A program made the translations under genes and the position numbers. This document shows, in pieces, positions 1 to 64,000 of a stretch of DNA of 64,000 nucleotides. This DNA comes from Novosphingopyxis sp. (GTDB taxonomy: Bacteria; Pseudomonadota; Alphaproteobacteria; Sphingomonadales; Sphingomonadaceae), in assembly GCF_965218915.1 (NCBI RefSeq), contig NZ_OZ244711.1, positions 8,529 through 72,528 on the forward strand, in the 5' to 3' direction. A model generated the notes under the pieces. It saw only the letters and a program-made list of their open reading frames with translations, made no database searches and was not told where the DNA came from. Positions within the stretch are counted from its first letter, which is position 1, and each line of letters opens with the position of its first letter.

Positions 1-373
1 CCCCGGCCAGAACCGAGGAGTGGGCGAATTCCTCCTTCGTCAGGCCGAGCAAGGTGCGGAATACGAGAAGCGTGCCGGGGTACCGGCTGATGGCATCGAC
101 CAGATCCGCTTCCGCTACCCGCGTAAATCCGGCTGTCAGCCGATCCGCCGCCTCGTAGGCTTGGAAAAAATGCGCAGGTTCATAGAACGGCGCTTCGTGT
201 ATGTAGGCGAAATCGGGAGCCAGATGCGGCATGTACAATGCCCGAGCGATGGCCGCGTAGATGGTGCCATGCTCTCCCGTGCCGTGCCGTTGCGGGACGA
301 GCCTGATCTGATGAATCCGCTTCGCCCAGGTGTCCGCTTCGAGAATGGCCGAGATCGTGCTGTCGATCGTCAC
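1..373 (-). CDS. hypothetical protein, N-terminal part only (runs off window). Possible functional partner of the upstream methyltransferase.
   Basis: Open minus-strand frame from GTG at 373 to the window edge (VTIDSTISAILEADTWAKRIHQIRLVPQRHGTGEHG...). GTGA start/stop overlap with the methyltransferase stop at 376-378. Absent from the ORF track because it is truncated. No recognisable motif. Confidence 0.35.
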   Translation of the reverse strand, partial: MTIDSTISAILEADTWAKRIHQIRLVPQRHGTGEHGTIYAAIARALYMPHLAPDFAYIHEAPFYEPAHFFQAYEAADRLTAGFTRVAEADLVDAISRYPGTLLVFRTLLGLTKEEFAHSSVLAG

Positions 374-375
374 GA

Positions 376-1338
376 TCAGCCCAGCCCGGCATTGACCAGT
401 TGTCCCGGAATATCGTCGGCCACATCCGCGGCGATCCGTCGCAGCGCGTCTTCGACAAACCGTTCATGGATTTCGAATCCGCCGGCAAGACGGCCGAGCC
501 GTCGGGCGACGACGATCGTCGTCGCCCCGCCCGCGAAGGGATCGATGACGATCCCCCCCTTTGGGGTCGCTGCCTTAATGAAGAATTCAGCGAGCCCTTC
601 CGGCATCGCGGCGGTATGCGCGACACCTCGATGCTGATTGTAGGTCTGCGAGACGCTGACGACATTGCCAGGGTCCGCGCCGCCGAGCAGGTACGTCTTG
701 GTCCGGTCGCGGCCGAAGCCGGCCTCGGTGCTACGGCGGCCGGCCGTGTCCCGCTTGCGTCGCGCGATCTCGGCTTCATCTGCCTTGTATGGAACCCGGA
801 TGGCGTCGAGATCAAAATAGGGCTTGGGCCCGCGTGTGAAGTGGTAGACGTATTCAAAACTGTCTTTCGTGCGCGGACCGAACTTGCCCGGCACCCCATT
901 GGGTTTCGCCCATATGTATGTCTCGATCCAGCGCCATCCCATGTTCTGTAGGGCGAGAACCAGGTGATAGACGTAAGGGTGCCGCTGACCCTTCAAAGGC
1001 CCGTCTTTGGCAACCCTGTTTTTGATGTTGAGGATTAGGCTGCCGCTTGGTTTCGCTGCCTCATACATGCTGCGGGCGAAGGGCAGGAACCACTCGACAT
1101 ACCTGTCCGGGTGTATGCGGCTATACGCTCGCGCATCGGCGTAGGGCGGGCTCGTGAAAAAGAGATCGACGCTCTCACGTGCCAACTGTTGGAGTAGAAG
1201 TTCCGCATCGCCATGCAAGACGCCCTCGGCGAGGCTTCTGCGCAAGATGTCGGTGCCTCTCCCTCCGGTGACGATCGAGCCTTGATCGACCAGATCGCCG
1301 GCATCGCGCACTAGGTGCAGCTTGGGCGTTCTCGGCAT
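376..1338 (-). CDS. site-specific DNA methyltransferase, N4/N6 family, beta-class motif order
   Basis: 320-aa ORF. Catalytic motif TSPPY (DLFFTSPPYADARAY) lies N-terminal to the SAM motif VIDPFAGGATTIVVARRLGR. This order is typical of the N4/N6 DNA methylase domain. Confidence 0.85.
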   Translation of the reverse strand: MPRTPKLHLVRDAGDLVDQGSIVTGGRGTDILRRSLAEGVLHGDAELLLQQLARESVDLFFTSPPYADARAYSRIHPDRYVEWFLPFARSMYEAAKPSGSLILNIKNRVAKDGPLKGQRHPYVYHLVLALQNMGWRWIETYIWAKPNGVPGKFGPRTKDSFEYVYHFTRGPKPYFDLDAIRVPYKADEAEIARRKRDTAGRRSTEAGFGRDRTKTYLLGGADPGNVVSVSQTYNQHRGVAHTAAMPEGLAEFFIKAATPKGGIVIDPFAGGATTIVVARRLGRLAGGFEIHERFVEDALRRIAADVADDIPGQLVNAGLG

Positions 1339-1528
1339 ATCCGACTATTGTCCTGCCCAAAGGGTTCGGCCCGTGTGGTTTCTCTGAATCATGAACCCCC
1401 TTCCCCATCCATCCGCTTTCGCTAGCTTACGATCCCGCGCCGCTCCTAGCGCCAAGATTGGACACCAGATTGGCGTAGCGGCGGGTGAGTCTCGTCGAGT
1501 TGCCGCTTGGCACGCGCCAAGAATGGGA

Positions 1529-1801
1529 TCAAGCCCGCCGCGGTGCCATCGCTTCCTTCGTGTCACGCTCGCGCCAGGTGCGGGCGGCCTTGGCTCGCGT
1601 CTCGGCCAGCACGGGTTCAGCCGGCACGATACGGCCCGCCGCCACGTCGGCGTCGTCCGCGTCAAACATGGCCTCAAGCTCGACCTGAGTCGGCATGGGT
1701 GGCTCGTCCGTCTTATGATCCTCGGGGGTATAGTCGCGTCGTAAGCGTCCGGCCGGGACCGCGGGTTTGGTTGAGGCTGCGAGGCGCCTTTCTGGGGTCA
1801 C
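1529..1801 (-). CDS. small hypothetical protein (acidic C-terminal half with an antitoxin-like D-x2-AGR-x5-V segment)
   Basis: 90-aa ORF. DADDADVAAGRIVPAEPVLAE resembles C-terminal tails of RHH-type antitoxins. No partner ORF seen. Weak. Confidence 0.25.
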   Translation of the reverse strand: MTPERRLAASTKPAVPAGRLRRDYTPEDHKTDEPPMPTQVELEAMFDADDADVAAGRIVPAEPVLAETRAKAARTWRERDTKEAMAPRRA

Positions 1802-2145
1802 CTCACCGTATGCTCAAACTGCACGGCAAGACCCATGCACGAACGGCTTGCCTTTCGAGCGAGTTTTGAACGAAGGTTTTGCAACGGAAATCGCCAGATT
1901 TGGCGTGGGTGGCGGTCTGCCGTCCACATATCCACGTTTGTGAAAGGCCCTAATTTCCCGGCCTTTGCCGCTTATATATTAGCGTGCGATTGCGAGCGCA
2001 CGGTGAGGTGACCTCATTTACTGGACGGCGACCCGCGCTACACTTGGTCGGCCAGGAAGCGCGGCGAGTGGAGGCCGCCGATCGGCCGCGTCCCGTCCGG
2101 TCTTTCCGGTGCCGGGCCCGAGAGGGAGAGGGAGGCGGCGGTCGC

Positions 2146-2193
2146 CGTGACGGAGTGAGGGTCGAGAGAGGGTCTCCCGGCCGATCCGTCGCG
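2146..2193 (+). promoter_or_regulatory. leader hairpin CGTGACGG...CCGTCGCG abutting the Shine-Dalgarno of the DUF932 gene
   Basis: Arms at 2146-2153 and 2186-2193 pair (7 Watson-Crick pairs plus 1 G:U). GGAGA and the ATG follow 10 nt after the 3' arm. The same arms and spacing recur at 3479-3524. Confidence 0.4.
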
Positions 2194-2203
2194 GAGATGA
2201 CCG

Positions 2204-3400
2204 ATGACTCAGATCGACGTGCTGGACCGTACGCAGGGCGTGACCGGCAGCTACAAGGTGGACGTGACACGGGGAGAGCGGATCGGGCGGGTGTCGTCCG
2301 AGTGGTTCTCCCGGCCTGACGACGAACGCTACCTGTCGCTGACGGCGCTGCACGACGCGGTGCGCGCCCGGGCCGATCGCGCCACCGCGCGCACCGTCGA
2401 GAGCCGGGCCTTGCGGGTGGGAGCGAGCCGGGACGATGCCGAGCGGCTGACGCTGACCGTGCCCGGCCGGGAGGCGCCGATCGCGCCGACGAACTGGTCG
2501 TTCGGGCAGATGTGCAGCCTGGTGGGCGCGCCGGCGAGCTACCTGCGCCAGCTCCCGGCGCCGCTCGCCGGCATCAACCTGCAGCATGGGCTGCTGTCGC
2601 ATCGGGCCGAGCTGGTGAAGACCTTGGAAGCCGACGACGGCCGGGTCGAACTACGCGCGGTGACCGGGCCGGATTACGGCCGCATCTGGGACCACGAGCT
2701 GGTCGCGGCCGTCATGCGCATTGCCGGCGACGGCGTGGGCGACACGCGCTGGAAGGTGCCGGGCCTGCTGGACTGGTCGACGATGACCCACAACCCGTTC
2801 GTGGAGGTCACCAAGGACACCACGACGCTGTATGCCAGCGACCGCGACGTCTTCCTGTTCCTGGTGGACGATACCCACCCGATCGAGGCCGGGCGGCTGC
2901 CGAACGGCGATCCTGATCTCTACTTCCGCGGCTTTTACTGCTGGAATTCGGAGGTCGGCTCGAAGACGCTGGGCATCGCCAGCTTCTTTCTGCGGGCGGT
3001 GTGCATGAACCGGAACATCTGGGGCGCGGAGGGCTTCGAGGAGATCGCCATCCGGCACAGCAAGTTCGCCGCGCACCGGTTCGCGCACCAAGCCGCTCCG
3101 GCGCTGGCGCGGTTTGCCGACAGTTCGCCCGCCGCCTTCGTCAGCGGCGTCCGCGCCGCGCGTGAGCAGGTGGTGGCGCGCGACGACGAGGACCGGGAGA
3201 GCTTCCTGCGCCGGCGCGGGTTCAGCAAGCCGGAGACCGAGAAGATCATCGGCACCGTGCTGAAGGAGGAGGGGCGGCCGCCGGAGAGCGTGTTCGACTT
3301 CGTGCAGGGCATTACCGCGCTGGCCCGCAGCAAGACCCAGCAGGACGCCCGGCTCGAGCTGGAAGGCCGCGCCGCCAAGCTGATGGCCGCCGTCGCGTAG
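2204..3400 (+). CDS. DUF932 domain-containing protein (plasmid/ICE backbone family)
   Basis: 398-aa ORF. The sequence (..RVSSEWFSRPDDERYLSLTALHDAV.., ..FFLRAVCMNRNIWGAEGF..) and its position directly upstream of a large ParB-like gene match the DUF932 family as I recall it. Confidence 0.75.
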   Translation: MTQIDVLDRTQGVTGSYKVDVTRGERIGRVSSEWFSRPDDERYLSLTALHDAVRARADRATARTVESRALRVGASRDDAERLTLTVPGREAPIAPTNWSFGQMCSLVGAPASYLRQLPAPLAGINLQHGLLSHRAELVKTLEADDGRVELRAVTGPDYGRIWDHELVAAVMRIAGDGVGDTRWKVPGLLDWSTMTHNPFVEVTKDTTTLYASDRDVFLFLVDDTHPIEAGRLPNGDPDLYFRGFYCWNSEVGSKTLGIASFFLRAVCMNRNIWGAEGFEEIAIRHSKFAAHRFAHQAAPALARFADSSPAAFVSGVRAAREQVVARDDEDRESFLRRRGFSKPETEKIIGTVLKEEGRPPESVFDFVQGITALARSKTQQDARLELEGRAAKLMAAVA

Positions 3401-3478
3401 CAAGCCGTTCTTCCCTCCCACTCGCCCCCGGTCCTGCGGTCCGTTTCTCCCGAAGAGGGAGAGAGGGGCCGCAGGCCT

Positions 3479-3524
3479 CGTGACGGATTTGGGGAGGAGG
3501 AGAGGCTTCCTCCCAGCCGTCGCG
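3479..3524 (+). promoter_or_regulatory. leader hairpin CGTGACGG...CCGTCGCG abutting the Shine-Dalgarno of the ParB-like gene
   Basis: Arms at 3479-3486 and 3517-3524, with an inner hairpin GGGAGGA/TCCTCCC. GGAGA and the ATG at 3535 lie 10 nt after the 3' arm. Paralogous to 2146-2193. Confidence 0.4.
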
Positions 3525-3534
3525 GAGAACGGAC

Positions 3535-5655
3535 ATGGCTCAGGTTTCCCCCTCGAAGATCGCGCTCAGCGCCTCGCGCGACATCCCCTTCAACAAGCTG
3601 CTGCTCAGTGCCTGCAACGTGCGCCGGATCAAGGCGGGCGTGTCGATCGAGCAACTCGCCGACGACATCGCCCGACGCACGCTGCTGCAATCCATTACCG
3701 TGCGCCCCGTGCTGGACGCCGACGGCAACGAGACCGGCATGTATGAGATCCCAGCCGGCGGGCGGCGCTTTCGAGCGCTGGAGCTGCTGGTCAAGCAGAA
3801 GCGCCTGGCCAAGACGGCGCCGATCCCGTGCGTGATCCGCACCGGCGGCATCGCCGAGGAGGACAGCCTGGCCGAGAACGTGCAGCGCGCGCCGTTGCAT
3901 CCGCTGGATCAGTTCCGCGCCTTCCTGGCGCTGCGCGAGAAGGGCCAGTCCGAGGAGGAGATCGCCGCCGCGTTCTTCGTCAGCTTCGCCGTGGTCAAGC
4001 AGCGGCTGCGGCTCGCTTCGGTGTCGCCGAAGCTGCTGGACGTCTACGCCGAGGACGGCATAACGCTGGACCAGCTGATGGCCTTCACCGTCTCGGGGGA
4101 TTGGGAACGGCAGGAGCAGGTCTGGGAGCGGCTGCAATCCTCCTACAGCAAGGAGCCGTATGTGATCCGTCGCCAGCTGACCGAGGGTGCGGTGCGCGCG
4201 TCGGACAAGCGGGCCCGGTTCATCGGCGAGGCGTACGAGGCGGAAGGGGGCAGCGTGCTGCGCGACCTGTTCCAGGGCGACGACGGTGGCTGGCTGCAGG
4301 ACGTGGCGCTGGTAGAGCGGCTGGTGGCCGAGCAGCTCGCGCGCGAGGCGGAGACCATCCGAGCCGAGGGCTGGAAGTGGATCGAGGTCGCGCCCGACTT
4401 CCCGTATGGGCACAGCTTCGGCCTGCGCCAGCTCCGGGGCGAGGAGCAGCCACTGACCGCGGAGCAGGAGGTCGAGCGGGAGGCGCTGCAGGCCGAATAC
4501 GACCGGCTTGAGGAGGAACACGCCGGCCCCGAGGATCTACCGGAGGAGGTCGATCGCCGCCTGGGCGAGATTGAGGCGGCGTTGGCCGCGTTCGAGGACC
4601 TGCCGGTCAGCTTCGACCCGGCCGAGGTCGCGCGGGCCGGCGCCTTCGTCAGCATCGGCAGTGAGGGCCGGCTCCGGGTGGACCGCGGTTACGTGCGGCC
4701 CGAGGACGAGCTGCCCGTCGCGCAAGAGCCGGAGATCAACGGCGAGGACGGCGGGGAATCTGGCGGGAGCGCTTGTGGTGAAGACGACGGATCGGTTCCA
4801 GCCGTGGCGATGCGGGCCAGCATGGACGGTCAGGCCGTACAGGCTGGTTCGGAGGCCGCGGCGGAGCCGGAGGAAGAGGACGGCATCAAGCCGCTGCCCG
4901 ACCGGCTGCTGACGGAGCTGACGGCGCATCGAACGCTCGCGCTGCGGTTTGCGCTGGGCGATCGGCCGGAGATCGCGTTCCTGGCGGCGCTGCACGCGCT
5001 CTGCCTCAAGCTGTTCTACCACTACGCGCTGGACTCCTGCCTGGAGCTCGACGTGAAGAGCGTCGCGTTCACCGCGCAGGCGCCGGGCCTGAACGACACC
5101 GGCACGGCCCGAATGCTGACCTACCGGCACCAGTTCTGGCTGGCGTCGCTGCCGCGGCAGCCCGAGGCGCTGTGGGACGCGCTGTCCCTTCTGGATCATC
5201 TGCAGCGGCAGTCGTTGTTCGCGCACTGCGTCGGGCTGAGCGTGAACGCCGTGCACGAGGCATACAACCGGCGTCCGCGGGCGTTGGCGCATTCCGATGT
5301 GCTGGCCAGCGCGGTCGAGCTCGACATGGTTACCGCAGGCTGGACGCCGACGGTGGACAGCTACCTGGGCCGGGTCACCAAGGCGCGCATTCTGCAGGCG
5401 GTGCGGGAAGCGCGAGGCGAGGAGGCGGCCGAGCGTATCGCCCATCTCAAGAAGGGCGAGATGGCCGAGCAGGCGGAACAGCTGCTGGCCGGGTCTAGCT
5501 GGCTGCCCGAGAAGCTCCGCACGCAAGGCCAGGTGTTCACGGCCGCGGCGGATGTCCAAGCGCCGCGCACCGAACCCGAGACTGGGCTGCCGGACGACCC
5601 GGAAGAGCACGAGGCCGACATGCCCACCGGGGCGTGGTCGGTCGCGGCTGAATAG
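3535..5655 (+). CDS. ParB N-terminal (ParB/Srx-like nuclease) domain protein, 706 aa
   Basis: N-terminus carries the ParB box (YEIPAGGRRFRALELL) and an HTH-like region, followed by a long acidic/low-complexity C-terminal extension. Large ParB-like proteins of this kind are typical of conjugative elements. Confidence 0.85.
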   Translation: MAQVSPSKIALSASRDIPFNKLLLSACNVRRIKAGVSIEQLADDIARRTLLQSITVRPVLDADGNETGMYEIPAGGRRFRALELLVKQKRLAKTAPIPCVIRTGGIAEEDSLAENVQRAPLHPLDQFRAFLALREKGQSEEEIAAAFFVSFAVVKQRLRLASVSPKLLDVYAEDGITLDQLMAFTVSGDWERQEQVWERLQSSYSKEPYVIRRQLTEGAVRASDKRARFIGEAYEAEGGSVLRDLFQGDDGGWLQDVALVERLVAEQLAREAETIRAEGWKWIEVAPDFPYGHSFGLRQLRGEEQPLTAEQEVEREALQAEYDRLEEEHAGPEDLPEEVDRRLGEIEAALAAFEDLPVSFDPAEVARAGAFVSIGSEGRLRVDRGYVRPEDELPVAQEPEINGEDGGESGGSACGEDDGSVPAVAMRASMDGQAVQAGSEAAAEPEEEDGIKPLPDRLLTELTAHRTLALRFALGDRPEIAFLAALHALCLKLFYHYALDSCLELDVKSVAFTAQAPGLNDTGTARMLTYRHQFWLASLPRQPEALWDALSLLDHLQRQSLFAHCVGLSVNAVHEAYNRRPRALAHSDVLASAVELDMVTAGWTPTVDSYLGRVTKARILQAVREARGEEAAERIAHLKKGEMAEQAEQLLAGSSWLPEKLRTQGQVFTAAADVQAPRTEPETGLPDDPEEHEADMPTGAWSVAAE

Positions 5656-5682
5656 CCCGGCTCCTTCCCTTCCTCCTGCCCA

Positions 5683-5752
5683 GGGCTCGCCCGCTCCGAC
5701 CACCCCACGAGGCACTGCCTCGCGGGACCGGGGCGGCGAGCCCTTTTTCTTT
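5683..5752 (+). terminator. intrinsic terminator/attenuator-like compound hairpin after the ParB-like gene
   Basis: GGGCTCGCC (5683-5691) pairs with GGCGAGCCC (5735-5743) and is followed by TTTTTCTTT. An inner hairpin CGAGGCA/TGCCTCG is present. Confidence 0.5.
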
Positions 5753-5763
5753 CGGAGGCCATC

Positions 5764-6828
5764 ATGGCGGACACGGTGTCCGACCTGGCGCGCCGCCTCG
5801 CCGAGAACGCCGAGGCGGTGTGCCGCTACTATCTGTTCAACGGCCGTCGCCAAGGTGGCTACTGGCTCGTCGGCGACGTCCACAACGCGCCCGGGCGCAG
5901 TCTTTATGTGCGCCTACAGGGTCCCAACTCTGGCAAGGGGGCGGCGGGTAAGTGGACCGACGCCGCTGACGGTGGGCATGGCGATTTGCTCGACCTCATC
6001 GGGGCGGTGCGGGGCCTGCAAGGGGGCGATCTCCTGGACGAGGCGCACCGCTTTCTCGGGCTGGTGCGGACGCAACCGGAACCACCTCCACCCGCAACGG
6101 CAGGGTCGGCAGAAGCCGCACGGCGGCTGTTCGCGATGGGACGCCCGATCGGGGGCACGCTGGCTGACACCTACTTGCGCGGGCGTGGGATCACCGACCT
6201 GGGCGAGGCGAACGCGCTCCGCTTTCACGCGCGCTGCTGGTACCGGTCAGACCCTGGCGCCCCCGACGGCATGCGCGACACCTGGCCCGCTTTGCTCGCC
6301 GCCGTCACCGATGAGGATGACCGGATTACCGGCTTGCAGCGCACCTATCTCGACCCGTCCGGCCGCACGAAGGCGCCGGTCGCGACGCCGCGGCGGGCGA
6401 TGGGTCACCTGCTCGGCAACGCGGTCCGGTTGGGGTCGCCCGGCGACGGCGTGGTACGCGATGTTATGGCCGCCGGCGAGGGTATCGAGACGGTGCTGTC
6501 CTTGCGATGCGCCCTGCCCTGCCTGCCGCTCGCCGCCGCACTCTCGGCCGGACACTTCGCCGCCCTGCTGTTTCCTCCGGGGCTGCGCCGGCTCTATCTC
6601 ATCCGCGACAACGACCCGGCCGGGCACTGGGCGGCGGAGAAGCTGATGGCTCGGGCGCAGGCGGCCGGGATCGAGACGCTGGTACTGGCACCCACAAGCG
6701 GCGACTGGAACGACGACCTGCTTGAGCTCGGACCCGATGCAGTCGCGACGGCACTGCGGCTTCAGCTCGCCCCAGACGACGTGACCCGGTTCTTGAGGAA
6801 GCCGGGACGAGGCGGACGGATACGGTAA
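5764..6828 (+). CDS. Toprim domain-containing protein (primase-like N-terminal region plus Toprim)
   Basis: 354 aa. Toprim signatures AGEGIETVLSL (conserved Glu) and YLIRDNDPAGHWAAEKL (DxD). Follows the ParB-like gene as in many ICE/plasmid backbones. Confidence 0.8.
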   Translation: MADTVSDLARRLAENAEAVCRYYLFNGRRQGGYWLVGDVHNAPGRSLYVRLQGPNSGKGAAGKWTDAADGGHGDLLDLIGAVRGLQGGDLLDEAHRFLGLVRTQPEPPPPATAGSAEAARRLFAMGRPIGGTLADTYLRGRGITDLGEANALRFHARCWYRSDPGAPDGMRDTWPALLAAVTDEDDRITGLQRTYLDPSGRTKAPVATPRRAMGHLLGNAVRLGSPGDGVVRDVMAAGEGIETVLSLRCALPCLPLAAALSAGHFAALLFPPGLRRLYLIRDNDPAGHWAAEKLMARAQAAGIETLVLAPTSGDWNDDLLELGPDAVATALRLQLAPDDVTRFLRKPGRGGRIR

Positions 6829-6939
6829 CGTGGGTGCGGCATGCGGTCGGCGGGGATGGGTTACCGTGAGCCATCCGGCCGGAGAGCCGCGCCCACGGCC
6901 TTCTGAGAGGGCGATCGGACCGGAGGCGGCCCGGGCCGG

Positions 6940-7134
6940 CAACGGCTAGGGCAACTTTCTTCCCCTGCCGGCTGCGCCGTCATTCCTCGCGAGGCAAGAA
7001 AGCCGCCCCACGCCGTCCTCCGCTCCGCTGCGGCCGCTCGCGCTGCGCGCAGCGGTGCAAGCCCGGTCCGCCTCCGGTCTTCGACGCCTGCGAAGGCCGC
7101 GATGGGCGCGGCCGGTAGCCGGAGACAGACCACG
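6940..7134 (+). repeat. structured intergenic element, copy E (3' two-thirds)
   Basis: Shares the stem GGGCAACTTTCTT (6949-6961) / AAGAAAGCCGCCC (6996-7008), the TCCTCCGCT box and the GAAGGCCGCGATGGGCGCGG box with the copies at 9417, 39268, 40228 and 44869. Confidence 0.6.
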
Positions 7135-8073
7135 ATGACCCACCCTACCGACCGCGAACATGAGCCCCACCACGCCGCATCCTCGACCGCCTCTCTCCTC
7201 ACCGAACTCCAGCTCTTCGGGCACCGACCCTTCCAGGACGAGCCGGACAGCCGCCCCCTCCCCGACCCGCACCAAGTCGGCACCGCACTGGCCGACATCT
7301 TCGACGCCCTGGTGTCTACCCTCACCGACACGCGCCTCGAACCCGACCTCGAAGATCTGCTCTGGTCCACCGTCAACCTGTTCCACCGCGCCGGCGACCG
7401 GATCGAACGCGAACTCGATGGCAACGAGCAGGCGCAGCGCAGGAGCCAGAAGGAACAGGACGGCTCCGAAATCCGATCGGTCGAGCTGGAACGGCTCCTG
7501 GCGGAGGGCACCACGCTGATCGAACGCCGCAACGCCTTCGAGGCCATGCGCGACGGGGCGGCCGAGCTGTTCGAGACCCACACCGGCGCCACCTGGCGCC
7601 CACGCGCCGGGTCGATGGTGAACCACCGCGCGTTGACATCGGCTGTCATCGACAGCCGCGACTTCCTGCAAGCCAAGCGCCGGGCCGAGACCGAAGTGAT
7701 GCTGCCGCCGGGTCCCAAGGTCGCCTTTGCCGGTGGTTACGAGTGCAACGACCACGCAGCGATCTGGGCCGCACTCGACCGGGTGCATGCGAAGCATCCC
7801 GGCATGGTGCTGCTGCACGGGGGATCGCCCAAGGGCGCCGAACGCATCGCCGCGTGCTGGGCCGACACCCGCAAGGTGCCGCAGATCGCCTTCAAGCCGG
7901 ACTTCATCCGGCATAAGAACGCCGCCCCATTCAAGCGCAACGACCAGCTACTTAATGTCCTACCGATCGGGGTCGTGGTGTTCCCCGGCTCCGGCATCTC
8001 CGACAACCTGGCCGACAAGGCCAAGAAGCTCGGCATCCCCGTGCTCGACTATCGCAAAGGCGGGGGCGGATAG
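7135..8073 (+). CDS. DUF2493 / SLOG-family (DprA/LOG-like Rossmann) domain protein
   Basis: C-terminal 130 aa (VAFAGGYECNDHAAIWAALDRVHAKHPGMVLLHGGSPKGAERIAACWA...VVVFPGSGISDNLADKAKKLGIPV) fits DUF2493. Start moved from 7102 to ATG 7135 (GGAGA SD at 7121-7125) because the 7102 ATG lies in the conserved non-coding box GCGATGGGCGCGG. Confidence 0.8.
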   Translation: MTHPTDREHEPHHAASSTASLLTELQLFGHRPFQDEPDSRPLPDPHQVGTALADIFDALVSTLTDTRLEPDLEDLLWSTVNLFHRAGDRIERELDGNEQAQRRSQKEQDGSEIRSVELERLLAEGTTLIERRNAFEAMRDGAAELFETHTGATWRPRAGSMVNHRALTSAVIDSRDFLQAKRRAETEVMLPPGPKVAFAGGYECNDHAAIWAALDRVHAKHPGMVLLHGGSPKGAERIAACWADTRKVPQIAFKPDFIRHKNAAPFKRNDQLLNVLPIGVVVFPGSGISDNLADKAKKLGIPVLDYRKGGGG

Positions 8074-8077
8074 CCCC

Positions 8078-8443
8078 TCACCCAACTTTCGTCGGCACCG
8101 TCCGGAGGTGGCGCGCGCCGGTCTTGGATCGCTCGACGAGGCAGATCGACCAGCCCAGGGCAACCGCGCCGGTCGGCGCCGGGCCGATCCCGAAGATGCT
8201 CTCCGTCAGCCAGACTTCGTCTGGACCGGTGCGGCACCCTTCACACGAGAGCCGAAGCGCGACGTGAGCGAGCGTGCAGTCGGCAAGGCGCCGATCGCCT
8301 GCCATGTGACCAATCGCGATCACCCGTGCCGCACCGCAGGTGCAGCGGACGGCCAGGTAGTGATCCCGCATCGTTCGGACCAGGGAGGCCAGGGCCAGCG
8401 CGCGGTCGTAGGGCGCTGGCTGCGTCACTGAGCCAGGTCCCAC
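8078..8443 (-). CDS. small Cys-rich hypothetical protein
   Basis: 121-aa ORF with RCTCG...SCEGC (CxC...CxxC). A candidate SOS box lies about 70 bp upstream. Confidence 0.4.
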   Translation of the reverse strand: MGPGSVTQPAPYDRALALASLVRTMRDHYLAVRCTCGAARVIAIGHMAGDRRLADCTLAHVALRLSCEGCRTGPDEVWLTESIFGIGPAPTGAVALGWSICLVERSKTGARHLRTVPTKVG

Positions 8444-8510
8444 TTGCGACGGCTGCTGACGCGCTGCAAGGCAACTGACATCTCTCTCCTACTCGGCTAG
8501 GCACCAATAG

Positions 8511-8525
8511 GAACATTTAGAGAAC
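8511..8525. promoter_or_regulatory. candidate alphaproteobacterial LexA (SOS) box GAAC-N7-GAAC
   Basis: GAACATTTAGAGAAC read directly. It lies between the divergent small ORF (start 8443) and the SRAP gene (start 8838). Confidence 0.35.
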
Positions 8526-8606
8526 TTCTGGGTTGCGGGGAAGCGCCGGCCTATGCTCGCCTAATCCGGGCAGCAAGCAGCTGGCCACCTCGCCCTCGCT
8601 TGCGGG

Positions 8607-8817
8607 CCCCAGTCACCTCATAGGCCCAAAAACGGCCAACCTCATTCTGTTGCGCAAACCTTCGTTTGAACGACATAAATGGCCCTGAGTAGGAACAAGG
8701 GCTTACGTGTTGCGCTATGCTGTTGCTCTTGGTGATGCCATTGCAACAGAGTTCTGCGACATGTTTGTTATTCGTTCTGCGAGTTGGCCGTTTTTCAACC
8801 TATGAGGTGACTGGGCC
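8607..8817. repeat. MITE-like unit: ~34-bp imperfect terminal inverted repeats flanking a 143-bp AT-richer core
   Basis: The left arm 8607-8640 (CCCCAGTCACCTCATAGGCCCAAAAACGGCCAAC) is the reverse complement of the right arm 8784-8817 (GTTGGCCGTTTTTCAACCTATGAGGTGACTGGGC), apart from a 4-nt patch and 1 indel. Confidence 0.4.
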
Positions 8818-8837
8818 TTGCGGAAAGGTTCGTCCAA

Positions 8838-9416
8838 TTGTGCAATGACTTTGGCAATCGCATTCCGTACGACGACTACGTCGAGGCATTCAGCCAGACA
8901 CGACTGCCGCTGAAGGTGCCGGCCGCGATCCCGAACTTCGAGCCGCGGGACGACATCTGGCCGACCGACACGGCGCCGGTCCTGCGCTTGGCCGAGGGCG
9001 GCGTCGAGCTCGTGCAACTACGCTGGGGCTTCGCGCCAGGTCGGCCCAAGGCGGGGCCGGTGATCAATTTCCGCTCGGAGGGACGCCGGTTTTCGAATGG
9101 ACGCTGTATTATTCCTGCATCCCACTTCTTCGAGTTCAGCGGGGCTAAGGCGCCGAAAAGCAAGTGGCGGTTTACCAAGACGGGCGAGGATTGGTTCTGC
9201 TTCGCCGGGCTATGGCGTCCGGAGACGGACGATGTGCTCGAGGCCTTTACGCTGCTCACGACGGCGCCAGGGCCTGACGTTGCCCCGATCCACGACCGTC
9301 AGATGGTGGTGCTGGAGCGCGCCGATTGGCTGGCCTGGCTCGAGCTATCGCGCCCGGAAGCGGAACTGCTGAAGCCCCTGCCCGCTGGCAGCCTGCACGT
9401 CGAACAGGTGCGGTAA
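8838..9416 (+). CDS. SOS response-associated peptidase (SRAP; YedK/HMCES family)
   Basis: 192 aa. A TTG start gives Met-Cys2-Asn (catalytic N-terminal Cys). LRWGFAP, INFRSE, RCIIPASHFFEF and CFAGLW are typical SRAP blocks. Confidence 0.9.
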   Translation: MCNDFGNRIPYDDYVEAFSQTRLPLKVPAAIPNFEPRDDIWPTDTAPVLRLAEGGVELVQLRWGFAPGRPKAGPVINFRSEGRRFSNGRCIIPASHFFEFSGAKAPKSKWRFTKTGEDWFCFAGLWRPETDDVLEAFTLLTTAPGPDVAPIHDRQMVVLERADWLAWLELSRPEAELLKPLPAGSLHVEQVR

Positions 9417-9684
9417 GCCGATGGGTCACCAAGCCCTCTCCTCGGTCAGGACCCGCCCACGCCTGCCTCCTCATGGCCTGATCTGGCCGCAGGACGGCTG
9501 ACGCCTCGATCGCCTCTGCCGCAATGGCGGCCGGGCAACTTTCTTCCCCTGAGCTTCGCCCGCCCGCCCGCCATCTTCGCTCTGCTCCGGCTCGTGCCGA
9601 GTGCGTTGTCGATCGCCTGCGGCCTGTCGAATCGCCATCGGAGGCCGCGATGGGCGCGGTCCCGAGACAACAGGAGAGAGCACC
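9417..9684 (+). repeat. structured intergenic element, copy A (3' stem arm lost; RBS plus ATG retained)
   Basis: Near-identical to 40228-40524, including the 35-nt invariant box (9478-9512) and CAGGAGAGAGCACCATG. The DUF736 ORF expected after the ATG at 9685 is replaced by unrelated DNA. Confidence 0.7.
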
Positions 9685-9687
9685 ATG

Positions 9688-9854
9688 ACCGCCCCGCCCC
9701 GTGTGGCAAAAGCGCGTGCGGTCGCGAGGCCGATGCCAGATGCGGCCCTGGTGACCAGGACGCGAGCGGCGGTGGCGGGCTGGCTGGCGCTCAAGCGGTG
9801 CTCCTCGCCGGTGTTGGTCAAAATTTGGATCGAAGCTACGGCGCTCGCCGTCAC
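9688..9854 (-). pseudogene. short-chain dehydrogenase (SDR) 5' fragment truncated at the element junction
   Basis: The minus-strand translation ...ARVLVTRAASGIGLATARAFATRGGAV shows a Rossmann TGxxxGIG-type motif and stops being SDR-like exactly where element copy A begins. Divergent from the GntR gene. Confidence 0.45.
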
Positions 9855-9898
9855 GTGGTCGATGCCCGGCAGACAAGCCGCACCGAACCGGAGTAGGT

Positions 9899-10582
9899 TT
9901 GCTCATGCTCGCCGTTTCGGATTCAAGCACCGCCGCCGTCCAACATCTGGAGCACAATCCGCTCTACGAGCGCGTGTACCGGGAGCTCCGCCGCATGCTG
10001 ATGGAGGGCGCCTTCGCCCCGGGCGCGGAGCTGACGCTGCGCTCGCTGGCCGAGGGATTCGGTACCAGCGACATGCCGGTGCGAGACGCGGTCCGCCGCC
10101 TGATTTCGGAAGGTGCGCTGATCGGCCGCCCGAACCGGAGCCCGGTCGTGCGCCAGCTCACCCGCGTGCAATTCGAGGAGGTGCGGGACGTGCGCATGTT
10201 GATCGAGGGCGGGGCCACCGCCTCGGCGTGCGCCGCCTTATCTGCCGAGGGCTTGGCGAGGCTGCGCCAACTGCAACGTGACTTGAGCGGCGCGGAACCG
10301 TCTGATCTGGCCTTGCACCGCACCCTCAATCGGCGCTTCCACTTCACGATCTATGAGGCTTGCGCCATGCCGCTGCTGGTCTCGATGATCGAGACGCTGT
10401 GGCTGCAGGTCGGCCCGCTGTTCCGCAGCCTTTCCCTCCCGCTGCTCCGGCGAGACCTGCCGGACTATCATTGCCTGGCCGTAGACGCCCTGGCCGACCG
10501 CGACGCCGGAGCCGCTGCCGCCGCGATCCGCAACGATATCAGCGCCTCTGCAGCCGTCGTCCTGGCCAGCTCAGCGATCTGA
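9899..10582 (+). CDS. GntR family transcriptional regulator (FadR/FCD-type C-terminal domain)
   Basis: LYERVYRELRRMLMEGAFAPGAELTLRSLAEGFGTSDMPVRDAVRRLISEGAL is a GntR winged HTH. The helical C-terminal domain follows. The start may instead be ATG 9905. Confidence 0.85.
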   Translation: MLMLAVSDSSTAAVQHLEHNPLYERVYRELRRMLMEGAFAPGAELTLRSLAEGFGTSDMPVRDAVRRLISEGALIGRPNRSPVVRQLTRVQFEEVRDVRMLIEGGATASACAALSAEGLARLRQLQRDLSGAEPSDLALHRTLNRRFHFTIYEACAMPLLVSMIETLWLQVGPLFRSLSLPLLRRDLPDYHCLAVDALADRDAGAAAAAIRNDISASAAVVLASSAI

Positions 10583-11015
10583 GCGGCAATCCGGCCGGCG
10601 TGTGCGAGCGATCGGGAGATGCCGCGACAGTAAGGTTGTCCCAGTTCAATGGACACCGCAGCCTTCGCGAGGGTTTAGTCATGCCGAAGACCCGTTCACC
10701 GTATTGACCTAGCCAGAATGTTGACTCGATGCGGTCTGGGCGCGGCCCGTCTTACCTGACCCGCGAATTCGAGCCATCTGCGCAGGCGAGCCGGAATTGG
10801 CCTGTCTAGACGACGTGCAAAGGTCGCATTTTTGTGACCCATGGGCGTATATTCCGATTGCGTTCGATCAAATATCTAAGTTACGCTAAACGCTATTCGC
10901 AGGCATTAGGGCGAACAAAACCATATGTTTCCTCGATCGAGCCGAAAATGGAATGTGTATCGGAGGAGGGTGCTTCACCTCATTCGGCACTCAAGCAGAA
11001 CATTAGGGCGTTATC

Positions 11016-11933
11016 TTGGAGGCTATAATGGCTTCAACTTCGTTGGACGTCGGTGTGACGCCAGAAGAGTTCGCGCAACTGTCGCCCCATCCTCCGGTCT
11101 TCTCCACCGAGGCACAATTCTACCAATTTGCAGCGATTCAACGCTACAAATCGACCTCCAACACACACACTGCCCCGGCCACGCGCTGGCACCGGTTCTC
11201 ACTCCATCTCGCAGGATCGATGCTGGTTGAGAACACGTGCGATGGTCGCTGGGTGCGGCATTGGTCGGAGGGCGGAGAAAGTTACATCAGGCCCGCTGGC
11301 GTGCCTGTCACCCGGTCCCATAAAGGCCGGCCCGACTACCTCTCCGTCCACATTAATCCTAGCCTGGTGGACCGTGTGGCGGTCGAGGCCTTCGAGCGTG
11401 ACCCTTCGCATATCAACCTTATCGAGCGCTCTGGCGCCAAGGATCCCCTGCTGAACCAGTTAGGTCGACTGCTGCTGGCCGAGGCAGAGACGGTCCAGTC
11501 GAGCCTGCGGCTGATGGTCGAAACGTTAATCACCTCAATCTCAGTTCAGTTGTTGCGCGGCCATTCCAACTTGGCGCAGCAGGAAGCGCCGGGGCTTGGC
11601 GCCGAACTGTCCACCGCGAGGCTGCGACGGTGCATTGACTACATGCATGCTCATCTCGACGACGATCTGTCGTTGGTTCGCCTTGCGAAGGTGAGCGACC
11701 TCAGCCCTTCGCAATTCGCACGCGCCTTCAGGGTTGCGACAGGAGAACCGCCCCATCGTTACGTCATCCGGCTACGGATCGAACGGTCGTGCGAGCTGCT
11801 GGAGCACACCCAAATGCCGATCATCGAGATCGCTTTAAGATGTGGCTTCGAGCAACCCACACATTTTGCAACCACGTTCCGAAAAGCGCTCGGCCTCACG
11901 CCTCGCGCTTGGCGAGTCGCGCGCCGCCTCTGA
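11016..11933 (+). CDS. AraC family transcriptional regulator
   Basis: C-terminal dual HTH: LSLVRLAKVSDLSPSQFARAFRVATGEPPHRYVIRLRIERSCELLEHTQMPIIEIALRCGFEQPTHFATTFRKALGLTPRAWR. Confidence 0.85.
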   Translation: MEAIMASTSLDVGVTPEEFAQLSPHPPVFSTEAQFYQFAAIQRYKSTSNTHTAPATRWHRFSLHLAGSMLVENTCDGRWVRHWSEGGESYIRPAGVPVTRSHKGRPDYLSVHINPSLVDRVAVEAFERDPSHINLIERSGAKDPLLNQLGRLLLAEAETVQSSLRLMVETLITSISVQLLRGHSNLAQQEAPGLGAELSTARLRRCIDYMHAHLDDDLSLVRLAKVSDLSPSQFARAFRVATGEPPHRYVIRLRIERSCELLEHTQMPIIEIALRCGFEQPTHFATTFRKALGLTPRAWRVARRL

Positions 11934-11996
11934 AGCTGATACCGCACCCGTCAGCTAACCCGGTCTTGGAACGTGACGCCGACTGGCAGGATCGGA

Positions 11997-12968
11997 TCAT
12001 AGGTGGAGCACACACCGCCCAAGGTGGTCGCGACGCCGCATCTGCTTCACGGCCAAAGCAACTGCGGTCCAGGATGCTTCGACTTCCACGTGCGGCGTGA
12101 TCGATCGCGTGGCGACGAGAATGGACAATCGATTAAGTGCTTCCGCCGCTGGCTCCCGGCGGAGAGAGGCGGTCAACGAGAATCCGCGTAAGCGGCCCCT
12201 GCGTGCCGCAATTAGGTCGAGGACTCCAGTCGGGACAGATCGGGGGACAGACACGCTGCGCAGAACACAGACGCCGCCGGGCCGCAGAAGGTTTGCCGCG
12301 GTCTCAAGCGGGCTGTCGACATTTTTGTGGAGGATTATGTCGTACGGCCCGAACTCACTCGCGCCGGCCAAGTCGCCTACTATGACGTGGTCGGCCCCGT
12401 AGTCTTCAAGAAGCACTTCGTGCTCACGCGACGGCACTGCGGCCGAGACGCAGGCCCCAGATGCCCGCGCAAGTTGAACCGCGATCAGGCCGACATGATC
12501 CGAGGATGCCGTGATCAGCACGCGTTTGGCCGTCAGCAGACCGCCAGCCTGGCCGAGAGTGCGCAACGCCGTCAGTCCTGACGTCGGTAGCGCTGCAGCG
12601 TACGAAAAGCCGACCTTGTCCGGGATGGTCGCGAGTGCATTGGTAGAGACCGCGACGCGCTCCTTCAACGCGCCGGTGCGGACCAGCCCAAGCACCCGCG
12701 CGCCTGTAGCGGGACCCGAACCATCCTTAGCCGCCGTCTCGACGACACCCGCGAAGTCGTGCCCGAGCTGAGCTCCGTCCGGGGCTGATTGCACAGCCGA
12801 CTCAATCTCGTCGAGCGTGAGCGAAACCGAAGCCACACGGACGAGCGCCTCATTAACACCGGGGGTGGGCGCCGACACCTCACGCACAACGAGACAGCTC
12901 GACGCCGATCGGTCGACCAGCATTGCACGTATTGTGGGCGGAGTTGCCACTGACTTAGCACTTTCCAA
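11997..12968 (-). CDS. zinc-type alcohol dehydrogenase / quinone oxidoreductase-like (MDR superfamily) protein
   Basis: 323 aa with a GroES-like N-terminus (EALVRVASVSL...GHDFAGVV) and a Rossmann part (KRVLITASSDHVGLIAVQLARASGA). Confidence 0.75.
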   Translation of the reverse strand: MESAKSVATPPTIRAMLVDRSASSCLVVREVSAPTPGVNEALVRVASVSLTLDEIESAVQSAPDGAQLGHDFAGVVETAAKDGSGPATGARVLGLVRTGALKERVAVSTNALATIPDKVGFSYAAALPTSGLTALRTLGQAGGLLTAKRVLITASSDHVGLIAVQLARASGACVSAAVPSREHEVLLEDYGADHVIVGDLAGASEFGPYDIILHKNVDSPLETAANLLRPGGVCVLRSVSVPRSVPTGVLDLIAARRGRLRGFSLTASLRREPAAEALNRLSILVATRSITPHVEVEASWTAVALAVKQMRRRDHLGRCVLHL

Positions 12969-13106
12969 TCAGTCGTAGTCAGCATCGCTGAGGCTTGGAA
13001 GCTGCGTCCCTGATGCATGTCGATGTATGGTATAAAATTTATATTCCTGCCGTTTTCGCTATCCGAGCGCAGACTTCGTTTTCCGGGCGCGAAGGTTGGC
13101 CATGCC

Positions 13107-13144
13107 GGGGTAGGTTGAGGATACGTGTAAAAAGTGGTCACAAG
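13107..13144. repeat. Tn3-family left terminal inverted repeat
   Basis: GGGGTAGGTTGAGGATACGTGTAAAAAGTGGTCACAAG, the exact reverse complement of 16849-16886. Confidence 0.9.
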
Positions 13145-13806
13145 ATCTGAGGTTGAATGGCGCGGGCGCGTTTGGCGATCTCGCCGACGATGCCTCGGCT
13201 GGCCCGGTTGGCAATTTGCTTTTGGATCGCTCGGACGCTGAGGTCGGTGGACGTTGCGAGGGCCTCGATCTCATTGATGACGCGCTGCGGCGTGCCGGGC
13301 CGCCCAAGGTGCCGGCCACGCGACTCAGCTGCTCTCATGCCGGCGGTGACGCGCTCGCTGATGAGCGATGATTCCAGCTCGGCCATGGCGCCGATGATGG
13401 TGAACATCGCCCGGCCCATCGGGCTATCGGTGTCGATCTGATCCTGGACGCTCACGAAGCGAACCCCGAGGTGATCGAACTCTTCCAGCGCCGCCAGCAG
13501 GTGGCGCGTGCTGCGGGCGAAACGGTCGAATTTCCACACCAGCACGCAGTCGATCTCTTGGTTGCGCGCGGCGGTCATGAGGGCGTTGAGCTGGGGCCGG
13601 CCCTCTCTGCGCCCTGACACGGCCACGTCGCAGTAATCCTGCACGATTTCGAGGCCGGCGCGCGCGGCATAGCCGCGCAGGCCGTCATACTGCAGGTCCG
13701 GCTTCTGGTCGGCGGTCGAAACCCGGAGGTAGAGGGCGGTGCGGGTGCCCTGGTGCGCCCTGGGTCCCGGGCGCTTGCGTCCAGAAAGGTATTCCTTCGC
13801 GGACAC
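13138..13806 (-). CDS. tnpR: Tn3-family resolvase (serine recombinase)
   Basis: ALYLRVSTADQKPDLQ (catalytic Ser region), VWKFDRFARS, and a C-terminal HTH. Start set at in-frame GTG 13806. The ORF-track ATG at 13902 would overlap tnpA. Confidence 0.85.
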   Translation of the reverse strand: MSAKEYLSGRKRPGPRAHQGTRTALYLRVSTADQKPDLQYDGLRGYAARAGLEIVQDYCDVAVSGRREGRPQLNALMTAARNQEIDCVLVWKFDRFARSTRHLLAALEEFDHLGVRFVSVQDQIDTDSPMGRAMFTIIGAMAELESSLISERVTAGMRAAESRGRHLGRPGTPQRVINEIEALATSTDLSVRAIQKQIANRASRGIVGEIAKRARAIQPQIL

Positions 13807-13882
13807 TGGACGGCCCCCTGCTAACCCCTTCAAACAACATAGCCTGCCCCGCCGCTTCGGCGCACCCTTTTCCGGACACCTC

Positions 13883-16855
13883 ATGACCGCCATCGACCGC
13901 ACAGCCTACCCACGCCCGGAAGCAGGGCTGACCCGGGAGGAGTTGGGCGAGCGATATCACCTGAGCGAGCCCGAACTCGCCTTCATCCACGCGAGTGCCC
14001 GCCGCGACACCGGCCGATTGCTGCTGGCTATGCTGCTCAAGTCTCGACGGGATTTCGGGTGCTTTCCTGCGCCGGACGCAATCCATGCGGATACAGTCCA
14101 GCACCTGGCGGCGCAGCTTGGGGTTGCCTCGTGCCAGACCTTGGCGGACGAGATGCGCCGGACCAAGTCGCTCTACCGCTACCAAGCCGCGGTGCGGTCC
14201 TACCTGGGCCTCAAGCCGTATGATGACGGAGCGGGGCGCTTCGTCACAGGCACCGTGCTCGAAGCCGCCGAAACCATGAGCGATCCGGCCGACCTCATCA
14301 ACCGGGCCATCGAAGCCCTGCAAACAGCAGCGATCGACCTGCCCGCGTTCAGCACGCTCGACCGGCTGGTGAGCCGGCTGCGCGCCGAAGTCCATGGGCG
14401 CATGTACGACCGTGTTGCAGCCCGGGTCACGGCCGAGCACGCCGCTGTGCTGGATGCCTTGCTGATCAAGCTGACCGGTAGTGTCATCACCGGATTCAAC
14501 CGGCTGAAGCAGGCACCGGGGCCTGCGACCCCCAAGACGATCAGGCTCTGGACCGAGCGCCTTGAATGGCTGGATGGCCTGATCGATCCCGATCCGCTGT
14601 TGGATAGCATCGCGCACACCAAGCTGCGCCAGTTTGCTGCCGAAGCCGCTGCTTCGGAGGTGAGTGACCTGCTCGACATCGCCCAACCCGGCAAACGTGA
14701 CACCCTCCTGCTCGCCTTGCTGCGCCAAGTTCGCATGCGGTGCCGCGATGAGCTGGTCGAGATGATGTTGCGCCGCATCCGGCGCACCCAGGCTCTGGCC
14801 AAAGAACAGCTCGAGGAACTGCATGACCAGCATCGCGCGACCGAGGAAGACCTGATCGGCATCTTCGGCGAGGTGCTCGAGACAGAGCAGGCGCACGGGA
14901 CGGATGCCGCGTTCGGGCGCCAGGTCCGGGATCTCCTCTCCAAGCAGGGCGGCGTCGCCAAGCTGGCGCAGCAGTGCGAGACGGTGTCCGCCTGGCACCG
15001 CGGCAACGACCTTCCGCTGCTGTGGCCTATCCACGCCAAGCACCGCGTCCTGCTGTTCCGGCTGCTCGATCTCACAAACGTCCAGTCGGCAACGCAGGAT
15101 CGCAGCCTGCTGGACGCGCTGGCTGTCGTGAGCAGCCTTCGCCACACCCGCCGCGACGATGTGGACGGCGGCATCGACCTCGGGTTCGCGTCTCCGCGGT
15201 GGCAGGCGTTCGTCACCAGACGCCGGATCAGGCCGGGCGCCATCGACCGGCGTGCGCTTGAGGTGTGCGTGTTCGTCCACTTGGCCGACGCCCTGCAGAC
15301 CGGCGACCTGTTCATTGTCGGGGCCGAAACCTTCGCCGACTACCGCGCCCAGCTTCTGCCCTGGGCCGAGTGCGAAGCGCGGCTGCCCGCCTACTGCGCC
15401 GCACTCGGCATCCCCGAACGGGGCGAAGACTTCGCCGCCGCCCTGAAAGCGGAGCTCACGACGCTGGCCGCCACCGTCGATGCCGGCTTTCCGGCCAACA
15501 CCGAGTTCACCGTGGATGCCGAGGGGACGCCCCATCTGAAGCAGTTGGCGTCGACGGAGCAGCCAGCCGGGCTGCCGGAGTTCGAGGGCGAGATCCAAGC
15601 CCGCCTGGAAGAGCGCCATCTCCTCGACATCCTTAGGCGCACCGAGCACTGGTCGCGCTACACCCGCCACTTCGGGCCACCGTCCGGCGCCGACCCCAAG
15701 CTCGCCCAAGCCGTTCAGCGCTATTTGTTCACCGTGTTCGGCTACGGCTGCAATCTCGGCCCCAGCCAAACCGCCCGGCACGCGCCAGAGGTGGCCACGG
15801 CGCAGGCGCTGCGCCGGATCAACGCGCAGCACGTCACAGGGGCCAAGCTGGAAGCGGCAATGGTGGACGTCATCGACCAGTACGCTCGGTTCGCGCTGCC
15901 GCGGCACTGGGGCGGCGGACGCGCCGCCATTGCCGACGGCACGCATGTCAAACTGCGGGAAAACAACCTGCAGGGTTCCCGGCACATCCGTTATGGCGGC
16001 TATGGCGGCATCGCGTACCACCACGTCGCCGACAATTACATCGCGCTGTTCACCAGCTTCATCCCATGCGGGGTATGGGAAGCCGTCCACATCCTCGACG
16101 GCCTGCTGAAGAACAGGTCCACCATCCAGCCCGACACGCTTCACGCCGATACCCAGGGTCAGTCGGAACCCGTGTTCGGCCTGTGCCGGCTGCTCGGCAT
16201 CAAGCTGATGCCGCGTATGCGTGGCCTGGGCGACACGGTTCTGTACCGGCCGGCCAAGGAGACCCGCTACGCTCATATCGACGCCCTGTTCACCGGCGAG
16301 ATCGACTGGGATCTGATCGCCACCCATCAGCGGGACATGATCCAGGTCATGCTGTCCATCCAGGCCGGGCGGGTCATGCCCTCCATGCTGCTGCGCAAGC
16401 TTGGCACCTACAGCCGCCGCAGCCGGCTCTACCGCGCCTTCCGCGAACTTGGCCGCGTCGAGCGCACCCTGTTCCTGCTGAGCTTCTTCTCCAGCACCGA
16501 GGTCCGTCGGGTTATCCGCGCCGAAACCACCAAGGTCGAGGCCTACAACGACTTCCTGGACTGGGTGTCGTTCGGCGGCCCGGTGATCAAGAGCGGCGAC
16601 CCCGTCGAACAGGAGAAGCAGCTCAAATACGCCAGCCTGGTCGCCAACGCCGTCATGCTGTCCAATGTCGCGGACCTGACGCGCGTCCTGTCCGACATGG
16701 CTGCCGATGGACACCCGGTCACGCCCGCCCTGGCCGCTTCCCTCAGCCCCTACATGCGCCGCCACATTCTACGGTTCGGCCGATACGCGCTCGACATGGA
16801 CAGCCTGCCAGAGCCGCTCGACCCACAGCCGCTCCCCTTCGAGCAGGCCTTGTGA
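13883..16855 (+). CDS. tnpA: Tn3-family transposase
   Basis: About 990 aa starting MTAIDRTAYPRP. DUF4158-type N-terminus and a DDE Tn3 C-terminal region (..ADGTHVKLRENNL..YGGYGGIAYHHVADNYIALFTSFIPCGVWEAVHILDGL..HADTQGQSEPVFGLC..). Confidence 0.9.
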   Translation: MTAIDRTAYPRPEAGLTREELGERYHLSEPELAFIHASARRDTGRLLLAMLLKSRRDFGCFPAPDAIHADTVQHLAAQLGVASCQTLADEMRRTKSLYRYQAAVRSYLGLKPYDDGAGRFVTGTVLEAAETMSDPADLINRAIEALQTAAIDLPAFSTLDRLVSRLRAEVHGRMYDRVAARVTAEHAAVLDALLIKLTGSVITGFNRLKQAPGPATPKTIRLWTERLEWLDGLIDPDPLLDSIAHTKLRQFAAEAAASEVSDLLDIAQPGKRDTLLLALLRQVRMRCRDELVEMMLRRIRRTQALAKEQLEELHDQHRATEEDLIGIFGEVLETEQAHGTDAAFGRQVRDLLSKQGGVAKLAQQCETVSAWHRGNDLPLLWPIHAKHRVLLFRLLDLTNVQSATQDRSLLDALAVVSSLRHTRRDDVDGGIDLGFASPRWQAFVTRRRIRPGAIDRRALEVCVFVHLADALQTGDLFIVGAETFADYRAQLLPWAECEARLPAYCAALGIPERGEDFAAALKAELTTLAATVDAGFPANTEFTVDAEGTPHLKQLASTEQPAGLPEFEGEIQARLEERHLLDILRRTEHWSRYTRHFGPPSGADPKLAQAVQRYLFTVFGYGCNLGPSQTARHAPEVATAQALRRINAQHVTGAKLEAAMVDVIDQYARFALPRHWGGGRAAIADGTHVKLRENNLQGSRHIRYGGYGGIAYHHVADNYIALFTSFIPCGVWEAVHILDGLLKNRSTIQPDTLHADTQGQSEPVFGLCRLLGIKLMPRMRGLGDTVLYRPAKETRYAHIDALFTGEIDWDLIATHQRDMIQVMLSIQAGRVMPSMLLRKLGTYSRRSRLYRAFRELGRVERTLFLLSFFSSTEVRRVIRAETTKVEAYNDFLDWVSFGGPVIKSGDPVEQEKQLKYASLVANAVMLSNVADLTRVLSDMAADGHPVTPALAASLSPYMRRHILRFGRYALDMDSLPEPLDPQPLPFEQAL

Positions 16856-16886
16856 CCACTTTTTACACGTATCCTCAACCTACCCC
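16849..16886. repeat. Tn3-family right terminal inverted repeat
   Basis: CTTGTGACCACTTTTTACACGTATCCTCAACCTACCCC. Confidence 0.9.
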
Positions 16887-16891
16887 ATGCC

Positions 16892-17314
16892 GACCTGAAG
16901 AACCGCCTGCCTGCTGCGACGTGACGCGCGCGGCTCAGAGTCCATTCCGGATCGGTTGTTTGATGGGCCGGTCTGTAGCAAGATGTCGCTGGACGCGGCG
17001 TAGAGAACGATCCGACGATCTCGGCCGCTGCCCCGAGGTGTTTTGCCGGTTGCCTGTTCCGACTGAACCAGTGAGGAACAGCTCAACAACCCAACGCTTT
17101 GCCTTGTCGGTCAGCGACCGATCATTAGAAAGTCGGCAACCCCACTCGCCAGATACGTTCGGGCTAAGCCGGACCACTGCTTCGTCAACCCGCTTAGGGT
17201 CACGGCCGGTGATTACCATTTGCGCACCTTCGTCAATGGACCGTTGTGCAGCCGCAAGTTCTACGGCTGTGGATCCGCCGCCACGACGGCCGTTTTTCCC
17301 GCAAGACGCTGCAT
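16892..17314 (-). pseudogene. decayed SDR-family oxidoreductase, frameshifted and interrupted by the Tn3 element
   Basis: From ATG 17314, MQRLAGKTAVV is followed after a frame change by GGGSTAVELAAAQRSIDEGAQMVITGRDPKRVDEAV. This is an SDR N-terminus split over two frames. The remainder is degenerate and abuts the transposon. Confidence 0.4.
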
Positions 17315-17404
17315 GATCGAAAGACTTTCCGTCTGGGTGACAGCCGTCAACACGGTCGATCAAAGCAATCCGAATTGCGCTGCCCCTATGAAGCTCTTGG
17401 CGGC

Positions 17405-17926
17405 TCAACCCGTGTTAGGGAAGATGGGTCGAAGCATGCCCGATGCGACCTCGACCGGAGCCGCATCGATGAGTATGAAAGCCGTCACCGCCGGTTTTGT
17501 GCTGCGGTTCATCCAGGTGTGTGTGCAACCGCGCATGATCACGACATCTCCCGTCTTGAGATGCACGACTTCGCCGCTGTCCAGTTCGAGGTCGATCTCG
17601 CCCTGAAGTACCACGTCATAGTCGGTCGTCTGCGTGCGATGGGTAAAGCGGGGGTGGCCGGGTCCCCATTCGGTTATTCTGAACGCCGTGCCTTGCCCGC
17701 TGCCGACGTAGTTATAGTCGTTGTGGACCTTGATATAGCCCTTGCGCTGCGCCGGGTCGGCCCCCGGCGCATTGTCGACCGGCATCGTGTCCGTCGACCA
17801 TAGTTCGGATCCCGTGACGTTCTTTCCGATCCCCCGCGATGCGGCGGGAAGGCGTTCGTCGCTGATGACGACGCTGGCGCCGTTCTCGTCATTGGCGACG
17901 ACGATCCTACGAACTTCCATGGTCAT
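17405..17926 (-). CDS. cupin domain-containing protein
   Basis: 173 aa. HRTQTTDYDVVLQGEIDLELDSGEVVHLKTGDVVIMRGCTHTW is a cupin beta-barrel motif. Confidence 0.7.
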   Translation of the reverse strand: MTMEVRRIVVANDENGASVVISDERLPAASRGIGKNVTGSELWSTDTMPVDNAPGADPAQRKGYIKVHNDYNYVGSGQGTAFRITEWGPGHPRFTHRTQTTDYDVVLQGEIDLELDSGEVVHLKTGDVVIMRGCTHTWMNRSTKPAVTAFILIDAAPVEVASGMLRPIFPNTG

Positions 17927-18063
17927 GATGCTCTCTCCTTAGGGTGTAACGGCGCGACTGCTCTACGGACGGCGACCCGGCCGCTAAGGGTCGGGCTAAT
18001 CTCTGAGAGGAATTTGCGTGTTGAGTTCCTTCCCGTCGATAACGACCGCCTTGGCGTCGAGCA

Positions 18064-18699
18064 TTACAAACGGCCGTCTCCTCGGTCCTGTGGTGCCGTA
18101 ATGGCGAGTGCGTTCAGCAGCGAACAGATGATCTGGTAGCAGCCGGCGAGAATAATCATATCGAAAATCCCTTTCTCCCCGAACGCGCGCCGCGTGGCTT
18201 CAAATACGTCGTCCTCCACCTGGCGTCGGCCGACGAGCGCCAAGGTGAAGCGCTGTGCAGTTAGGTCGGCTTCGCCCAGTTCCGGCGGTGGCTCGCCGCG
18301 GATAAGTGCCTCGATCGTCTCCGATGACAGGCCGACCATCCGTGCCTCGGCGGTGTGCGCGTACAATTCGTAAGGAGCCCGCCAGACGGCACCGGTGCTA
18401 AGGATTACCACCTGCCGCGTCGCCGGGCCGAGCGCGGTGTTGCCGCTCTCCGCCTTTTGCAGCCCCAGCATCGCCGTGGCGATGTCCGGGCTGGCGAACA
18501 TCGGATTGAACGGGCCGATCATGCGACCATCGTCCAGCATCGCAGTAAAGCCGGCCTTGTGGGCCTCCGGTACGATCGTGGAAATCGCGTGGTCGTATAG
18601 CGTCTTGGCGCTTCCTGAAAACGAAGCAGGATCGTATAACGGAAAGCGGCCGCCGAGATCATTTTCATGTGCCGACGAATGCGTTTGGTCGGAGGTCAT
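18064..18699 (-). CDS. carboxymuconolactone decarboxylase (CMD/AhpD-like) family protein
   Basis: 211 aa. RQVVILSTGAVWRAPYELYAHTAEARMVGLS is typical of the CMD family. Confidence 0.75.
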   Translation of the reverse strand: MTSDQTHSSAHENDLGGRFPLYDPASFSGSAKTLYDHAISTIVPEAHKAGFTAMLDDGRMIGPFNPMFASPDIATAMLGLQKAESGNTALGPATRQVVILSTGAVWRAPYELYAHTAEARMVGLSSETIEALIRGEPPPELGEADLTAQRFTLALVGRRQVEDDVFEATRRAFGEKGIFDMIILAGCYQIICSLLNALAITAPQDRGDGRL

Positions 18700-18915
18700 A
18701 ATGGTTTGCTCCTATCGATCGATGCCGGTCGCGTGAGACAGCACGTCATAGGCGACGACCAGCTCAACCGCACGGTCGAACACAGATCCTGCGGCATTCG
18801 GCGGCCGCCGATCAGCGGGCTATCGATGTCGTGCACCACTTGCTGCCGCTCGTCGTCGAAGCTGACCGGCAGGCCTGCAACGAGTGCCGCCACCTTGTCC
18901 GCCGGCAGTCCGCCT

Positions 18916-19902
18916 TCACCCCGAGCGGTCCGCAGATGCAGCAACCTGCGGCAGTTCGACGCGCAGCACCTTGGCCGTGCGATACGTACCGTCAGGTGGT
19001 TGAGCGGTGCCGCCGTCCGTCAAGAAATAGCCGAGGCGGCCCTTGTCCCCAGGCGAGCGGCCCCACGCGCCCGCAGACGGTCCGACGAGCGTCTCGGTGA
19101 ACGGTTCGCCAGCAATCACGGTCCTGCCTGCGCGATTGCCGTCTGGTGCCAAGCGGACCAGGTCGATGGTGTTCTCGCGGTGCGTGGTGACGTAGGCGAC
19201 GCCCGCTTCGGCGTCGATGACGAAATCGTCCCACTCCCGTCCGCCGGCTACGAACTCGGGTAGTCCGATCGCGTCCCATGTGGCGGGATCTACCTTGACG
19301 CGCAGCATCATCTGCTGGGACGTCGTGGTGTAGTAGAGATACCCGCGTTGCGCGTCGAACTGGACACCGTTGGTGCCGGGCTGCTCGGGCTTCTTCTCGC
19401 CGGGGCGGTTCTTCATCGAGTCGTGCCGCAACCAAATCCGCGCCAACGCCGCGCCGACTCCGTCGAGATCGACCCGCCAGATCAGGTCCGCCATGCCCGC
19501 GGCGAGGAGCACATTCGGCGCAATCATGCAGCCGCCGTTGAGACCGGCCCATGGTTGAGGGAACTCGAGTATCTGCCGCGGACTGACTGCGGTGCCTGGT
19601 ATCCAACCGGACAGATCGAGCTCGTAAAGCCTCGCTCGACGGGTGTCATAGACGTCGGCCACACCGATTACGAACCGCTCGGCCTGCCATTCGACGACGA
19701 AGCAGGCGTTGTACTCGAAGGTGAACAGGTGAAGCGGCTCCACCGCAAGCGCCTCACGGGTCGCGGGAACAAACCAGAGCTCCTTCCGGTTGGCGACGGT
19801 GACCAGCATCGATCCGTCGGAGCGTATAGCCAGATTCTCGAGAAAGAAGTGCTCGGGGAACTCGGCAACGATGGTGAGCTTGGCTTGCGGTGAGTCAGGC
19901 AT
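18916..19902 (-). CDS. beta-propeller-like hypothetical protein (SMP-30/gluconolactonase-like fold suspected)
   Basis: 328 aa with repeated strand-rich blocks (..LYELDL.., ..YLYYTTT.., ..VAYVTTH..). Assignment is from general appearance only. Confidence 0.45.
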   Translation of the reverse strand: MPDSPQAKLTIVAEFPEHFFLENLAIRSDGSMLVTVANRKELWFVPATREALAVEPLHLFTFEYNACFVVEWQAERFVIGVADVYDTRRARLYELDLSGWIPGTAVSPRQILEFPQPWAGLNGGCMIAPNVLLAAGMADLIWRVDLDGVGAALARIWLRHDSMKNRPGEKKPEQPGTNGVQFDAQRGYLYYTTTSQQMMLRVKVDPATWDAIGLPEFVAGGREWDDFVIDAEAGVAYVTTHRENTIDLVRLAPDGNRAGRTVIAGEPFTETLVGPSAGAWGRSPGDKGRLGYFLTDGGTAQPPDGTYRTAKVLRVELPQVAASADRSG

Positions 19903-20431
19903 GATTCCGGGCCTCCTGGGAAAGGTTTTTCACGCCGGCTCGGAGCGGAGATGGCCAACATGCTGAGTAAGCCGCAGACGACACGGGAGCAGTCGGCGAG
20001 CACCGCAAGGCGACGAGTTCCTTCTCGCCGAATTGCCCCAAGACATCAGCGTTTAGGTCATCGTTCACGCATTTTGCGGAGACGCCGGCCTGGTGGGCGA
20101 CTGCCGCGTGTGCGTAGAGTTCGTAAGGCGCCTGCCAGCCCGACCCCACGCTCAGGATGGCGACCTGGCGGACACGGTCTGACAGGTTGGTGAGCCTGCC
20201 TTCATCGGTCTGCAGCTGTAGGAATGCCAGCGCGATTTCCGGGCTTTGCAGCATCGGGTTGAACCGGCGGATGGAGCGACCTTCGGCAGTCTTAGCTTTG
20301 ACGCCGAGCCTCTCAGCCAGGGTGCCCATGCTCGGGTCCACTTGTTTGGCCAGCGTGACCTGTGCCGGGCTCAGTTCGGATCTGCTCAGGAGTGGCAAGC
20401 GGCCGCCAAGCCAGGTTTCAGGATCGGACAT
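19895..20431 (-). pseudogene. CMD-family paralog with an internal deletion and a 3' frameshift
   Basis: Starts MSDPETWLGG with a GAGGAGG SD. Matches the 18064-18699 paralog through RQVAILSVGSGWQAPYELYAHAAVAHQAGVS, then skips about 40 aa. The expected C-terminus (CGLLSMLAISAP vs ICSLLNALAITAP) lies in another frame (ORF 19668-20003). Confidence 0.55.
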
Positions 20432-20451
20432 CGGACCTCCTCGTTGCATTT

Positions 20452-21039
20452 CTATTGGTCCAGGCCATTGGCATCTGCGTTCGCCGGCACGTCGAAGACG
20501 GCCAGCGTCATGCAAACCATCGTGAACCAGCCAATCAGCACCGCGACATCGACGAGCCCGGGATCGCCGATTCGCTCGCGGGCCGTGCGGTAAAGCCCGA
20601 GCGAGACCAGCCGCGGCTGAACCAATGCATAGGCGACCTGGTAGACGACATCCTCGCGCGGATCATCGAACGATACCGGCAGGCCGGCGATCAGCCGCTT
20701 GACCGTTTCAGGTGCGAGCTGCCCTTGGTTCTCCCCGATCGCCTCGTGCTCATAGCTTGCGTAGGCGGAAAGCCAGCGCGCGTTGACGAGATTGGTGACG
20801 ATCTCGATCTCGCTCTTCGTCAGCGATGAATGCCTCTGGTAGTAGAGACCCGTCGGAACGATGGTTTTCGACAAGGCGGGGTTGGCCAGCCAGATGCGGT
20901 GTGGACCGGGAACGAGCCCGCGCAGTCGCTTGGTAAATTCATAGGCCTCCCGCATCTCGGCCGGCATGTCGGCGACCGGAACTTCGCGGTATCGCCCGAA
21001 CGTGCCGAAGTCGGCTGCTTTGAACATCGGGTCAGTCAT
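20452..21039 (-). CDS. CMD/AhpD-like family protein
   Basis: 195 aa. LTKSEIEIVTNLVNARWLSAYASYEHEAIG is a CMD core motif. Confidence 0.7.
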   Translation of the reverse strand: MTDPMFKAADFGTFGRYREVPVADMPAEMREAYEFTKRLRGLVPGPHRIWLANPALSKTIVPTGLYYQRHSSLTKSEIEIVTNLVNARWLSAYASYEHEAIGENQGQLAPETVKRLIAGLPVSFDDPREDVVYQVAYALVQPRLVSLGLYRTARERIGDPGLVDVAVLIGWFTMVCMTLAVFDVPANADANGLDQ

Positions 21040-21063
21040 TCGAACATTCCTTTTAAAGAGCGT

Positions 21064-22521
21064 TCATCGCGAGATCGGTGGCGGCGGCGCATCGGCAATC
21101 TCCCAACCGCCGCCGAGTGCGCGATACAAGGCGACCAGATCCGTCGTGATTTCGGTGGCGATCGTGGCCAGGTCGTTCTGCGTCTGCAGCAGCTGCGATT
21201 GGGCCGAGTTGACGTTCAGGAAGTCGGCCGCGCCCTCGGTGTATTGCTGCCGGGCGGCACGGAGCGCGATCTCGTTCTGCTTGACCGCCATGGCGAGTTG
21301 GGCCTGGCGACGCTGCGCCTCGGCGTACGCGGTGAGCGCGTTGTCCACCTCCTGCCAGGCTTGCAGCACGGTGCGCTGGAAGGCGATGCCGGCTTCGCGT
21401 TGCTGCGACTTGCGCAGCTGCAGCTCGCCGCGCAGGCGTCCGCCCTGGAAGATGGGCAGTGAGATGGAGGGGCCGACCGTGAATGCCCGCGACGGCAGGC
21501 TGAAGGCGTCGCGCAGGCGCAGGCCTTCGAGATTGAAGCTGCCGACGAGCGTGATGTCGGGGTAGAAATTGGCGACTGCGACACCGGTGTCGGCAGTGGC
21601 GGCATGAAGCTCGGCTTCGGCTTGGCGCACGTCCGGCCGTCGCCGGACCAGGGCGCCGGGAACCCCGATGGGGACGATGGCGGGCACGCCGGGCAGGGCC
21701 GCACGGGGTCGGAGCTCGGCTTCCAGCGCGCGTGGTGGCTCGGCGAGCAGGAAGCCGATAGCGTTGATCAGGGCCGCCTGACGAGTGCGCAGCGGCGGGA
21801 CGGTGCTGGCGACGGTCGCCAGCTGCGCCTGGGCTTGCGCCATGTCGAGTGCGTTGGCGACCCCGTTCGCAACGCGGTTGCGCACCAGCTTGGCGTTCTG
21901 CTCGACGAGGCCCAGGTTGCGTTCGGCGATGCCGAGCTGGGCCTGGACGCCGCGCAGTTGCAGGTAGTCCTGGGCGAGGTCAGCGAGGGCGGCAAGGGCG
22001 ATGCCGTGCCGGCTTTCGACGGAGCTGAGGGTGCGGGCGTCCGCGGCTTCGACGGCGCGGCGGACGCGGCCGAACAGGTCGAGTTCCCAGGAGGAGTCCA
22101 GCCCGTTCTGGAACAGGTCGTATTCGATCGGTGCTCCCGGGGCAGGCTCGACGAGCGAAACGAAACCCGTCGGGCTCTGCCGTTCCCGTTTGTAAGACGA
22201 GCGGCCGCTGATCTGAGGCAGGCCTTGGGCGGCCGCGACCCGGGTCTGCGCGCGGCCCTGCATGATCCGCTCGGCAGCCGATTTGAGGTCCAGGTTCTGG
22301 GTCGCGAGCCGGGTCACGAGGGAGGTGAGCACCGGATCGTCGAAGCTGCGCCACCAGGTCGGGTCGACCGCGGTGGCGACGGTCCGACTCGGCACGCCGC
22401 CCAGCTCGGGCGCCCAGACGCTGGGTGACGCAACGACGGGTGGCTGGAAGTCGGGGCCGACGGTGCAGGCACCCAGGCCGGCGCAGGCCAGCAGCCCTGC
22501 GAGAGTCCGCGCGCGCATCAC
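21064..22521 (-). CDS. efflux transporter outer-membrane factor lipoprotein, NodT family
   Basis: 485 aa. Lipobox LACAGLGAC followed by TVGPDFQPP, the hallmark NodT/OprM N-terminus. Start overlaps the upstream HlyD gene stop. Confidence 0.9.
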   Translation of the reverse strand: MMRARTLAGLLACAGLGACTVGPDFQPPVVASPSVWAPELGGVPSRTVATAVDPTWWRSFDDPVLTSLVTRLATQNLDLKSAAERIMQGRAQTRVAAAQGLPQISGRSSYKRERQSPTGFVSLVEPAPGAPIEYDLFQNGLDSSWELDLFGRVRRAVEAADARTLSSVESRHGIALAALADLAQDYLQLRGVQAQLGIAERNLGLVEQNAKLVRNRVANGVANALDMAQAQAQLATVASTVPPLRTRQAALINAIGFLLAEPPRALEAELRPRAALPGVPAIVPIGVPGALVRRRPDVRQAEAELHAATADTGVAVANFYPDITLVGSFNLEGLRLRDAFSLPSRAFTVGPSISLPIFQGGRLRGELQLRKSQQREAGIAFQRTVLQAWQEVDNALTAYAEAQRRQAQLAMAVKQNEIALRAARQQYTEGAADFLNVNSAQSQLLQTQNDLATIATEITTDLVALYRALGGGWEIADAPPPPISR

Positions 22522-23741
22522 CGAGGCGCGGTCACGCGATTGGCGGAATCCCGCTGATCGGCGACCACGTTTTCCAGCCCGGTGTGGATGGTGGTCTCGA
22601 CCGAGAAGCCGACCCGCAGCAGCTTGGCCAGCTTCTGGTTCGGCGACAGTGCGATCTTGACCGGCAGGCGCTGCACGATCTTCGTGAAGTTGCCGGTCGC
22701 ATTGATCGGCGGCACCGGGGAGAAGGCGGCCCCGGAGGCCGGGGCGACCCCGACCACGACGCCGTCGAGGTCGATGTCGTAGGCGTCCACGTGCACGGTC
22801 GCCTTCTGGCCGTTGCGGACGTGGCGCAGGTCGAGCTCGCGGTAGTTGGCCTCGATGTAAACGGCGTCGAGCGGCACCACGACCATGGCGGTGCTGCCAG
22901 GGGCGAGATTATCGCCGACCTGGATGCTGCGCTGGCCAATCATGCCGTCGATGGGTGCGACGATGCGGGTGTAGGAGAGATTGAGCCGGGCCTGCTCCAG
23001 TTGCGCCTGATCGGCCTTCACCACGGCATCCTGCGAGGACTTCTTCGCTTCGAGCACCTGCATCTGCCGCTTCGTTGCCTCCAAGGCGGCTTGCGCTGCT
23101 TGTAGCGACGCCTTGCCCTGTTCGGCGGCGGAGTCTGCTTGTTGCTTCTGCTGCCCGGTGCCGGCCCCGGTGGCGGCTAGATTGACGTAGCGGCGCTGGT
23201 TGGCCTGGGTGAAGGCGAGGCTGGCCTGGGCGGAAGCCACCGCCGCCTGCTGCTCGGTGATCAGCGCGGGCTGCCGTGCCACGTTGGCTGCCGCGTCGAC
23301 GACCTGGGCCGTGTCGCGCTCGAGCGCTGCTTCAGCCATCGAAACGGCGGTCTGGTAGTCACGGGGATCAAGCGTGACCAGCAGCTGCCCGGCCCGGACC
23401 ACGTCGGTGTCGTTGACAAGCACTTCGCTCACATAACCGGACACGCGGGGTGAGATGCGGGCGTAGTGCACGCGCACGTAGGCGTCGTTGGTCCAGACGT
23501 TCGGGCGGGGTGCGAACACCTCGTAGAGCACGACGGCAACGAACACGAGCACGATGAGACCGCCGACGACCCAGGGCCAACGCGCGGGGGGCGGCTTGGA
23601 CTTCTTTTCCTGATCGTCCTGCTTGTCAGGATTGCCGTGTTCCTGCTTGTCATGACCCTGCGGCTTGCTAGGCTGGTCGCTTCCAGGCTTGTCGCTGCCA
23701 GGCTTTGGCGGGGCCTTGCTCTGCGTCTCTGCGTCGCTCAC
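22518..23741 (-). CDS. HlyD/EmrA-type membrane fusion protein
   Basis: 407 aa with one N-terminal TM segment, coiled-coil, and lipoyl/barrel motifs (ISPRVSGYVSEVLVNDTDVVRAGQLLVTLDPRDYQ). Coupled to both the MFS and OMF genes. Confidence 0.9.
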   Translation of the reverse strand: MSDAETQSKAPPKPGSDKPGSDQPSKPQGHDKQEHGNPDKQDDQEKKSKPPPARWPWVVGGLIVLVFVAVVLYEVFAPRPNVWTNDAYVRVHYARISPRVSGYVSEVLVNDTDVVRAGQLLVTLDPRDYQTAVSMAEAALERDTAQVVDAAANVARQPALITEQQAAVASAQASLAFTQANQRRYVNLAATGAGTGQQKQQADSAAEQGKASLQAAQAALEATKRQMQVLEAKKSSQDAVVKADQAQLEQARLNLSYTRIVAPIDGMIGQRSIQVGDNLAPGSTAMVVVPLDAVYIEANYRELDLRHVRNGQKATVHVDAYDIDLDGVVVGVAPASGAAFSPVPPINATGNFTKIVQRLPVKIALSPNQKLAKLLRVGFSVETTIHTGLENVVADQRDSANRVTAPR

Positions 23742-25273
23742 GTCGCTGATCCCTGTTTTTCGGCGGCGATGATCCGGGGCGGCAGCGTGCGCTGCGGCAT
23801 GAACACCAGCACCACCATGAGTGCCACCGTCATTGCCGCCATGATGAGGAACGTGTCGGACATCGTCAGCACCTGGGCCTGCTGCTCAATGACCGGCTGC
23901 AAGGCGCTCATGCTGCCGGGCACTGGGTTGGACGGGATCGGAGACGCCCCAGGCAGCCGCCAGCGGTCTTGCCCGGCCTGGTCGGCCAGCCGGTTGTAGT
24001 GCAGTCCGCCGCGCCAGCGGTCGATCAACTGGATGAGCCACACACCCGTGGCCTCGGCGAGGGCGCGCGGCGTGTTGATCGCGGCTGAAATGAACGGCGC
24101 CTCCTCCGGCCCCTTCACGCTGTTGGTTGAGAACAGCAGCAGCGGCATGACGATCAGCGGTTGGCCAACGGCCTGGAACGCCTGCCACAGGTAGAACTGC
24201 CCCCGAAACCAGGTGGTCGTGAGCTGCGACGCCCCGATGCAGGAGATCAGGACGCAGACCAAGCCCACCATCTGGACGATCCGCGCATCGATCCGGCGGT
24301 GATCAAGCAACCACGCCGTCGCCGGCAGCAGCACGAGCTGCGACCCGGCGATGACGAAGGTGATCAGGTAGAACTGCTCCGGCCGGAACCCCTGCACCTC
24401 CTGTAAAAAGGAGTTCGGGACAGTCGAGCTGGACTGGCCGACAATGACGAACGTGAAGATCGCGATGCCGCCATAGGCAAGGTTGCGACGGCCGAACAGC
24501 TGCAGCTTGAGCAACGGCAGCGGATGGAACCACTCGTTGAGCAGCAGCAGCGGGACACCGACCGCACTGGCCAGGGCCAACATGCAGATCAAAGGAGAGT
24601 TGAACCAGTCGAACCGATCGCCCTGCTGCAGCATTGTCGTCAGGCTGCCGAGCCCGATGACGACCAGCAGAGCGCCGCGCCAGTCAAAAATGCGGAACCG
24701 CCCGTAGTCCGGTGAGTCCTGTTCCTCGCCATACCAGACCAGCAGGCCCGCCAGGACACACAGCGGCAGCGACTCCAGGAAGACAAACTGCCAGCCGACC
24801 AGGTCGGTCCAGAGGCCGGCCATAGCGGGTGAGAGCGCGGGGGTGAACGTGGCCGTCAGGGCATAGATGGCCAAGCCGTAAAGCTTGGTCGAAGGATCGA
24901 GCACCCTTAAGGTGGTGGTCATCAGCAGCGGGATGGTGAGCCCGCCGGATAGGCCCTGCAGGCCGCGCAACAGATAGAGCGCCGACGTTTGCGGGCAGAA
25001 CGGGATCAACCCGCTGGAAACCGCATTGAGGATGAAGACGAACAGAGTGAACTGCCGGAGCGTGAACGTCACCATCAGCCAGGGCGACAGCGCCATGCCG
25101 ACCACCTCGGCGGAGAGATACAGGCTGCTGAACCAGGTGCCTGGATCATGGCTGAGGCCCAGGCCACCCGAGACATCGCCCATGGCGTTGGAGGCGACCT
25201 GACTGTTGAAGTCCGCCGAAATGGAACCCAGAACGATTCCGGCAAGACCGAGGAAGGGCCGAATATTCATCAA
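23738..25273 (-). CDS. MFS drug:H+ antiporter (EmrB/DHA2-like, about 14 TM)
   Basis: 511-aa polytopic ORF and first gene of the pump triplet. Stop overlaps the HlyD start. Confidence 0.8.
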   Translation of the reverse strand: MMNIRPFLGLAGIVLGSISADFNSQVASNAMGDVSGGLGLSHDPGTWFSSLYLSAEVVGMALSPWLMVTFTLRQFTLFVFILNAVSSGLIPFCPQTSALYLLRGLQGLSGGLTIPLLMTTTLRVLDPSTKLYGLAIYALTATFTPALSPAMAGLWTDLVGWQFVFLESLPLCVLAGLLVWYGEEQDSPDYGRFRIFDWRGALLVVIGLGSLTTMLQQGDRFDWFNSPLICMLALASAVGVPLLLLNEWFHPLPLLKLQLFGRRNLAYGGIAIFTFVIVGQSSSTVPNSFLQEVQGFRPEQFYLITFVIAGSQLVLLPATAWLLDHRRIDARIVQMVGLVCVLISCIGASQLTTTWFRGQFYLWQAFQAVGQPLIVMPLLLFSTNSVKGPEEAPFISAAINTPRALAEATGVWLIQLIDRWRGGLHYNRLADQAGQDRWRLPGASPIPSNPVPGSMSALQPVIEQQAQVLTMSDTFLIMAAMTVALMVVLVFMPQRTLPPRIIAAEKQGSAT

Positions 25274-25285
25274 TGAGCCCCGCGC

Positions 25286-25993
25286 CTATCCCGCCGCTGC
25301 CGACCCGGCTTCGGCCGACCAAGCCGGTAAGGCTTGCTCGACCGGGATCAGCAGATGCACGGCCGCACCCCGCTCGCGCGGTTCCCACGCTGCGTATCCT
25401 CCCATCTGCCGGGCCAGTTCGGTCACCAACGTGCGGCCGAGCCCGCCCTGGTTGGAGGCGGAGGCTGAAAATCCGGCGCCGTCGTCCTCGACGCTGCAGC
25501 GCCACATGCCGGCGGCGACACGCCGGGAGGTGATGGTGATCTGGCCATTGGCCCTGCTTGCGAAGGCATGCTTCAGCGCGTTGACCACGAGTTCATGGAC
25601 GGCGCGTCCGAGCAGTCGGCACGTTGCTGCGGCGAGTTCGGTCTCATCGCAGTCTGCCGTGCAGGTCACGTTGCCGCTCGTGAAGTAGGCACCCCGGAGA
25701 TAGCCGCAGAACGCGTCGAGAAATTTCCGGGCCGAAACCGGTTCGTCGGCGACGGTCTCATCCAGCAACATATATAGTTGGCGGAGAACCCCCAGGCGCT
25801 CGGCGGCGGCGTTCAGCACCTGTCTTGCAGGAACATGCGTGCAGGTGCGAGCCTCAAGGGCGAGCATGCTCGCGGCGAGCTGGACGGCGTTGGAATAGCG
25901 GTGCCGCATCTCGTCGAATCGAACCTGGTCTAGACCCATCGCGAGGCCGTTCTGGGCGTCGGGCCTATGGTGTGCGACTGCTTCATCGTGCAT
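25286..25993 (-). CDS. stand-alone histidine kinase core (HisKA_2/HWE-type H-box plus HATPase), no sensor or receiver domain
   Basis: 235 aa. H-box EMRHRYSNAVQLAASML, N-box ELVVNALKHAF, and G-boxes VEDDGAGF / GGLGRTLV. Ends 13 nt before the MFS gene. Confidence 0.7.
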   Translation of the reverse strand: MHDEAVAHHRPDAQNGLAMGLDQVRFDEMRHRYSNAVQLAASMLALEARTCTHVPARQVLNAAAERLGVLRQLYMLLDETVADEPVSARKFLDAFCGYLRGAYFTSGNVTCTADCDETELAAATCRLLGRAVHELVVNALKHAFASRANGQITITSRRVAAGMWRCSVEDDGAGFSASASNQGGLGRTLVTELARQMGGYAAWEPRERGAAVHLLIPVEQALPAWSAEAGSAAAG

Positions 25994-26247
25994 GCGGGCG
26001 GCCCGATCTGATTGTGAGCCCCTGAGCGGCGGACTTGAGACATGTAGCGCCCTCCGCGACCGCGCTCCTTCAGATTTGGGACAAGACTTTCGTGATCCCG
26101 CCTTCTAGTTCCCGTTCCGGCGTGCGGCTCCGAGGACCGCCGACTCCAAAGAACGCGGGCGTCAGAAAACAAAAGTCGTGTCCAGTATTTGCAAGCAGGA
26201 CTACCCGACAGTCTTTACGGGAAGGGTGCTGATTCCGACTGCCAAGA

Positions 26248-27255
26248 TTGCCGGTGGAGACTCGAGGTCGCATGATCCACTTGACGCCGAGTTGTCCAGC
26301 CGAACATGCCGCCGGGCAGTATGCGCAGAACATCGCGCGGGCCGCCCGCTGCGCCGCCTTGGCGGCGGTCTCCCTCATGCTGGCCGGCTGCCAGCCCGCC
26401 GTGCTGGATCCGGCCGGGCCAGTCGGACGCGCCCAGCTTTCGATTTTCGTCGACTCGCTGGCGATCATGCTCGCCATCGTCGTCCCCACCATGATCGGCA
26501 CCCTGGCCTGCGCCTGGTGGTTCCGCCGCGGCAATGCCCGGGCGCAGCGCCTGCCGTACTGGTCATACTCCGGCCGGATCGAAATGGTGACCTGGGGGGT
26601 GCCGCTGCTGACCATCATGCTGCTGGGCGGCGTGGCCTGGGTCGGCGCCCACGAGCTCGACCCGGGGCGGTCGCTGCCGGGCGACAAGCCGCTCGAGATC
26701 CAGGCGGTGTCGCTGGATTGGAAGTGGCTGTTCATCTACCCCGAGCAGGGCGTCGCCAGCCTCAACGAGGTGGCGGTGCCGGCGGGCAAGCCGGTCCACT
26801 TCTTGCTGACCTCGGGGAGCGTGATGAACGCGTTCTTCGTGCCGCAGCTCGGCAGCATGATCTACACCATGAACGGCATGGTATCCGAGCTGCACCTGCA
26901 GGCGGACCACGAGGGCACGTTCGGCGGCCTGTCCTCGCACTATAGCGGCGACGGGTTCTCGGACATGCATTTCGCCGTTCGGTCCTTGGACGGGGACGGG
27001 TTCGCGCGCTGGATCGCCGCAGCGCACGCCGACGCGGCCGGGTTGGATGCGGCGTCCTACGCGCAGCTGGCCCGGCAGAGCACCAAGGACCCCGCACGCC
27101 AGTGGGGCCGGGTTGATCCGGAGCTGTTCGACAAGATCGTCAGCCAGCACCTGCCGCCCGGCCCGGGACCGAAACCGACGACGGGCGGCAAGTCGGGAAG
27201 CGCCAAGGCTGAGGGCGGCCCCGGCACATCCATCCGCATGGCAAAGGAACACTAG
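26248..27255 (+). CDS. cyoA: cytochrome o ubiquinol oxidase subunit II
   Basis: Lipobox LMLAGC, two TM segments, and a cupredoxin-like domain lacking CuA. Immediately precedes cyoB. Start uncertain (ATG 26272 also possible). Confidence 0.85.
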   Translation: MPVETRGRMIHLTPSCPAEHAAGQYAQNIARAARCAALAAVSLMLAGCQPAVLDPAGPVGRAQLSIFVDSLAIMLAIVVPTMIGTLACAWWFRRGNARAQRLPYWSYSGRIEMVTWGVPLLTIMLLGGVAWVGAHELDPGRSLPGDKPLEIQAVSLDWKWLFIYPEQGVASLNEVAVPAGKPVHFLLTSGSVMNAFFVPQLGSMIYTMNGMVSELHLQADHEGTFGGLSSHYSGDGFSDMHFAVRSLDGDGFARWIAAAHADAAGLDAASYAQLARQSTKDPARQWGRVDPELFDKIVSQHLPPGPGPKPTTGGKSGSAKAEGGPGTSIRMAKEH

Positions 27256-29250
27256 ATGCTCGGCAAGCTGACCTGGTCCGCGATCCCGTTCGACCAGCCA
27301 CTGCCGCTGATCGCGGCCGGGGCGGTGGGGTTCGTGATCCTCTGCGTGATCGCCTGGATCGTGCTCAAGGGCCACCTGCCCTACCTGTGGCGCGAGTGGA
27401 TCACCAGCGTCGATCACAAGCGCATCGGCATCATGTACTGCGTGCTGGCGCTGGTCATGCTGCTCCGCGGCTTTTCGGACGCGATCATGATGCGGTCGCA
27501 GCAGGCGCTGGCCTACAACGCGCCCGGCTATCTGCCGCCAGAGCACTACGACCAAATCTTCTCTGCGCACGGCACGCTGATGATCTTCTTCGTGGCCATG
27601 TCGTTCGTCGTCGGCCTGATGAACTTCGTCGTCCCGCTGCAGCTCGGCGTGCGCGACGTGGCCTTTCCCACGCTCAACTCCGTCAGCTTCTGGCTCACCT
27701 GCGTCGGCGCGCTGCTGGTGAACATCTCGCTGATCGTGGGCGAGTTCGCGCGCACCGGCTGGCTGCCCTACCCGCCGCTGTCGGAGCTGAACTACTCGCC
27801 GGGCGTGGGGGTGGATTACTATCTCTGGGCGTTGCTGGTCTCGGGCGTCGGCACGCTGATGACCGGGATCAACCTGGTGACAACGATCCTGAAGATGCAC
27901 GCACCGGGCATGACCTATCTGCGGATGCCGATGTTCTGCTGGACCGCGCTGGCCTCGAACCTGCTGATCGTTGCCGCTTTTCCAATCCTGACGGCGACGC
28001 TGCTAATGCTGACGCTGGATCGTTACCTCGGCTTCCACTTTTTCACCAACGAGGGTGGGGGTAACGTGATGATGTTCATGAACCTCATCTGGGCTTGGGG
28101 CCATCCGGAGGTCTACATCCTGATCCTGCCGGCGTTCGGCGTGTTCTCCGAAGTGGTCTCGACCTTCTCCCAGAAGCCGCTGTTCGGCTACCGCTCGATG
28201 GTGATCGCGACCATGGTGATCTGCATCTTCGCCTTCATGGTGTGGCTGCACCACTTCTTCACCATGGGTGCCGGCGGCGACGTGAACGGCGTGTTCGGCA
28301 TCGCCACCATGATCATCGCGGTGCCGACCGGGGTGAAGGTGTTCAACTGGATGTTCACCATGTTTGGCGGCCGGGTGACGTTCTCGAGCCCGATGCTGTG
28401 GGCGCTGGGCTTCATGATCACGTTCGTGCTGGGCGGCATGACCGGCGTGCTGCTGGCGGTGCCGCCGGCGGACTTCGTTCTGCACAACTCGCTGTTCCTG
28501 GTCGCGCACTTCCACAACGTCATCATCGGCGGCGTGCTGTTCGGCTCCTTCGCGGGCTACATGTACTGGTTCCCCAAGGCCTTCGGCTTCCGCCTGCACG
28601 AGGGCCTGGGCAAGTGGTCGTTCTGGTGCTGGCTGGTCGGCTTCTACGTCGCCTTCATGCCGCTCTACGTGCTCGGCCTGATGGGCATGACCCGGCGCAT
28701 GCAGCACTACGACGTCGCGGCCTGGCGGCCCTGGCTGCTGGTCGCGGCGTTCGGCGTCGTCATCATCCTCGCCGGCATCGTCCTGATGTGCGCGCAACTG
28801 TTCGTCAGCATCCGCCGGCGCGACGAGCTGCGCGACTGGACCGGCGATCCCTGGGAGGGCCGTTCGCTGGAATGGGCGACGAGCTCGCCGCCGCCGGCCT
28901 ACAACTTCGCCGTCCTGCCCGAAGTCACCGGGGAGGACGCCTACTGGGGCATCAAGGAACGCGCCCGCGAGCAGGGCGATTTGACGGCCCGGCCCGACTA
29001 CGTGGACATCGAGATGCCGCGCAACAGCCCGACCGGCTTCGTCTGCGCCTTCTTCGCAGCGGGCTTCGGGTTCGCCATGGTCTGGCACATCTGGTGGATG
29101 GCGATCGCCACCCTGGCCTGCGCGGTCGCCACCTTCGTGGTGTTCGCCTGGCGCGACCGGAGCGAATACGTCATCCCCGCCGCCGAGGTCGAGCGCGGCG
29201 ACCGGCGCCGGCGCCAGGCGGCCCACGCGCGGCTGGAGCTCGCGCAGTGA
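27256..29250 (+). CDS. cyoB: cytochrome o ubiquinol oxidase subunit I
   Basis: 664 aa. Haem-copper oxidase signatures [17 protein letters not shown] and HHFFTMG...HFHNVIIGG. Confidence 0.95.
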
Positions 29251-29384
29251 CCCGGCTGAACCCTGGCGCCGCGCCGCGCCCGTTCCTCCTGCGCGGCCTG
29301 GGTAGGGCGCTGTTGGGGGTGGGTGCGGCCGTCGCGGCTTTGGTGGCGCTGCGCCCGGTCCAGGACCGGGCCACTGCGCCATAC

Positions 29385-30101
29385 ATGGACGACGCCCGAG
29401 CGCAGCCCGGTCCGCAACCGCTGCCCCGTAGCCGCGACCTGCCCGATCCACCGCTCAGAAGGCGGGCCGACCCATACCGGCTGGGCCACGCCAGCGATGA
29501 CCGGCAGCCGAGCACCGAGCACGGCGAGCGCGGACCGGCGTCCAAGCGGATCATCGTCGGCTACGGCTTTTGGGTGTTCTTGCTGTCGGACATCATCATG
29601 TTTGCGGCCTTCTTCGCGGCCTACGCCGTTCTGCACGGCCGCACCGCCGGCGGCCCCTCCGGACAGGACCTGTTCGACATCACCAGCGCGGCGCTCGAGA
29701 CCGGGTGCCTGCTGACCTCCACGCTGGCTTGCGGCCTAGCCATGGTGGGCCTGCACGCGCGCGACGCCCGCTGGTTCTACTTCGGCATGGCCGCGACCTT
29801 CGTGCTGGGGGCGGCCTTTTTAGCGCTCGAGCTGCGCGAGTTCTGGTCGATGATCGCCGCCGGCAACGGGCCGGCGCGCAGCGCCTTCCTGTCCTCGTTC
29901 TTCGCGCTGGTCGGTCTACATGGGGCGCACGTCTCCGCCGGGCTGCTCTGGCTGCTGACGATGGTGGCCCAGGTCTGGGTCAAGGGTCCCCGCGCCGACA
30001 TCCTGCGCCGGGTTCTGTGCTTCAGCCTGTTCTGGCATGCGCTCGACATCGTCTGGATCGGCCTGTTCACCGTCGTCTATTTGATGGGAGTGCAGGCATG
30101 A
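29385..30101 (+). CDS. cyoC: cytochrome o ubiquinol oxidase subunit III
   Basis: In-frame ATG at 29385 within ORF 28095-30101. C-terminal 190 aa (GFWVFLLSDIIMFAAFFAAYAVL...FWHALDIVWIGLFTVVYLMG) is typical of subunit III. The N-terminal extension and start are uncertain. Confidence 0.8.
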   Translation: MDDARAQPGPQPLPRSRDLPDPPLRRRADPYRLGHASDDRQPSTEHGERGPASKRIIVGYGFWVFLLSDIIMFAAFFAAYAVLHGRTAGGPSGQDLFDITSAALETGCLLTSTLACGLAMVGLHARDARWFYFGMAATFVLGAAFLALELREFWSMIAAGNGPARSAFLSSFFALVGLHGAHVSAGLLWLLTMVAQVWVKGPRADILRRVLCFSLFWHALDIVWIGLFTVVYLMGVQA

Positions 30102-30493
30102 GCGACGCCGAGACTGCCAACCATCGCCTGGACCAGGACCGGGCGCCCGGCGACCAGCGATCTGACCAGCCCGGAAAAGGCGCCCGCGGCTACCTGGTCG
30201 GCTACGGCCTGGCCGTCGTGCTGACCATCGTCTCCTTCGTGGTCGCGCGCACCACGCTGGTCTGGACGCCCAGCATCCCCATCGCGCTGTTCGCGCTGGC
30301 GATTGCGCAGATGGGCGTGCACCTGGTGTTCTTCCTTCACATCAGCACCGGCCCGGACAGCACCAACAACGTCATGGCCCTGGCCTTCGGCGTGCTGATC
30401 GTATTCCTGCTGATCGCCGGCTCGATCTGGATCATGGGACACCTCGACACCAACATGCCGAGCATGGACAAGGTCATGCAGATGCAGCGATGA
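30098..30493 (+). CDS. cyoD: cytochrome o ubiquinol oxidase subunit IV
   Basis: 131 aa. ATGA overlap with cyoC. Three TM helices (YLVGYGLAVVLTIVSFVV..., IAQMGVHLVFFLH...). Confidence 0.8.
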   Translation: MSDAETANHRLDQDRAPGDQRSDQPGKGARGYLVGYGLAVVLTIVSFVVARTTLVWTPSIPIALFALAIAQMGVHLVFFLHISTGPDSTNNVMALAFGVLIVFLLIAGSIWIMGHLDTNMPSMDKVMQMQR

Positions 30494-30550
30494 TCGGCGC
30501 CGCCGCGGTGCATTGCGCCGAACGCTTCAGCCAGCCCGGGATGCTTTGCC

Positions 30551-32710
30551 TTGGCGTATGAGATTAGCGTCGGACCCGCGCAGCTCACGATCCATATCGG
30601 CGAATGCGTGCTGATCACCGAGACCGATGGCCAGATCCGTCAACCGAGCGAGCGCGGCCTGTTCTACCGCGACACCCGCGTCATCAGCGAGTGGGAGATC
30701 ACGGTCGACGGCCGCCCCTGGCAGGCGCTGAGCGCCGCCGCCGTCGCGCACTACGCGGCACAGGTGGTGATGACCAACCCGGCCCTGCCCACCGACACGG
30801 CTGCGCTCCCCGCCGGCAGCATCAGCCTGACCATCGGCCGCATGCTCGGCCTGGGCGGGATGTGCGAGACGCTCACGATGCGAAATCACAACCGCACCGC
30901 GGTCCGCATCCTGCTCGCGGCGCGGATGCGGTGCGACTTCGCCGACATTTTCGACGTCAAGTCCCACCAAATCATCTCCCGCGGCGAGACCATCACGACC
31001 TGGTCCGCCGCAGAAGGCCGGTTGGATACCCTGCACACCAACGACGATTTCCGCCGCGGCGTCTCCGTGTCTCCGGCGCCACGCAGCCCGGTGCCTACTC
31101 TGCAGGACGGCGCACTCGGCTTCCTCGTGGAGCTCGCGCCGCAGGCTAGCTGGCAAGCGGAACTGCTCTATCGCCTGATTGACGGCACCAAGCTGCTGGA
31201 GGCCTCGTCGGACCGGTTCGCCGAACAAACGACTTCGGCACAGGCCCGCGCCTCCGACGCTTGGTGCGAGCAGGCCATGCAGCTGCGCAGCAGCTACGTG
31301 CCGATGCAGCTCCTGTTCGAGCAGTCGCTCGACGACCTGGCGGCGCTCCGCCTGCCCATCGAGGGCACCAATCTCGAGGCGTTCGTGCCGGCGGCCGGCA
31401 TTCCGTGGTTCGCAGCACTGTTCGGCCGCGACAGCCTGGTCACGGCGCTGCAGACCGTGCCGGTCTACCCTGATTTCGCCCGCGGCGCGCTGGAGGTGCT
31501 GGCGCGCTACCAAGCCGACGGGACGGACGACAACCGGGACATGCAGCCGGGCAAGATCCCGCACGAACTCCGCAACGGCGAACTCGCCGCACTCGGCCTG
31601 GTGCCGTACCGGCCGTACTACGGCACCGCCGATGCCACCCCGCTCTACCTGATCCTGCTGCACCAGACCTGGCGCTTCACCGGTGACGACGGGCTGATCC
31701 GCACGCATCTCGGCACCGCCGAGCGCTGCCTGCGCTGGATCGACGACTACGGCGACCTCGACGGCGATGGCTTTCAGGAATACCGGCGCCTCGCCCCGGA
31801 CGGGGCGGAGAACCAGGGCTGGAAAGATTCCGGCAACGGCGTGCTCGACGAGGCCGGCGACGACGTGCCGGCGCCCAAGGCGCTGTGCGAGCTGCAGGGC
31901 TACGTCTACGACGCCTGGCGCCGCATGGCCGAGGTGTTCGAAACGCTCGGCCAGGCCGAACGGGCGACGGCGCTGCGCGGCAAGGCGCAGGACCTGTTCG
32001 ACCACTTCAACGCCGTGTTCTGGGACGACGAGCAGCAATTCTACGCGCTCTGCCTCAACCCGGCGAAGCGGCCGGTGATGAGCATCAGCTCCAACCCGGG
32101 GCACCTGCTATGGTCCGGCATCGTGCCGCAGGATCGCGCCGCCGCCGTGGTGCGGCGGTTGATGGCAGACGACATGTGGAGCGGCTGGGGCGTGCGCACG
32201 CTGTCGGCCGCGCACCCGGCCTACAACCCGCACGACTACCAGCTCGGCGCCATCTGGCCGCACGACAACGGCCTGATCGCATTGGGCTTCAAGCGCTATG
32301 GCTTCCATGCTGAAGCGGCACGGATCGTCAAGGGCATGGTCGACGCCGGCAGCCGCTTCCTGCTGCACCGGTTGCCCGAGGTCTTCGCCGGCACCGGCCG
32401 CGACGACACGCCGTTTCCGGTCCAGTACCTCGGCGCCAACGTGCCCCAGGCCTGGGCGGCCGGCGCGATGTTCACCTTCGTCCGCGCTCTGCTCGGGGCC
32501 GGAGTGGACCTCTCCGACAACATTGTCTCGCTCGACCCGTTCCTGCCCGACTGGCTGCCGGACCTGCACATCGAGGGCCTGCACGTCGGCTGCCGCCGGG
32601 TCGACCTGCATGTCTGGCGCCAGGACGGCGAGACCCGCGCCTCGCTGTCCGGCGATCCGGCCGTCAAACTGGTGATTCGCTCCGTCGCGGATACCTCCCA
32701 GTCCCCCTGA
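30551..32710 (+). CDS. amylo-alpha-1,6-glucosidase / glycogen-debranching-enzyme-like (GDE_N_bis plus GDE_C) protein
   Basis: 719 aa with a TTG start. GLFYRDTRVIS N-domain and an (alpha/alpha)6 C-domain (PWFAALFGRDSLVTA...GKIPHELRNGE...GWKDS...AIWPHDNG). Confidence 0.8.
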   Translation: MAYEISVGPAQLTIHIGECVLITETDGQIRQPSERGLFYRDTRVISEWEITVDGRPWQALSAAAVAHYAAQVVMTNPALPTDTAALPAGSISLTIGRMLGLGGMCETLTMRNHNRTAVRILLAARMRCDFADIFDVKSHQIISRGETITTWSAAEGRLDTLHTNDDFRRGVSVSPAPRSPVPTLQDGALGFLVELAPQASWQAELLYRLIDGTKLLEASSDRFAEQTTSAQARASDAWCEQAMQLRSSYVPMQLLFEQSLDDLAALRLPIEGTNLEAFVPAAGIPWFAALFGRDSLVTALQTVPVYPDFARGALEVLARYQADGTDDNRDMQPGKIPHELRNGELAALGLVPYRPYYGTADATPLYLILLHQTWRFTGDDGLIRTHLGTAERCLRWIDDYGDLDGDGFQEYRRLAPDGAENQGWKDSGNGVLDEAGDDVPAPKALCELQGYVYDAWRRMAEVFETLGQAERATALRGKAQDLFDHFNAVFWDDEQQFYALCLNPAKRPVMSISSNPGHLLWSGIVPQDRAAAVVRRLMADDMWSGWGVRTLSAAHPAYNPHDYQLGAIWPHDNGLIALGFKRYGFHAEAARIVKGMVDAGSRFLLHRLPEVFAGTGRDDTPFPVQYLGANVPQAWAAGAMFTFVRALLGAGVDLSDNIVSLDPFLPDWLPDLHIEGLHVGCRRVDLHVWRQDGETRASLSGDPAVKLVIRSVADTSQSP

Positions 32711-32714
32711 CCAC

Positions 32715-33932
32715 TCAGCCCACGACCAGCGTCTTCGTCTTCGGCAGCTGATCGATTACCGCCCGCGGCAGGTGCAGGTGCGCCTCAATGAGTTCGGGCG
32801 GCAGCACCGCCATCCATTGCCGCAGCGAGACGTCCTCATACATCGGATAGCGGAACATCTCGAGGAAACGCAGCGTCTCGGTGCCGGTGTTCTCGATGTA
32901 GTGGCCCATCGCGAAGGGAGCATAGCCCACGTCGCCGGCCTGGAAGTCGAACGTCCGGGCATTCGACGAGGAACCGAACACCGTCATCCGGCCCTTGCCG
33001 CCGAGGTAATACTGCCACTCGTCCACAGTCGGGTGCCAGTGCAGCTCCCGCATCGCGCCGGGCTCGATCTCGACCAGGGCGGCCGTGGTCGTGGTCATGG
33101 CGAAGTTGCGCTGGTCCACGATCCGCACCGCGCCGCCCTTGAACGTCTTGGCTGGCATCGAATACAGGTTCTTGAAGGTGAACGGCTTGGGCGTCGATCC
33201 CTTCGGGTCAGAGGTCTGGTCTCGCGCGAGCGCCGGAGGCACCGGGGCCTCGAAGATGTAGAGCTCCTTCGGCACCTTGCCGAAGGCGTCGGCCGAGGTC
33301 TGGAAGTTCTTGGCCAATACCTCCCTCGGCGTGTGATTGAACCAGTCGCTGATCAGGAAGGTGTTGTCCTCGGAGAAGCCGCCGTCGTCGAACACCAGCA
33401 GGAACTCGCACCCGTCCGAACCGGTGCCCTGGATCGAGTGCGGCAGCCCGGACGGGAAGAACCACAGATCGCCCTCGGTCACGTCGTCGATGAAGTTGCG
33501 GCCCTCCTGGTCGACGATGGTGACGCGGGCGTCGCCCTTGAGCATGAGGGCCCACTCGGTCGCCTTGTGCCAGTGCAGCTCGCGAATCGCCCCGGCGTTC
33601 AGCCGCATGTTGACGCCGGCCATCTCCTTGGAAACCGGCAGCTCGCGCGTGGTGGTCTCGCGCGCCCAGCCGCCGTTCTCGAGCCGCATGTGGCTGTCGG
33701 CGAAGGCCCACTTCATGTTCGGCAGCCCGCCATGGTCGGTGCGCGGCGGCGCCAGGATGTCCGGATTTTGCCGCTCGACCGGCATGTTGCGGGGCCCGAC
33801 GACGTTCGAGCCCACCCCGGGGCCGGTCGGCTCGGGCGCCTGCGCGGCGGCGGCCCCGGCCGCGAGCAGGGCGGCGCCGCCGCCGAGCGTGGCCGAGATC
33901 ATCGATCTGCGAGATGCTTTTTCCATGTCCAA
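32715..33932 (-). CDS. oxdC: oxalate decarboxylase-family bicupin with a Tat-type signal
   Basis: RRSMISATLGGGAALLAAGAAAAQA leader. Both cupin cores closely resemble B. subtilis OxdC as I recall it (AIRELHWHKATEWALMLKGDARVT...FFPSGLPHSIQ; GAMRELHWHPTVDEWQYYLGGKGRMTVF...GYAPFAMGHYIEN). Confidence 0.85.
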   Translation of the reverse strand: MDMEKASRRSMISATLGGGAALLAAGAAAAQAPEPTGPGVGSNVVGPRNMPVERQNPDILAPPRTDHGGLPNMKWAFADSHMRLENGGWARETTTRELPVSKEMAGVNMRLNAGAIRELHWHKATEWALMLKGDARVTIVDQEGRNFIDDVTEGDLWFFPSGLPHSIQGTGSDGCEFLLVFDDGGFSEDNTFLISDWFNHTPREVLAKNFQTSADAFGKVPKELYIFEAPVPPALARDQTSDPKGSTPKPFTFKNLYSMPAKTFKGGAVRIVDQRNFAMTTTTAALVEIEPGAMRELHWHPTVDEWQYYLGGKGRMTVFGSSSNARTFDFQAGDVGYAPFAMGHYIENTGTETLRFLEMFRYPMYEDVSLRQWMAVLPPELIEAHLHLPRAVIDQLPKTKTLVVG

Positions 33933-33950
33933 ACTCCTGCCTATCGGGAA

Positions 33951-35150
33951 TCAGAATTGCAGCTGGCCGCGCACGGCGACCGCGTCGAATCCGCGTGGGG
34001 CGGACCCTCCATCGACGGTGGCGTGCTCGTATTGCAGTCCGAAGCGCAGAGCCTCGACTGGCCGCCAATTGACGATCGCCGACCAGATCCGCTCCTGCCC
34101 GCCGCGCACGTCCGCACTGTTGAGGTCCAGCGTCGAGTAGCGGGCGCCGACCTCCACCGAACCGAACTGCCCATTGCGCGGATCGAACCGTTCCGAGGGC
34201 TTCGGCGCGCCCCAGGCGCCATCGGCCGGCTTCCACTCGCGCGGCGTGCCGAGCACGGTGTAGGCCGCCTGCGCATACCAGCCGCTGAACGACAGCGTGC
34301 CGCCGCCCGCATCTTCGCGCCGGTTCAGCAGGATCGAATACCACTCGGCCTGCATCCAGAGCCGGCCGGTCGCGAACCCCACCTCCGGCCCGACCGAGCC
34401 GATGCTCCTGGCCCGGATTGACCCGGTCGAGAGCGGCGCCTTCACGTCGTCGATTTGCAGTTCCTGCTGCTCGGACAGCGAGTAGGCCGGAAGCGCACCC
34501 GCGGCGCGTGCCGGGCGGAACGCGTATTCGCCGGATGCGCCGAGGTGGACCAGAAACGCATCCGTCTTCCACGGCAACCCCGCCGCTCGGACGACGACCG
34601 CGCGCTGGTCGCCGTCCCGGCCCGGCCCGGCCCGGCCCGCTGTCAGCGCCGTCGCCACGTGGTAGCGCTTGCCCGAGGCCTGCACCTGCACCGCCTCGCG
34701 CTCGATCCCGGCGGCGATGCCGCGTGTCAGCGTGGAGACGCCGGCCCGTTCCAGGAATAGCGTGTCGCCAGCGCCCTGCATCGATTCCAGCCCGAAGCTC
34801 GGCTTGAACACGCCCACCGTGAAGGCGAAAGGCTTTAGGCCGGCATAGGTGACCTGTGCCTCGAACAGCTGCTGCTTGCCGCCCGGCGTCGATCCGAAGT
34901 CCCAAATCAGCCCGGCCTCGAGCTGGTCGGTGACCTTCAGCTTGGCTCCGGTACGCAGCCGCCGCGCATTAAACCCGGCAGCTTGCCCGCCCGGCCGGCT
35001 CTGGTCGAAGCCGCCCTCATCGAGCTGGTATAGGCCGTATGGGCTCAGGGCTACGCCGTCCCCGAGATTGACCGACAGGTCCGCCGCATGACCCGGCCCT
35101 GCCGAGGCCAGCAAGACGCCGGAGAGGAGCAGCGGGCGAGCGGCGCGCAT
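33951..35150 (-). CDS. OprO/OprP-type (anion-selective) porin
   Basis: 399 aa. Signal peptide ending HAADL, alternating beta-strand pattern, and a C-terminal aromatic residue (..VRGQLQF). Confidence 0.65.
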   Translation of the reverse strand: MRAARPLLLSGVLLASAGPGHAADLSVNLGDGVALSPYGLYQLDEGGFDQSRPGGQAAGFNARRLRTGAKLKVTDQLEAGLIWDFGSTPGGKQQLFEAQVTYAGLKPFAFTVGVFKPSFGLESMQGAGDTLFLERAGVSTLTRGIAAGIEREAVQVQASGKRYHVATALTAGRAGPGRDGDQRAVVVRAAGLPWKTDAFLVHLGASGEYAFRPARAAGALPAYSLSEQQELQIDDVKAPLSTGSIRARSIGSVGPEVGFATGRLWMQAEWYSILLNRREDAGGGTLSFSGWYAQAAYTVLGTPREWKPADGAWGAPKPSERFDPRNGQFGSVEVGARYSTLDLNSADVRGGQERIWSAIVNWRPVEALRFGLQYEHATVDGGSAPRGFDAVAVRGQLQF

Positions 35151-35154
35151 CCGC

Positions 35155-37437
35155 CTAATCCTGCCTGATCCGCACCGGCACGCCCTTGGACGCCGGCGTC
35201 TTGGACTCCCGGTCGTGGTACCAAAGCGGGATCAGCACGTTCATCTCCGGGTAGTAGCCGCCGAGGCAGCCGTCCGGCAGGTCGAACGGGGTCACCGCCA
35301 GGCCGGCCAGCTCGCGGTGCGCATCGTCGCCAGCGTCGCCCACCAGGCTGACCTGCTGGCCCTCCCGCAGGCCTTCGCGCCGCATGTCGTCCGGGTTGAT
35401 TAGCAGCACCATGCGCGAGCCCTCGATGCCGCGCAGCCGATCGTCGTGGCCGTAGATCGTCGTGTTGAACTGGTCGTTGGACCGCATGGTGATCAGATGG
35501 AACCGCCCCGGCGCGTCCCCCACGCCCAACGCGCTCAGCGTATCGGGCACGCTGAACTCGGCTCGCCCGCTCTCGGTCTTCCAGATGCGCTCGTGCGCCG
35601 CGTTGCCGCGGTAGAACCCGCCGGGCTGGAACATGCGCGCGCTGTAGTCGTGGAACTCCTCGGGGTAGGTCTGGGCGACCAGGTCGCGGACCACGGCGTA
35701 ATCGCCGGTCCAGCGGTCCCACTCCCATTTCGGGTGCGCCGGCAGCGTCGCCTTGGCCATGCCGGCCACGATCGCGAGCTCCGACAGCAGGTCCGGCGAG
35801 GCCGGCTTACGCTTGCCGATCGAGCCGTAGATGTGGCTGAAGCTGTCCTCGATGCTGACCGCCTGGCGCCCGCCGTCCTGCATGTCCTCCTCCGAACGTG
35901 CGAGGCACGGCAGCAGGTAGCCGGCGCGGCCCGGGAACAGGTGGCTGCGGTTCAGCTTGATGGCGATCGAGACGGTGAGCGCCAGCCCGGTCCAGGCACG
36001 CTCCATCGCGTCGCGGTCGGGGATCGCGCGGACGAAGTTGCCACCCAGGCCGATGAAGGCCTGCACGGAACCGTCGATCACGCCCTGGCAGGCGTCCACC
36101 GTGGTGAGGCCGTAGTCGCGCGGCGGCTGGAATTCGAACAGCTCGGCGAGCTTGTCCAGCGGAACCAGGTCGGGCTTTTCGGAGATGCCCACGGTGCGCT
36201 GACCCTGCACGTTGGAATGCCCGCGCACCGGCGAGATGCCGGCGCCCTGGCGGCCGATATTGCCGCGCAGCAGCAGTAGATTGACCAGCATGGCGATGCT
36301 CTGGGTGCCGTGCACGTGCTGGGTCAGGCCCATGCCGTAGACCCCGATCACTCGCTCGACCGCCACGTAGACCTCCGCCGCTTCTTGCAGTTCGGCGCGC
36401 CCGAGGCCGCAGACGCGCTCGATCTCCTCCCAGTCGGCGGCCTCCGCGGCGGCGATGAAAGCGTCGATCCCCTGCGTGTGCTGCTCGATGAACAGGCGGT
36501 CGAGCACGCCGGGCTGGCCGGCCTCGCGGCGCTGCCGGTCGACGGCGAGCACGTGCTTGCACAGGCCCATCAGAGCCGCGATATCTCCGCCGGGCCGGAC
36601 CTGCAGATACATGTGCGACAGGTCGGTCGCGTGCCCGGTCAGCATTTCCAGCGGGCTCTGCGGGTTGACGAACTTCTCCAGGCCCCGCTCGCGCACCGGA
36701 TTGAAGGTGATGATCTTGCAGCCGCGCCGCACCGCCTGCTGCAACGGATGCAGGAACCTCGGGCTGTTGGTGCCCGGGTTCTGGCCGAAGTAGAAGATGG
36801 CGTCGCAGTGCTCGAAATCCTCGAGCTGGCAGGTCCCGACCGGCGAACCGATCACCTTCTTCAACCCCACCGATGTGGTCTCGTGACACATGTTGGAGCT
36901 GTCGGGCAGGTTGTTGTGGCCATACATGCGCGCGAACAGGGCGAACAGGTACGAGGTCTCCAGCGACGCCTTGCCCGACGCGTAGAAGACCGCTGATTTC
37001 GGATCGACCGCGCGCAGCCCGGCCCCGATGCCGACGAACGCCTCCTCCCACGCGCAGGGCACGTAGTGGTCGGTCGCCGGGTCGTAGCGCAGCGGCGCCG
37101 TCAGCCGGCCCTGCATCTCGAGATCGTAGTCGTCCCAGCCGCGCAGCTCGCTGACGCTGTGCTTGGCGAAGAACGCCGGCTCGCACCGGTCGCGCGTCAG
37201 CTCCCAGATGGTCGACTTGGCGCCGTTCTCGCAAAATTCGAAGATGTGAGGCTCGGCCGGCTTGCCCCAGGCGCAGGAGGTGCACATGAAGCCCTCCGGC
37301 TTGTTCTGCCGCGACAGCGTCTCGAGCACCGCCGGGCTGGCGAGCTCGCGCGCGAACACCTTCGCCATCCCCTTGACCGACCCCCACCCGCCGGTCGCCC
37401 CCTCGTAGCCTTTAGTGTCGGTCGCCTTGTCGTTCAC
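35155..37437 (-). CDS. FdhF/YdeP-family molybdopterin oxidoreductase
   Basis: 760 aa. N-terminus GGWGSVKGMAKVFARE...NKPEGFMCTSCAWGKP is characteristic of the YdeP subfamily. Molybdopterin-binding blocks follow. Confidence 0.9.
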   Translation of the reverse strand: MNDKATDTKGYEGATGGWGSVKGMAKVFARELASPAVLETLSRQNKPEGFMCTSCAWGKPAEPHIFEFCENGAKSTIWELTRDRCEPAFFAKHSVSELRGWDDYDLEMQGRLTAPLRYDPATDHYVPCAWEEAFVGIGAGLRAVDPKSAVFYASGKASLETSYLFALFARMYGHNNLPDSSNMCHETTSVGLKKVIGSPVGTCQLEDFEHCDAIFYFGQNPGTNSPRFLHPLQQAVRRGCKIITFNPVRERGLEKFVNPQSPLEMLTGHATDLSHMYLQVRPGGDIAALMGLCKHVLAVDRQRREAGQPGVLDRLFIEQHTQGIDAFIAAAEAADWEEIERVCGLGRAELQEAAEVYVAVERVIGVYGMGLTQHVHGTQSIAMLVNLLLLRGNIGRQGAGISPVRGHSNVQGQRTVGISEKPDLVPLDKLAELFEFQPPRDYGLTTVDACQGVIDGSVQAFIGLGGNFVRAIPDRDAMERAWTGLALTVSIAIKLNRSHLFPGRAGYLLPCLARSEEDMQDGGRQAVSIEDSFSHIYGSIGKRKPASPDLLSELAIVAGMAKATLPAHPKWEWDRWTGDYAVVRDLVAQTYPEEFHDYSARMFQPGGFYRGNAAHERIWKTESGRAEFSVPDTLSALGVGDAPGRFHLITMRSNDQFNTTIYGHDDRLRGIEGSRMVLLINPDDMRREGLREGQQVSLVGDAGDDAHRELAGLAVTPFDLPDGCLGGYYPEMNVLIPLWYHDRESKTPASKGVPVRIRQD

Positions 37438-37506
37438 GTCGTTCTCTCCGGCCGGTGCTGGGTCTCGATTAACGCGCAGTCCGCCACCAGGACCGACCGG
37501 GTTACC

Positions 37507-39120
37507 TCAAGCGGTGATGCGGGCGGCGATATGATCGGCGACACGCAACGCGTTTGCGATGATGGTGAGCGTCGGATTGACCGCCCCAACCGACGGAAAG
37601 AAGCTCCCGTCGGTGACGTAGAGGTTGTCGAGTTCATGGGTCTTGCACCATCGATCCAAGACCGAAGTGATCGGGTCATCGCCGAATCGTATCGTCCCGG
37701 CCTGATGCGTTGTCGCGTCGTAACCAAAGGCGCGCCCGACGAACAGCGTGCGATCAAGAAGGTGAGTGGTCATGCCGAAGCCACTGACCTTATTCTGCAT
37801 CTTTTGGCGGAACAGTTTGTGCGCTTTCAGGTTCGTCTCGAACAAGTCAAGCCTCACGCCCCCATCCTTGTAGTAAATCCGGTTCTCCGGCTTCGGCAGA
37901 TCCTCCGAGAAGCACTCGAACGAGACGCAGTGATCGGCCATGACGTCAAACGGTGCTTCGGGCAGCCATTGCAAAAGATTGGGCAGGCCTTGGCCCCGGA
38001 TCATCACGCCATCCAGCTTGCCGAATAGCTGAAAGTTGCCAAGCGGAAACGGAAAGTCGTCGTCGCGATCCGGGTTGCCCAGGTAGTAGTCGTTCATCCC
38101 CATCGTTTTCTGATGGCGCGTCGGATTGGGTGTTCGGGAAATCCCCAGCACCAGGGTGATGTTCTGACGAAGGTAGTTGCGCCCGACCTGGCCCGACGCG
38201 TTCGCGAGACCGTTCGGATGGATGTCGCTGGTCGAGCGCAGCAACAGCAGCGCCGAGAGGAGTGCGCCGCAGGCAACGACGACGATGTCAGCGCGTGCCT
38301 CGAACGGCTCACCATCCTTGGTCCCGACCACGCCGGTGACGACCCGCCCGGTCGCATCGGTTACGAGCCGGTCGATGTCGGTGTTCGTCGACAACGTCAG
38401 GTTGGGCCAGTCGCGCAGCGCCGGGTCGACGCATATGACCTGCGCGTCGGCTTTCCCGTTGGTCGGGCATGGGAAGCCGTTGGTGAGTCCGCACTTGATG
38501 CAAGGTGAGCCAGGGGCCGCGTGGCCATGCTCGTCTTCGGTCAGGAGCACACCGGTCGGTAGATGGAAGGGATGCAGGCCTTCGCGAGAGAGACTGTCCG
38601 CGAGTTCCGCGATGTGCGGCTCATGGGAGACTGGCGGATAGGGGTATGGTGTGGTGGTCCACGGCTCCGTCGGGTCCTCCCCTCGCTGGCCGTGAACGTG
38701 ATAGAGGCCCTCGGCCTTCTGGTAGTAGGGCTCGAACTCGTCATATCCGACAGGCCAGGCTGGAGAGACCCCGTCGGGGTAGCGAATTTCGCTGAAATCC
38801 TGTTCGCGCAAGCGGAACAGCACACTTCCAAAGAACTTGCTGTTGCCACCCACGTAGGAATACATCAATGGCTGGACCTTGCTTCCGTCCTGGGCGGTCC
38901 ACGTTCGTTCGGCGACGTAATGGCCGTTGACGAAACGTTCACTTGCCCAGTTCTCCGGCTCTCTCTTTAGGTAGCATCCTCGTTCGATGAGCAAGATGCG
39001 CTTGCCGGTCTGCGCGAGCCGCCAAGCCATCCCTGCTCCGCCGGGTCCGGAGCCGACAATGATGATGTCATATCGTTCGCCGCCCATAGCCGCTCCTCTG
39101 ATGACGACGCTGGCAATCAA
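37507..39120 (-). CDS. GMC-family FAD-dependent oxidoreductase
   Basis: YDIIIVGSGPGGAGMAWRLAQTGKRILLIERG dinucleotide fold. C-terminal GTIRFGDDP...LYVTDGSFFPSVGAVNPTLTIIANALRVA. The likely start is the internal ATG at 39087. Confidence 0.85.
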   Translation of the reverse strand: MIASVVIRGAAMGGERYDIIIVGSGPGGAGMAWRLAQTGKRILLIERGCYLKREPENWASERFVNGHYVAERTWTAQDGSKVQPLMYSYVGGNSKFFGSVLFRLREQDFSEIRYPDGVSPAWPVGYDEFEPYYQKAEGLYHVHGQRGEDPTEPWTTTPYPYPPVSHEPHIAELADSLSREGLHPFHLPTGVLLTEDEHGHAAPGSPCIKCGLTNGFPCPTNGKADAQVICVDPALRDWPNLTLSTNTDIDRLVTDATGRVVTGVVGTKDGEPFEARADIVVVACGALLSALLLLRSTSDIHPNGLANASGQVGRNYLRQNITLVLGISRTPNPTRHQKTMGMNDYYLGNPDRDDDFPFPLGNFQLFGKLDGVMIRGQGLPNLLQWLPEAPFDVMADHCVSFECFSEDLPKPENRIYYKDGGVRLDLFETNLKAHKLFRQKMQNKVSGFGMTTHLLDRTLFVGRAFGYDATTHQAGTIRFGDDPITSVLDRWCKTHELDNLYVTDGSFFPSVGAVNPTLTIIANALRVADHIAARITA

Positions 39121-39267
39121 CGTCTGAATGCGACCAGTCCTTCACGCCTCGCCGGGTAAGCCGAGCTGGTCTGGTCGACATTCAATCTGAACAGGTAAGC
39201 TGCTGCGGAGTGCAGCGTCTTATGCAAATAGCACACAGCTTTTGATTTCTGGCCGTTACCGGTCGAG

Positions 39268-39474
39268 CCTCCTCATGGCCTGATCTGGCCGCAGGACGGC
39301 TGACGCCTCGATCGCCTCTGCCGCAATGGCGACCGGGTGGCTATTTTGCGCCGGCGCGAGTGCCGTTGCATCGCGAACCAAAATAGCCGCTCGGCCGCCA
39401 TCCTTCCGCTCCGCTTCGGCCTGCAAGCGCAGGTGCGTCGTCGATCGCCATCAGAGGCCGCGATGGGCGCGGTC
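39268..39474 (+). repeat. structured intergenic element, copy B (truncated at both ends)
   Basis: Contains the invariant box (39280-39314) and stem arms 39328-39347 / 39380-39399. Lacks the 5' leader and the RBS/ATG end. An internal direct-repeat deletion has removed TGCGGCCTG..GATCGCC. Confidence 0.65.
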
Positions 39475-39568
39475 ACCACCTGGAGCACTACGTGGCCGGC
39501 CTCGCACCCGCCCCATAAGCTGCAGCCGGCGTCTTGCTCGCTTTGCGTAACATGCTCATCATCCCGCC

Positions 39569-39905
39569 ATGCCGCACGTCATCGTCGAGTATTCCGCCAA
39601 TCTCGAGCCTGACCTGTGCCCGACGCGTCTGGTGCAGGCGCTTCCATCGAACCGCGCTGGACACTGGGGTATTCCCGATTGGGGGATTGCGGACGCGCGC
39701 GGAGCGACGTGACGTGTTCGTTGTCGCCGACGGGAACCCGGATAACGCATTCGTCGCCGTCCTAGCCCGCATCGGCGAAGGCCGCGAACCGTCGACCCGG
39801 CTCGCGGTCGCGCGCGCGCTGATGGCGACGCTGGAGGCCGAGACGGCCGCAGCCTTCGCGTCCCGCGGGCTCGGGCTGACCGTCGAGGTGCAGGAGATCG
39901 AGCGG
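39569..39905 (+). pseudogene. 5-carboxymethyl-2-hydroxymuconate isomerase-family gene with a +1 frameshift and a replaced 3' end
   Basis: MPHVIVEYSANLEPDL..RLVQAL (frame of ATG 39569) continues as HRTALDTGVFPIGGLRTRAERRDVFVVADGNPDNAFVAVLARIGEGR... in the frame of ORF 39534-40028. There is an extra base near 39643-39646, and family similarity ends about 39905. Confidence 0.55.
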
Positions 39906-40101
39906 GCAGAAGGTGGAGATGTATTCGAGGAGGCGTCCGAACGGGAACATCATCCGCTCGGTACTATCATCCTGCCGGACTTGACCGTTCACCCGGGTGG
40001 TGACGTGGAAGATGACGGCAATTGGTGATTCTGCTCCTAGCGGTATGCCGTAGCCGTGCTGATTAACGCCTTGGCGTGCCGTATGGGCTGACATGACCCC
40101 A

Positions 40102-40227
40102 CATGACCGGCAGATAGTTGTTCTGGAGCGGGCAGATTGGATGACCTGGCTCGAGCTGTCGCGGCCGGAAGCAGAACTGCTGCAACCCTTGCCCGCGGGC
40201 AGCCTGCATGTCGAACAGGTGCGGTAA
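40102..40227 (+). pseudogene. 3' fragment (last 41 codons) of a second, diverged SRAP peptidase gene
   Basis: HDRQIVVLERADWMTWLELSRPEAELLQPLPAGSLHVEQVR* aligns with the end of 8838-9416 (HDRQMVVLERADWLAWLELSRPEAELLKPLPAGSLHVEQVR*). DNA identity is roughly 80% by eye. Confidence 0.7.
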
Positions 40228-40524
40228 GCCGACACGGGGTCACCAAGCCCTCCCCTGCCGGTCAGGACACGCCCACGCTGCCTCCTCATGGCCTGATCTG
40301 GCCGCAGGACGGCTGACGCCTCGATCGACTTTGCCGCAATGGCGGCCGGGCAACTTTCTTCCCCTGCGCTGGCGCGCATTCCTCGCGATCCAAGAAAGCC
40401 GCCCGGCCGCCATCCTCCGCTCTGCTTCGGCCCACAAGCGGGTGCGTCGTCGATCGCCTGCGGCCTGCAGATCGCCATCGGAGGCCGCGATGGGCGCGGT
40501 CCCGAGACAACAGGAGAGAGCACC
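40228..40524 (+). repeat. structured intergenic element, copy C (most complete; reference copy)
   Basis: Invariant box 40293-40327, stem 40341-40360 / 40392-40411, second hairpin GCGGCCT/AGGCCGC, and RBS CAGGAGAGAGCACC before ATG 40525. Confidence 0.7.
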
Positions 40525-40836
40525 ATGGCGACCATCGGCACCTTCACCCGCACCAACGGCAGCTTCACCGGCGCGGTCAAGACCCTCAGCATTAACGCCA
40601 AGACCACGATCAAGCCCGCCGACAAGGCCAACGATCGCGCGCCCGACTACCGCATCCTCACGGGGTCTGCCGTGGAGTTCGGGGCCGCCTGGAAAAAGAC
40701 CTCCGGCGAGGGTCGCGAGTATCTCTCGGTCAAGCTCGACGACCCCAGCTTCCCCGCCCCGATCTACGCCACCTTGGTCGAAGCAGACGAAGCCGGCACG
40801 TTCAACCTGATCTGGTCCCGCCGCAACGGCGACTGA
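40525..40836 (+). CDS. DUF736 domain-containing protein
   Basis: 103 aa. [44 protein letters not shown]...[22 protein letters not shown] fits the DUF736 family. Start set at the ATG behind a good RBS. Confidence 0.85.
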   Translation: MATIGTFTRTNGSFTGAVKTLSINAKTTIKPADKANDRAPDYRILTGSAVEFGAAWKKTSGEGREYLSVKLDDPSFPAPIYATLVEADEAGTFNLIWSRRNGD

Positions 40837-40843
40837 CCCGGCG

Positions 40844-40874
40844 CCGCCTCGCATCGAAAGTGCGAGGCGGTTCT
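40844..40874 (+). terminator. hairpin after DUF736 gene 1 (weak T-tract)
   Basis: CCGCCTCGCA-TCGAAAG-TGCGAGGCGG followed by TTCT. Confidence 0.4.
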
Positions 40875-41089
40875 CCTCAGGCGCTAAAATCTTCTCGTTG
40901 AGAGTCTTACGAATATCTCCGCCCCAAGTCAGCAGCATTCCAAAACACCGCCGCGATGACCGGAGGATCGCTTACCTCGTAAGCGAACCAGTAACGCCCC
41001 TCCTTGAGCCAGGCGCGTCCGGGACGCGCGACCTCGCGATAGGTCGGTGAGCTCTCGGACCTGCTGGCGGGCTGTTGCTGAAAGACGGA

Positions 41090-42091
41090 TCAACAGCCCG
41101 GCGCGTTGACGGCCGGCGTTTCCGGCTCGGCGTTCATCTCGGCCTCGAGCTCCGCGAGTTGCACATGCAACTCGTCGAGCACCTCGTCCGCCGACACCGT
41201 ACGGTTATGCGCGATATCGTCGTCCGCTTGTGCGAGAGCATCGATCCACTCGGCTGGCCCTTGACTCTGGTCGCGTTCCATCTCCCCAGTATACGACGCT
41301 ATCGGCGGAAGTTCCATCGTGATGGGCTCCGTCGGCTGCGCCTGACTGACTTGGACCTTCCCACTTCGCGCCAGCTCCAGCCCGGCGACGAGTGTGCTGG
41401 CCAGCGCGGCGCGGCAACGCAATGCCCGCTCCGGCCCGTCAGTTGAACCGGGCGGCAAGAACAGCGCGATCTCTCCAGTGACTCCTTCCGATAGCAGGCG
41501 CGTGATCCGCGCTGAGGCATCCGCCACGCGCCAGAGCGGCGCCCGGGCCGGCGTGTAGAATTCCGTGAGGTCCGGCACCCGAAGCACGACCAGGCAGGCC
41601 CGGAACAGGTCCGCCACATCGGCCACTCGCGCCGTTCGGCTCGCTTCGGGCACGCCGCGCGCGAACGCGTCGCGCCCGAGCTGCACACGCCCGCCCAGCC
41701 ACTCAGCCACACGTCGCATCGCAACGCGTTCCAGCATGCGGCGGCGCAGCGCCTCCGCCTCTTCGCGCGCCGACCGGGCCTCGGCCGCATCCGGCGGCAG
41801 CAGCAGGCGCGACCGCAACAGCGCGAGCTGCGCTGCCATGCCGAGCCACTCGCCCCAGCGCGACAGATCCGCCCGCTCGCGCGCTGCCAGCCCCGCCTGC
41901 AGCGCCGCCGCGAATGTGTCGACGAGCTGTAGGATAGAGAGCTGGCGCAAGTCGACCCGTCCGGCGCGCGCTAGCTCGAGCAGCCAATCGAGCGGACCCT
42001 CGAATCCGGACGCGGCCAGTACCGGCGGGCCACTTGATATTGCGTGCCGCGGTGGGTCCTCCCAGGCCGGATCTGGACCGGTCTGCATCAC
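41090..42091 (-). CDS. ScpA-like kleisin (segregation and condensation protein A family) with an extra acidic C-terminal tail
   Basis: FEGPLDWLLELARAGRVDLRQLSILQLVDTF...EWLGMAAQLALLRSRLLLPP matches the ScpA N-terminal signature (FEGPLDLLL...EYL.MAA.L...KSR.LLP). About 65 additional C-terminal residues include DDDIAHNRTVSADEVLDEL. ATGA overlap with the upstream ORF. Confidence 0.6.
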   Translation of the reverse strand: MMQTGPDPAWEDPPRHAISSGPPVLAASGFEGPLDWLLELARAGRVDLRQLSILQLVDTFAAALQAGLAARERADLSRWGEWLGMAAQLALLRSRLLLPPDAAEARSAREEAEALRRRMLERVAMRRVAEWLGGRVQLGRDAFARGVPEASRTARVADVADLFRACLVVLRVPDLTEFYTPARAPLWRVADASARITRLLSEGVTGEIALFLPPGSTDGPERALRCRAALASTLVAGLELARSGKVQVSQAQPTEPITMELPPIASYTGEMERDQSQGPAEWIDALAQADDDIAHNRTVSADEVLDELHVQLAELEAEMNAEPETPAVNAPGC

Positions 42092-42657
42092 GGAAGATCA
42101 TAGACCGGGCGCACGTCGAACCGCAGCCCCGGCCAGGCCTCGCGCACCGTGGCGATCGCTCGCCATGGCGTCCAATCTGCTGCCCAGAAGCTGACCCGCA
42201 AGGCGTCCGCCTCCTCGGCCGGGCGCAACGCCACATGCCGCAGCGCCGCCGTCGTGCCCCAGTGCGTCCATAGCCAGGCGAGCGCCTCCGGATCATCGGA
42301 GTCAAGACGCAGCAAGTTGCCCGGCACCGGCACCAGCGCATGCAGGTCGAACGGACAAGCCCGGCTGCATCCGACCTGCGCCACCGCTCGCGCATGTCGC
42401 CGCCCGACCGCGTCGCGCAACTCGCCGGCCAGCAGCCGCGCTCCCTCGAGCGATAGACTGCGCTGCGGCGAAGCCGCCAGACGCAGGAACGCGTCCTCTT
42501 CCACCCTGTCGAGATTCAGCGTCCAGGGGATCACCCCTGCCCCGGCGGCAGCATCTCGGAACGCGGTGAGCGGCGCCGAGGGCCCGGTCACCGTCAGATG
42601 GTGGTACAACCAATCCGTGTGCGCTGGTACGAGCGTTTGGACGGCGGCGGCCGTCAC
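42088..42657 (-). CDS. hypothetical protein (possible Api92/DUF1281-like ferredoxin-fold protein)
   Basis: 189 aa from GTG 42657, which overlaps the recombinase stop as GTGA. WTHWGTTAALRHV...VSFWAADWTPW resembles the WGT...W..P signature of that family. Low certainty. Confidence 0.45.
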   Translation of the reverse strand: MTAAAVQTLVPAHTDWLYHHLTVTGPSAPLTAFRDAAAGAGVIPWTLNLDRVEEDAFLRLAASPQRSLSLEGARLLAGELRDAVGRRHARAVAQVGCSRACPFDLHALVPVPGNLLRLDSDDPEALAWLWTHWGTTAALRHVALRPAEEADALRVSFWAADWTPWRAIATVREAWPGLRFDVRPVYDLP

Positions 42658-43367
42658 GGTCCCCGGCGCGCCAGAATTAACCGGATGGCATCGGTGCCGA
42701 GCGCTTGCGGCTCGACCGTGCCCCAGCGCGTTACCTTGCGGAACACCGGTCCGTATCTGGTCCCCGATGATCGGAGCCACTCCTCGAGCGCTCGCCCGGG
42801 GCACAGATCGTGCCGTGGATTGCGCGGCACGGCGGCCGGGTTGTCGCCTAACAGTCGCACGCCGCTCTCATGAAAACGAAGCCACTCCGCCTGAAGACCG
42901 ACGATCGGGCCACGCGACAGACCATGGGCCAGCAGCAACAACAGCGCTCGGTCGCGCAAGCCGGCCAGATCGCGCGGGCACCGTTGCGCCATGGCCATCA
43001 GGGTCGACGTACAGAGCGGCTGCGCCCGCCTGGCTCGCCCGGCGATCGCCCGGGCCTGCTTCAAGGCAAACCGAACGACCGGATCGCCGCCCGGCGGGGG
43101 GAAACCAAGTTGCCGATGACGCTGATCGATAGCCGCCAGGCGGCGCTGAAGCACCGCCCGTCCTGATGGCTCCCGCTGCAGGAAGAGCGCGACCAAGTCG
43201 GACGTGGCTGGCAGCGCGGGCTCGCCGCTTTCGGCGCAGAACCGGGCAAAGCGCGCCCAATCTCCCGCATAAAGCCGAACCGTCTCCGCCGCATGCTCGC
43301 ACTGAACCGTGCCGGGTCGCGGGCCAGGATCGTTATCGTCCGTGGCCGCCGCCGCCCATTCCCGCAT
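42654..43367 (-). CDS. tyrosine recombinase-like protein lacking the C-terminal catalytic half (truncated integrase)
   Basis: SAM-like N-domain (RLYAGDWARFARFCAESGEPALPATSDLVALFLQ), box I (LAGLRDRALLLLLAHGLSR) and PGRALEEWL...YGPVFRKVTRWGTV. It stops before the expected HxLRxG...Y region. Confidence 0.6.
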   Translation of the reverse strand: MREWAAAATDDNDPGPRPGTVQCEHAAETVRLYAGDWARFARFCAESGEPALPATSDLVALFLQREPSGRAVLQRRLAAIDQRHRQLGFPPPGGDPVVRFALKQARAIAGRARRAQPLCTSTLMAMAQRCPRDLAGLRDRALLLLLAHGLSRGPIVGLQAEWLRFHESGVRLLGDNPAAVPRNPRHDLCPGRALEEWLRSSGTRYGPVFRKVTRWGTVEPQALGTDAIRLILARRGP

Positions 43368-43480
43368 GCCGCCTACCCTGCTGAGAAAGCCCCCGAAAAT
43401 CTGGCACTAAGCCGGGATTAAGGCAAGTCGACTAAGGCGTGGTAATGAAAGTAGGCGATGCGGCATGATTCCGGTATGTG

Positions 43481-43494
43481 AGAACATTTGTTCT
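43481..43494. promoter_or_regulatory. perfect 14-bp palindrome AGAACATTTGTTCT (GAAC-N4-GTTC core) upstream of the serine recombinase gene
   Basis: Read directly. It sits in an AT-richer spacer 143 bp upstream of ATG 43637. The core has the form of a Cheo-type LexA box. Confidence 0.3.
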
Positions 43495-43636
43495 GGCGCG
43501 CGTCGCCAGCCCGCCGAACTCCTTGGCGCCGACATTCCGAGCTTCTCAATCCGACCTATCGGCCACCTCTGCAAACGGTCGTTTCCACACGCATCCTTCA
43601 ATTGTAAAACAGCACCGCTGAGCAGGATCGAACGGC

Positions 43637-44587
43637 ATGGCGCCCGCAAGAACGGCCAAACTCCCCTCCCCCGGCCGACTAATCGGCTACGCGCGCGTCT
43701 CTACCGAGGACCAAGATACCGATCCTCAGCTTGACGAACTCCGGGCTATCGGCTGCAGCACCGTGCTTGAGGAACACGCCTCCGGCGCGGACCGCAGCCG
43801 GCCCATGCTGGCCCGTTTGCTTCGCGAAATCCAACCTGGCGAGACCCTGGTTGTGGTCCGGCTCGACCGCCTGGCCCGCTCGGTCAGCCATCTACTCGCG
43901 GTGATCGAGCAGTTGGAGGGGAGCGGCGCCCATTTCCGCAGCCTGCGCGATCCGATCGACACCACGACGCCGCAAGGTATGTTCTCGCTCCAGGTGCTCG
44001 GCGCCGTGGCCCAGCTCGAGCGGGCGCTGATTGCCGAACGCACTAAGGCCGGGCTGAGCGCCGCCCGCAGCCGGGGCCGAGTTGGCGGTAATCCCGGGCT
44101 GCGGGCCGGTGACCCGGACGCGATCCGCAAGCTGCGGGCGAGGCGCGACGCCGGATACCTGGCCGACGTGCTAGCTGGGCTTGATGCCTGGCTGCCGACG
44201 ATACGCCGTATGCGCCCCAACCAGCCTTGGGGCGACGTCGTGCGGGTTCTCAATCACGACTACGACAGTACCTGGACGGTGGAGCGGCTCCGGCGAACCG
44301 TGCGCCGGCTCGTGACGGAGGGTATCATCGAGGCAACGTTGCTCGAGCGCTCGCGCCGTCAAAACGGTGACGACCGTCTTGTCAGGCTCATTGCGAACAT
44401 TGCGGCCGCTGCGCCGGACCGCACCCTGCAGCAGATCGCCACCCAACTCGAGGCGATGCGAGAACGTACGCCACGTGGTGGCACGCGCTGGCATCCCTCC
44501 TCTGTCAAGCACCTGCTCGCTCGGGCGCAACGGCTTGGGCTAGCGAGCATCACTCCCACGCAAGTCCGGACTAATCTCTGGCGATAG
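43637..44587 (+). CDS. serine recombinase (resolvase/invertase N-domain plus extended C-terminal recombinase-like domain)
   Basis: LIGYARVSTEDQDTDPQLDEL..., VVVRLDRLARS, GAVAQLERALIAERTKAG. The C-terminal part includes TPRGGTRWHPSSVKHLL. Confidence 0.85.
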   Translation: MAPARTAKLPSPGRLIGYARVSTEDQDTDPQLDELRAIGCSTVLEEHASGADRSRPMLARLLREIQPGETLVVVRLDRLARSVSHLLAVIEQLEGSGAHFRSLRDPIDTTTPQGMFSLQVLGAVAQLERALIAERTKAGLSAARSRGRVGGNPGLRAGDPDAIRKLRARRDAGYLADVLAGLDAWLPTIRRMRPNQPWGDVVRVLNHDYDSTWTVERLRRTVRRLVTEGIIEATLLERSRRQNGDDRLVRLIANIAAAAPDRTLQQIATQLEAMRERTPRGGTRWHPSSVKHLLARAQRLGLASITPTQVRTNLWR

Positions 44588-44868
44588 GCGCGGGCAGAGG
44601 AAGCACCAGCGTATCCCGGCGTGCCACGCCTCCGTTAATCGAACGGCTAGACAGAATGCGAGGTGTGGATGACAGCACCGCTCCCAGGCGCACTCTCGTT
44701 GCAGCCCCGCTGGCGGACGGTCTGCTCAGCGTCGTAGCGGGAGGCGAGAAGCAGGATCCGCCGGAGCCGGCTCGCGCTGCACCCGCATTGCTGCTTTGGG
44801 ATGGACCGCACCCGCACGCACCTGCCGGTCACAATGCCTCTCTCGTCGCGATACTCCCCTGTCCTTCC

Positions 44869-45129
44869 GGACACGCCCATGCCGCCTCTTGATGGGCTGA
44901 TCTGGCCGCAGGACGGCTGACGCCTCGATCGCCTCTGCCGCAATGGCGGCCGGGCGGCTATTTTCCGCCGGCGCGAGCGCCTTTGCATCGCGAAACAAAA
45001 TAGCCGCCCGGCCGCCATCCTCCGCTGCGCTATGGCCTGCACGCAGGTGCGGCGTCGATCGCCTGCGGCCTGTCGATCGCCATCGAGGCCGCGATAGGCG
45101 TGGTCCCGAGGGACAGACAGGAGAGCACC
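44869..45129 (+). repeat. structured intergenic element, copy D (perfect 20-bp stem)
   Basis: Invariant box 44897-44931. Stem GGCGGCCGGGCGGCTATTTT (44945-44964) / AAAATAGCCGCCCGGCCGCC (44997-45016). RBS CAGGAGAGCACC before ATG 45130. Confidence 0.7.
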
Positions 45130-45444
45130 ATGGCGACTATCGGGACCTTCACCCGCTCGGCCGGCGGCACCTTCACCGGCGCGGTCAAGACCCTCAGCAT
45201 CAACGCCAAGACCACGATCAAGCCGGCCGACAAGGCCAGCGACAAGGCGCCCGACTACCGCGTCTTCGCCGGGTCTAGCGTGGAGTTCGGCGCCGCTTGG
45301 AAGAAGACCTCCGGCGAGGGCCGCGCTTATCTCTCGGTCAAGCTCGACGATCCCAGCTTCCCGGCTCCGATCTATGCCACCCTGGTCGAGGGCGAGGAAA
45401 CCGGCAGCTACAGCTTGATCTGGTCCCGCCGCAACGGGGACTAA
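45130..45444 (+). CDS. DUF736 domain-containing protein (paralog 2)
   Basis: 104 aa. [45 protein letters not shown]... is about 80% identical to the 40525-40836 product by eye. Confidence 0.85.
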
Positions 45445-45452
45445 CCTGGTTT

Positions 45453-45485
45453 GGCCCCGTGCCACCGCGCGGGGCCGCTTCCCTT
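45453..45485 (+). terminator. hairpin after DUF736 gene 2
   Basis: GGCCCCG-N10-CGGGGCC followed by a GCTTCCCTT pyrimidine run. Weak. Confidence 0.35.
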
Positions 45486-46054
45486 GCGCTCCACTGGCCA
45501 CCCTGACCAGGCGGCATTCAGATCCGCTCCGCCGCCCAACCCGGCGGCGGTCCCATGCAGGCCGATGCTGTGAACCCAGCTACCAGGTAGACCGGAGCCA
45601 GTCGGCCGCCGCAGCCCCGAACGGGCGCGGGAGAACGCCCCTAGACGGTAACGCAGCCAGTCGGACAGACGGTGCGTGATGGCGAAGTCGGGCGGATGCG
45701 CTCGGCCAGCGTGGATTTCTTAGAGGAACAAGCAAGAACAACGGGCGCGCGAGCCGGTTACCTCTCGTCCCCTGCCCTGCCCCGGGTCGATCGAGACTAG
45801 GGGAGCGCCTTCACTGCCCTTCCATCGTAACCGGCGGCCAAGGTCGAACTGCCTCAACACCGCTACGCGCCGCTGGGCGGCTCCGGCCCGTCCGCCACGC
45901 CAGGACAGGACCGCGTAGCCCGCAAGGCGGTGCGCCTCGCGTCCTCCGCAGCCCGGCCCCGCTCGCGCACAGGCCTCCGGTGCTGACCCAGTCCGAGGGC
46001 CGCCGGGTCGTGCTGAGCACCAGCAACGGGCTGGGATCCAGAGGAGCAGCGAGC

Positions 46055-46231
46055 ATGACCACGATCCGCACCGGCACCACCCTGACCAACCGCGACATCC
46101 GTCGGCTTGAGCGCCACGGCTATGAGATCCTCGCCATTGAGACCCGCCAGGTGGATGCGGGACCTCGGGAGACGATTATCTGGGGACGCGAGGACGACCT
46201 TGGCATACCGGAACACTCCTTGCCCTTCTGA
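46055..46231 (+). CDS. small hypothetical protein (58 aa)
   Basis: ATG behind GAGGAG. MTTIRTGTTLTNRDIRRLERHGYEILAIETRQVDAGPRETIIWGRE... is followed by a GGCCGG/CCGGCC hairpin plus TTT at about 46241-46275. Confidence 0.35.
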   Translation: MTTIRTGTTLTNRDIRRLERHGYEILAIETRQVDAGPRETIIWGREDDLGIPEHSLPF

Positions 46232-46381
46232 CGAGCGGTGCAGGGCCGGTCCGCAAGGGCCGGCCTTTCGTCCGGCCGCCGGGAACCCGCGAAGAATAAG
46301 GATTGTAAGCAATCGCGCTTATGCGGCATCCTGCCATCCGGACAGGATACCATCCGGTAATCCCATAATCTGGATTGACGC

Positions 46382-47047
46382 ATGAAGATCGTTGCAGTCG
46401 TGTCGCAGAAGGGAGGCGCCGGCAAGACGACACTGGCGCTGCACATCGCCGTCGCTGCCGAGCGCACGGGTTTGTCGGCGGCGATCCTGGATATGGACCC
46501 GCAAGGAACGGCCGAGCGATGGAGCGAATGGCGCAAGGAGGAACCGCCGGCGGTCGTAGCGGCCAAAGCAACCACGCTCAACCGCCGGCTCGAGCAGGCG
46601 AGGGCAGGGGAGGGGGATCTGGTGGTGATCGACACGCCGCCCCTGGCTCAGACCGAGGCGCGTGAGGCTGCCCGCATCGCCGACCTCATCCTGATCCCCT
46701 GCCGGCCCTCCGCGTTCGACCTCGACGCCATCCGCATCACGGCCGACCTGGCGAACGACATCCGCAAGCCGGCCTTCGTCGTGGTGAACGCCGGGCCGCC
46801 GCACGGAACGGCCGTCTACAAGGACGTCGCCGAGACCGTAGAGCGCTTCGGGCTGCGAGTGGCGCCGACACGCCTCGCGGAGCGCGCAGCCTTTCGGCAT
46901 GCCGTCCGAGAAGGCAAGTCGGTGCAGGAGCTGGAGCCCGATAGCCGGGCGGCCGAGGAAGTCGCGTTGCTCTGGGAATGGATTGCAGGACAACTTGGCA
47001 TCCCCCAATCCCGCAATCCGGCAATCCGCACGAAAGCTGAGGCATGA
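46382..47047 (+). CDS. parA: ParA-family partition ATPase
   Basis: MKIVAVVSQKGGAGKTTLALHIA is a deviant Walker A. DLVVIDTPP is Walker B. Confidence 0.9.
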   Translation: MKIVAVVSQKGGAGKTTLALHIAVAAERTGLSAAILDMDPQGTAERWSEWRKEEPPAVVAAKATTLNRRLEQARAGEGDLVVIDTPPLAQTEAREAARIADLILIPCRPSAFDLDAIRITADLANDIRKPAFVVVNAGPPHGTAVYKDVAETVERFGLRVAPTRLAERAAFRHAVREGKSVQELEPDSRAAEEVALLWEWIAGQLGIPQSRNPAIRTKAEA

Positions 47048-47304
47048 GGAAGAACGTCTTCTCGAACGTCGCAGAGCGTGAGCCCAAGACTGCAGCGGCC
47101 CCGCCCTCCGTCGCCGACACTCCGCAGAGCTATCCCAAGCATCGCCAGGGCAAGAAGGCCCTGATCGCCTACTTCTCGCCTGCGGTCAGCAAGGCACTGC
47201 GGCAGATGGCCCTCGACGAGGATTCCACCATGCAGTCCCTGCTCGGGGAGGCGATTGACCTTCTCATGCGGGATAGAGGGAAACATCCGTTTGGGGAGCG
47301 CTAA
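47044..47304 (+). CDS. ribbon-helix-helix partition protein (ParG/CopG-like centromere binder)
   Basis: 86 aa. ATGA overlap with parA. KKALIAYFSPAVSKALRQMALDEDSTMQSLLGEAIDLLM shows an RHH pattern. Confidence 0.6.
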   Translation: MRKNVFSNVAEREPKTAAAPPSVADTPQSYPKHRQGKKALIAYFSPAVSKALRQMALDEDSTMQSLLGEAIDLLMRDRGKHPFGER

Positions 47305-47323
47305 GCGTGCCTCGCGATACCCC

Positions 47324-47544
47324 GCGACCAGACTCCACACAGCGACGGAAATCCGACTCGGGAGCGGGCGCAAGCGTCAGGCGCGGCACGTGGCCAGCTT
47401 TTATCCACAGAGTGGCCGTGGAGTCTGGTCGCAGCCTTTGTGGAGTCTAGACGCGCGACTCGTAGTTATCCCGTGGAGTCTGGTCGCACACACTAATAGT
47501 AAGAACAAATAATCCTTCAAATAGCCTGCGCGACTAGACTCCAA
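47324..47544. repeat. iteron / centromere-like 15-bp repeat cluster (5 copies)
   Basis: GTGGAGTCTGGTCGC at 47418 and 47473, and the variant GTGGAGTCTAGACGC at 47440 (spacings 22 and 33 bp). Inverted copies lie at 47324-47338 and 47530-47544. Confidence 0.7.
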
Positions 47545-47570
47545 ATTGCATTAGACAGGAAAAGTGGGCC

Positions 47571-48482
47571 ATGAACCTGATTATGGCTGAAGTGCATCGA
47601 TTGATTGCGCAGAAGGGTGTCGAGGAGGCTCGCCGACAGGCGATCACCAAGCACGAGCGGGTGATCGTCGAGGCGGCGTACCAAGTTCTCAGCGAAGAGG
47701 CCGACAAGCTGGGGTTCACCTACTCCGGCTTCGCCCTGACGTCGCTTCCGCACAAGCCGCAAACGGACATGGTCTGGCGTCGGGAAGGTCATAATCTAAC
47801 GATGCTGGTCCAGAGCGGCGTCGACCGGTCGGGTGCGGCGCTTGGCGTTCCCTACGGCTCCTACGCGCGCTTCATCCTGCTGTTCTTGCAGAGCGAGGCG
47901 ATCAAGACCGGCAGCCGGGAGATCGAGCTGGGCCGGTCGATGCGTGTTTGGCTCGGGAACATGGGGCTCTCGATCGGCGGAACGACCTATCGGCTCGTCA
48001 ACGAACAGGCCCGGCGGATTTCCGGCTGCACACTGACCTTTTACGCCGATCGCGACCACAAGGAGATCATGCGTCGCGGCGGCTTCGTCGATGGCGCAAT
48101 CACGATGGCGGACATGGCGGGAGATCAGCCAAGCCTCTGGCAGGAGCGGGTGCTGCTCAACGAGGAATTCCATCGAGCGCTGCAGAATCACCCCGTGCCG
48201 CTCAGCGAAGCCGCGCTGCGAGCGATCGGCCCGCGGAGCATGGTGCTCGACATCTACATCTGGCTCGCCTACCGCCTGCACGCCTTGAAAACCGACGTTG
48301 AGGTATCGTGGCCGTCGCTCTACGCTCAGTTCGGCGCCGGCTACGGGCGACTTAGAGATTTTCGCGCGGGTTTCCTGGCAGGCCTGGAACTCGCCGTGGC
48401 CGTTTATCCTGAAGCTCGTATCGGACTTGACGATCACGGGGTGGTACTAAGGCCATCCCGACCGGCGGTCGCCAAGTCTTAA
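47571..48482 (+). CDS. repA: plasmid replication initiator RepA (RPA-type family common on alphaproteobacterial plasmids)
   Basis: 303 aa. FTYSGFALTSLPHK...GVPYGSYARFILLFLQSEAIKTGSREIELGRSMRVWLGNMGLSIGGTTYR matches the plasmid-encoded RepA family as I recall it. Flanked by iterons. Confidence 0.8.
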   Translation: MNLIMAEVHRLIAQKGVEEARRQAITKHERVIVEAAYQVLSEEADKLGFTYSGFALTSLPHKPQTDMVWRREGHNLTMLVQSGVDRSGAALGVPYGSYARFILLFLQSEAIKTGSREIELGRSMRVWLGNMGLSIGGTTYRLVNEQARRISGCTLTFYADRDHKEIMRRGGFVDGAITMADMAGDQPSLWQERVLLNEEFHRALQNHPVPLSEAALRAIGPRSMVLDIYIWLAYRLHALKTDVEVSWPSLYAQFGAGYGRLRDFRAGFLAGLELAVAVYPEARIGLDDHGVVLRPSRPAVAKS

Positions 48483-48487
48483 GCCGT

Positions 48488-48502
48488 GTGGAGTCTGGTC
48501 GC
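48488..48502 (+). repeat. sixth iteron copy immediately after the repA stop
   Basis: GTGGAGTCTGGTCGC, identical to the 47418 and 47473 copies. Confidence 0.7.
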
Positions 48503-48697
48503 GCTTCTGGATGGTAAACGCAGGACTGCGCCGGGCCTGCCCTGGCTGATTGTCGCAGAAGGGTGGACAGCAGACGTAGCCAGCGGCGTCTCGCCTGTTG
48601 TCAAAGCTAGCCTGGCGTAGCTACGTCCGCATCTTGCGGGATAGTTGCTTTTTGGCATCGAGTCATTCAGGTTGAACTTGCACCGTTTGGAGCGGCA

Positions 48698-49378
48698 TTG
48701 ATGAGATGGATGGTCCCTGTGATGCTGACTGTGGCAACCACGCTCTTCCTGAACAGCACGACCGGCGCGCATGCGCAAAAACCGCCTGACTTGGTTCCGA
48801 TCTTCAATCTGACGAACGGCTATGACCGGATCATGGTCAATAACTGTGCAGCTCGCAGAGAAGGAACCTTTAGTCGCGGCTTCGGTGATTTGGGTGTGTT
48901 GGGTTACTGGGCGACCAAGCCAGGACCGGGCCTTGTCAGGCTCTACCAGTTCGTAGGCGGTAGCCAGCATGTATATAGGCAAGACAACGGACCATTAAAT
49001 GTCGGGTTCAAGAAGGAAACACCCGAGTTATACGTCAGCGCGGCGCAGCAACCAGGAACCATCCCCCTGTGGGAGGTTTGGTTTAACGGGAGTGACAGGC
49101 ACCGCGAGTTCGTCACCAGCCCGTTACCCACCGACCAAGTAGGCGGGCCGGGGCGTTCGGTGACGCTTTTGGGCTATGTATGGGACGACAAGACCGACCC
49201 TTGCCCAACTCCGCTTCCAGTCTGGGAAGGGGTATGTTCTTGCAACGTTAGTACTTCTGATTTTTCTTGCCACGGTAGGTTTACTCTACAGGCACGAAGT
49301 CTGGGTGCTCTTCGGGAGTTGTGTGCCAGCCGTACCGCAGGTCGTGGCGGGCTAGAGTCGTCAAAGCACGTGCAGTAA
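48698..49378 (+). CDS. secreted hypothetical protein
   Basis: 226 aa. Signal peptide MMRWMVPVMLTVATTLFLNSTTGAHA, a Cys-rich C-terminus, and noticeably lower GC than surrounding DNA. Confidence 0.5.
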   Translation: MMRWMVPVMLTVATTLFLNSTTGAHAQKPPDLVPIFNLTNGYDRIMVNNCAARREGTFSRGFGDLGVLGYWATKPGPGLVRLYQFVGGSQHVYRQDNGPLNVGFKKETPELYVSAAQQPGTIPLWEVWFNGSDRHREFVTSPLPTDQVGGPGRSVTLLGYVWDDKTDPCPTPLPVWEGVCSCNVSTSDFSCHGRFTLQARSLGALRELCASRTAGRGGLESSKHVQ

Positions 49379-49585
49379 AGTTCCAATCATTTCCTCGCCT
49401 TGAGCTTTCAGCGAACGCACCACATGACCATGAGATCAAAAACTAAGCTCTAACAGGCCCTTAGCTTTGCGTCCGTTATCTGCCGAAGAGGCGCCCGAGG
49501 CTGCCGTTCCGCTCCTGACCAAGGTCGGTAGTTTGCGGAAGTCTGCAAAGTATCGAGAGCGGCGGTAGCAGCGCTCGCTCTGTGC

Positions 49586-49843
49586 TCACGGCTTGGCGCA
49601 AGACGGACCCCTGACCATGTCGTCCGCGCTGCAAGAGTAAGTTGCTCCGTTCCGGGCTGTCGCGGTCCACCTCACCTCTGTCGCGCCGCGCTGCACGTTC
49701 GAGATGCCTACGCTCTCCGGCGAGGTGTTGTTGCCGATGAGTCTGGCCGACGCGCGTTGGAGGTTGTCTGTCGAGCTGGCGCACCCTGCGAGAGCTATTA
49801 GACTTGCCCCGCACATCGATCCCACCTGCCACCTCGTTCGCAT
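49586..49843 (-). CDS. small putative lipoprotein
   Basis: Internal ATG 49843 gives MRTRWQVGSMCGASLIALAGCASS (lipobox LAGC). 85 aa. Confidence 0.4.
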   Translation of the reverse strand: MRTRWQVGSMCGASLIALAGCASSTDNLQRASARLIGNNTSPESVGISNVQRGATEVRWTATARNGATYSCSADDMVRGPSCAKP

Positions 49844-49886
49844 GTTGATACCTCCACACAATAGAGACTTGCAGCCGCTGTACCGT

Positions 49887-50465
49887 TCAGCGTCCTGCCA
49901 TTCCCAGGATGCTCGCTTGATCGAGCCTGATCCAGGCGGCGCAGATACGTCCCATGCCGTCGGGCGCTGGCTGTATCGTCTCGCCTCGACAGGACGCGGC
50001 GACCTCGCCAGGTCGCACCTGCAAAGTGATGGCGCTCCCGCGCGCACCGAGCCAGTAGCCCCCGCCCAAGGCCGCGAGGATTAGAGCTGCCATCCCTACG
50101 CCCGAGATCAACATGGCGCGGGCCACGGCTCCCCGCGCGAACCGCCATGCCTCAGACTTGACGGCGGCGCTCGCGAGCGCGCCGACCCGTTCAGCCAGCA
50201 CGCGCTCGGCGTCGGGCGAGAGTGGCCGGGCGGCTTCCGCCATTACTCCGGCCACTTCCGCCGTCCATTCGATGAGGCCACGACTCGCGGCAAGCACGGG
50301 TTCGATGGGATCCCCCGGCTTGATTTCTGCCCCACGGACCGCTTCGTCATGCCGGGCAAGCTGCTCGGCTGCTGCCCGTCGGATGCGGTCTGCCGCCGTT
50401 TCGTCCATTGGCGCCGGGCGCGTTACCGCTCTTTTCGTCTCGGCCACGCCGGCTACGGCAGCCAT
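49887..50465 (-). CDS. hypothetical membrane protein (third gene of the StbAB-like operon)
   Basis: Start set at ATG 50465 (MAAVAGVAETKR...). One TM segment (MLISGVGMAALILAALGGGYWLG). Overlaps the upstream ATPase gene end by 13 nt. Confidence 0.45.
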   Translation of the reverse strand: MAAVAGVAETKRAVTRPAPMDETAADRIRRAAAEQLARHDEAVRGAEIKPGDPIEPVLAASRGLIEWTAEVAGVMAEAARPLSPDAERVLAERVGALASAAVKSEAWRFARGAVARAMLISGVGMAALILAALGGGYWLGARGSAITLQVRPGEVAASCRGETIQPAPDGMGRICAAWIRLDQASILGMAGR

Positions 50466-51253
50466 GGCGATACCCTCTCCAGCTCTGCGTGGAGGCGCCG
50501 CCGGAAGGTTGCGACCATTTGTCGGTGCGCCAAACCCAATGGCGAGCTGCGCGCCATTGCCTGCTCGAAGCTCAGCCCCGCATCGTCCACCAAGTTCATG
50601 CACCCGAGCGTGGGCACCACGATCTCGCGGGCGCCTCGTGCGATTGCTGACCGATAGATCGGGTTTCCCCGCACACGCCGGAACACCACTTCCGCCGGGC
50701 GGGTGTCGCCCACGGGACCCGCGTTCAGGGCTAGGATCGTGGCGGCCGGCGTGAACAAGCCGTCGCCCTCCGTGCGCTCGAGCACGGCCAGGTCGCTCAC
50801 GGTCGGCAGAATCAGATGGATTGCGACCGGGTCGATTGCCGCGCGGGCATCGGCCAGCATAGCGACGATCTCGCGCTCGCGAGCGTAGTCTGGGAACACC
50901 AGATCGCCGCCACCCATGTCGAGCACACGCGAGCGGCCGTCGCCTTCCATCTCGGACACCTCAGCGTCGAGCCACGCCTTCACGGTCGTATCGTCGGCAT
51001 AGTCGGGCCGTCGCACGCGCCGGGCTGAGGTTCCTGCTGCGTCGGTTTCGGTGAATAGACTTGCCAAGTAGGCGTCGTTCCGGTCGCCATCGAGGATAAG
51101 CGGGTCGCGACCTTGTTCGCGGGCTCGCTCCACGATGGCCCGGCCGAGCAGGCTTTTGCCGGAGTTCTGTGGCCCGAGCAAGACTAACAGCTTGGAGGAG
51201 ACCGGTTTCGGCTCCAACTCGATGACGTTCTCGACCGTCGCTGTCTTGGGCAT
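50453..51253 (-). CDS. P-loop NTPase (ParA/StbB-like by position)
   Basis: 266 aa. Walker A LLVLLGPQNSGKSLLGRAI and Walker B-like RVLDMGGGD. Second gene leftward from the candidate oriT. Confidence 0.6.
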   Translation of the reverse strand: MPKTATVENVIELEPKPVSSKLLVLLGPQNSGKSLLGRAIVERAREQGRDPLILDGDRNDAYLASLFTETDAAGTSARRVRRPDYADDTTVKAWLDAEVSEMEGDGRSRVLDMGGGDLVFPDYAREREIVAMLADARAAIDPVAIHLILPTVSDLAVLERTEGDGLFTPAATILALNAGPVGDTRPAEVVFRRVRGNPIYRSAIARGAREIVVPTLGCMNLVDDAGLSFEQAMARSSPLGLAHRQMVATFRRRLHAELERVSPWLP

Positions 51254-51265
51254 TGTTCCTTCCTC

Positions 51266-51712
51266 CTACGTCAGGTTGCGCTTCTTGAGCGGCGGCATTC
51301 TCGGCCGATTGTCGGCGAGAGGCGGCAACGCGGGTGGTTCGCCGGGCTGGCGAGCCGGAAGGGGAGGGGAAGGCTGGGCCATGGCCCACACCCCTTGCGG
51401 CATCACACTGCGGCTGGACGTCGGCGAGGGTGGCGCCGCTATTGCCCCAGCCTTTACATCCCGCCGCACACGCCACCACGCATCGCGGACACCGCGAGCG
51501 GTCGGCGGCTTTCCGTCGATGTCGAGAATGCCCTGCTCGCCGAGGAAGGCTGCGAGGATCTGCCAGGCAGGGGCGTTCCTAGTGAACCCGGCAATCAGCT
51601 CGTCATGGTACCGACGGAACCAGAGATACACGGGCGAGCGACGGCCATGACCGCGGCCAGTCGCCTGTGCCAGGACAGCGAGGGCGTTTGCAGCGTTCGG
51701 AGACTTGCGCAT
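51266..51712 (-). CDS. hypothetical basic protein, candidate DNA-binding (StbA-like by position)
   Basis: Start set at in-frame ATG 51712 (MRKSPNAANALAVLAQATGRGHGRRSPVYLWFRRYHDELIAGF...). Pro-rich tail. First gene next to the 9-bp direct repeats. Confidence 0.45.
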   Translation of the reverse strand: MRKSPNAANALAVLAQATGRGHGRRSPVYLWFRRYHDELIAGFTRNAPAWQILAAFLGEQGILDIDGKPPTARGVRDAWWRVRRDVKAGAIAAPPSPTSSRSVMPQGVWAMAQPSPPLPARQPGEPPALPPLADNRPRMPPLKKRNLT

Positions 51713-51724
51713 AGGCCAACGATA

Positions 51725-51836
51725 GGTGTCGGACTTGTGTCGGATCAACTGCCGGACAAGTGTCGGACTAACGTCGCACCAAAGTGGTGGGCAATGGGTT
51801 ATAGACCAAGGCACCCTAGCGGGTGCTTGTTGCGCC
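51725..51836 (-). promoter_or_regulatory. candidate oriT: three phased 9-bp direct repeats plus an IR with a MOBF-like nic motif on the minus strand
   Basis: GTGTCGGAC/T at 51725, 51736 and 51759. IR GCACCC-TAGC-GGGTGC at 51811-51826. The minus strand reads GGGTGCCTTGGTCT/ATAACCCATTG, compared with the R388 nic region GGTGCGTATTGTCT/ATAGCCCAG (from memory). Confidence 0.5.
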
Positions 51837-51863
51837 TGCTCGCGCGCCTTCCTACAGTGAGTC

Positions 51864-52151
51864 ATGATCAATCCCACTGAAGCGCTCAGGGCCGAAGTCG
51901 CCGGGCTGCGAACCGACGTCCAAGCTCTCACGAGCGGCCTGATGCTGATGCTCGAAGTACAGGAGACACACGGCGAACTGCTGCGCGAGCTGGGCGAAGC
52001 ACTGGGACAGGAGCCGGACGGCCCCAGCCCGGTGGCGGAAGCGCTCGAGGCGCTCGCAGCAATTGGCCGAGACCAGACCGCCGCGATTGAACGACTCAGC
52101 CAGCGTATCGTGGGCGCCACCCTTCGCGGCGTCGGGTCGCCGGCGTCGTAG
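51864..52151 (+). CDS. small coiled-coil protein upstream of the relaxase (possible relaxosome accessory factor)
   Basis: 95 aa, helical heptad-like sequence. Ends 13 nt before the relaxase GTG. Confidence 0.4.
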   Translation: MINPTEALRAEVAGLRTDVQALTSGLMLMLEVQETHGELLRELGEALGQEPDGPSPVAEALEALAAIGRDQTAAIERLSQRIVGATLRGVGSPAS

Positions 52152-52163
52152 GCGGTCCGCCGG

Positions 52164-55100
52164 GTGCTGACCTACGCCACCATCGCCGCGGGATCGGGGG
52201 CAGGGGGTAAGGCGCTCGCCGAATACCTGCTGCAGACGCTTCCGGTCGAGCGAGCGGACCTGGCGAGCTACTATCAGCGCGGGATGCGTCCCGACCTGGC
52301 CGGCACGCTGGGCGATGACACCTTTGCGGCCGAGGCGACCCTGCTGGTGAAGCAGGGCACGAGGCTGGACGATCTGCCAGACGCGCTCGACGCTGCCGTG
52401 CAGCGCCGCCATGCCGGGTTCGTAGAGCGCTACCTGGCCGGCGAGCGCGCAATCCCGGAGGGCGAGGCTCTGGCGCGTCTCGCCGAGCACGTGGTGACCT
52501 CGGGCAACCCGGCCGACGAGGCCGAGACGGTTCTCACGCGCTTGCGCGAGGCGGCTTCGGACGCGGCCGAAAGTGATCGCATCGTCCAGGCCTTTCGGGA
52601 TGCCGAGAGCGCCGCGTTCTATCGCCGCGACAAGGTGCTCGAAGCCGTGGAGCGCGGCCTCTACGGGCACAGCACGGCCGAGCCGAGGCGGGACATGCAC
52701 CCGCACTTGGGCGAGATGCTTGGGCTGGACTCGCACCGCGTTCCCACGGCCGACGAGATCGGCCACATCCTCTCCGGGCGCCGCGCGAACGGCGAGGAGA
52801 TCGAGGGCAAGTCGCGACAGAAGGGGACGGTGAGCCTGTCCGATGCGCTCGGACTCGACTCCTCGCGTCCACCGACATGGGACGAGATCAGTCACATCCT
52901 CGACAGGCGCCGGGCGGATGGGACGCCGATCGCCGGGCCGGGCACTGAGACAGCGCGGCATCGCTTTCTGGATCTGCTGGGCGTGAGGGCGGCCGAGCCT
53001 GACCAGAACCAGGTGCGACACCTGATGGCCGGGCGCATGGTGGACGGCAGCGAGCTGGACACCGACGCGTACCGGCGTGGCGTGGAGGCGAGCAAGGCAC
53101 GGATCGCGGCGGTGGACCTGACGTTCTCGGCCGACAAGTCGGTGTCCATCGCCTGGGCGCTCGCGCCGACGGAGGCGGAGCGGAACATGCTCGCCCAGGC
53201 GCACAAGGACGCCGTGGCGAGCACCATGGCCGTGATCGCGGACGAGCTGGGACACGCGCGCCGCGGCAAGGCCGGGAGTGGCGGAACGGAAGCCGGGCAC
53301 ATCACTTGGCTGGGCTTCGACCACTACGCGAGCCGGCCCGTCGTGCCGGTGGCGCGGACGGACGCGCAGGGCAATCCCTACACGGAACTGCTCAGCTTCG
53401 GCGCGGCCGGGGACCCGGCGCTGCACAGCCATATGCTCGTGCCGTCCGTCGTGATGACCGACACGGGCCGGGTCACGTCGCTCGACTTGGACACGATGGC
53501 GGGCAAGACGCACACCTGGGGCGCGTTCTACCAGGCGTTCCTCGCGACGAACCTCAAGCGCCTCGGCGTCGAGGTCGGGTTGGACGAGCGCACGGGCGCG
53601 GCGCGGCTGTCCGCTATCCCCGAGAACGTGCGGGACGCCTACTCCAAGCGCACGAGGGACGGCACGGAGGCGGCGCGCGAATACGCTGCGACCCAGGGCA
53701 AGGACTGGGACAGCCTCTCTGACCGGCAGAAGGTTGGCCTGGTCCACGCCAGCACCCAGGCCCGGCGCCGAGCGAAGGACGCGGCCGGCGGCAACCAAGA
53801 GGATCGCGTGGCCGATTTCGTTGCCTGGGAGCGGCAGGCCAAGAGCATGGGCTACGCGCACAAGAGCGTGCTGGGCGCGACGCCTCCGCCTGCGCCGAGC
53901 CGCGACGATCGGCTCCAAGGTGCCTACCAGACTGCGTTGCGGCTCCTGGACAAGGTGTTCGTCGGCACGGCGAAGGTGGACGGGGAGAAGCTGCGGGAGA
54001 TCGCCGCGCGCGGTCTCATCACGACGTCGATGGAAGATGTCACCGACGTGAAGGCCGTCACCCGCGCCTTCGCTACACGGGGCGTTCGCCAAGATGGGCG
54101 GGATGTCGCTCTGATCTGGGGCGAGGACCCGGCCGTGCGCGGCAAGGCCCGGATCGGCGTCACCACGACGCTGCACGAGGCGCAGGAACAAGAGGTTGTG
54201 GCCGGGTTGCGGGCAGCGGCCGGGGACAGGTCCGCCGCGCTCTCCAAGCGCGCCATAGAGGCCGCCGTGACGCGAAGCGGGCTGACCTTCGACGGCGAGC
54301 ACGGACGGGCGCAGCGGGCGGCAATCGATGCGCTTGGTACGGGCGGACGCTTTGCGGCGTTCATCGGAGCGGCCGGAGCGGGCAAGAGCAGCGTCTTGCG
54401 TCCGCTGGTCGATGCTTGGCGCCAGGACGGCAAGCGCGTGTTCGGGACCGCGCTGGGAAATAACCAGACGGACGCGCTCGAGGACGCCGGCATCAAGGCT
54501 GCGGATCGAGCGGCGCTCGATCCATTTCTCAAGCAAGCGGCGGCAGGCAGATTCGAGCTGGCTCATGACTCGGTGGTGGTGATCGAGGAGGTCGGGCGCG
54601 TCGGCACGCGACAGCTTCGCGAGCTGATGCGGCTGCAAGGCGAGCTCGGGTTCAAGGTTGTCGCGGTCGGCGATCCCGAGCAGCTCCAGAGCATCGAGGC
54701 GGGGCACGTCGTCGGGCTCATGCGCCGCGCCCTGGGCGAGAACGCCATCCCGGAGATCGCCACCACGCTGCGGCAGCGGACGGACGAGGAGAAGCTGACG
54801 ACGAGCTTGTTCCGAGAGGGGCAAGCGGCGGAGGCGATCGAGCGCAAGCGCATGGACGGGACGGCGATCCTCGTCGCCGGTGATCACACGGCGGTGGTCG
54901 AGCGGGTCGCGGCGCTCTGGCGCGAGCGGATCGAGATCGGCGCCGAGGTGACGGTCAGCGCGCCGACGAACGCGGACGCCCGCGCCGTTGCCCTCGCCAT
55001 CCGCGAGCAGCGCCGCGCCATGGGCCAGATCGGTGCCGATCTGGTGAGCGTCGACGCGACCAGCCGGAGTAGGTTCAACGCCGGCGTGGGCGAGGACTAC

Positions 55101-55985
55101 GACATGCGGCTCGCGGCGGGGGATCGCGTTCGGCTCTACGAGCGCGCCACCGCCACCTTCTCGGCAACGGACGGCTCGGGACGCACCACGCACGGCAACA
55201 TCGGCAATAACGGGTCGGTGCTGGAGGTGCGCGGCATCACGCCGGAAGGCCTGGCGCTCCGCAACGTCGCCGGGCGCGAGGGCCTGGTTCGCTGGGAGAC
55301 GCTGCGCGACCAAGAGAGCGGCCGCATCCGGTTGGGCTGGGGAGACGCGCTCACCATCGATGCGGCGCAGGGCAGCACGGTCGGCCAGCACATCCTCGCC
55401 ATGCCGAGCGGCTCGGCCGGCGTGAACGGCTACCAGGGCTACACGGCGGGGAGCCGGCATCGCGATGAGACGCTGATGGTGGTCGGGGATGCAGCGGAAC
55501 GCCGGGAGATTACAGCCCGGCGGCCGCGAGGTGACTTCCGGCCGATCGGCGAGGGAGACGTGTGGGAGAACGTCGCGCAAAACCTCTCGCGTAAGCCGGA
55601 ACGCTCGTCGGCGCTCGCCTTCCTCGATCGCGCGGTCAACGTGCGTCGCGGCACGGTGCGGGCCTTCCAGGGCGAGCTGGAGCGCATGGAGCGGCGGCAG
55701 GCCGAGGGAAAGGCGCCGACAGCAGAGGCCAAGGCACGAGGCCAGGCGAGCGCTGCGAGGGAAACCGTCCGGCGGCATAGGGCGGCAGCGCAGGAAGCGG
55801 TAGCACGCCCGGAAAGATCTGTACGGGCGCGGATGGCGAAGGTGGCGCGGCGGGTAAGGCCGGCCCTGGATCGAGCGCGGAAAGCGGCACGCAAGCTGCG
55901 CGAGGTGGCCGGATGGGCGAACTGGGGGCTTCGTGGCGCTTCGGAGCAGCGACGTCATGAGCGTAACGCGGGACGCCGGCGCTAG
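52164..55985 (+). CDS. MOBF-type conjugative relaxase/helicase (TrwC/TraI-like)
   Basis: 1273 aa with a GTG start. N-terminal Tyr pair (LASYYQRG), His triad AAGDPALHSHMLVPSV, helicase Walker A FIGAAGAGKSSVL, and VVVIEEVGRV / VAVGDPEQLQSIEAG motifs. Confidence 0.9.
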   Translation: MLTYATIAAGSGAGGKALAEYLLQTLPVERADLASYYQRGMRPDLAGTLGDDTFAAEATLLVKQGTRLDDLPDALDAAVQRRHAGFVERYLAGERAIPEGEALARLAEHVVTSGNPADEAETVLTRLREAASDAAESDRIVQAFRDAESAAFYRRDKVLEAVERGLYGHSTAEPRRDMHPHLGEMLGLDSHRVPTADEIGHILSGRRANGEEIEGKSRQKGTVSLSDALGLDSSRPPTWDEISHILDRRRADGTPIAGPGTETARHRFLDLLGVRAAEPDQNQVRHLMAGRMVDGSELDTDAYRRGVEASKARIAAVDLTFSADKSVSIAWALAPTEAERNMLAQAHKDAVASTMAVIADELGHARRGKAGSGGTEAGHITWLGFDHYASRPVVPVARTDAQGNPYTELLSFGAAGDPALHSHMLVPSVVMTDTGRVTSLDLDTMAGKTHTWGAFYQAFLATNLKRLGVEVGLDERTGAARLSAIPENVRDAYSKRTRDGTEAAREYAATQGKDWDSLSDRQKVGLVHASTQARRRAKDAAGGNQEDRVADFVAWERQAKSMGYAHKSVLGATPPPAPSRDDRLQGAYQTALRLLDKVFVGTAKVDGEKLREIAARGLITTSMEDVTDVKAVTRAFATRGVRQDGRDVALIWGEDPAVRGKARIGVTTTLHEAQEQEVVAGLRAAAGDRSAALSKRAIEAAVTRSGLTFDGEHGRAQRAAIDALGTGGRFAAFIGAAGAGKSSVLRPLVDAWRQDGKRVFGTALGNNQTDALEDAGIKAADRAALDPFLKQAAAGRFELAHDSVVVIEEVGRVGTRQLRELMRLQGELGFKVVAVGDPEQLQSIEAGHVVGLMRRALGENAIPEIATTLRQRTDEEKLTTSLFREGQAAEAIERKRMDGTAILVAGDHTAVVERVAALWRERIEIGAEVTVSAPTNADARAVALAIREQRRAMGQIGADLVSVDATSRSRFNAGVGEDYDMRLAAGDRVRLYERATATFSATDGSGRTTHGNIGNNGSVLEVRGITPEGLALRNVAGREGLVRWETLRDQESGRIRLGWGDALTIDAAQGSTVGQHILAMPSGSAGVNGYQGYTAGSRHRDETLMVVGDAAERREITARRPRGDFRPIGEGDVWENVAQNLSRKPERSSALAFLDRAVNVRRGTVRAFQGELERMERRQAEGKAPTAEAKARGQASAARETVRRHRAAAQEAVARPERSVRARMAKVARRVRPALDRARKAARKLREVAGWANWGLRGASEQRRHERNAGRRR

Positions 55986-56044
55986 TAGAGGAAGCTTTGC
56001 GCTTGGTTTCATACCGCCAAAGGCCGGTGCCCACCCTTGAACAT

Positions 56045-56566
56045 TTAATCGGCGCGGCGAGCAACAACTTCACCCCAGGTTTGAGCAAATAATGCTTTTG
56101 GATCGTTGGCCCACGTCAGTAAGCAGGCGATTTCGGCCGCACAGAGCGAGGCAGTAAGTTTTCCAGCAGCGAACGGACCAAGCTCAGCGGGATGTTCTCG
56201 CTCTACGCTCGCGCTGAAAACGATGTCGCTAAATCCGCCCATGTTTGCGAGCCCCGGACCATTACTTCCAGCGAAAGCGTCTCCGTTGTTGTAATGGACG
56301 CTTAAAAATGTCCCGATCGCGGCGAGCAGTGCTGGGGTGCGCGGAGCAATAAGTATTCCACCCCAGTCGGGACTGCGCAGCGCAAGGATACCGCCCGGAG
56401 CAAGAACGCGTTTGCGTGCAAGGTCGCAGGTGATTGTGCCCGGGCCGCATCCGCAGTCCAAAACCGCGATTCCGACCTTTAGGTGAGGCAGCAGAAAGTT
56501 TGCTTGAGCGCTGGCCGACCTGCGCGCCAATACGTTCGATATTTGCTGCTGCACCTTTTCCTCCAA
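56045..56566 (-). pseudogene. class I SAM-dependent methyltransferase with an apparent internal deletion
   Basis: Motif I AVLDCGCGPGTITCDLARK runs straight into the post-II/III segment RVLAPGGILALRSPDWGG. About 60-70 aa that normally separate these are missing. Lower GC. Confidence 0.45.
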
Positions 56567-56607
56567 TCCGGTCCCACAACGAGATCAGTGTCAATTACGC
56601 GCTTCCG

Positions 56608-56871
56608 CTAGATCCGGAACCGTTCGTGGAAAAACCGGAGGACGCCGAAAGCAACGCCACACGCTGTAAGATAGGCGAGGTCCCACGAGATGCGGCCGAC
56701 GTCGCCGGCAAAGTAGTGCAAGACGGCCGCAAACGCGAAGGCTGGAACAGCGAGCCGCAGCAAGAGGCGCAGGAACCAGAGCACGAAGCGCAGCGGCGCT
56801 GTTGCAGCACCGTAGAGGCTCTCGCCGATCGCGCGGAACAGGCCCGGCTCGGGGGACACGGGTGCCGTCAT
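56608..56871 (-). CDS. small membrane protein
   Basis: 87 aa with two hydrophobic helices. ATGA overlap with the upstream ORF. Confidence 0.4.
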   Translation of the reverse strand: MTAPVSPEPGLFRAIGESLYGAATAPLRFVLWFLRLLLRLAVPAFAFAAVLHYFAGDVGRISWDLAYLTACGVAFGVLRFFHERFRI

Positions 56872-57503
56872 CGGCCGCGCCCTCGCCGGGTCGGCTCCGC
56901 GGGCCGGCTCTCCTGGGCCTCACGCCGTGTTTCCCGCACCTCTTCACGGCCTATGGAGGCGCGCTCCTGCGCGCGTCCCATGGCGACGAGGCGCTCGCGG
57001 TACTCCTCGCCGAAGCTACGGCTGTCGGCAATTGTGGCGGCCTGGTCGCGGCCCTGACCGCCGCGGTTGCCGGTGCTGGCGGAAACATTCGTGGCGACAT
57101 CGAGAGGCAAGAGTTTGGCGGCGGCATTTGTCGCATCGTCTAGTTTGTAAGACACGCTATTGTAACGACCCGTGGCATATTCGGCTTTTGAGGTCGTCTC
57201 CACTACTCCTGCTGATCGCAACGCGGCTGCGGCAGCAGGATTTGCCCACGCCGCATCGAGACTGCGCCGGGCTTGCCCATCCAGGAGCATCTGATCCTTG
57301 AGCGAATAACCTAGGTTCGTTCGTGCAAAATCCGCGGTGTCTGCGGCTTGCGCGACGCGGTGTACTACGTCGCGTGGAGATGCGGATGGGGACAGGTCTT
57401 TGAAGAGGTACTCGGAGACCGGTGGTGGCGGGGGCAGAATGACGCGAAAAGTGTCGGTGCCGGGATAGTCTTCAAAAGAGACGCGCTTCGTTCTGTCAGA
57501 CAT
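56868..57503 (-). CDS. hypothetical protein
   Basis: Start set at ATG 57503 (MSDRTKRVSFEDYPG...). Basic C-terminus. Overlaps the upstream lipoprotein gene by 8 nt. Confidence 0.45.
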   Translation of the reverse strand: MSDRTKRVSFEDYPGTDTFRVILPPPPPVSEYLFKDLSPSASPRDVVHRVAQAADTADFARTNLGYSLKDQMLLDGQARRSLDAAWANPAAAAALRSAGVVETTSKAEYATGRYNSVSYKLDDATNAAAKLLPLDVATNVSASTGNRGGQGRDQAATIADSRSFGEEYRERLVAMGRAQERASIGREEVRETRREAQESRPAEPTRRGRGR

Positions 57504-57786
57504 GAGCGACCTCCTTGAGCGGTACTTCCGTGGTTGCGGCACAGGTCACCACGCTGATGACACCGAGATCGAGCGCGTGTCCCCCGTATATGAGACAGGA
57601 GTATTGGCCCCGTGGGGTGCTCACCTCATAGCGTGTTCTGTTGAAGCCGGCGTCGTGCCGGTTGAGGACCTGGATGACGGGTTGGCCGAGATAGGTTTCG
57701 GTTTCTGCCCGTATCCGCGCGTCGGGCAGCAGGGTTTCGGGGCAGCCGCTCAGTGCCAGTGCGGCCGAGAGGAGGATCGCGCGCAT
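57496..57786 (-). CDS. small lipoprotein downstream of virD4
   Basis: MRAILLSAALALSGC lipobox from ATG 57786. 96 aa. Confidence 0.5.
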   Translation of the reverse strand: MRAILLSAALALSGCPETLLPDARIRAETETYLGQPVIQVLNRHDAGFNRTRYEVSTPRGQYSCLIYGGHALDLGVISVVTCAATTEVPLKEVAHV

Positions 57787-57788
57787 TG

Positions 57789-59651
57789 CTATTCGGCCGC
57801 CTCGGCGGGAATCGCCGAGTGGACTGGGCGTCGAACAAATCGATTGTCGCCGGCGATGCTGTTCTCCCACTCGCGGCGAAAATAGAGCGGTACGCCACAG
57901 CGGATCGGGGCGCAGCCGGCGGCTAGGACGAACATCTCGTCGGCGCGCGCCTCGCGGATCTCGTCGGGCTTGATAAGGCTGCGCTTGATTTCGTGACGGT
58001 TCGTGTTCCGCCCGCGCGAGCGCGTGCCCAGCTCGAAGCCCTTGTTCGACGTGCCCCGGTTGTCGCCCTCGCTAGTGGCCTGCACGCCATGTTCGCCGAT
58101 TTCCTTGGACAAGGACTCTTGCGTGCGGCGATCCAGCACTCGCGCATAGCCGCGCCAGGACAGGTTCGGGAACCACAGGTCGCAACCAGCCTTGCCGCGG
58201 CGGCCCCAGACCTCGTCAATTTCGGTCTCGGACAGATGCGGGAGGTGCAACGTGGCGCCGTATTTGCGGCCGGTGTCGCGCAGCAGCTCGAAGGCGACCA
58301 CGCGCCCGATAGTGCCCATCTCGTCCGGGATGATAAGGGTACGGCTGTGATAGTTCCCGTTCGCCTCGATGAAGGCCCAGGCAAAGGCGTCCAGCGCAGC
58401 CCGAACGATACCCGGGGAGAACTTGAGCGCATCAAACCCGACGTGGATGTAGACCGTCGTCGGGCGCTCGGTGATCTCGCGCGGCGACAAATCCGTGCCG
58501 GAAAGGAAGTCGGCGGCCGCGTCGTCCAGCATCCAGCGCGTGAGCTGAGTGGCGGAGAAGTAGGCGCCGCTGAACGTCTCCTCGGCCAGGCCCATGAGCG
58601 TCCTGGCACCGAGCTTGGCGGCCGTGCACGGGCTGATCGCCGCGATCCCGGCGAGGAGATTTTTCATGTCCTTCTCAGCCGTCGTGATGAGATCGCGCAG
58701 GGTGCGCAGGTTGCGGTGGTGGCGGGGCACGCTTTCGTCCCAGAGCATGTGACCGAGCAGCGCGGCCACCATGTTCCGCCCGGCGTCGTCGAAAATGCTG
58801 TCGGCGTCGCGGTCGCGCTCCTCGCCGCACAACGAACCGACGACGGAGAGCACGCGCCTCGTGGCGTTGGGAGATTTGGGGTCGATGCCGCCCAGCAGGT
58901 CAAGGGCATCGCCCCCGAGAGCAATCCGGATTACACGATTGCCCATCGCCTCGCGCGCGCTCTGGGTCAGGTCGGCGATTTCGTCCGACGGGTCGACGAC
59001 GATGGCGGAGCCACGCCAGTGCATCAGGCGCGTGGCGATGGAGGCGGTCTTTCCGCCGCCGCTGCCGGAGACGAAAATCGAGTGCGTCGGCCCCTCGATG
59101 CACGGATCGACCAGGAGCGGCACCTGGCCGCCGGGTCCCCAGGTTGCTTTGTCGCGCGACCTGAACTCGAGCGCGCCAACCTCGGACAGATCCATGCGGA
59201 CGGCCTCGCCGATGACAAGGAAGGGCTCGCCAGACGGGTCGGGCTGGAAGCGGTCCCGGGCCTCGTTCATTGGCAGCCAGTCGGCATGGCCATGATTGTC
59301 AGTGTCGGCCCGCTCAATGGGCTTCACCGGCTTCCGCATGCCGACCGCGAGCAGGCGGCTCCAGCGCAGGGCGCGGAGCCGTGCGAAGATCGCGGCCACG
59401 ATGAGGAGGGCGGCAACGCTCGGCAGGAACGCGGCGGCGATGAGCGCGCCTAGCAGCTTGGGGGCACCGCGCGCGTACGGCAGCGCGTCGTACCAGAGCG
59501 TGAGTTCCCACTCCAGGCGTACCCGGCCAAGGCCATAAGTGTTGCTCAGATAGGCGAACAGGTAGCTCGAGGCCGCGAGCCAGCCGAGCGCGAGCAGCAG
59601 CGGGACGGCGACGACGGCGACGGCCGCTGCAATCAGGCCGCGGCGGCGCAT
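57789..59651 (-). CDS. virD4: type IV coupling protein (VirD4/TraG/TrwB family)
   Basis: 620 aa with two N-terminal TM segments, Walker A FVSGSGGGKTAS and Walker B-like TLIIPDEMG. Confidence 0.9.
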   Translation of the reverse strand: MRRRGLIAAAVAVVAVPLLLALGWLAASSYLFAYLSNTYGLGRVRLEWELTLWYDALPYARGAPKLLGALIAAAFLPSVAALLIVAAIFARLRALRWSRLLAVGMRKPVKPIERADTDNHGHADWLPMNEARDRFQPDPSGEPFLVIGEAVRMDLSEVGALEFRSRDKATWGPGGQVPLLVDPCIEGPTHSIFVSGSGGGKTASIATRLMHWRGSAIVVDPSDEIADLTQSAREAMGNRVIRIALGGDALDLLGGIDPKSPNATRRVLSVVGSLCGEERDRDADSIFDDAGRNMVAALLGHMLWDESVPRHHRNLRTLRDLITTAEKDMKNLLAGIAAISPCTAAKLGARTLMGLAEETFSGAYFSATQLTRWMLDDAAADFLSGTDLSPREITERPTTVYIHVGFDALKFSPGIVRAALDAFAWAFIEANGNYHSRTLIIPDEMGTIGRVVAFELLRDTGRKYGATLHLPHLSETEIDEVWGRRGKAGCDLWFPNLSWRGYARVLDRRTQESLSKEIGEHGVQATSEGDNRGTSNKGFELGTRSRGRNTNRHEIKRSLIKPDEIREARADEMFVLAAGCAPIRCGVPLYFRREWENSIAGDNRFVRRPVHSAIPAEAAE

Positions 59652-60643
59652 GCAGCCAAATCCTCCTCGGCCTTAACCCAGACCTGGGGCGCGCTGAACC
59701 CGTCGTCGCCGCGGGCGAGCCACACCACGATGTCGAGGTAGCGGCGCAGAAGCGAGCGGGCCTTGCTGTCGGGAAGGGTCGCCGCACCCGCGTGCTGCTT
59801 GAGCATGAGCTCCAACGCGTCGAACGCCTCGCCTTCCTCCGCATGCCAGCTCGTCATGCCGCCGGGGTGCCCGGCGGCGAGCGCCTGAATGAAGGCGAAC
59901 GCCTCCGGTCCGCGGCACTCCTGCAGCATGATGCGGTCCGGCCGCATGCGCCGGGCGGCGCGAACGCAGTCCTCGGCCGAGATACCGGGCTGGCCAGGCT
60001 CGGCGAAAAACAGGGCGACGTGGTTGCGTTGCCGGAGTGCGCCGAACTCGTCGGCGTCCTCGGCTGTGACGATGCGCTCGCCCTCGGGGATCTCCTGCAG
60101 CAGGCGCTTAATAAAATCGGTCTTGCCGCTGCCGGTCGCGCCGCAAGCGCCGATCGTGCGGCGGCTGCGCACGGCAAGCTTCCAGAACTCGCGCCACCGC
60201 TGCGCGCGTTTCAGCTCGATCAGGGCCAGATCATGAGCCGTTGAACGCGGTGCGCCGGCACGGGAGAACATCCCCTCGAAGTCGGGATCGTCCACGCGAC
60301 GGGCGACGGTGGCGGGCTTCCGGACAGTCAGGGAGATGACGCCTTGCCGCGTTGCTTTGGGACGGCACGCCTGCAATCGCTCGCCATCGGGCAGGGTGCC
60401 GCGGGCGAGCGGATGCTTGTCGTCGAACTCGGCGCCGGCGGAGTGGGCGGCATAGACGGCGATGGTCTCGATCCGTTCGAACGTGGCCGCCGGAGCATCG
60501 TGCCAGGTCCAGATCCCGTCGCGCTCTACCCCGATCTCGCCGGGCCGGTTGACAACGACTTCCGTGGTCAGCGGATCCGCGAGGGGTGTACTAAGGCCAC
60601 AGACATCCAGCAGCCGGCGGAGCGGGCGTTCGCCGGGTCTCAC
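59633..60643 (-). CDS. virB11: VirB11-family T4SS ATPase
   Basis: Start at GTG 60643 (GTGA overlap with the virB10 stop). Walker A GATGSGKTDF, RIVTAEDADEF, and His-box QECRGPEA. Confidence 0.9.
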   Translation of the reverse strand: MRPGERPLRRLLDVCGLSTPLADPLTTEVVVNRPGEIGVERDGIWTWHDAPAATFERIETIAVYAAHSAGAEFDDKHPLARGTLPDGERLQACRPKATRQGVISLTVRKPATVARRVDDPDFEGMFSRAGAPRSTAHDLALIELKRAQRWREFWKLAVRSRRTIGACGATGSGKTDFIKRLLQEIPEGERIVTAEDADEFGALRQRNHVALFFAEPGQPGISAEDCVRAARRMRPDRIMLQECRGPEAFAFIQALAAGHPGGMTSWHAEEGEAFDALELMLKQHAGAATLPDSKARSLLRRYLDIVVWLARGDDGFSAPQVWVKAEEDLAACAAAA

Positions 60644-61755
60644 CTTCCGGTCTCCGAGAGCGCGTAGGCGTCCGAGAAGTCGATGGGCTGCGCGACCAGC
60701 AGGCCGATGCGCGAACCTTGGTTGACCCGGAGCGTGTTGCGCACATTGGCCGAGTTGCGGATCACCTCTGCAAGCGCGTAGTCGATGCCGCCCACATTGA
60801 TGTTGGTGTAGCTGCTGCCGCGCTGCTGCAACGCCGTTTGCGCGGCACCGATCGCGCCCTGCGTGGTGAGCAGGACCAGGGCTGAACCGATGCGCGCCCA
60901 AGGATGAGTATCCAGCTCGCCGTCGAAGCCACCGCGGCCCAGGCCATCGCCCATGGGGAAGCTCCCGAGCGGCACGGGGACGCCGTTTGGGGTGATGGCG
61001 TAGCCTGCGACGGCGCCGACGCGGTTCTCACCAAGGCCGATGTCGCTCTGGTAGTCGCCGACGATGCGGGTTCCGGCCTCCATCAGCTTGACGCCCAGAG
61101 GCGAGTAAACCGTTTCGTCGGTATGACAGAACACCTTGCCGGGCTTGGTGGTGTCGAGGGCGTTGTCGAGCAGGCACGTCACCACGCCCGGCATCATTGT
61201 AAAGGTCATGTCCATCGCCGGGCCGGCCTTGAGGCCGGGGATGGCAGTGGGCTTGAATGCAACGGTGCTCTTACCGGCCTCGGCTCCTGTCCGATTAGGG
61301 CCAGCTTGCGGCGCCCCTTCGGGCTGAGACCTGTCACGCGGGAACGCTCCAGGCGTGAAGGTCAGCATTCGGGGCGGGCGAGGGCCAGTAATCTCTGATC
61401 TACTCGGAGCGCCGGGGGGTGGCCCGAAAGCATCGCGGACTTGGGGCGGCGGCGGAGCCGGAGGGGGCGGGGCCAGGTTCACCGGCGGCATGGCGTTCGC
61501 CACCGGAACGATACTGCGACGAAACTCGGGCGTGGGCACGAACTGGCCGAGCTGCTGCCCGACCGCAGAGGCGTGCCTGACCGGCGTCTTGTGGGCGTCG
61601 CGCCAGAACACGAAGCCAACGACGACGGCGCAGCCCACGGTCCAGAGGGCGATCAGGCGCCAGCCGGACCGCCAGCGGCGGAAGCGGCCGCCACGCGAAC
61701 GTCCCCGTTCGGACTGCTCGCGTTCGTCCCGATCGTTGGGCGGGTCAACGGCCAC
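60640..61755 (-). CDS. virB10: VirB10/TrbI-family T4SS protein
   Basis: Start at GTG 61755. TM segment (LIALWTVGCAVVVGFVF), Pro-rich linker (PPPPAPPPPQ), and a C-terminal TrbI barrel (GTRIVGDYQSD...GFDGELDTHPW). Confidence 0.85.
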   Translation of the reverse strand: MAVDPPNDRDEREQSERGRSRGGRFRRWRSGWRLIALWTVGCAVVVGFVFWRDAHKTPVRHASAVGQQLGQFVPTPEFRRSIVPVANAMPPVNLAPPPPAPPPPQVRDAFGPPPGAPSRSEITGPRPPRMLTFTPGAFPRDRSQPEGAPQAGPNRTGAEAGKSTVAFKPTAIPGLKAGPAMDMTFTMMPGVVTCLLDNALDTTKPGKVFCHTDETVYSPLGVKLMEAGTRIVGDYQSDIGLGENRVGAVAGYAITPNGVPVPLGSFPMGDGLGRGGFDGELDTHPWARIGSALVLLTTQGAIGAAQTALQQRGSSYTNINVGGIDYALAEVIRNSANVRNTLRVNQGSRIGLLVAQPIDFSDAYALSETGR

Positions 61756-62797
61756 GGCCGGCGCTCCTGAGCACGCGCCTGACACCGGGCGAGACGGTTC
61801 CGGTGCCCGGATCAGCCAAGCCGCCCGTCGCGGGGTTGATACCGGCCGGGTTGTAGGCGCGGTTGAAGATGTAGAGCGCGGTCTGGCCTGAGTAGAGATG
61901 CATCTCCTTGGCCACCCGCGGCACGACAAGTGTGTCACCGCGCATGAAGGGAATGAGCGCCTGCTCCTTGCCATCCGGTCCGAGCACGAACACCGAGGGC
62001 GGCCGAAGCTGGCCCTGGTAGCGCAGGAACGTCATCTGGCCGTTGTCGCACACGGACACGGGGGCGATGGCCGCGCTGCCCCAACCGACGTAGCGAGGGT
62101 TGCAGGCCGGGCCGAGTTCGCCGGCTGTTTCCGGACCGGTGCCGGCGGCAGCAAGGGAGGTGCGCGCCTGCGCTTCACGAGCGGCAGCTTGGCGCTGTTG
62201 CGCCAACGCGATCCTTACTTGGGAGGCGGCCTGAGCTTTCATTGCCTGCTCGGCGCGCTCGACTTCACTGTTTTTCACGATTAGGCCGAACGTGGCCTCC
62301 GGGGCGTCCTCACTCCCCGCCGTCCCTTCGGCACGTGCGCCCGCGCCGGTCGAGGCAAGCGAGGCAGTGACGCCGGAGGGCTCCGGCGGCGCCGGAAGCG
62401 CGGTCAGGTCGAACTGGTAGGGGTATTCGTGGCCATCCGCGTCCACTGTGGTGACGACGAGGTTCGTGTGGCCGGGCTGCACGGGCCAGAGAGGCAAGTT
62501 GTTCTTGAGCGCCATGGCCTGACCGTTGCCGCTGGCTTGCGGACCTTCCCAGATCCCTGCGGTGCCGAAAGCGACCCGGTAAATCGCTTCCTTGGGGTTG
62601 AAGGTGATGTTCGCGACGCGGCCGACGACTCCTGTCAGCCGAATGCGCTTGAGCGGCGATGCGGTCACGGCCTGCATGTGATCGGTAGGACCGGCTGTTG
62701 GCTGCGGGGCAGGGGAGGTGGCGCCGAAGACAGCGGCAGGGGTCGCGAAGGCGGTCCCCGCAGCGAGAGCGAAGGAAAGCGATGCCCGCGTGGTCAT
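61745..62797 (-). CDS. virB9: VirB9/TrbG/CagX-family T4SS protein
   Basis: Start ATG 62797 (ATGA overlap with virB8). Signal peptide, NLVVTTVDADGHEYPYQFDL, and C-terminal DNGQMTFLRY...LVVPRVAKEMHLYSG. Confidence 0.8.
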   Translation of the reverse strand: MTTRASLSFALAAGTAFATPAAVFGATSPAPQPTAGPTDHMQAVTASPLKRIRLTGVVGRVANITFNPKEAIYRVAFGTAGIWEGPQASGNGQAMALKNNLPLWPVQPGHTNLVVTTVDADGHEYPYQFDLTALPAPPEPSGVTASLASTGAGARAEGTAGSEDAPEATFGLIVKNSEVERAEQAMKAQAASQVRIALAQQRQAAAREAQARTSLAAAGTGPETAGELGPACNPRYVGWGSAAIAPVSVCDNGQMTFLRYQGQLRPPSVFVLGPDGKEQALIPFMRGDTLVVPRVAKEMHLYSGQTALYIFNRAYNPAGINPATGGLADPGTGTVSPGVRRVLRSAGRGR

Positions 62798-63528
62798 GCG
62801 TCTCCGCTCCGATAGTCGAGGCACTGGAAGCCGGTCAGGTTAAGCGACCGGTCGTCGTCGCTGACGGCCGCCAGGTCAGGACGCCAGACGAAGGTCACGA
62901 CGGCTTCGTAGGGCTTGGCGGCGAGTTGCGCGCCGCCGACGATTTCAGTCCGCTGGAACGTCACGCGCCAGACCTGGGCGTCGCCGGATCGTCCCAGCGG
63001 CCAGAACTGGAACCTGTCCACCACGACGCTGGTCTGGTTGCGGTATTTCGCGGCCGGCGAGCGCGGATTCTTGGGCGAGAGCTCGTCCGCGAACCGGGCC
63101 TGCATGGCTGGGTCGGACATCACCGCGATCTGGTGAAAATTGAGCGCGTAGGCGTCCGGGATGTAGGTCTCGGCCGCGGCGATCAGCTTGCGGAGGTCTG
63201 CCTTGGCCTGTTGCTCGCCAAACAGCGTCCGTGGTGCATCCTTCGCCAGCACGGACGGAGCGACTTGCTGCGAACCGAGGTCGAACGGCACGAATTTCAC
63301 CTCCGTCGTCTTGAGCGGGAAGAGCGACGCGGCGGCGACGATGCCAGCAACACCGATGAGCGTGCCGGCGGCGCCGACGATGTAGCCGCCGACGCGAATC
63401 GCGCGGCGGTTGGCCCTGATCTCCTGGTCGAGCGCCTTGCCCTGCTCGTAGAACTCCTGGCGATCTTCCGCTTCGAGTTCTCCGGCGGCAGTCCAGCCGC
63501 CCGGCGGCGAGGGAACGGCGCCACTCAT
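62794..63528 (-). CDS. virB8: VirB8-family T4SS protein
   Basis: 244 aa. A single TM segment (GYIVGAAGTLIGVAGIVAAASLF) followed by an NTF2-like periplasmic domain (..YIPDAYALNF..VVVDRFQFWP..VWRVTFQR..). Confidence 0.8.
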   Translation of the reverse strand: MSGAVPSPPGGWTAAGELEAEDRQEFYEQGKALDQEIRANRRAIRVGGYIVGAAGTLIGVAGIVAAASLFPLKTTEVKFVPFDLGSQQVAPSVLAKDAPRTLFGEQQAKADLRKLIAAAETYIPDAYALNFHQIAVMSDPAMQARFADELSPKNPRSPAAKYRNQTSVVVDRFQFWPLGRSGDAQVWRVTFQRTEIVGGAQLAAKPYEAVVTFVWRPDLAAVSDDDRSLNLTGFQCLDYRSGDA

Positions 63529-63689
63529 GGACGCCCCGCGGTCGCGATAACGTCGAGATCAGCGGTCGTGGGTTGCCACTGGCCCGGATTGAACGCGAAG
63601 GGAGTGCCTTCCGGCTTGGGCAAGCCTTGGCCCGTGCACGCGGTGAGAACCAGGGCGGCAAGGGCGAGAGTGAGGGCGCGGCGAACCAA
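63525..63689 (-). CDS. VirB7-like small lipoprotein (54 aa; below the ORF-track cutoff)
   Basis: TTG start 5 nt after AGGAGG. (M)VRRALTLALAAALVLTAC is a lipobox. Stop overlaps the virB8 ATG (ATGA). Confidence 0.5.
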   Translation of the reverse strand: MVRRALTLALAALVLTACTGQGLPKPEGTPFAFNPGQWQPTTADLDVIATAGRP

Positions 63690-63857
63690 CGGGACCTCCT
63701 ATGACTTGGCAGACGAGAGGGAACGGCGTGCCGCGGCGATCGCGCCGGAGCTGGCAGACCCGGCCGCACTGGCGCCCGCACGTGCGGTGTTGGCGGTGCG
63801 GGAGGCGAGAGCGGTTGCCGTAGTGGGGATGCGTGGGAGTTTCTGCAGCCGTGTACG

Positions 63858-64000
63858 CTAAGGGGTTGGCTGTGGGGTATCCGGCATGAGGGCGAGTTCG
63901 CGGTAGAGCGTTGATCGGCCGAGGCCGATTTGGCGCGCGGCGGCGCTGGGCGATAAGCCGCTACGGATCAGGGTTAGCGCCGCCTGCAACTTCTCTTCGT
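63858..64000 (-). CDS. C-terminal HTH end of a resolvase/invertase-like protein (partial, enters from the window edge)
   Basis: Minus-strand frame ...EEKLQAALTLIRSGLSPSAAARQIGLGRSTLYRELALMPDTPQPTP*. GRSTLYR is typical of the serine-recombinase C-terminal HTH. Confidence 0.45.
   Translation of the reverse strand, partial: EEKLQAALTLIRSGLSPSAAARQIGLGRSTLYRELALMPDTPQPTP

What the first reader, a model, noticed from the sequence alone, without database searches (positions are those of the whole stretch)
40293..40327. Invariant 35-nt box conserved better than the coding DNA next to it
CTGATCTGGCCGCAGGACGGCTGACGCCTCGATCG is identical in four copies (9478-9512, 39280-39314, 40293-40327, 44897-44931). 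In contrast, the SRAP coding sequence immediately upstream of copies A and C (9290-9416 vs 40102-40227) has diverged to roughly 80% identity with many third-position changes. A non-coding block under stronger constraint than adjacent ORFs suggests a sequence-specific site. This could be a protein operator, a recombination or attachment core, a processing site or a promoter, rather than passive repeat DNA.
Basis: seen in the sequence. Interest (0 to 1): 0.65.

Follow-up and report, generated by a model that had tools for sequence, protein, structure and literature searches.

The report
Structured hairpin leader of plasmid entry genes
The invariant 35-base box is one side of the stems of a roughly 240-base folded element that sits in front of "first-to-enter" genes of conjugative plasmids across the Alphaproteobacteria, and it most likely works as a single-stranded DNA hairpin that starts gene expression as the plasmid arrives in a new cell.

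Summary
In detail: the 35-mer occurs four times exactly, against 0 expected by chance. It is not a stand-alone site.

- **What it belongs to.** It forms the 5' strands of helices P2a, P2b and P4, plus the whole P3 mini-hairpin, of a ~240-nt element directly upstream of DUF736 genes. The window holds five copies, all on the + strand: E (divergent), A and B (decayed), C and D (intact).
- **Distribution.** The element occurs in 535 alphaproteobacterial plasmids, including Ti/Ri plasmids. It precedes nearly all of 80 DUF736 loci from other genomes. Related versions precede DUF2493/YAcAr and ArdC genes.
- **Structure.** Covariation is strong: 88% of cells paired versus 35-50% in slid controls, 36 of 62 pairs compensatory, 0 of 500 shuffles as good.
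- **Conservation.** Outside this window the 35-mer (71% identity) is no better conserved than the whole element (69%) or the DUF736 gene (73%).
- **Novelty checks.** No Rfam family reaches threshold. No E. coli genome, and hence no F or IncI plasmid promoter, matches.
- **Strand.** The gene-antisense strand folds better. It carries C-GNA-G DNA mini-hairpin loops (4.25 versus 1.04 per element) and G·T at fixed positions. By co-orientation with the relaxase, this should be the transferred strand.

Best reading (about 0.45): an Frpo/ssi-like single-stranded DNA initiation element. No -35/-10 hexamers were found. The main rival (0.3) is an mRNA leader.

The parts
40293..40327 (+). The 35-mer in copy C. 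It holds the 5' strands of P2a (40295-98), P2b (40300-08) and P4 (40322-27), and the whole P3 mini-hairpin (40311-13 / 40318-20, loop TGAC; on the antisense strand GGC-GTCA-GCC).
40268..40524 (+). Copy C, intact element. Helices (window coordinates): P1a 40281-84/40481-84; P1b 40288-92/40474-78; P2a 40295-98/40470-73; P2b 40300-08/40457-65; P3; P4 40322-27/40451-56; P5 40339-51/40401-13; P6 40354-60/40392-98; P7 variable apex; P8a 40419-20/40424-25; P8b 40430-33/40440-43; P9 40485-89/40495-99. A ribosome-binding site (GGAGAGAG) and ATG at 40525 follow. The strand proposed to fold for the rod is the minus strand.
   Evidence: nhmmer; folds; pair counts.
40448..40466 (+). 3' partner strands of the 35-mer (P4' and P2b'). 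Identical in copies A, C and D; deleted in B.
40483..40501 (+). P9 hairpin, GGCCGCG-ATGGG-CGCGGTC. It is the most conserved block and the only helix with clear sense-strand G·U wobbles, so it probably folds in the mRNA.
   Evidence: G·U 70 versus A·C 16.
40525..40836 (+). DUF736 gene served by copy C.
   Evidence: Pfam PF05284, E=1.7e-36.
44872..45129 (+). Copy D, intact element, containing the 35-mer at 44897-44931.
45130..45444 (+). DUF736 gene served by copy D. ParA (46382-47047), RepA_C (47571-48482) and the TrwC-type relaxase follow on the same strand.
6887..7134 (+). Copy E, a divergent full-length paralogue without the exact 35-mer. It lies upstream of the YAcAr/DUF2493 (SLOG) gene, whose ATG aligns at about 7135 (gene runs to 8073).
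   Evidence: nhmmer E=1.1e-28; Pfam. Its ssDNA fold of -97.9 kcal/mol is the most stable in the window.
9453..9688 (+). Copy A, a relic. It has a 24-nt internal deletion of P6/P7, and only the first codons of DUF736 remain. A GntR/FCD gene (9899-10582) follows.
39266..39474 (+). Copy B, a relic. It lacks the 3' partner strands (19-nt deletion), P9 and the gene. A CHMI-family gene (39534-40028) follows.
52164..55985 (+). TrwC-type relaxase on the same strand as all five copies. This is the basis for inferring that the minus strand is the transferred strand.
   Evidence: Pfam; orientation statistics; the rule that the relaxase enters last, from PMC11541004.

Best explanation
The 35-mer is part of a ~240-nt cis-acting element that works as folded single-stranded DNA on the transferred strand, which is the gene-antisense (minus) strand here.

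**Proposed mechanism**
1. The plasmid or integrative conjugative element (ICE) enters a recipient as single-stranded DNA.
2. The long imperfect inverted repeat (P1-P6) snaps back into a rod. Folding is nucleated by several extra-stable d(C-GNA-G) mini-hairpins (P3, P8a, P8b, P7 apex).
3. This duplex-like platform launches RNA synthesis towards the adjacent gene, as the Frpo/ssi single-stranded promoters of IncF and IncI plasmids do.
4. The transcript starts with the P9 hairpin and a strong ribosome-binding site. [quoted passage not shown]
5. Once the complementary strand is made, the hairpin can no longer form.

**Shown here**
- The element, its copies and its wide distribution.
- Its fixed position before three gene families.
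- The conserved, covarying fold.
- Better folding of the antisense strand, and DNA-type loop motifs on that strand.
- Co-orientation with relaxase genes.

**Inferred**
- That the minus strand is the transferred strand.
- That RNA synthesis starts in the hairpin.
- Which enzyme acts (host RNA polymerase or the neighbouring Toprim protein).
- The timing of expression.
For: **1. A conserved fold exists.**
- 88.1% of cells are paired, versus 34.7-50.1% with partners slid by 1-3 columns.
- 36 of 62 pairs show compensatory change, versus 12-20 in the slid controls.
- 0 of 500 shuffles reach the observed values.
- The YAcAr-type paralogue family independently shows the same architecture.

**2. The antisense strand folds better.**
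- Antisense is more stable in 81 of 85 homologues (mean difference 11.5 kcal/mol with RNA parameters, 7.7 with DNA parameters).
- After composition correction, z is -3.22 versus -2.22, with antisense lower in 33 of 40 (p=2.5e-7).
- Copy C: z -8.50 versus -6.71. Copy D: z -6.82 versus -4.74.
- Consensus (alignment) folding energy: -132 versus -119 kcal/mol.

**3. Loop motifs are strand-specific.**
- C-GNA-G occurs 4.25 times per element on the antisense strand and 1.04 times on the sense strand (n=171).
- The two-base-pair P8a reads GCGCAGC, GCGAAGC, ACGAAGT or ACGCAGT in 120 of 171 elements, and never as such on the sense strand.
- P3 reads GGCG(C/A/T)AGCC in 70 of 124.
- d(GCGNAGC) mini-hairpins are known to be unusually stable in DNA (my own knowledge; Hirao, Yoshizawa and colleagues).

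**4. Wobble positions are partitioned.**
- In the rod, A·C on the sense strand (equal to G·T on the antisense strand) totals 315, against 130 G·U.
- These fall at fixed places with the G-C / A·C / A-T exchange pattern. The AA/CC tandem in P2b is kept in both paralogue families.
- P9 shows G·U 70 versus A·C 16.

**5. Context.**
- A gene-independent motif scan of metagenomes found the core upstream of DUF736 (50), YAcAr (57) and ArdC (9).
- Neighbouring genes are ParB-N, Toprim, ArdC and SRAP.
- Relaxase homologues within 4 kb are co-oriented in 12 of 13 cases, and nearly all lie downstream. TraF (10/10), ArdC (13/13) and ParB (39/39) are co-oriented.
- pTiKerr27 and pGDIPal5II have the same layout.
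- ArdC is needed in the recipient, not the donor (PMC7213743).

**6. Stability as single-stranded DNA.**
- Copies D, C and E are among the four most stable 260-nt minus-strand folds in the 64-kb window (-90.6, -91.5, -97.9 kcal/mol).
- All are beyond the -75 kcal/mol screen used for single-stranded promoters in PMC12672017.

**7. No ordinary promoter upstream.**
- No sigma-70-like site lies within -160..+20 of the element in 0 of 122 homologues, nor in the window itself.
- Only about 40 nt separate the upstream stop codon from copies A and C.
Against: - No -35/-10 hexamers can be reconstituted in the stem (and inspection). These are a defining feature of Frpo classes 1-3.
- There is no sequence homology to anything in 5,426 E. 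coli genomes, which include F and IncI plasmids.
- Summed over all pairs, G·U and A·C are nearly equal (164 versus 177 in mostly Watson-Crick pairs). The strand call therefore rests on position, loop motifs and energies, not on a global wobble excess.
- P1a, P6 and P9 show sense-type wobbles.
- The multi-helix junction has near-invariant unpaired stretches (CGCAACGGC, GUCCUCCRCU, GGGUGC) and variable-length peripheral stems. This is the typical look of a functional RNA.
- The origin of transfer, the nick site and the direction of transfer were not mapped for this family. The identity of the transferred strand is inferred from a general rule.
- No transcript data were available.
Confidence: 0.45

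Rival explanations
1. Sense-strand RNA leader. The whole element is transcribed as the 5' untranslated or intercistronic region of DUF736, YAcAr or ArdC mRNAs. It folds into a four-way-junction RNA that controls translation or stability. For example, the invariant CCUCC could mask the ribosome-binding site, or GAGG together with P9 could act as a switch. A protein or another signal would read the conserved junction.
For: - Fixed spacing to the ribosome-binding site and ATG in all three gene contexts.
- Near-invariant unpaired junction motifs with variable-length peripheral helices, and covariation.
- Sense-type G·U wobbles in P9 (70 versus 16), P1a and P6.
- An anti-Shine-Dalgarno-like GUCCUCC that can pair with GAGG at model positions 213-216, with U·G variants.
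- Tight packing behind co-oriented upstream genes is compatible with read-through transcription.
Against: - There is no overall G·U excess (164 versus 177), unlike typical RNA families.
- The rod carries A·C at fixed positions where G·U would be expected.
- The loops are U-N-C on the sense strand, with no known stabilising motif. P8a has only 2 base pairs, too few for an RNA hairpin.
- The sense strand is the less stable fold in 81 of 85 homologues.
- No promoter-like site lies upstream in 0 of 122 homologues.
- No Rfam family matches.
Confidence: 0.3
2. Antisense RNA. The rod is transcribed from the minus strand as a cis-antisense regulator of the leader and start region of the downstream gene, in the manner of FinP. 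In some loci it could instead be a leader running towards upstream DNA.
For: - The antisense strand folds better and carries G-N-A loops.
- In a subset of loci, conserved non-coding motifs lie just upstream of the element.
Against: - No promoter-like site on the minus strand downstream of the rod, and no terminator-like site at its far end.
- A near-perfect rod of about 100 base pairs would be a double-strand RNase substrate.
- Two-base-pair GNA mini-hairpins are a DNA feature rather than an RNA feature (my own knowledge).
- The upstream neighbours differ between loci: SRAP, Toprim, hypothetical genes.
Confidence: 0.08
3. The 35-mer would be an operator for a ParB-like, recombinase or DUF736 protein, or a recombination/attachment core, or a conventional promoter.
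For: - Exact identity in four copies within the window.
- A palindromic CGATCG, and recombinase genes nearby (resolvase 43637-44587).
- Copies occur in consecutive intergenic regions, as integron attC sites do.
Against: - The box is not specially conserved outside the window (71% versus 69% for the whole element).
- Its variation is compensated by the distant 3' strand (P2a 40296/40472 AU 20, GC 15; P2b 40301/40464 AU 19, GC 16). A duplex binding site would not need this.
- There are no sigma-70 hexamers.
- The element is tied to a start codon, not to element boundaries.
- There is no integron integrase.
Confidence: 0.07
4. Passive repeat. The copies would be recent duplications or gene-conversion tracts with no function of their own.
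For: - Copies A and B are decaying relics next to rearranged cargo and a Tn3-family transposase.
- Within-window identity exceeds cross-genome identity, so duplication or conversion contributes to the exact 35-mer.
Against: - The element is present at the same place in 535 plasmids, and in nearly all of 80 plus 120 loci spread across alphaproteobacterial orders.
- Compensatory substitutions are widespread.
Confidence: 0.03

Closest known systems
Frpo / ssi single-stranded DNA promoters of IncF and IncI1 plasmids (classes 1-3; Masai & Arai 1997; PMC11541004; PMC12672017)
   Same: - Large stem-loops of about 250-330 nt.
- Several dispersed paralogous copies per plasmid, all in one orientation.
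- Each sits directly upstream of a leading-region gene or operon (ssb, psiB, ardA and klcA there; ardC, DUF736 and DUF2493 here).
- The genes are co-oriented so that the transferred strand is the template.
- Single-stranded DNA folding energy lies beyond -75 kcal/mol.
   Different: - No sequence similarity (no hit in E. coli genomes).
- No recognisable -35/-10 hexamers.
- GC-rich.
- Built around a four-way junction with C-GNA-G mini-hairpins.
- Alphaproteobacterial hosts.
- Activity is untested.
G4-type and RSF1010-type single-strand initiation (priming) signals
   Same: - Stable hairpins on single-stranded DNA that recruit a primase.
- A Toprim-domain gene (5764-6828) lies immediately upstream of copy E, and a Toprim gene sits in the same position in Methylocystis.
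   Different: - Priming signals need no fixed relation to a start codon, whereas this element always ends about 20-30 nt before one.
- No primase recognition motif is known for this family.
Structured cis-regulatory mRNA leaders (riboswitch-like or protein-binding 5' untranslated regions)
   Same: - Position just 5' of the coding sequence.
- A multi-helix junction with conserved unpaired nucleotides.
- Variable peripheral stems and covariation.
- A hairpin next to the ribosome-binding site.
   Different: - No G·U excess.
- The better fold and the stabilising loop motifs are on the opposite strand.
- No Rfam 15 family matches.
- The associated genes are conjugation-establishment genes, not metabolic ones.
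Integron attC sites
   Same: - They function as folded single-stranded DNA.
- They occur in consecutive intergenic regions.
- They are imperfect hairpins with extrahelical features.
   Different: - attC sites keep structure but not sequence. Here both are conserved over 240 nt.
- No IntI integrase and no R''/R' core boxes.
- The element is tied to the 5' end of genes, not to cassette 3' ends.

Membership tests
Frpo/ssi-type single-stranded DNA promoter | Lies in the leading region upstream of early-expressed genes, whose template is the transferred strand. | tested here: met
   All 5 window copies are co-oriented with the relaxase. Relaxase homologues are co-oriented, and nearly all downstream, in 12 of 13 loci; ArdC 13/13, ParB 39/39. 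pTiKerr27 and pGDIPal5II have the same layout. Transferred-strand identity is inferred from the rule that the relaxase enters last (PMC11541004). The nick site was not mapped.
Frpo/ssi-type single-stranded DNA promoter | Large stem-loop on the transferred strand with strongly negative single-stranded DNA folding energy (below -75 kcal/mol per 300 nt in PMC12672017). | tested here: met
   -86.5 to -97.9 kcal/mol on the minus strand. Copies D, C and E are in the top four of 1,594 windows.
Frpo/ssi-type single-stranded DNA promoter | -35 (TTGACA) and -10 (TATAAT) boxes reconstituted in the stem. | tested here: not met
   0 sigma-70-like sites in the element or its flanks. Only an invariant TTG (reverse complement of CAA in CGCAACGG) and an A/T tract (P6) were seen by inspection.
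Frpo/ssi-type single-stranded DNA promoter | Sequence homology to Frpo1-2, ssi1-3 or the class 2/3 hairpins. | tested here: not met
   No blastn match in 5,426 complete E. coli genomes with their plasmids.
Frpo/ssi-type single-stranded DNA promoter | Transcription from the single-stranded but not the duplex form; induction in fresh transconjugants. | not testable with these tools
   Needs in vitro transcription or transconjugant RNA-seq.
Any Rfam 15 RNA family (including gntR-DTE, RF02989) | Covariance-model score at or above the family's gathering threshold. | tested here: not met
   0 hits at gathering threshold in the window and none in 8 related loci. gntR-DTE scored 25.5 bits against a threshold of 63.6, at copy C only, and was absent at copies D and E, so it is a chance match.
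Cis-regulatory mRNA leader | Sense-strand folding shown by an excess of G·U over A·C at covarying pairs. | tested here: inconclusive
   Overall G·U 164 versus A·C 177. P9 shows 70 versus 16 (sense), while the rod shows 130 versus 315 (antisense). The YAcAr-type family shows the same split.
Cis-regulatory mRNA leader | A promoter upstream, so that the whole element is transcribed. | tested here: not met
   0 of 122 homologues carry a sigma-70-like site within -160..+20. Read-through from upstream genes is not excluded.
Integron attC site | Associated IntI integrase and RYYYAAC / GTTRRRY core sites. | tested here: not met
   The recombinase called by Pfam near the copies is a serine resolvase. 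No core boxes were seen in the alignments.

The most novel reading that the evidence does not exclude
This would be a previously undescribed class of single-stranded DNA initiation element. It folds on the transferred strand, is nucleated by d(C-GNA-G) mini-hairpins around a conserved four-way junction, and lacks canonical -35/-10 boxes. [quoted passage not shown]
Probability: 0.4. Interest if true: 0.85.

Novelty: new variant of a known kind. Interest (0 to 1): 0.72.

Why it matters
Single-stranded promoters that give plasmids a head start in a new host have been shown experimentally only for enterobacterial IncF and IncI plasmids (with sequence-based candidates in a few other elements), and they are recognised there by E. 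coli-type hexamers.

An unrelated, hexamer-less, GC-rich counterpart conserved across Alphaproteobacteria would have three consequences:
- It would show that the strategy is general.
- It would point to a different way of recruiting the transcription or priming machinery.
- It would give a sequence handle, a ~240-nt model, for locating leading regions and early genes in Ti plasmids, symbiosis islands and environmental plasmids.

It also suggests that DUF736 and DUF2493, two very common proteins of unknown function, belong to the early-establishment class alongside ArdC.

If the rival reading is right, the element is instead a large, widespread and uncatalogued structured mRNA leader. That would also be new to Rfam.

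Tried and rejected
- **Rfam.** The whole window at gathering threshold, three copies at permissive E-values, and 8 related loci gave nothing. The gntR-DTE lead was dropped because copies D and E do not reproduce it.
- **Literature.** "gntR-DTE" gave 0 papers. No supplements are held for PMC5737381. The four papers mentioning DUF736 say nothing about an upstream element. No paper covers single-stranded promoters in Alphaproteobacteria.
- **Promoter and terminator scans.** No sigma-70 sites and no intrinsic terminator. Manual searches for alphaproteobacterial CTTGAC-N17-CTATAT or ECF-type GGAAC-N16-CGTT motifs in either arm found nothing at conserved spacing.
- **Global wobble test.** The G·U versus A·C count for strand assignment came out symmetric. 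It became informative only when split by helix.
- **RNAalifold on the raw MAFFT alignment.** It recovered only 22 pairs. The structure had to be laid out by hand from the copy C fold, which biases the "cells paired" figure towards that structure.
- **Small divergent gene upstream of the element.** Rejected: indels are not multiples of three, and there is an in-frame stop in L191.
- **DUF736 structure.** No homologue in the PDB. Structure prediction was not run.
- **First sliding-fold script.** It timed out and was rerun in parallel.
Full report
**1. Observation**

The 35-mer is present exactly four times, at 9478, 39280, 40293 and 44897, all on the + strand. No near-matches exist, and none are expected by chance.

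Aligning the four neighbourhoods shows that the box is embedded in a ~240-nt block shared by all four. Identity between copies A and C varies along the block:

| Segment (copy C coordinates) | Identity A vs C |
|---|---|
| SRAP 3' end | 86.5% |
| 23 nt before the box | 96% |
| The 35-mer | 100% |
| Middle of the element (A has a 24-nt deletion) | 58-79% |
| Last 54 nt | 100% |

The exact 35-mer is the overlap of longer near-identical tracts. A profile built from homologues finds a fifth, divergent, full-length copy at 6887-7137.

**2. What the block is attached to**

- Copies C and D end 20-30 nt before the ribosome-binding site and ATG of two DUF736 genes (40525-40836 and 45130-45444; Pfam E about 1e-36).
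- Copy E stands in the same register before a YAcAr/DUF2493 SLOG-domain gene.
- Copy A keeps only the first codons of DUF736 and is followed by a GntR/FCD gene.
- Copy B has lost its 3' part and is followed by a CHMI-family gene.

The window is a conjugative replicon. Pfam identifies the following:

| Gene | Coordinates | Strand |
|---|---|---|
| ParB-N protein | 3535-5655 | + |
| DUF7146-Toprim | 5764-6828 | + |
| Tn3-family transposase | 13739-16855 | + |
| ParA | 46382-47047 | + |
| RepA_C | 47571-48482 | + |
| TrwC-type relaxase | 52164-55985 | + |
| Coupling protein | 57789-59651 | - |
| VirB11-type ATPase (T2SSE domain) | 59633-60901 | - |
| VirB9-like (CagX domain) | 61745-62824 | - |

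SRAP lies at 8838-9416 on the + strand.

**3. Distribution**

- The block matches 535 PLSDB plasmids at 60-90% identity (most at 60-80%). The genera include Agrobacterium (Ti/Ri plasmids), Rhizobium, Bradyrhizobium, Sinorhizobium, Mesorhizobium and Methylocystis, and most records are typed as conjugative.
- Of 80 DUF736 loci taken from one genome per species across Rhizobiales, Sphingomonadales, Caulobacterales, Rhodobacterales, Rhodospirillales and Acetobacteraceae, 62 show it by blastn and nearly all by profile search, always ending at the DUF736 start codon.
- A gene-independent scan of metagenomes with the core motif CCGTCCTCCRCTNNGYTNCGGCC returned 120 loci. The gene downstream of the profile hits was DUF736 (50), YAcAr/DUF2493 (57) or ArdC (9).
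- ArdC-type members share the junction motifs and P9 but carry a very short P5 arm.
- Nothing in Rfam 15 reaches threshold.
- There is no match in 5,426 E. coli genomes.

**4. Structure**

The copy C sequence folds into a rod that pairs its two ends. As sense RNA it reaches -128.6 kcal/mol (z -5.5). As antisense DNA it reaches -87.8 kcal/mol (z -8.5).

I laid the helices P1a through P9 on a 40-sequence alignment and counted pairs:

| Measure | Observed | Controls |
|---|---|---|
| Cells paired | 88.1% | 34.7-50.1% (partners slid 1-3 columns) |
| Pairs with compensatory change | 36 of 62 | 12-20 (slid) |
| Covariation score | 0.255 | 0.055-0.084 (slid) |
| Shuffles reaching observed values | 0 of 500 | - |

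The structure was derived from one of the aligned sequences, which inflates "cells paired". It does not inflate the compensatory counts to that extent.

The YAcAr-type family was aligned separately and gives the same architecture with its own compensatory pairs, for example AU 23 / UA 12 / GC 2 / CG 1 at one P6 pair. It also carries large insertions at the P7 apex.

**5. Place of the 35-mer**

It comprises the 5' strands of P2a (GATC), P2b (GGCCGCAGG) and P4 (CGATCG), and the complete P3 mini-hairpin. Its partners, GTCGATCGCCTGCGGCCTG at 40448-40466, are likewise identical in A, C and D.

Across genera these positions covary rather than stay fixed. For example, 40296/40472 is AU 20 and GC 15, and 40301/40464 is AU 19 and GC 16. 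Against 122 foreign homologues the 35-mer is 71% identical to copy C, the whole element 69%, and the DUF736 coding sequence 73%.

So the box is not a special site. The element as a whole is as conserved as a protein gene. The exactness inside this window reflects stem constraint plus recent duplication or conversion among copies.

**6. Which strand folds?**

Four independent lines favour the gene-antisense strand for the rod.

- *Energies.* Antisense is more stable in 81 of 85 homologues. It remains so after dinucleotide-shuffle correction: mean z -3.22 versus -2.22, lower in 33 of 40, p=2.5e-7. Consensus (alignment) folding gives -132 versus -119 kcal/mol.
- *Loops.* On the antisense strand, P3, P8a, P8b and many P7 apices are G-N-A triloops closed by C-G. 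C-GNA-G occurs 4.25 times per element on the antisense strand and 1.04 times on the sense strand. P8a, with only two base pairs, reads GCGCAGC (74), ACGAAGT (16), GCGAAGC (13) or ACGCAGT (9) among 171 elements. P3 reads GGCGCAGCC (29), GGCGAAGCC (27) or GGCGTAGCC (4) among 124. From my own knowledge, d(GCGNAGC) heptamers are exceptionally stable DNA mini-hairpins. This would explain why a two-pair "helix" covaries (GC 25 / AU 15 and CG 36 / UA 4).
- *Wobbles.* The rod has A·C on the sense strand, equal to G·T on the antisense strand, at fixed positions with the G-C / A·C / A-T pattern. The total is 315 versus 130 G·U. This includes a tandem AA/CC in P2b that is kept in both paralogue families.
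- *P9 goes the other way.* It shows G·U 70 versus A·C 16, as expected if P9 folds in the transcript.

The caveat is that, summed over mostly Watson-Crick pairs, G·U and A·C are about equal (164 versus 177). P1a and P6 also lean towards the sense strand.

**7. Context and orientation**

- In pTiKerr27 the order is ParB-N ... ArdC - hypothetical - element - DUF736 on one strand, then traG/D/C on the other strand, then traA. The origin of transfer is assumed to lie between traC and traA (my own knowledge); it is not annotated in the record.
- In pGDIPal5II every backbone gene, from DUF2493 through DUF736, repA, parA, traF, a second DUF736 and the transglycosylase to the relaxase, lies on one strand.
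- A Methylocystis plasmid repeats the window's order: ParB - Toprim - DUF2493 - element - DUF736.
- In the 80 loci, relaxase homologues within 4 kb are co-oriented with DUF736 in 12 of 13 cases and nearly all lie downstream. TraF (10/10), ArdC (13/13) and ParB (39/39) are all co-oriented.

[quoted passage not shown] These genes therefore point towards the origin of transfer, and their template, the strand that folds best, should be the transferred strand. ArdC of R388 is needed in the recipient and not in the donor (PMC7213743).

In a 260-nt sliding fold of the whole window, copies D, C and E are three of the four most stable minus-strand segments (-90.6, -91.5, -97.9 kcal/mol). All exceed the -75 kcal/mol screen used to find single-stranded promoters in pESBL (PMC12672017).

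**8. Mechanism**

Putting these together, the best-supported model is an Frpo/ssi-like element. The entering strand folds, RNA synthesis starts in the hairpin and runs into the adjacent gene, the mRNA begins with P9 and a strong ribosome-binding site, and the signal disappears once the duplex is made.

What speaks against filing it as an Frpo:
- No -35/-10 hexamers can be found.
- There is no sequence homology.

The conserved multi-helix junction with invariant unpaired motifs looks RNA-like, so a sense mRNA leader remains a serious rival. An antisense RNA, a duplex protein site, and a passive repeat are less likely, for the reasons given under the rival explanations.

**9. Known or new?**

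I found no description of this element in Rfam 15 or in the searchable literature. Functionally it resembles Frpo/ssi elements. It fails two of their defining features, the hexamers and the homology. I therefore rate it as a new variant of a known kind, conditional on the single-stranded DNA reading. If the RNA reading is right, it is a new, large cis-regulatory RNA motif.

**10. Limits**

- No transcript, nick-site or biochemical data were available.
- The strand assignment rests on energies, loop motifs and position-specific wobbles.
- The alignments are sequence-based (MAFFT/HMM), not structure-based.
- The homologues fall into a few major clades, so counts of sequences overstate the number of independent events.

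Noticed in passing
window 8608-8815: A separate AT-rich (about 50% GC) large stem-loop directly upstream of the SRAP gene (8838-9416). Its arms are 8608-8640 and 8783-8815 (33 nt, 91% complementary). As single-stranded DNA its z-score is -8.5, and it is one of the two strongest folding outliers in the window. It has no sigma-70 hexamers and no homologue in the fetched loci. It may be another class of entry hairpin, or an unrelated inverted repeat.
   Followed up: partly
window 2115-2210 and 3449-3528: A second, unrelated repeated leader of about 90 nt lies upstream of ORF 2204-3400 and of the ParB-N gene 3535-5655; the two copies are 74% identical. A hairpin CCGTGACGG...CCGTCACGG sits just before GGAGA-ATG. 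Homologues occur two per locus in L131, L193 and L105 (alignment A4).
   Followed up: partly
L094 ~1200-1260, L156, L191, L133, L164, L108, L002 ~3660-3720: In a subset of DUF736 loci, a conserved pair of motifs, CCTCTTGTGCGG-N(11-20)-CGCCACGTCTTCTCC, lies 30-80 nt upstream of the element. Indels are not multiples of three and L191 has an in-frame stop, so it is not coding. It could be a conventional promoter or operator for expression in the donor.
   Followed up: partly
window 5681-5940, 1761-2020, 361-620: Further, weaker single-stranded DNA folding outliers (z about -2.6 to -3.0) lie upstream of the Toprim gene and of other + strand ORFs in the putative leading region.
   Followed up: no
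window 40102-40227 and 39266-40028: A truncated duplicate of the SRAP 3' end sits next to copy C. Relic copy B is fused to a CHMI-family gene beside oxidoreductase cargo. Together with the Tn3-family transposase (13739-16855) and the resolvase (43637-44587), these point to rearrangements that duplicated the element-DUF736 module.
   Followed up: partly
window 40439-40550 (minus strand): A sub-threshold Rfam hit to gntR-DTE (RF02989; 25.5 bits against a threshold of 63.6). It is not reproduced at copies D or E, so I judge it a chance match.
   Followed up: yes
GenBank MT837770.1 (6.2-kb 'Bacteriophage sp.' contig), positions 5259-5468: The only hit in the phage collection (70.7% identity over 80% of the element). 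It is probably a plasmid fragment binned as a phage.
   Followed up: no
YAcAr-type homologues, e.g. L133:2543-2783, L132:2198-2438, L203:2616-2856: The P7 apex carries insertions of up to about 60 nt, with their own GC-rich hairpins (for example CCACGCGGC...GCCGCGTGGGG). The junction core stays invariant.
   Followed up: no

What the first reader, a model, noticed from the sequence alone, without database searches (positions are those of the whole stretch)
51713..51863. Candidate oriT with a MOBF-like nic motif that predicts minus-strand transfer with the relaxase entering last
The 151-bp divergent spacer between the StbA-like gene (minus strand) and the relaxase operon (plus strand) holds two features.
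- Three 9-bp direct repeats GTGTCGGA(C/T) at 51725, 51736 and 51759, spaced 11 and 23 bp (helical phasing).
- A hairpin GCACCC-TAGC-GGGTGC at 51811-51826.

Read on the minus strand, the hairpin is followed by CTTGGTCT/ATAACCCATTG. As I remember it, the R388 (TrwC, MOBF) nic region is GGTGCGTATTGTCT/ATAGCCCAG, with the hairpin arm 8 nt before the nick. Here GGTCTATAACCCA matches TGTCTATAGCCCA at 11 of 13 positions. The relaxase at 52164 has the MOBF His triad (HSHMLV).

This places the nick opposite plus-strand positions 51802/51803 on the minus strand. Transfer would then proceed toward lower coordinates: first the stb-like genes, then rep/par, DUF736 and so on, with the relaxase operon last.
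Basis: partly seen in the sequence, partly recalled or inferred. Interest (0 to 1): 0.6.

Follow-up and report, generated by a model that had tools for sequence, protein, structure and literature searches.

The report
Plasmid transfer origin, R388-like nick site
The 151-bp gap between the relaxase operon and a divergent three-gene operon is very probably this plasmid's origin of conjugative transfer, built like that of the textbook plasmid R388; it is an ordinary though well-preserved example from a little-studied group of alphaproteobacterial plasmids.

Summary
The hairpin GCACCC-TAGC-GGGTGC is at 51811-51826. The 9-bp repeats start one base later than reported, and there are four of them (periods 11, 12 and 11 bp).

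On the minus strand the site reads hairpin, then CTTGGTCT/ATAACCC. The real R388 sequence is CGCACC-GAAA-GGTGCG-TATTGTCT/ATAGCCC, so the recalled sequence was right. Stem length, loop length, the 8 nt to the nick, the GTCT/purine core and the placement between divergent operons all match.

Comparison gives the strongest support:
- Nine of ten plasmids fetched only by relaxase homology (36-50% identity) carry a hairpin followed by (T/A)TGGTCT/RT, in the same place and on the same strand. Two of the nine use the ATGGTCT variant, and one of those has no clear hairpin. The stems differ but still pair.
- Metagenome relatives found through the neighbouring protein show the same arrangement.
- The ATAACCCA flank that resembles R388 is not conserved, so that part of the resemblance carries little weight.

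The predicted polarity (minus strand transferred, lower coordinates first, relaxase last) follows directly. It is the usual MOBF arrangement.

"StbA-like" is shown only by position. There is no sequence similarity. The best PDB fold match is the StbA DNA-binding domain, but the match is not significant.

Verdict: a new member of a known kind, of modest interest. The scan has not noted this site on other DNA.

The parts
51811..51826 (-). IR2-like inverted repeat. On the minus strand it reads GCACCC (distal arm), GCTA (loop), GGGTGC (proximal arm). It is the predicted relaxase binding hairpin.
   Evidence: It has the same 6-bp stem and 4-nt loop as R388 IR2. In relatives the stems change but still pair: GCATGG/CCATGC, CATGC/GCATG, GCACC/GGTGC. 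In a fixed register 76.9% of cells pair, against 23-50% when the partner is slid.
51803..51810 (-). The 8-nt stretch between hairpin and nick, CTTGGTCT on the minus strand. Its last four bases, GTCT, equal R388 positions 22-25 (the U-turn).
   Evidence: TTGGTCT is invariant in 12 related sites. The variant ATGGTCT occurs in L009 and L013.
51802..51803 (-). Predicted nic: the phosphodiester bond between T (complement of 51803) and A (complement of 51802) on the minus strand. The relaxase would be joined to the 5' A.
   Evidence: Inferred from alignment with the R388 nick between T25 and A26. Position +1 is a purine in every site that has relaxase or stb-like neighbours, as R388 requires.
51796..51802 (-). 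The 3' flank of the nick, ATAACCC. It would be the first DNA to enter the recipient.
   Evidence: It resembles R388 ATAGCCC but varies among relatives: ATAACCA, ATGACCC, ATGAAGG, ATTCCCA, GTAGAAG.
51726..51768 (-). Array of four 9-bp direct repeats. On the minus strand they read GTCCGACAC, GTCCGGCAG, ATCCGACAC, GTCCGACAC, with periods of 11, 12 and 11 bp. The array ends 14 bp before the start codon of the 148-aa gene. It is the predicted binding site of that protein.
   Evidence: The same repeats, in five copies, stand at the same place in L022 and L044/L045, whose 148-aa homologues are the closest in the N-terminal domain. Other relatives have different iterated repeats there.
51266..51712 (-). 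Gene for a 148-aa basic protein (P0002). It is the first gene on the leading side and stands where StbA stands in R388.
   Evidence: It is syntenic in relatives. The N-domain model has pLDDT 82.6, and its best PDB match is the R388 StbA DNA-binding domain 7pc1, with TM 0.49/0.52 and E = 2. There is no sequence similarity.
50453..51253 (-). Gene for a 266-aa P-loop protein, second in the leading operon, standing where StbB stands in R388.
   Evidence: Weak P-loop matches at residues 21-58. It is syntenic and homologous in relatives. It has no similarity to R388 StbB.
51864..52151 (+). Gene for a 95-aa protein (P0003) directly upstream of the relaxase, standing where TrwA stands in R388.
   Evidence: Searches show it conserved before the relaxase in relatives. 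It has no similarity to TrwA and no family match.
52164..55985 (+). MOBF relaxase-helicase of 1273 aa.
   Evidence: Pfam TrwC 137.5 bits and AAA_30 110.9 bits. NCBIfam MobF 148.8 bits against a cut-off of 100. It is 30% identical to TrwC residues 43-285. The nearest solved structures are TrwC and TraI of pCU1/pKM101.
57789..59651 (-). Type IV coupling protein (VirD4/TrwB type). It lies outside the relaxase operon.
   Evidence: Pfam T4SS-DNA_transf 132.2 bits and TrwB_AAD_bind.

Best explanation
The spacer 51713-51863 is the origin of transfer (oriT) of an 88-kb conjugative plasmid contig. It works as the R388 oriT does.

**Proposed steps**
1. The MOBF relaxase encoded at 52164 binds the proximal arm of the inverted repeat (GGGTGC on the minus strand) and the 8 single-stranded bases that follow it (CTTGGTCT).
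2. It bends the last four bases, GTCT, into the active site and cuts the minus strand between T and A, opposite 51803/51802.
3. It stays joined to the 5' A through a tyrosine of the conserved YY pair.
4. It is exported through the coupling protein and T4SS, drawing the minus strand 5' to 3' into the recipient.

**Order of entry**
Lower coordinates enter first: the repeat array, the three-gene stb-like operon, the rep/par genes and the DUF736 genes. The relaxase operon and the T4SS genes enter last.

**The repeats**
The four 11-bp-phased repeats next to the nick are most likely the binding array of the 148-aa protein encoded beside them. By analogy with StbA and its stbDR repeats, it would regulate its own operon and couple plasmid maintenance to transfer.

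**Shown and inferred**
- Shown: the sequence features, their geometry, their conservation, and the relaxase family.
- Inferred: binding, cleavage, the exact nick position, and the function of the repeats.
For: **Match to R388**
- R388 has a 6-bp stem, a 4-nt loop, 8 nt and then GTCT/A. The window has the same layout and the same core.
- The numbering was checked against the published specificity map: loop at positions 8-11, proximal arm at 12-16, T23, and a purine required at 26.
- Placement and polarity are the same. In R388 the nicked strand runs 3' towards stbA, whose operon diverges from the MOB operon and enters first.

**Cognate enzyme**
- An adjacent relaxase passes the curated MobF and TrwC thresholds.
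- It keeps the YY pair and the His residues.
- Its nearest solved relatives are TrwC and TraI of pCU1/pKM101.

**Conservation in relatives found by protein homology only**
- Nine of ten PLSDB plasmids carry (T/A)TGGTCT/RT at the same place and on the same strand. Seven have TTGGTCT behind a hairpin of 4-6 bp. L013 has ATGGTCT behind a 5-bp hairpin. In L009 no clear hairpin was found.
- Metagenome contigs found through the 148-aa protein carry it too.
- Eleven of 13 aligned sites have stems of at least 5 bp, against a null probability of 0.0095 per site.
- Skermanella and Acetobacter have different stems that still pair.

**Specific association**
- Of 15 metagenome loci holding the hairpin-heptamer pattern, 10 have the relaxase and/or the stb-like genes in the expected orientation.
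- All 10 have a purine at +1. The 5 loci without such neighbours have C or T there.

**Local context**
- GC content dips to 56-61% in the spacer, against 66-72% in the flanks.
- Both DUF736 genes lie on the + strand, so the predicted transferred strand is their template, as for ardC and ssb in R388.

**Repeats**
- Loci whose 148-aa homologue is closest to the window's in the N-terminal domain (L022, L044) carry the same GTCCGACAC array.
- More distant relatives carry other iterated repeats at the same place.
Against: - No experiment exists: nicking, the strand cut and mobilisation are all untested.
- The exact nick position rests on alignment to a relaxase that is only 30% identical.
- In three relatives (Acetobacter senegalensis, A. 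aceti and Methylobacterium oryzae) the stem ends 9 nt, not 8 nt, from the inferred nick. The distance rule is therefore not strict.
- One relative (L014) shows no such site.
- The single-strand fold of the 46-nt site is only modestly better than shuffles (z = -1.83).
- The proximal arm and positions 17-21 differ from R388 at 7 of 10 positions. This is a cognate-specific site, not an R388-compatible one.
- The role proposed for the repeats rests on analogy. The 148-aa protein shows no significant similarity to StbA in sequence or fold statistics.
Confidence: 0.85

Rival explanations
1. The conserved hairpin and heptamer are transcription signals for the divergent operons (an operator hairpin plus a -35-like CTTGGT box). 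The real nick site lies elsewhere.
For: - The spacer must hold both promoters. The hairpin ends only 37 nt before the start codon of the 95-aa gene.
- CTTGGT loosely resembles a -35 box.
- oriT regions and promoters often overlap.
Against: - No sigma-70-like promoter was found in 51600-51950.
- In relatives the heptamer lies from about 55 to about 500 bp ahead of the first leading gene. A -35 box would not tolerate that range.
- The GTCT/purine core, the fixed hairpin-to-core distance and the strand all match the R388 nic.
- Sites that lack relaxase neighbours also lack the purine at +1.
Confidence: 0.06
2. The region is the oriT, but the cut falls at another bond of the conserved heptamer, or a few bases away, rather than exactly after GTCT.
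For: - The relaxase is only 30% identical to TrwC.
- It carries a large insertion between the Tyr motif and motif II.
- The stem-to-heptamer distance varies by 1 nt among relatives.
- MOBF relaxases such as F TraI cut in a different sequence context (own knowledge).
Against: - GTCT followed by a purine is invariant across all sites with the gene module, and is identical to R388 positions 22-26.
- Conservation stops abruptly after +2. That is expected if the nick lies there.
Confidence: 0.08
3. The resemblance to R388 is coincidental and the spacer has no transfer function.
For: - The site is short.
- Its 3' flank similarity to R388 is not conserved.
- About 0.4% of shuffled spacers give a comparable arrangement.
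Against: - Nine of ten relaxase-homologous plasmids, and many metagenome relatives, carry the motif at the same place and on the same strand.
- Among the 13 aligned sites, 12 have a hairpin of at least 4 bp; the thirteenth, L006, was mis-anchored there and has a 6-bp stem.
- The 16-mer is absent from 400 other genomes of the class.
Confidence: 0.01

Closest known systems
oriT of IncW plasmid R388: the IR2-nic site cut by TrwC, MOBF11
   Same: - 6-bp stem, 4-nt loop, and 8 nt from the stem to the nick.
- The U-turn core GTCT and a purine at +1.
- Placement between a MOB operon and a divergent three-gene leading operon.
- The nicked strand runs 3' towards the leading operon.
- An array of 9-bp repeats with an 11-bp period next to the first leading gene.
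- The relaxase is a TrwC-family relaxase-helicase.

   Different: - The proximal arm and positions 17-21 differ (GGGTGCCTTG against GGTGCGTATT), so cross-recognition by TrwC is unlikely.
- The spacer is 151 bp, against about 450 bp in R388.
- There are four repeats instead of two sets of five, and they lie 34 nt from the nick.
- There is no trwB between the small gene and the relaxase; the coupling protein sits with the T4SS genes.
- The accessory and stb-like proteins show no sequence similarity to TrwA, StbA or StbB.
- The relaxase has an N-terminal insertion of about 230 aa.
StbA and stbDR of R388, with the related TraK of RP4: an HTH protein binding iterated repeats between nic and its own gene
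   Same: - A small basic protein encoded first on the leading side.
- 9-bp direct repeats separated by 2-3 nt, directly upstream of its gene.
- A predicted all-helical N-terminal domain whose best PDB match is the StbA DNA-binding domain 7pc1.
- The protein is followed by a P-loop protein and then a third small gene.

   Different: - No detectable sequence homology: BLASTP finds none, and hhalign gives 1% probability.
- The fold match is not significant (E = 2, TM about 0.5).
- The P-loop partner is unrelated to StbB in sequence.
- DNA binding is untested.
Uncharacterised MobF plasmids of Acetobacteraceae, Azospirillaceae and Methylobacteriaceae, for example Lichenicola cladoniae unnamed5, Roseomonas mucosa pTT14-5 and Skermanella rosea pSR-4
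   Same: - Homologous relaxases, 36-50% identical in the N-terminal 620 aa.
- A homologous small upstream gene, a homologous 148-aa protein and a homologous P-loop protein in several of them.
- The same hairpin followed by (T/A)TGGTCT/RT, on the same strand.

   Different: - Most have G rather than A at +1.
- Stems, loops and iterated repeats differ.
- None has an experimentally defined oriT as far as the literature searches showed.

Membership tests
MOBF (TrwC-type) oriT / nic site | A cognate MOBF relaxase is encoded next to the site. | tested here: met
   Pfam TrwC 137.5 bits (cut-off 25). NCBIfam MobF 148.8 bits (cut-off 100). AAA_30 helicase domain present. HSH of the His triad and an invariant YY pair present.
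MOBF (TrwC-type) oriT / nic site | An inverted repeat lies 5' of nic on the nicked strand, with the proximal arm about 8 nt from the cut. | tested here: met
   GCACCC-GCTA-GGGTGC followed by 8 nt. The register is identical to R388 IR2.
MOBF (TrwC-type) oriT / nic site | R388-type cleavage core: GTCT at positions 22-25 and a purine at position 26. | tested here: met
   GTCT/A in the window. GTCT/R in all related sites that have the gene module.
MOBF (TrwC-type) oriT / nic site | Identity with the R388 recognition bases 12-21, which TrwC of R388 itself needs. | tested here: not met
   Only 3 of 10 positions agree (GGGTGCCTTG against GGTGCGTATT). The site belongs to the kind but is not an R388-specific substrate.
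MOBF (TrwC-type) oriT / nic site | [quoted passage not shown] | tested here: met
   The DUF736 genes on the leading side use the predicted transferred strand as template.
MOBF (TrwC-type) oriT / nic site | The site is conserved beside homologous relaxases. | tested here: met
   Nine of ten PLSDB relatives, plus metagenome relatives. Stems change but still pair.
MOBF (TrwC-type) oriT / nic site | Strand-specific nicking by the relaxase, and mobilisation in cis. | not testable with these tools
   This needs nicking and mating assays.
StbA / stbDR system of R388 | Iterated 9-bp direct repeats with an 11-bp period upstream of the first leading gene. | tested here: met
   Four repeats at 51726-51768 with periods of 11, 12 and 11 bp. 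Five repeats in L022 and L044. R388 has two sets of five.
StbA / stbDR system of R388 | Sequence homology of the protein to StbA. | tested here: not met
   BLASTP finds no hit. hhalign of family against family gives 1% probability and E = 0.056. There is no Pfam or NCBIfam match.
StbA / stbDR system of R388 | An N-terminal HTH domain with the StbA fold (PDB 7pc1). | tested here: inconclusive
   The domain model has pLDDT 82.6. 7pc1 is the top hit among 350,542 chains, but with E = 2, TM 0.49/0.52 and rmsd 4.3 A.
StbA / stbDR system of R388 | The second gene encodes a StbB-type Walker ATPase. | tested here: not met
   A P-loop protein is present, but it has no similarity to StbB.

The most novel reading that the evidence does not exclude
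The 148-aa protein family, together with its phased repeats, is a very distant or convergent counterpart of StbA/TraK. It is paired with an unrelated P-loop protein. On this reading, a clade of alphaproteobacterial MOBF plasmids rebuilt the R388-type switch between plasmid maintenance and transfer at oriT from different parts. The repeat arrays would co-evolve with the protein's N-terminal domain.
Probability: 0.4. Interest if true: 0.45.

Novelty: new member of a known kind. Interest (0 to 1): 0.3.

Why it matters
- It gives a testable oriT and nick consensus, a hairpin followed by (T/A)TGGTCT/RT, for MobF plasmids of Acetobacteraceae-like and other alphaproteobacteria. No oriT of this clade appears to have been defined experimentally.
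- It shows that the GTCT/purine cleavage core and the hairpin geometry of R388 persist at 30% relaxase identity, while the recognition bases have changed. That helps oriT prediction.
- It fixes the transferred strand and the leading side of this plasmid. Other findings on the same window need this, namely the candidate single-strand promoters in front of the DUF736 genes.

Tried and rejected
- A single-protein related-loci scan of genome contigs returned only an irrelevant Planctomycetales hit.
- A search of 300 genomes of the window's order with the relaxase N-domain at E <= 1e-20 found nothing beyond the window's own genome. Relatives were reached through PLSDB by tblastn instead.
- An exact search for TCTATA in relatives found nothing. 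This showed that the R388-like 3' flank is not the conserved part.
- A literature search for the heptamer was uninformative, because the term "orit" matched inside unrelated words.
- The paper on the Burkholderia Ptw plasmid gives no comparable nic sequence.
- The whole-protein model of the 148-aa protein was weak (pLDDT 66) and its fold search was noisy. The domain-only model was better, but its fold search was still not significant.
- The protein-atlas lead to TraK/DUF5338 scored 0.81, which is below a usable level, and Pfam scans did not confirm it.
- Hairpin-plus-TTGGTCT sites elsewhere in the genome number 15, close to the chance expectation of about 11. None has the GGGTGC arm or lies before a relaxase gene.

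Full report
**Setting**

The window is bases 8529-72528 of an 87.8-kb contig (C4, 66% GC). The assembly has five contigs and 3.5 Mb.

The contig carries the following:
- a RepA_C replication gene with ParA and an RHH gene, and two DUF736 genes;
- a VirD4-type coupling protein;
- a 1273-aa relaxase-helicase at 52164-55985.

The relaxase passes the curated thresholds for Pfam TrwC and NCBIfam MobF. C4 therefore looks like a conjugative plasmid. The genome holds three further TrwC-family relaxases on other contigs.

**Observation**

- The hairpin GCACCC-TAGC-GGGTGC is at 51811-51826.
- The repeats start at 51726, 51737 and 51760, one base later than reported.
- A fourth, degenerate copy (CTGCCGGAC, 51749-51757) fills the 23-bp gap, giving periods of 11, 12 and 11 bp.
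- The minus strand reads GCACCC-GCTA-GGGTGC-CTTGGTCT-ATAACCC.

I fetched R388 itself (NC_028464). Its oriT reads cgcacc-gaaa-ggtgcg-tattgtct-atagccc, so the recalled sequence was accurate. This numbering fits the published map: loop at 8-11, proximal arm at 12-16, T23 flipped out, the nick after T25, and a purine required at 26 (PMC4176350).

The two sites share a 6-bp stem, a 4-nt loop, 8 nt from the stem to the nick, and GTCT/A. Only 0.4% of shuffled spacers give any comparable arrangement.

**Placement and polarity**

In R388 the site lies between trwA and the divergent stbA. The nicked strand runs 3' towards stbA, and the stb genes enter the recipient first (PMC3098194).

The window has the same topology.
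- The relaxase operon lies on one side and a divergent three-gene operon on the other.
- The hairpin-to-nick direction points to the divergent operon.
- The minus strand would therefore be transferred 5' to 3' from 51802 downwards, and the relaxase operon would enter last.

This is the ordinary MOBF layout. As a consistency check, both DUF736 genes are on the + strand, so the predicted transferred strand is their template. The same holds for the ardC-ssb block of R388.

**Comparative evidence**

This is the strongest support.

Plasmids found by relaxase homology:
- tblastn of the relaxase N-domain against PLSDB found 93 plasmids, mostly from Acetobacteraceae, Skermanella and Methylobacterium.
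- I fetched ten of them without reference to their DNA motifs.
- Seven carry TTGGTCT on the strand reading away from the relaxase, 1-2 nt after a hairpin.
- Two more carry the variant ATGGTCT in the right spacer: L013 after a 5-bp hairpin, and L009 after a GGTGC arm for which I found no partner arm.
- One has no such site.

Hairpin conservation:
- The stems differ but still pair: GCATGG/CCATGC in Skermanella, CATGC/GCATG in Acetobacter, GCACC/GGTGC in Lichenicola.
- Eleven of 13 aligned sites have stems of at least 5 bp, where shuffles give 0.95% per site (L006 was mis-anchored there, and its 6-bp stem is shown).
- In one fixed register 76.9% of cells pair, against 23-50% when the partner is slid. 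Three pairs show double changes.

Metagenome relatives found through the 148-aa protein:
- These contigs carry the identical hairpin and heptamer.

Pattern scan of metagenomes:
- A scan for the hairpin-heptamer pattern returned 15 loci.
- Ten have the relaxase upstream on the opposite strand and/or the stb-like genes downstream on the same strand. All ten have a purine at +1.
- The five loci without such neighbours have C or T at +1.

**What is not conserved**

Relatives read ATAACCA, ATGACCC, ATTCCCA and GTAGAAG. L034, whose relaxase is 83% identical, reads ATGAAGG. This agrees with R388, where positions 27-32 accept any base.

Conversely, the proximal arm and positions 17-21 differ from R388. 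Those are the bases TrwC reads specifically. The site is thus of the R388 kind, but specific to its own relaxase.

**The repeats and the "StbA-like" gene**

The three genes to the left encode proteins of 148 aa and 266 aa (a P-loop protein), followed by a third gene. They are syntenic and homologous in several relatives.

Evidence on homology to the R388 proteins:
- None of the three shows sequence similarity to StbA or StbB, and the 95-aa protein shows none to TrwA.
- No family model matches.
- The N-terminal domain of the 148-aa protein, about 75 residues, is highly conserved and is modelled as four helices at pLDDT 82.6.
- Its top PDB match is the DNA-binding domain of R388 StbA (7pc1), with TM 0.49/0.52 but E = 2.
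- A family-to-family profile comparison aligns the shared pattern G-x8-R-x2-[LW][YW]R[YV]R[KR], but at only 1% probability.

I therefore treat "StbA-like" as a positional analogy with a suggestive but unproven fold resemblance.

Evidence that the protein binds the repeats:
- The loci whose protein is closest to the window's in the N-terminal domain (L022/L033 at 71%; L044 at 64% over the whole protein) carry the same GTCCGACAC array, in five copies at an 11-bp period. L044 even has the same degenerate second copy.
- More distant relatives carry other iterated repeats at the same place, for example about nine AGAGGAYACG units in Acetobacter and GGGGACGC units in Roseomonas.
- This pattern fits a protein-specific binding array, as with StbA and its stbDR repeats, where dimers bind pairs of consecutive repeats.

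**Rivals**

- A purely transcriptional role for the hairpin and heptamer is unlikely. The distance to the first leading gene ranges from about 55 to about 500 bp among relatives, and no promoter-like site was found.
- A nick at a neighbouring bond cannot be excluded without mapping.
- Chance is excluded by the conservation.

**Verdict**

This is a new member of a known kind: a MOBF oriT of R388 architecture in a little-studied alphaproteobacterial plasmid clade.

Its value is practical.
- It gives a nick consensus for that clade.
- It fixes the transferred strand for this plasmid. That supports the orientation assumed by earlier notes on candidate single-strand promoters at about 40.3 kb.

Noticed in passing
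window 52164-53100 (relaxase residues 1-310): Between the conserved YY motif (Y36, Y37) and relaxase motif II lies an insertion of about 230 aa. It includes three tandem copies of a module of about 45 aa (LGLD..RxPT..E...L.GRRA.G..I). TrwC, Roseomonas mucosa MobF and Methylobacterium oryzae MobF have one copy. The Acetobacter, Skermanella and Lichenicola MobF proteins also have three.
   Followed up: partly
L022 / L033 (metagenome contig Ga0318562_10011064), 1330-1860: An orphan copy of the same oriT: the hairpin, TTGGTCT/AT and five GTCCGACAC repeats, with a truncated 122-aa homologue of the 148-aa protein. The contig carries toxin-antitoxin genes and RepA_C but no relaxase. It may be a small plasmid mobilised in trans by this relaxase family. 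A second GCACCC-GTA-GGGTGC hairpin lies 30 nt upstream.
   Followed up: partly
L016 / L017 (metagenome contig ctg250939), 2032-3003: An IS element (an rve-family transposase gene) ends about 50 nt before the nic hairpin and stands where the relaxase operon would be. This oriT copy has lost its relaxase side.
   Followed up: no
G000 contigs C1 (about 926.6 kb and 1093.8 kb) and C3 (about 5.4 kb): The genome has three more TrwC-family relaxases, which match the Pfam model better (263-316 bits). None has the hairpin-TTGGTCT site of C4 before it, so the genome probably holds several independent MOBF elements, each with its own oriT.
   Followed up: partly
window 40339-40836 and 45100-45444: Two DUF736 genes, both on the + strand. 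They are transcribed towards oriT, with the predicted transferred strand as template. This fits the earlier notes on a hairpin element in front of the first of them.
   Followed up: partly
L031, L036, L038, L040, L041 (metagenome contigs): The 24-nt hairpin-heptamer pattern also occurs without detectable relaxase or stb-like neighbours. In all five cases a pyrimidine follows at +1. Whether these are decayed sites, sites of other elements, or chance was not examined.
   Followed up: no
L006 (Skermanella rosea pSR-4) 1990-2034: The hairpin itself contains a second TGGTCT (GCATGGTCTACCATGC), directly before the conserved TTGGTCT.
   Followed up: no
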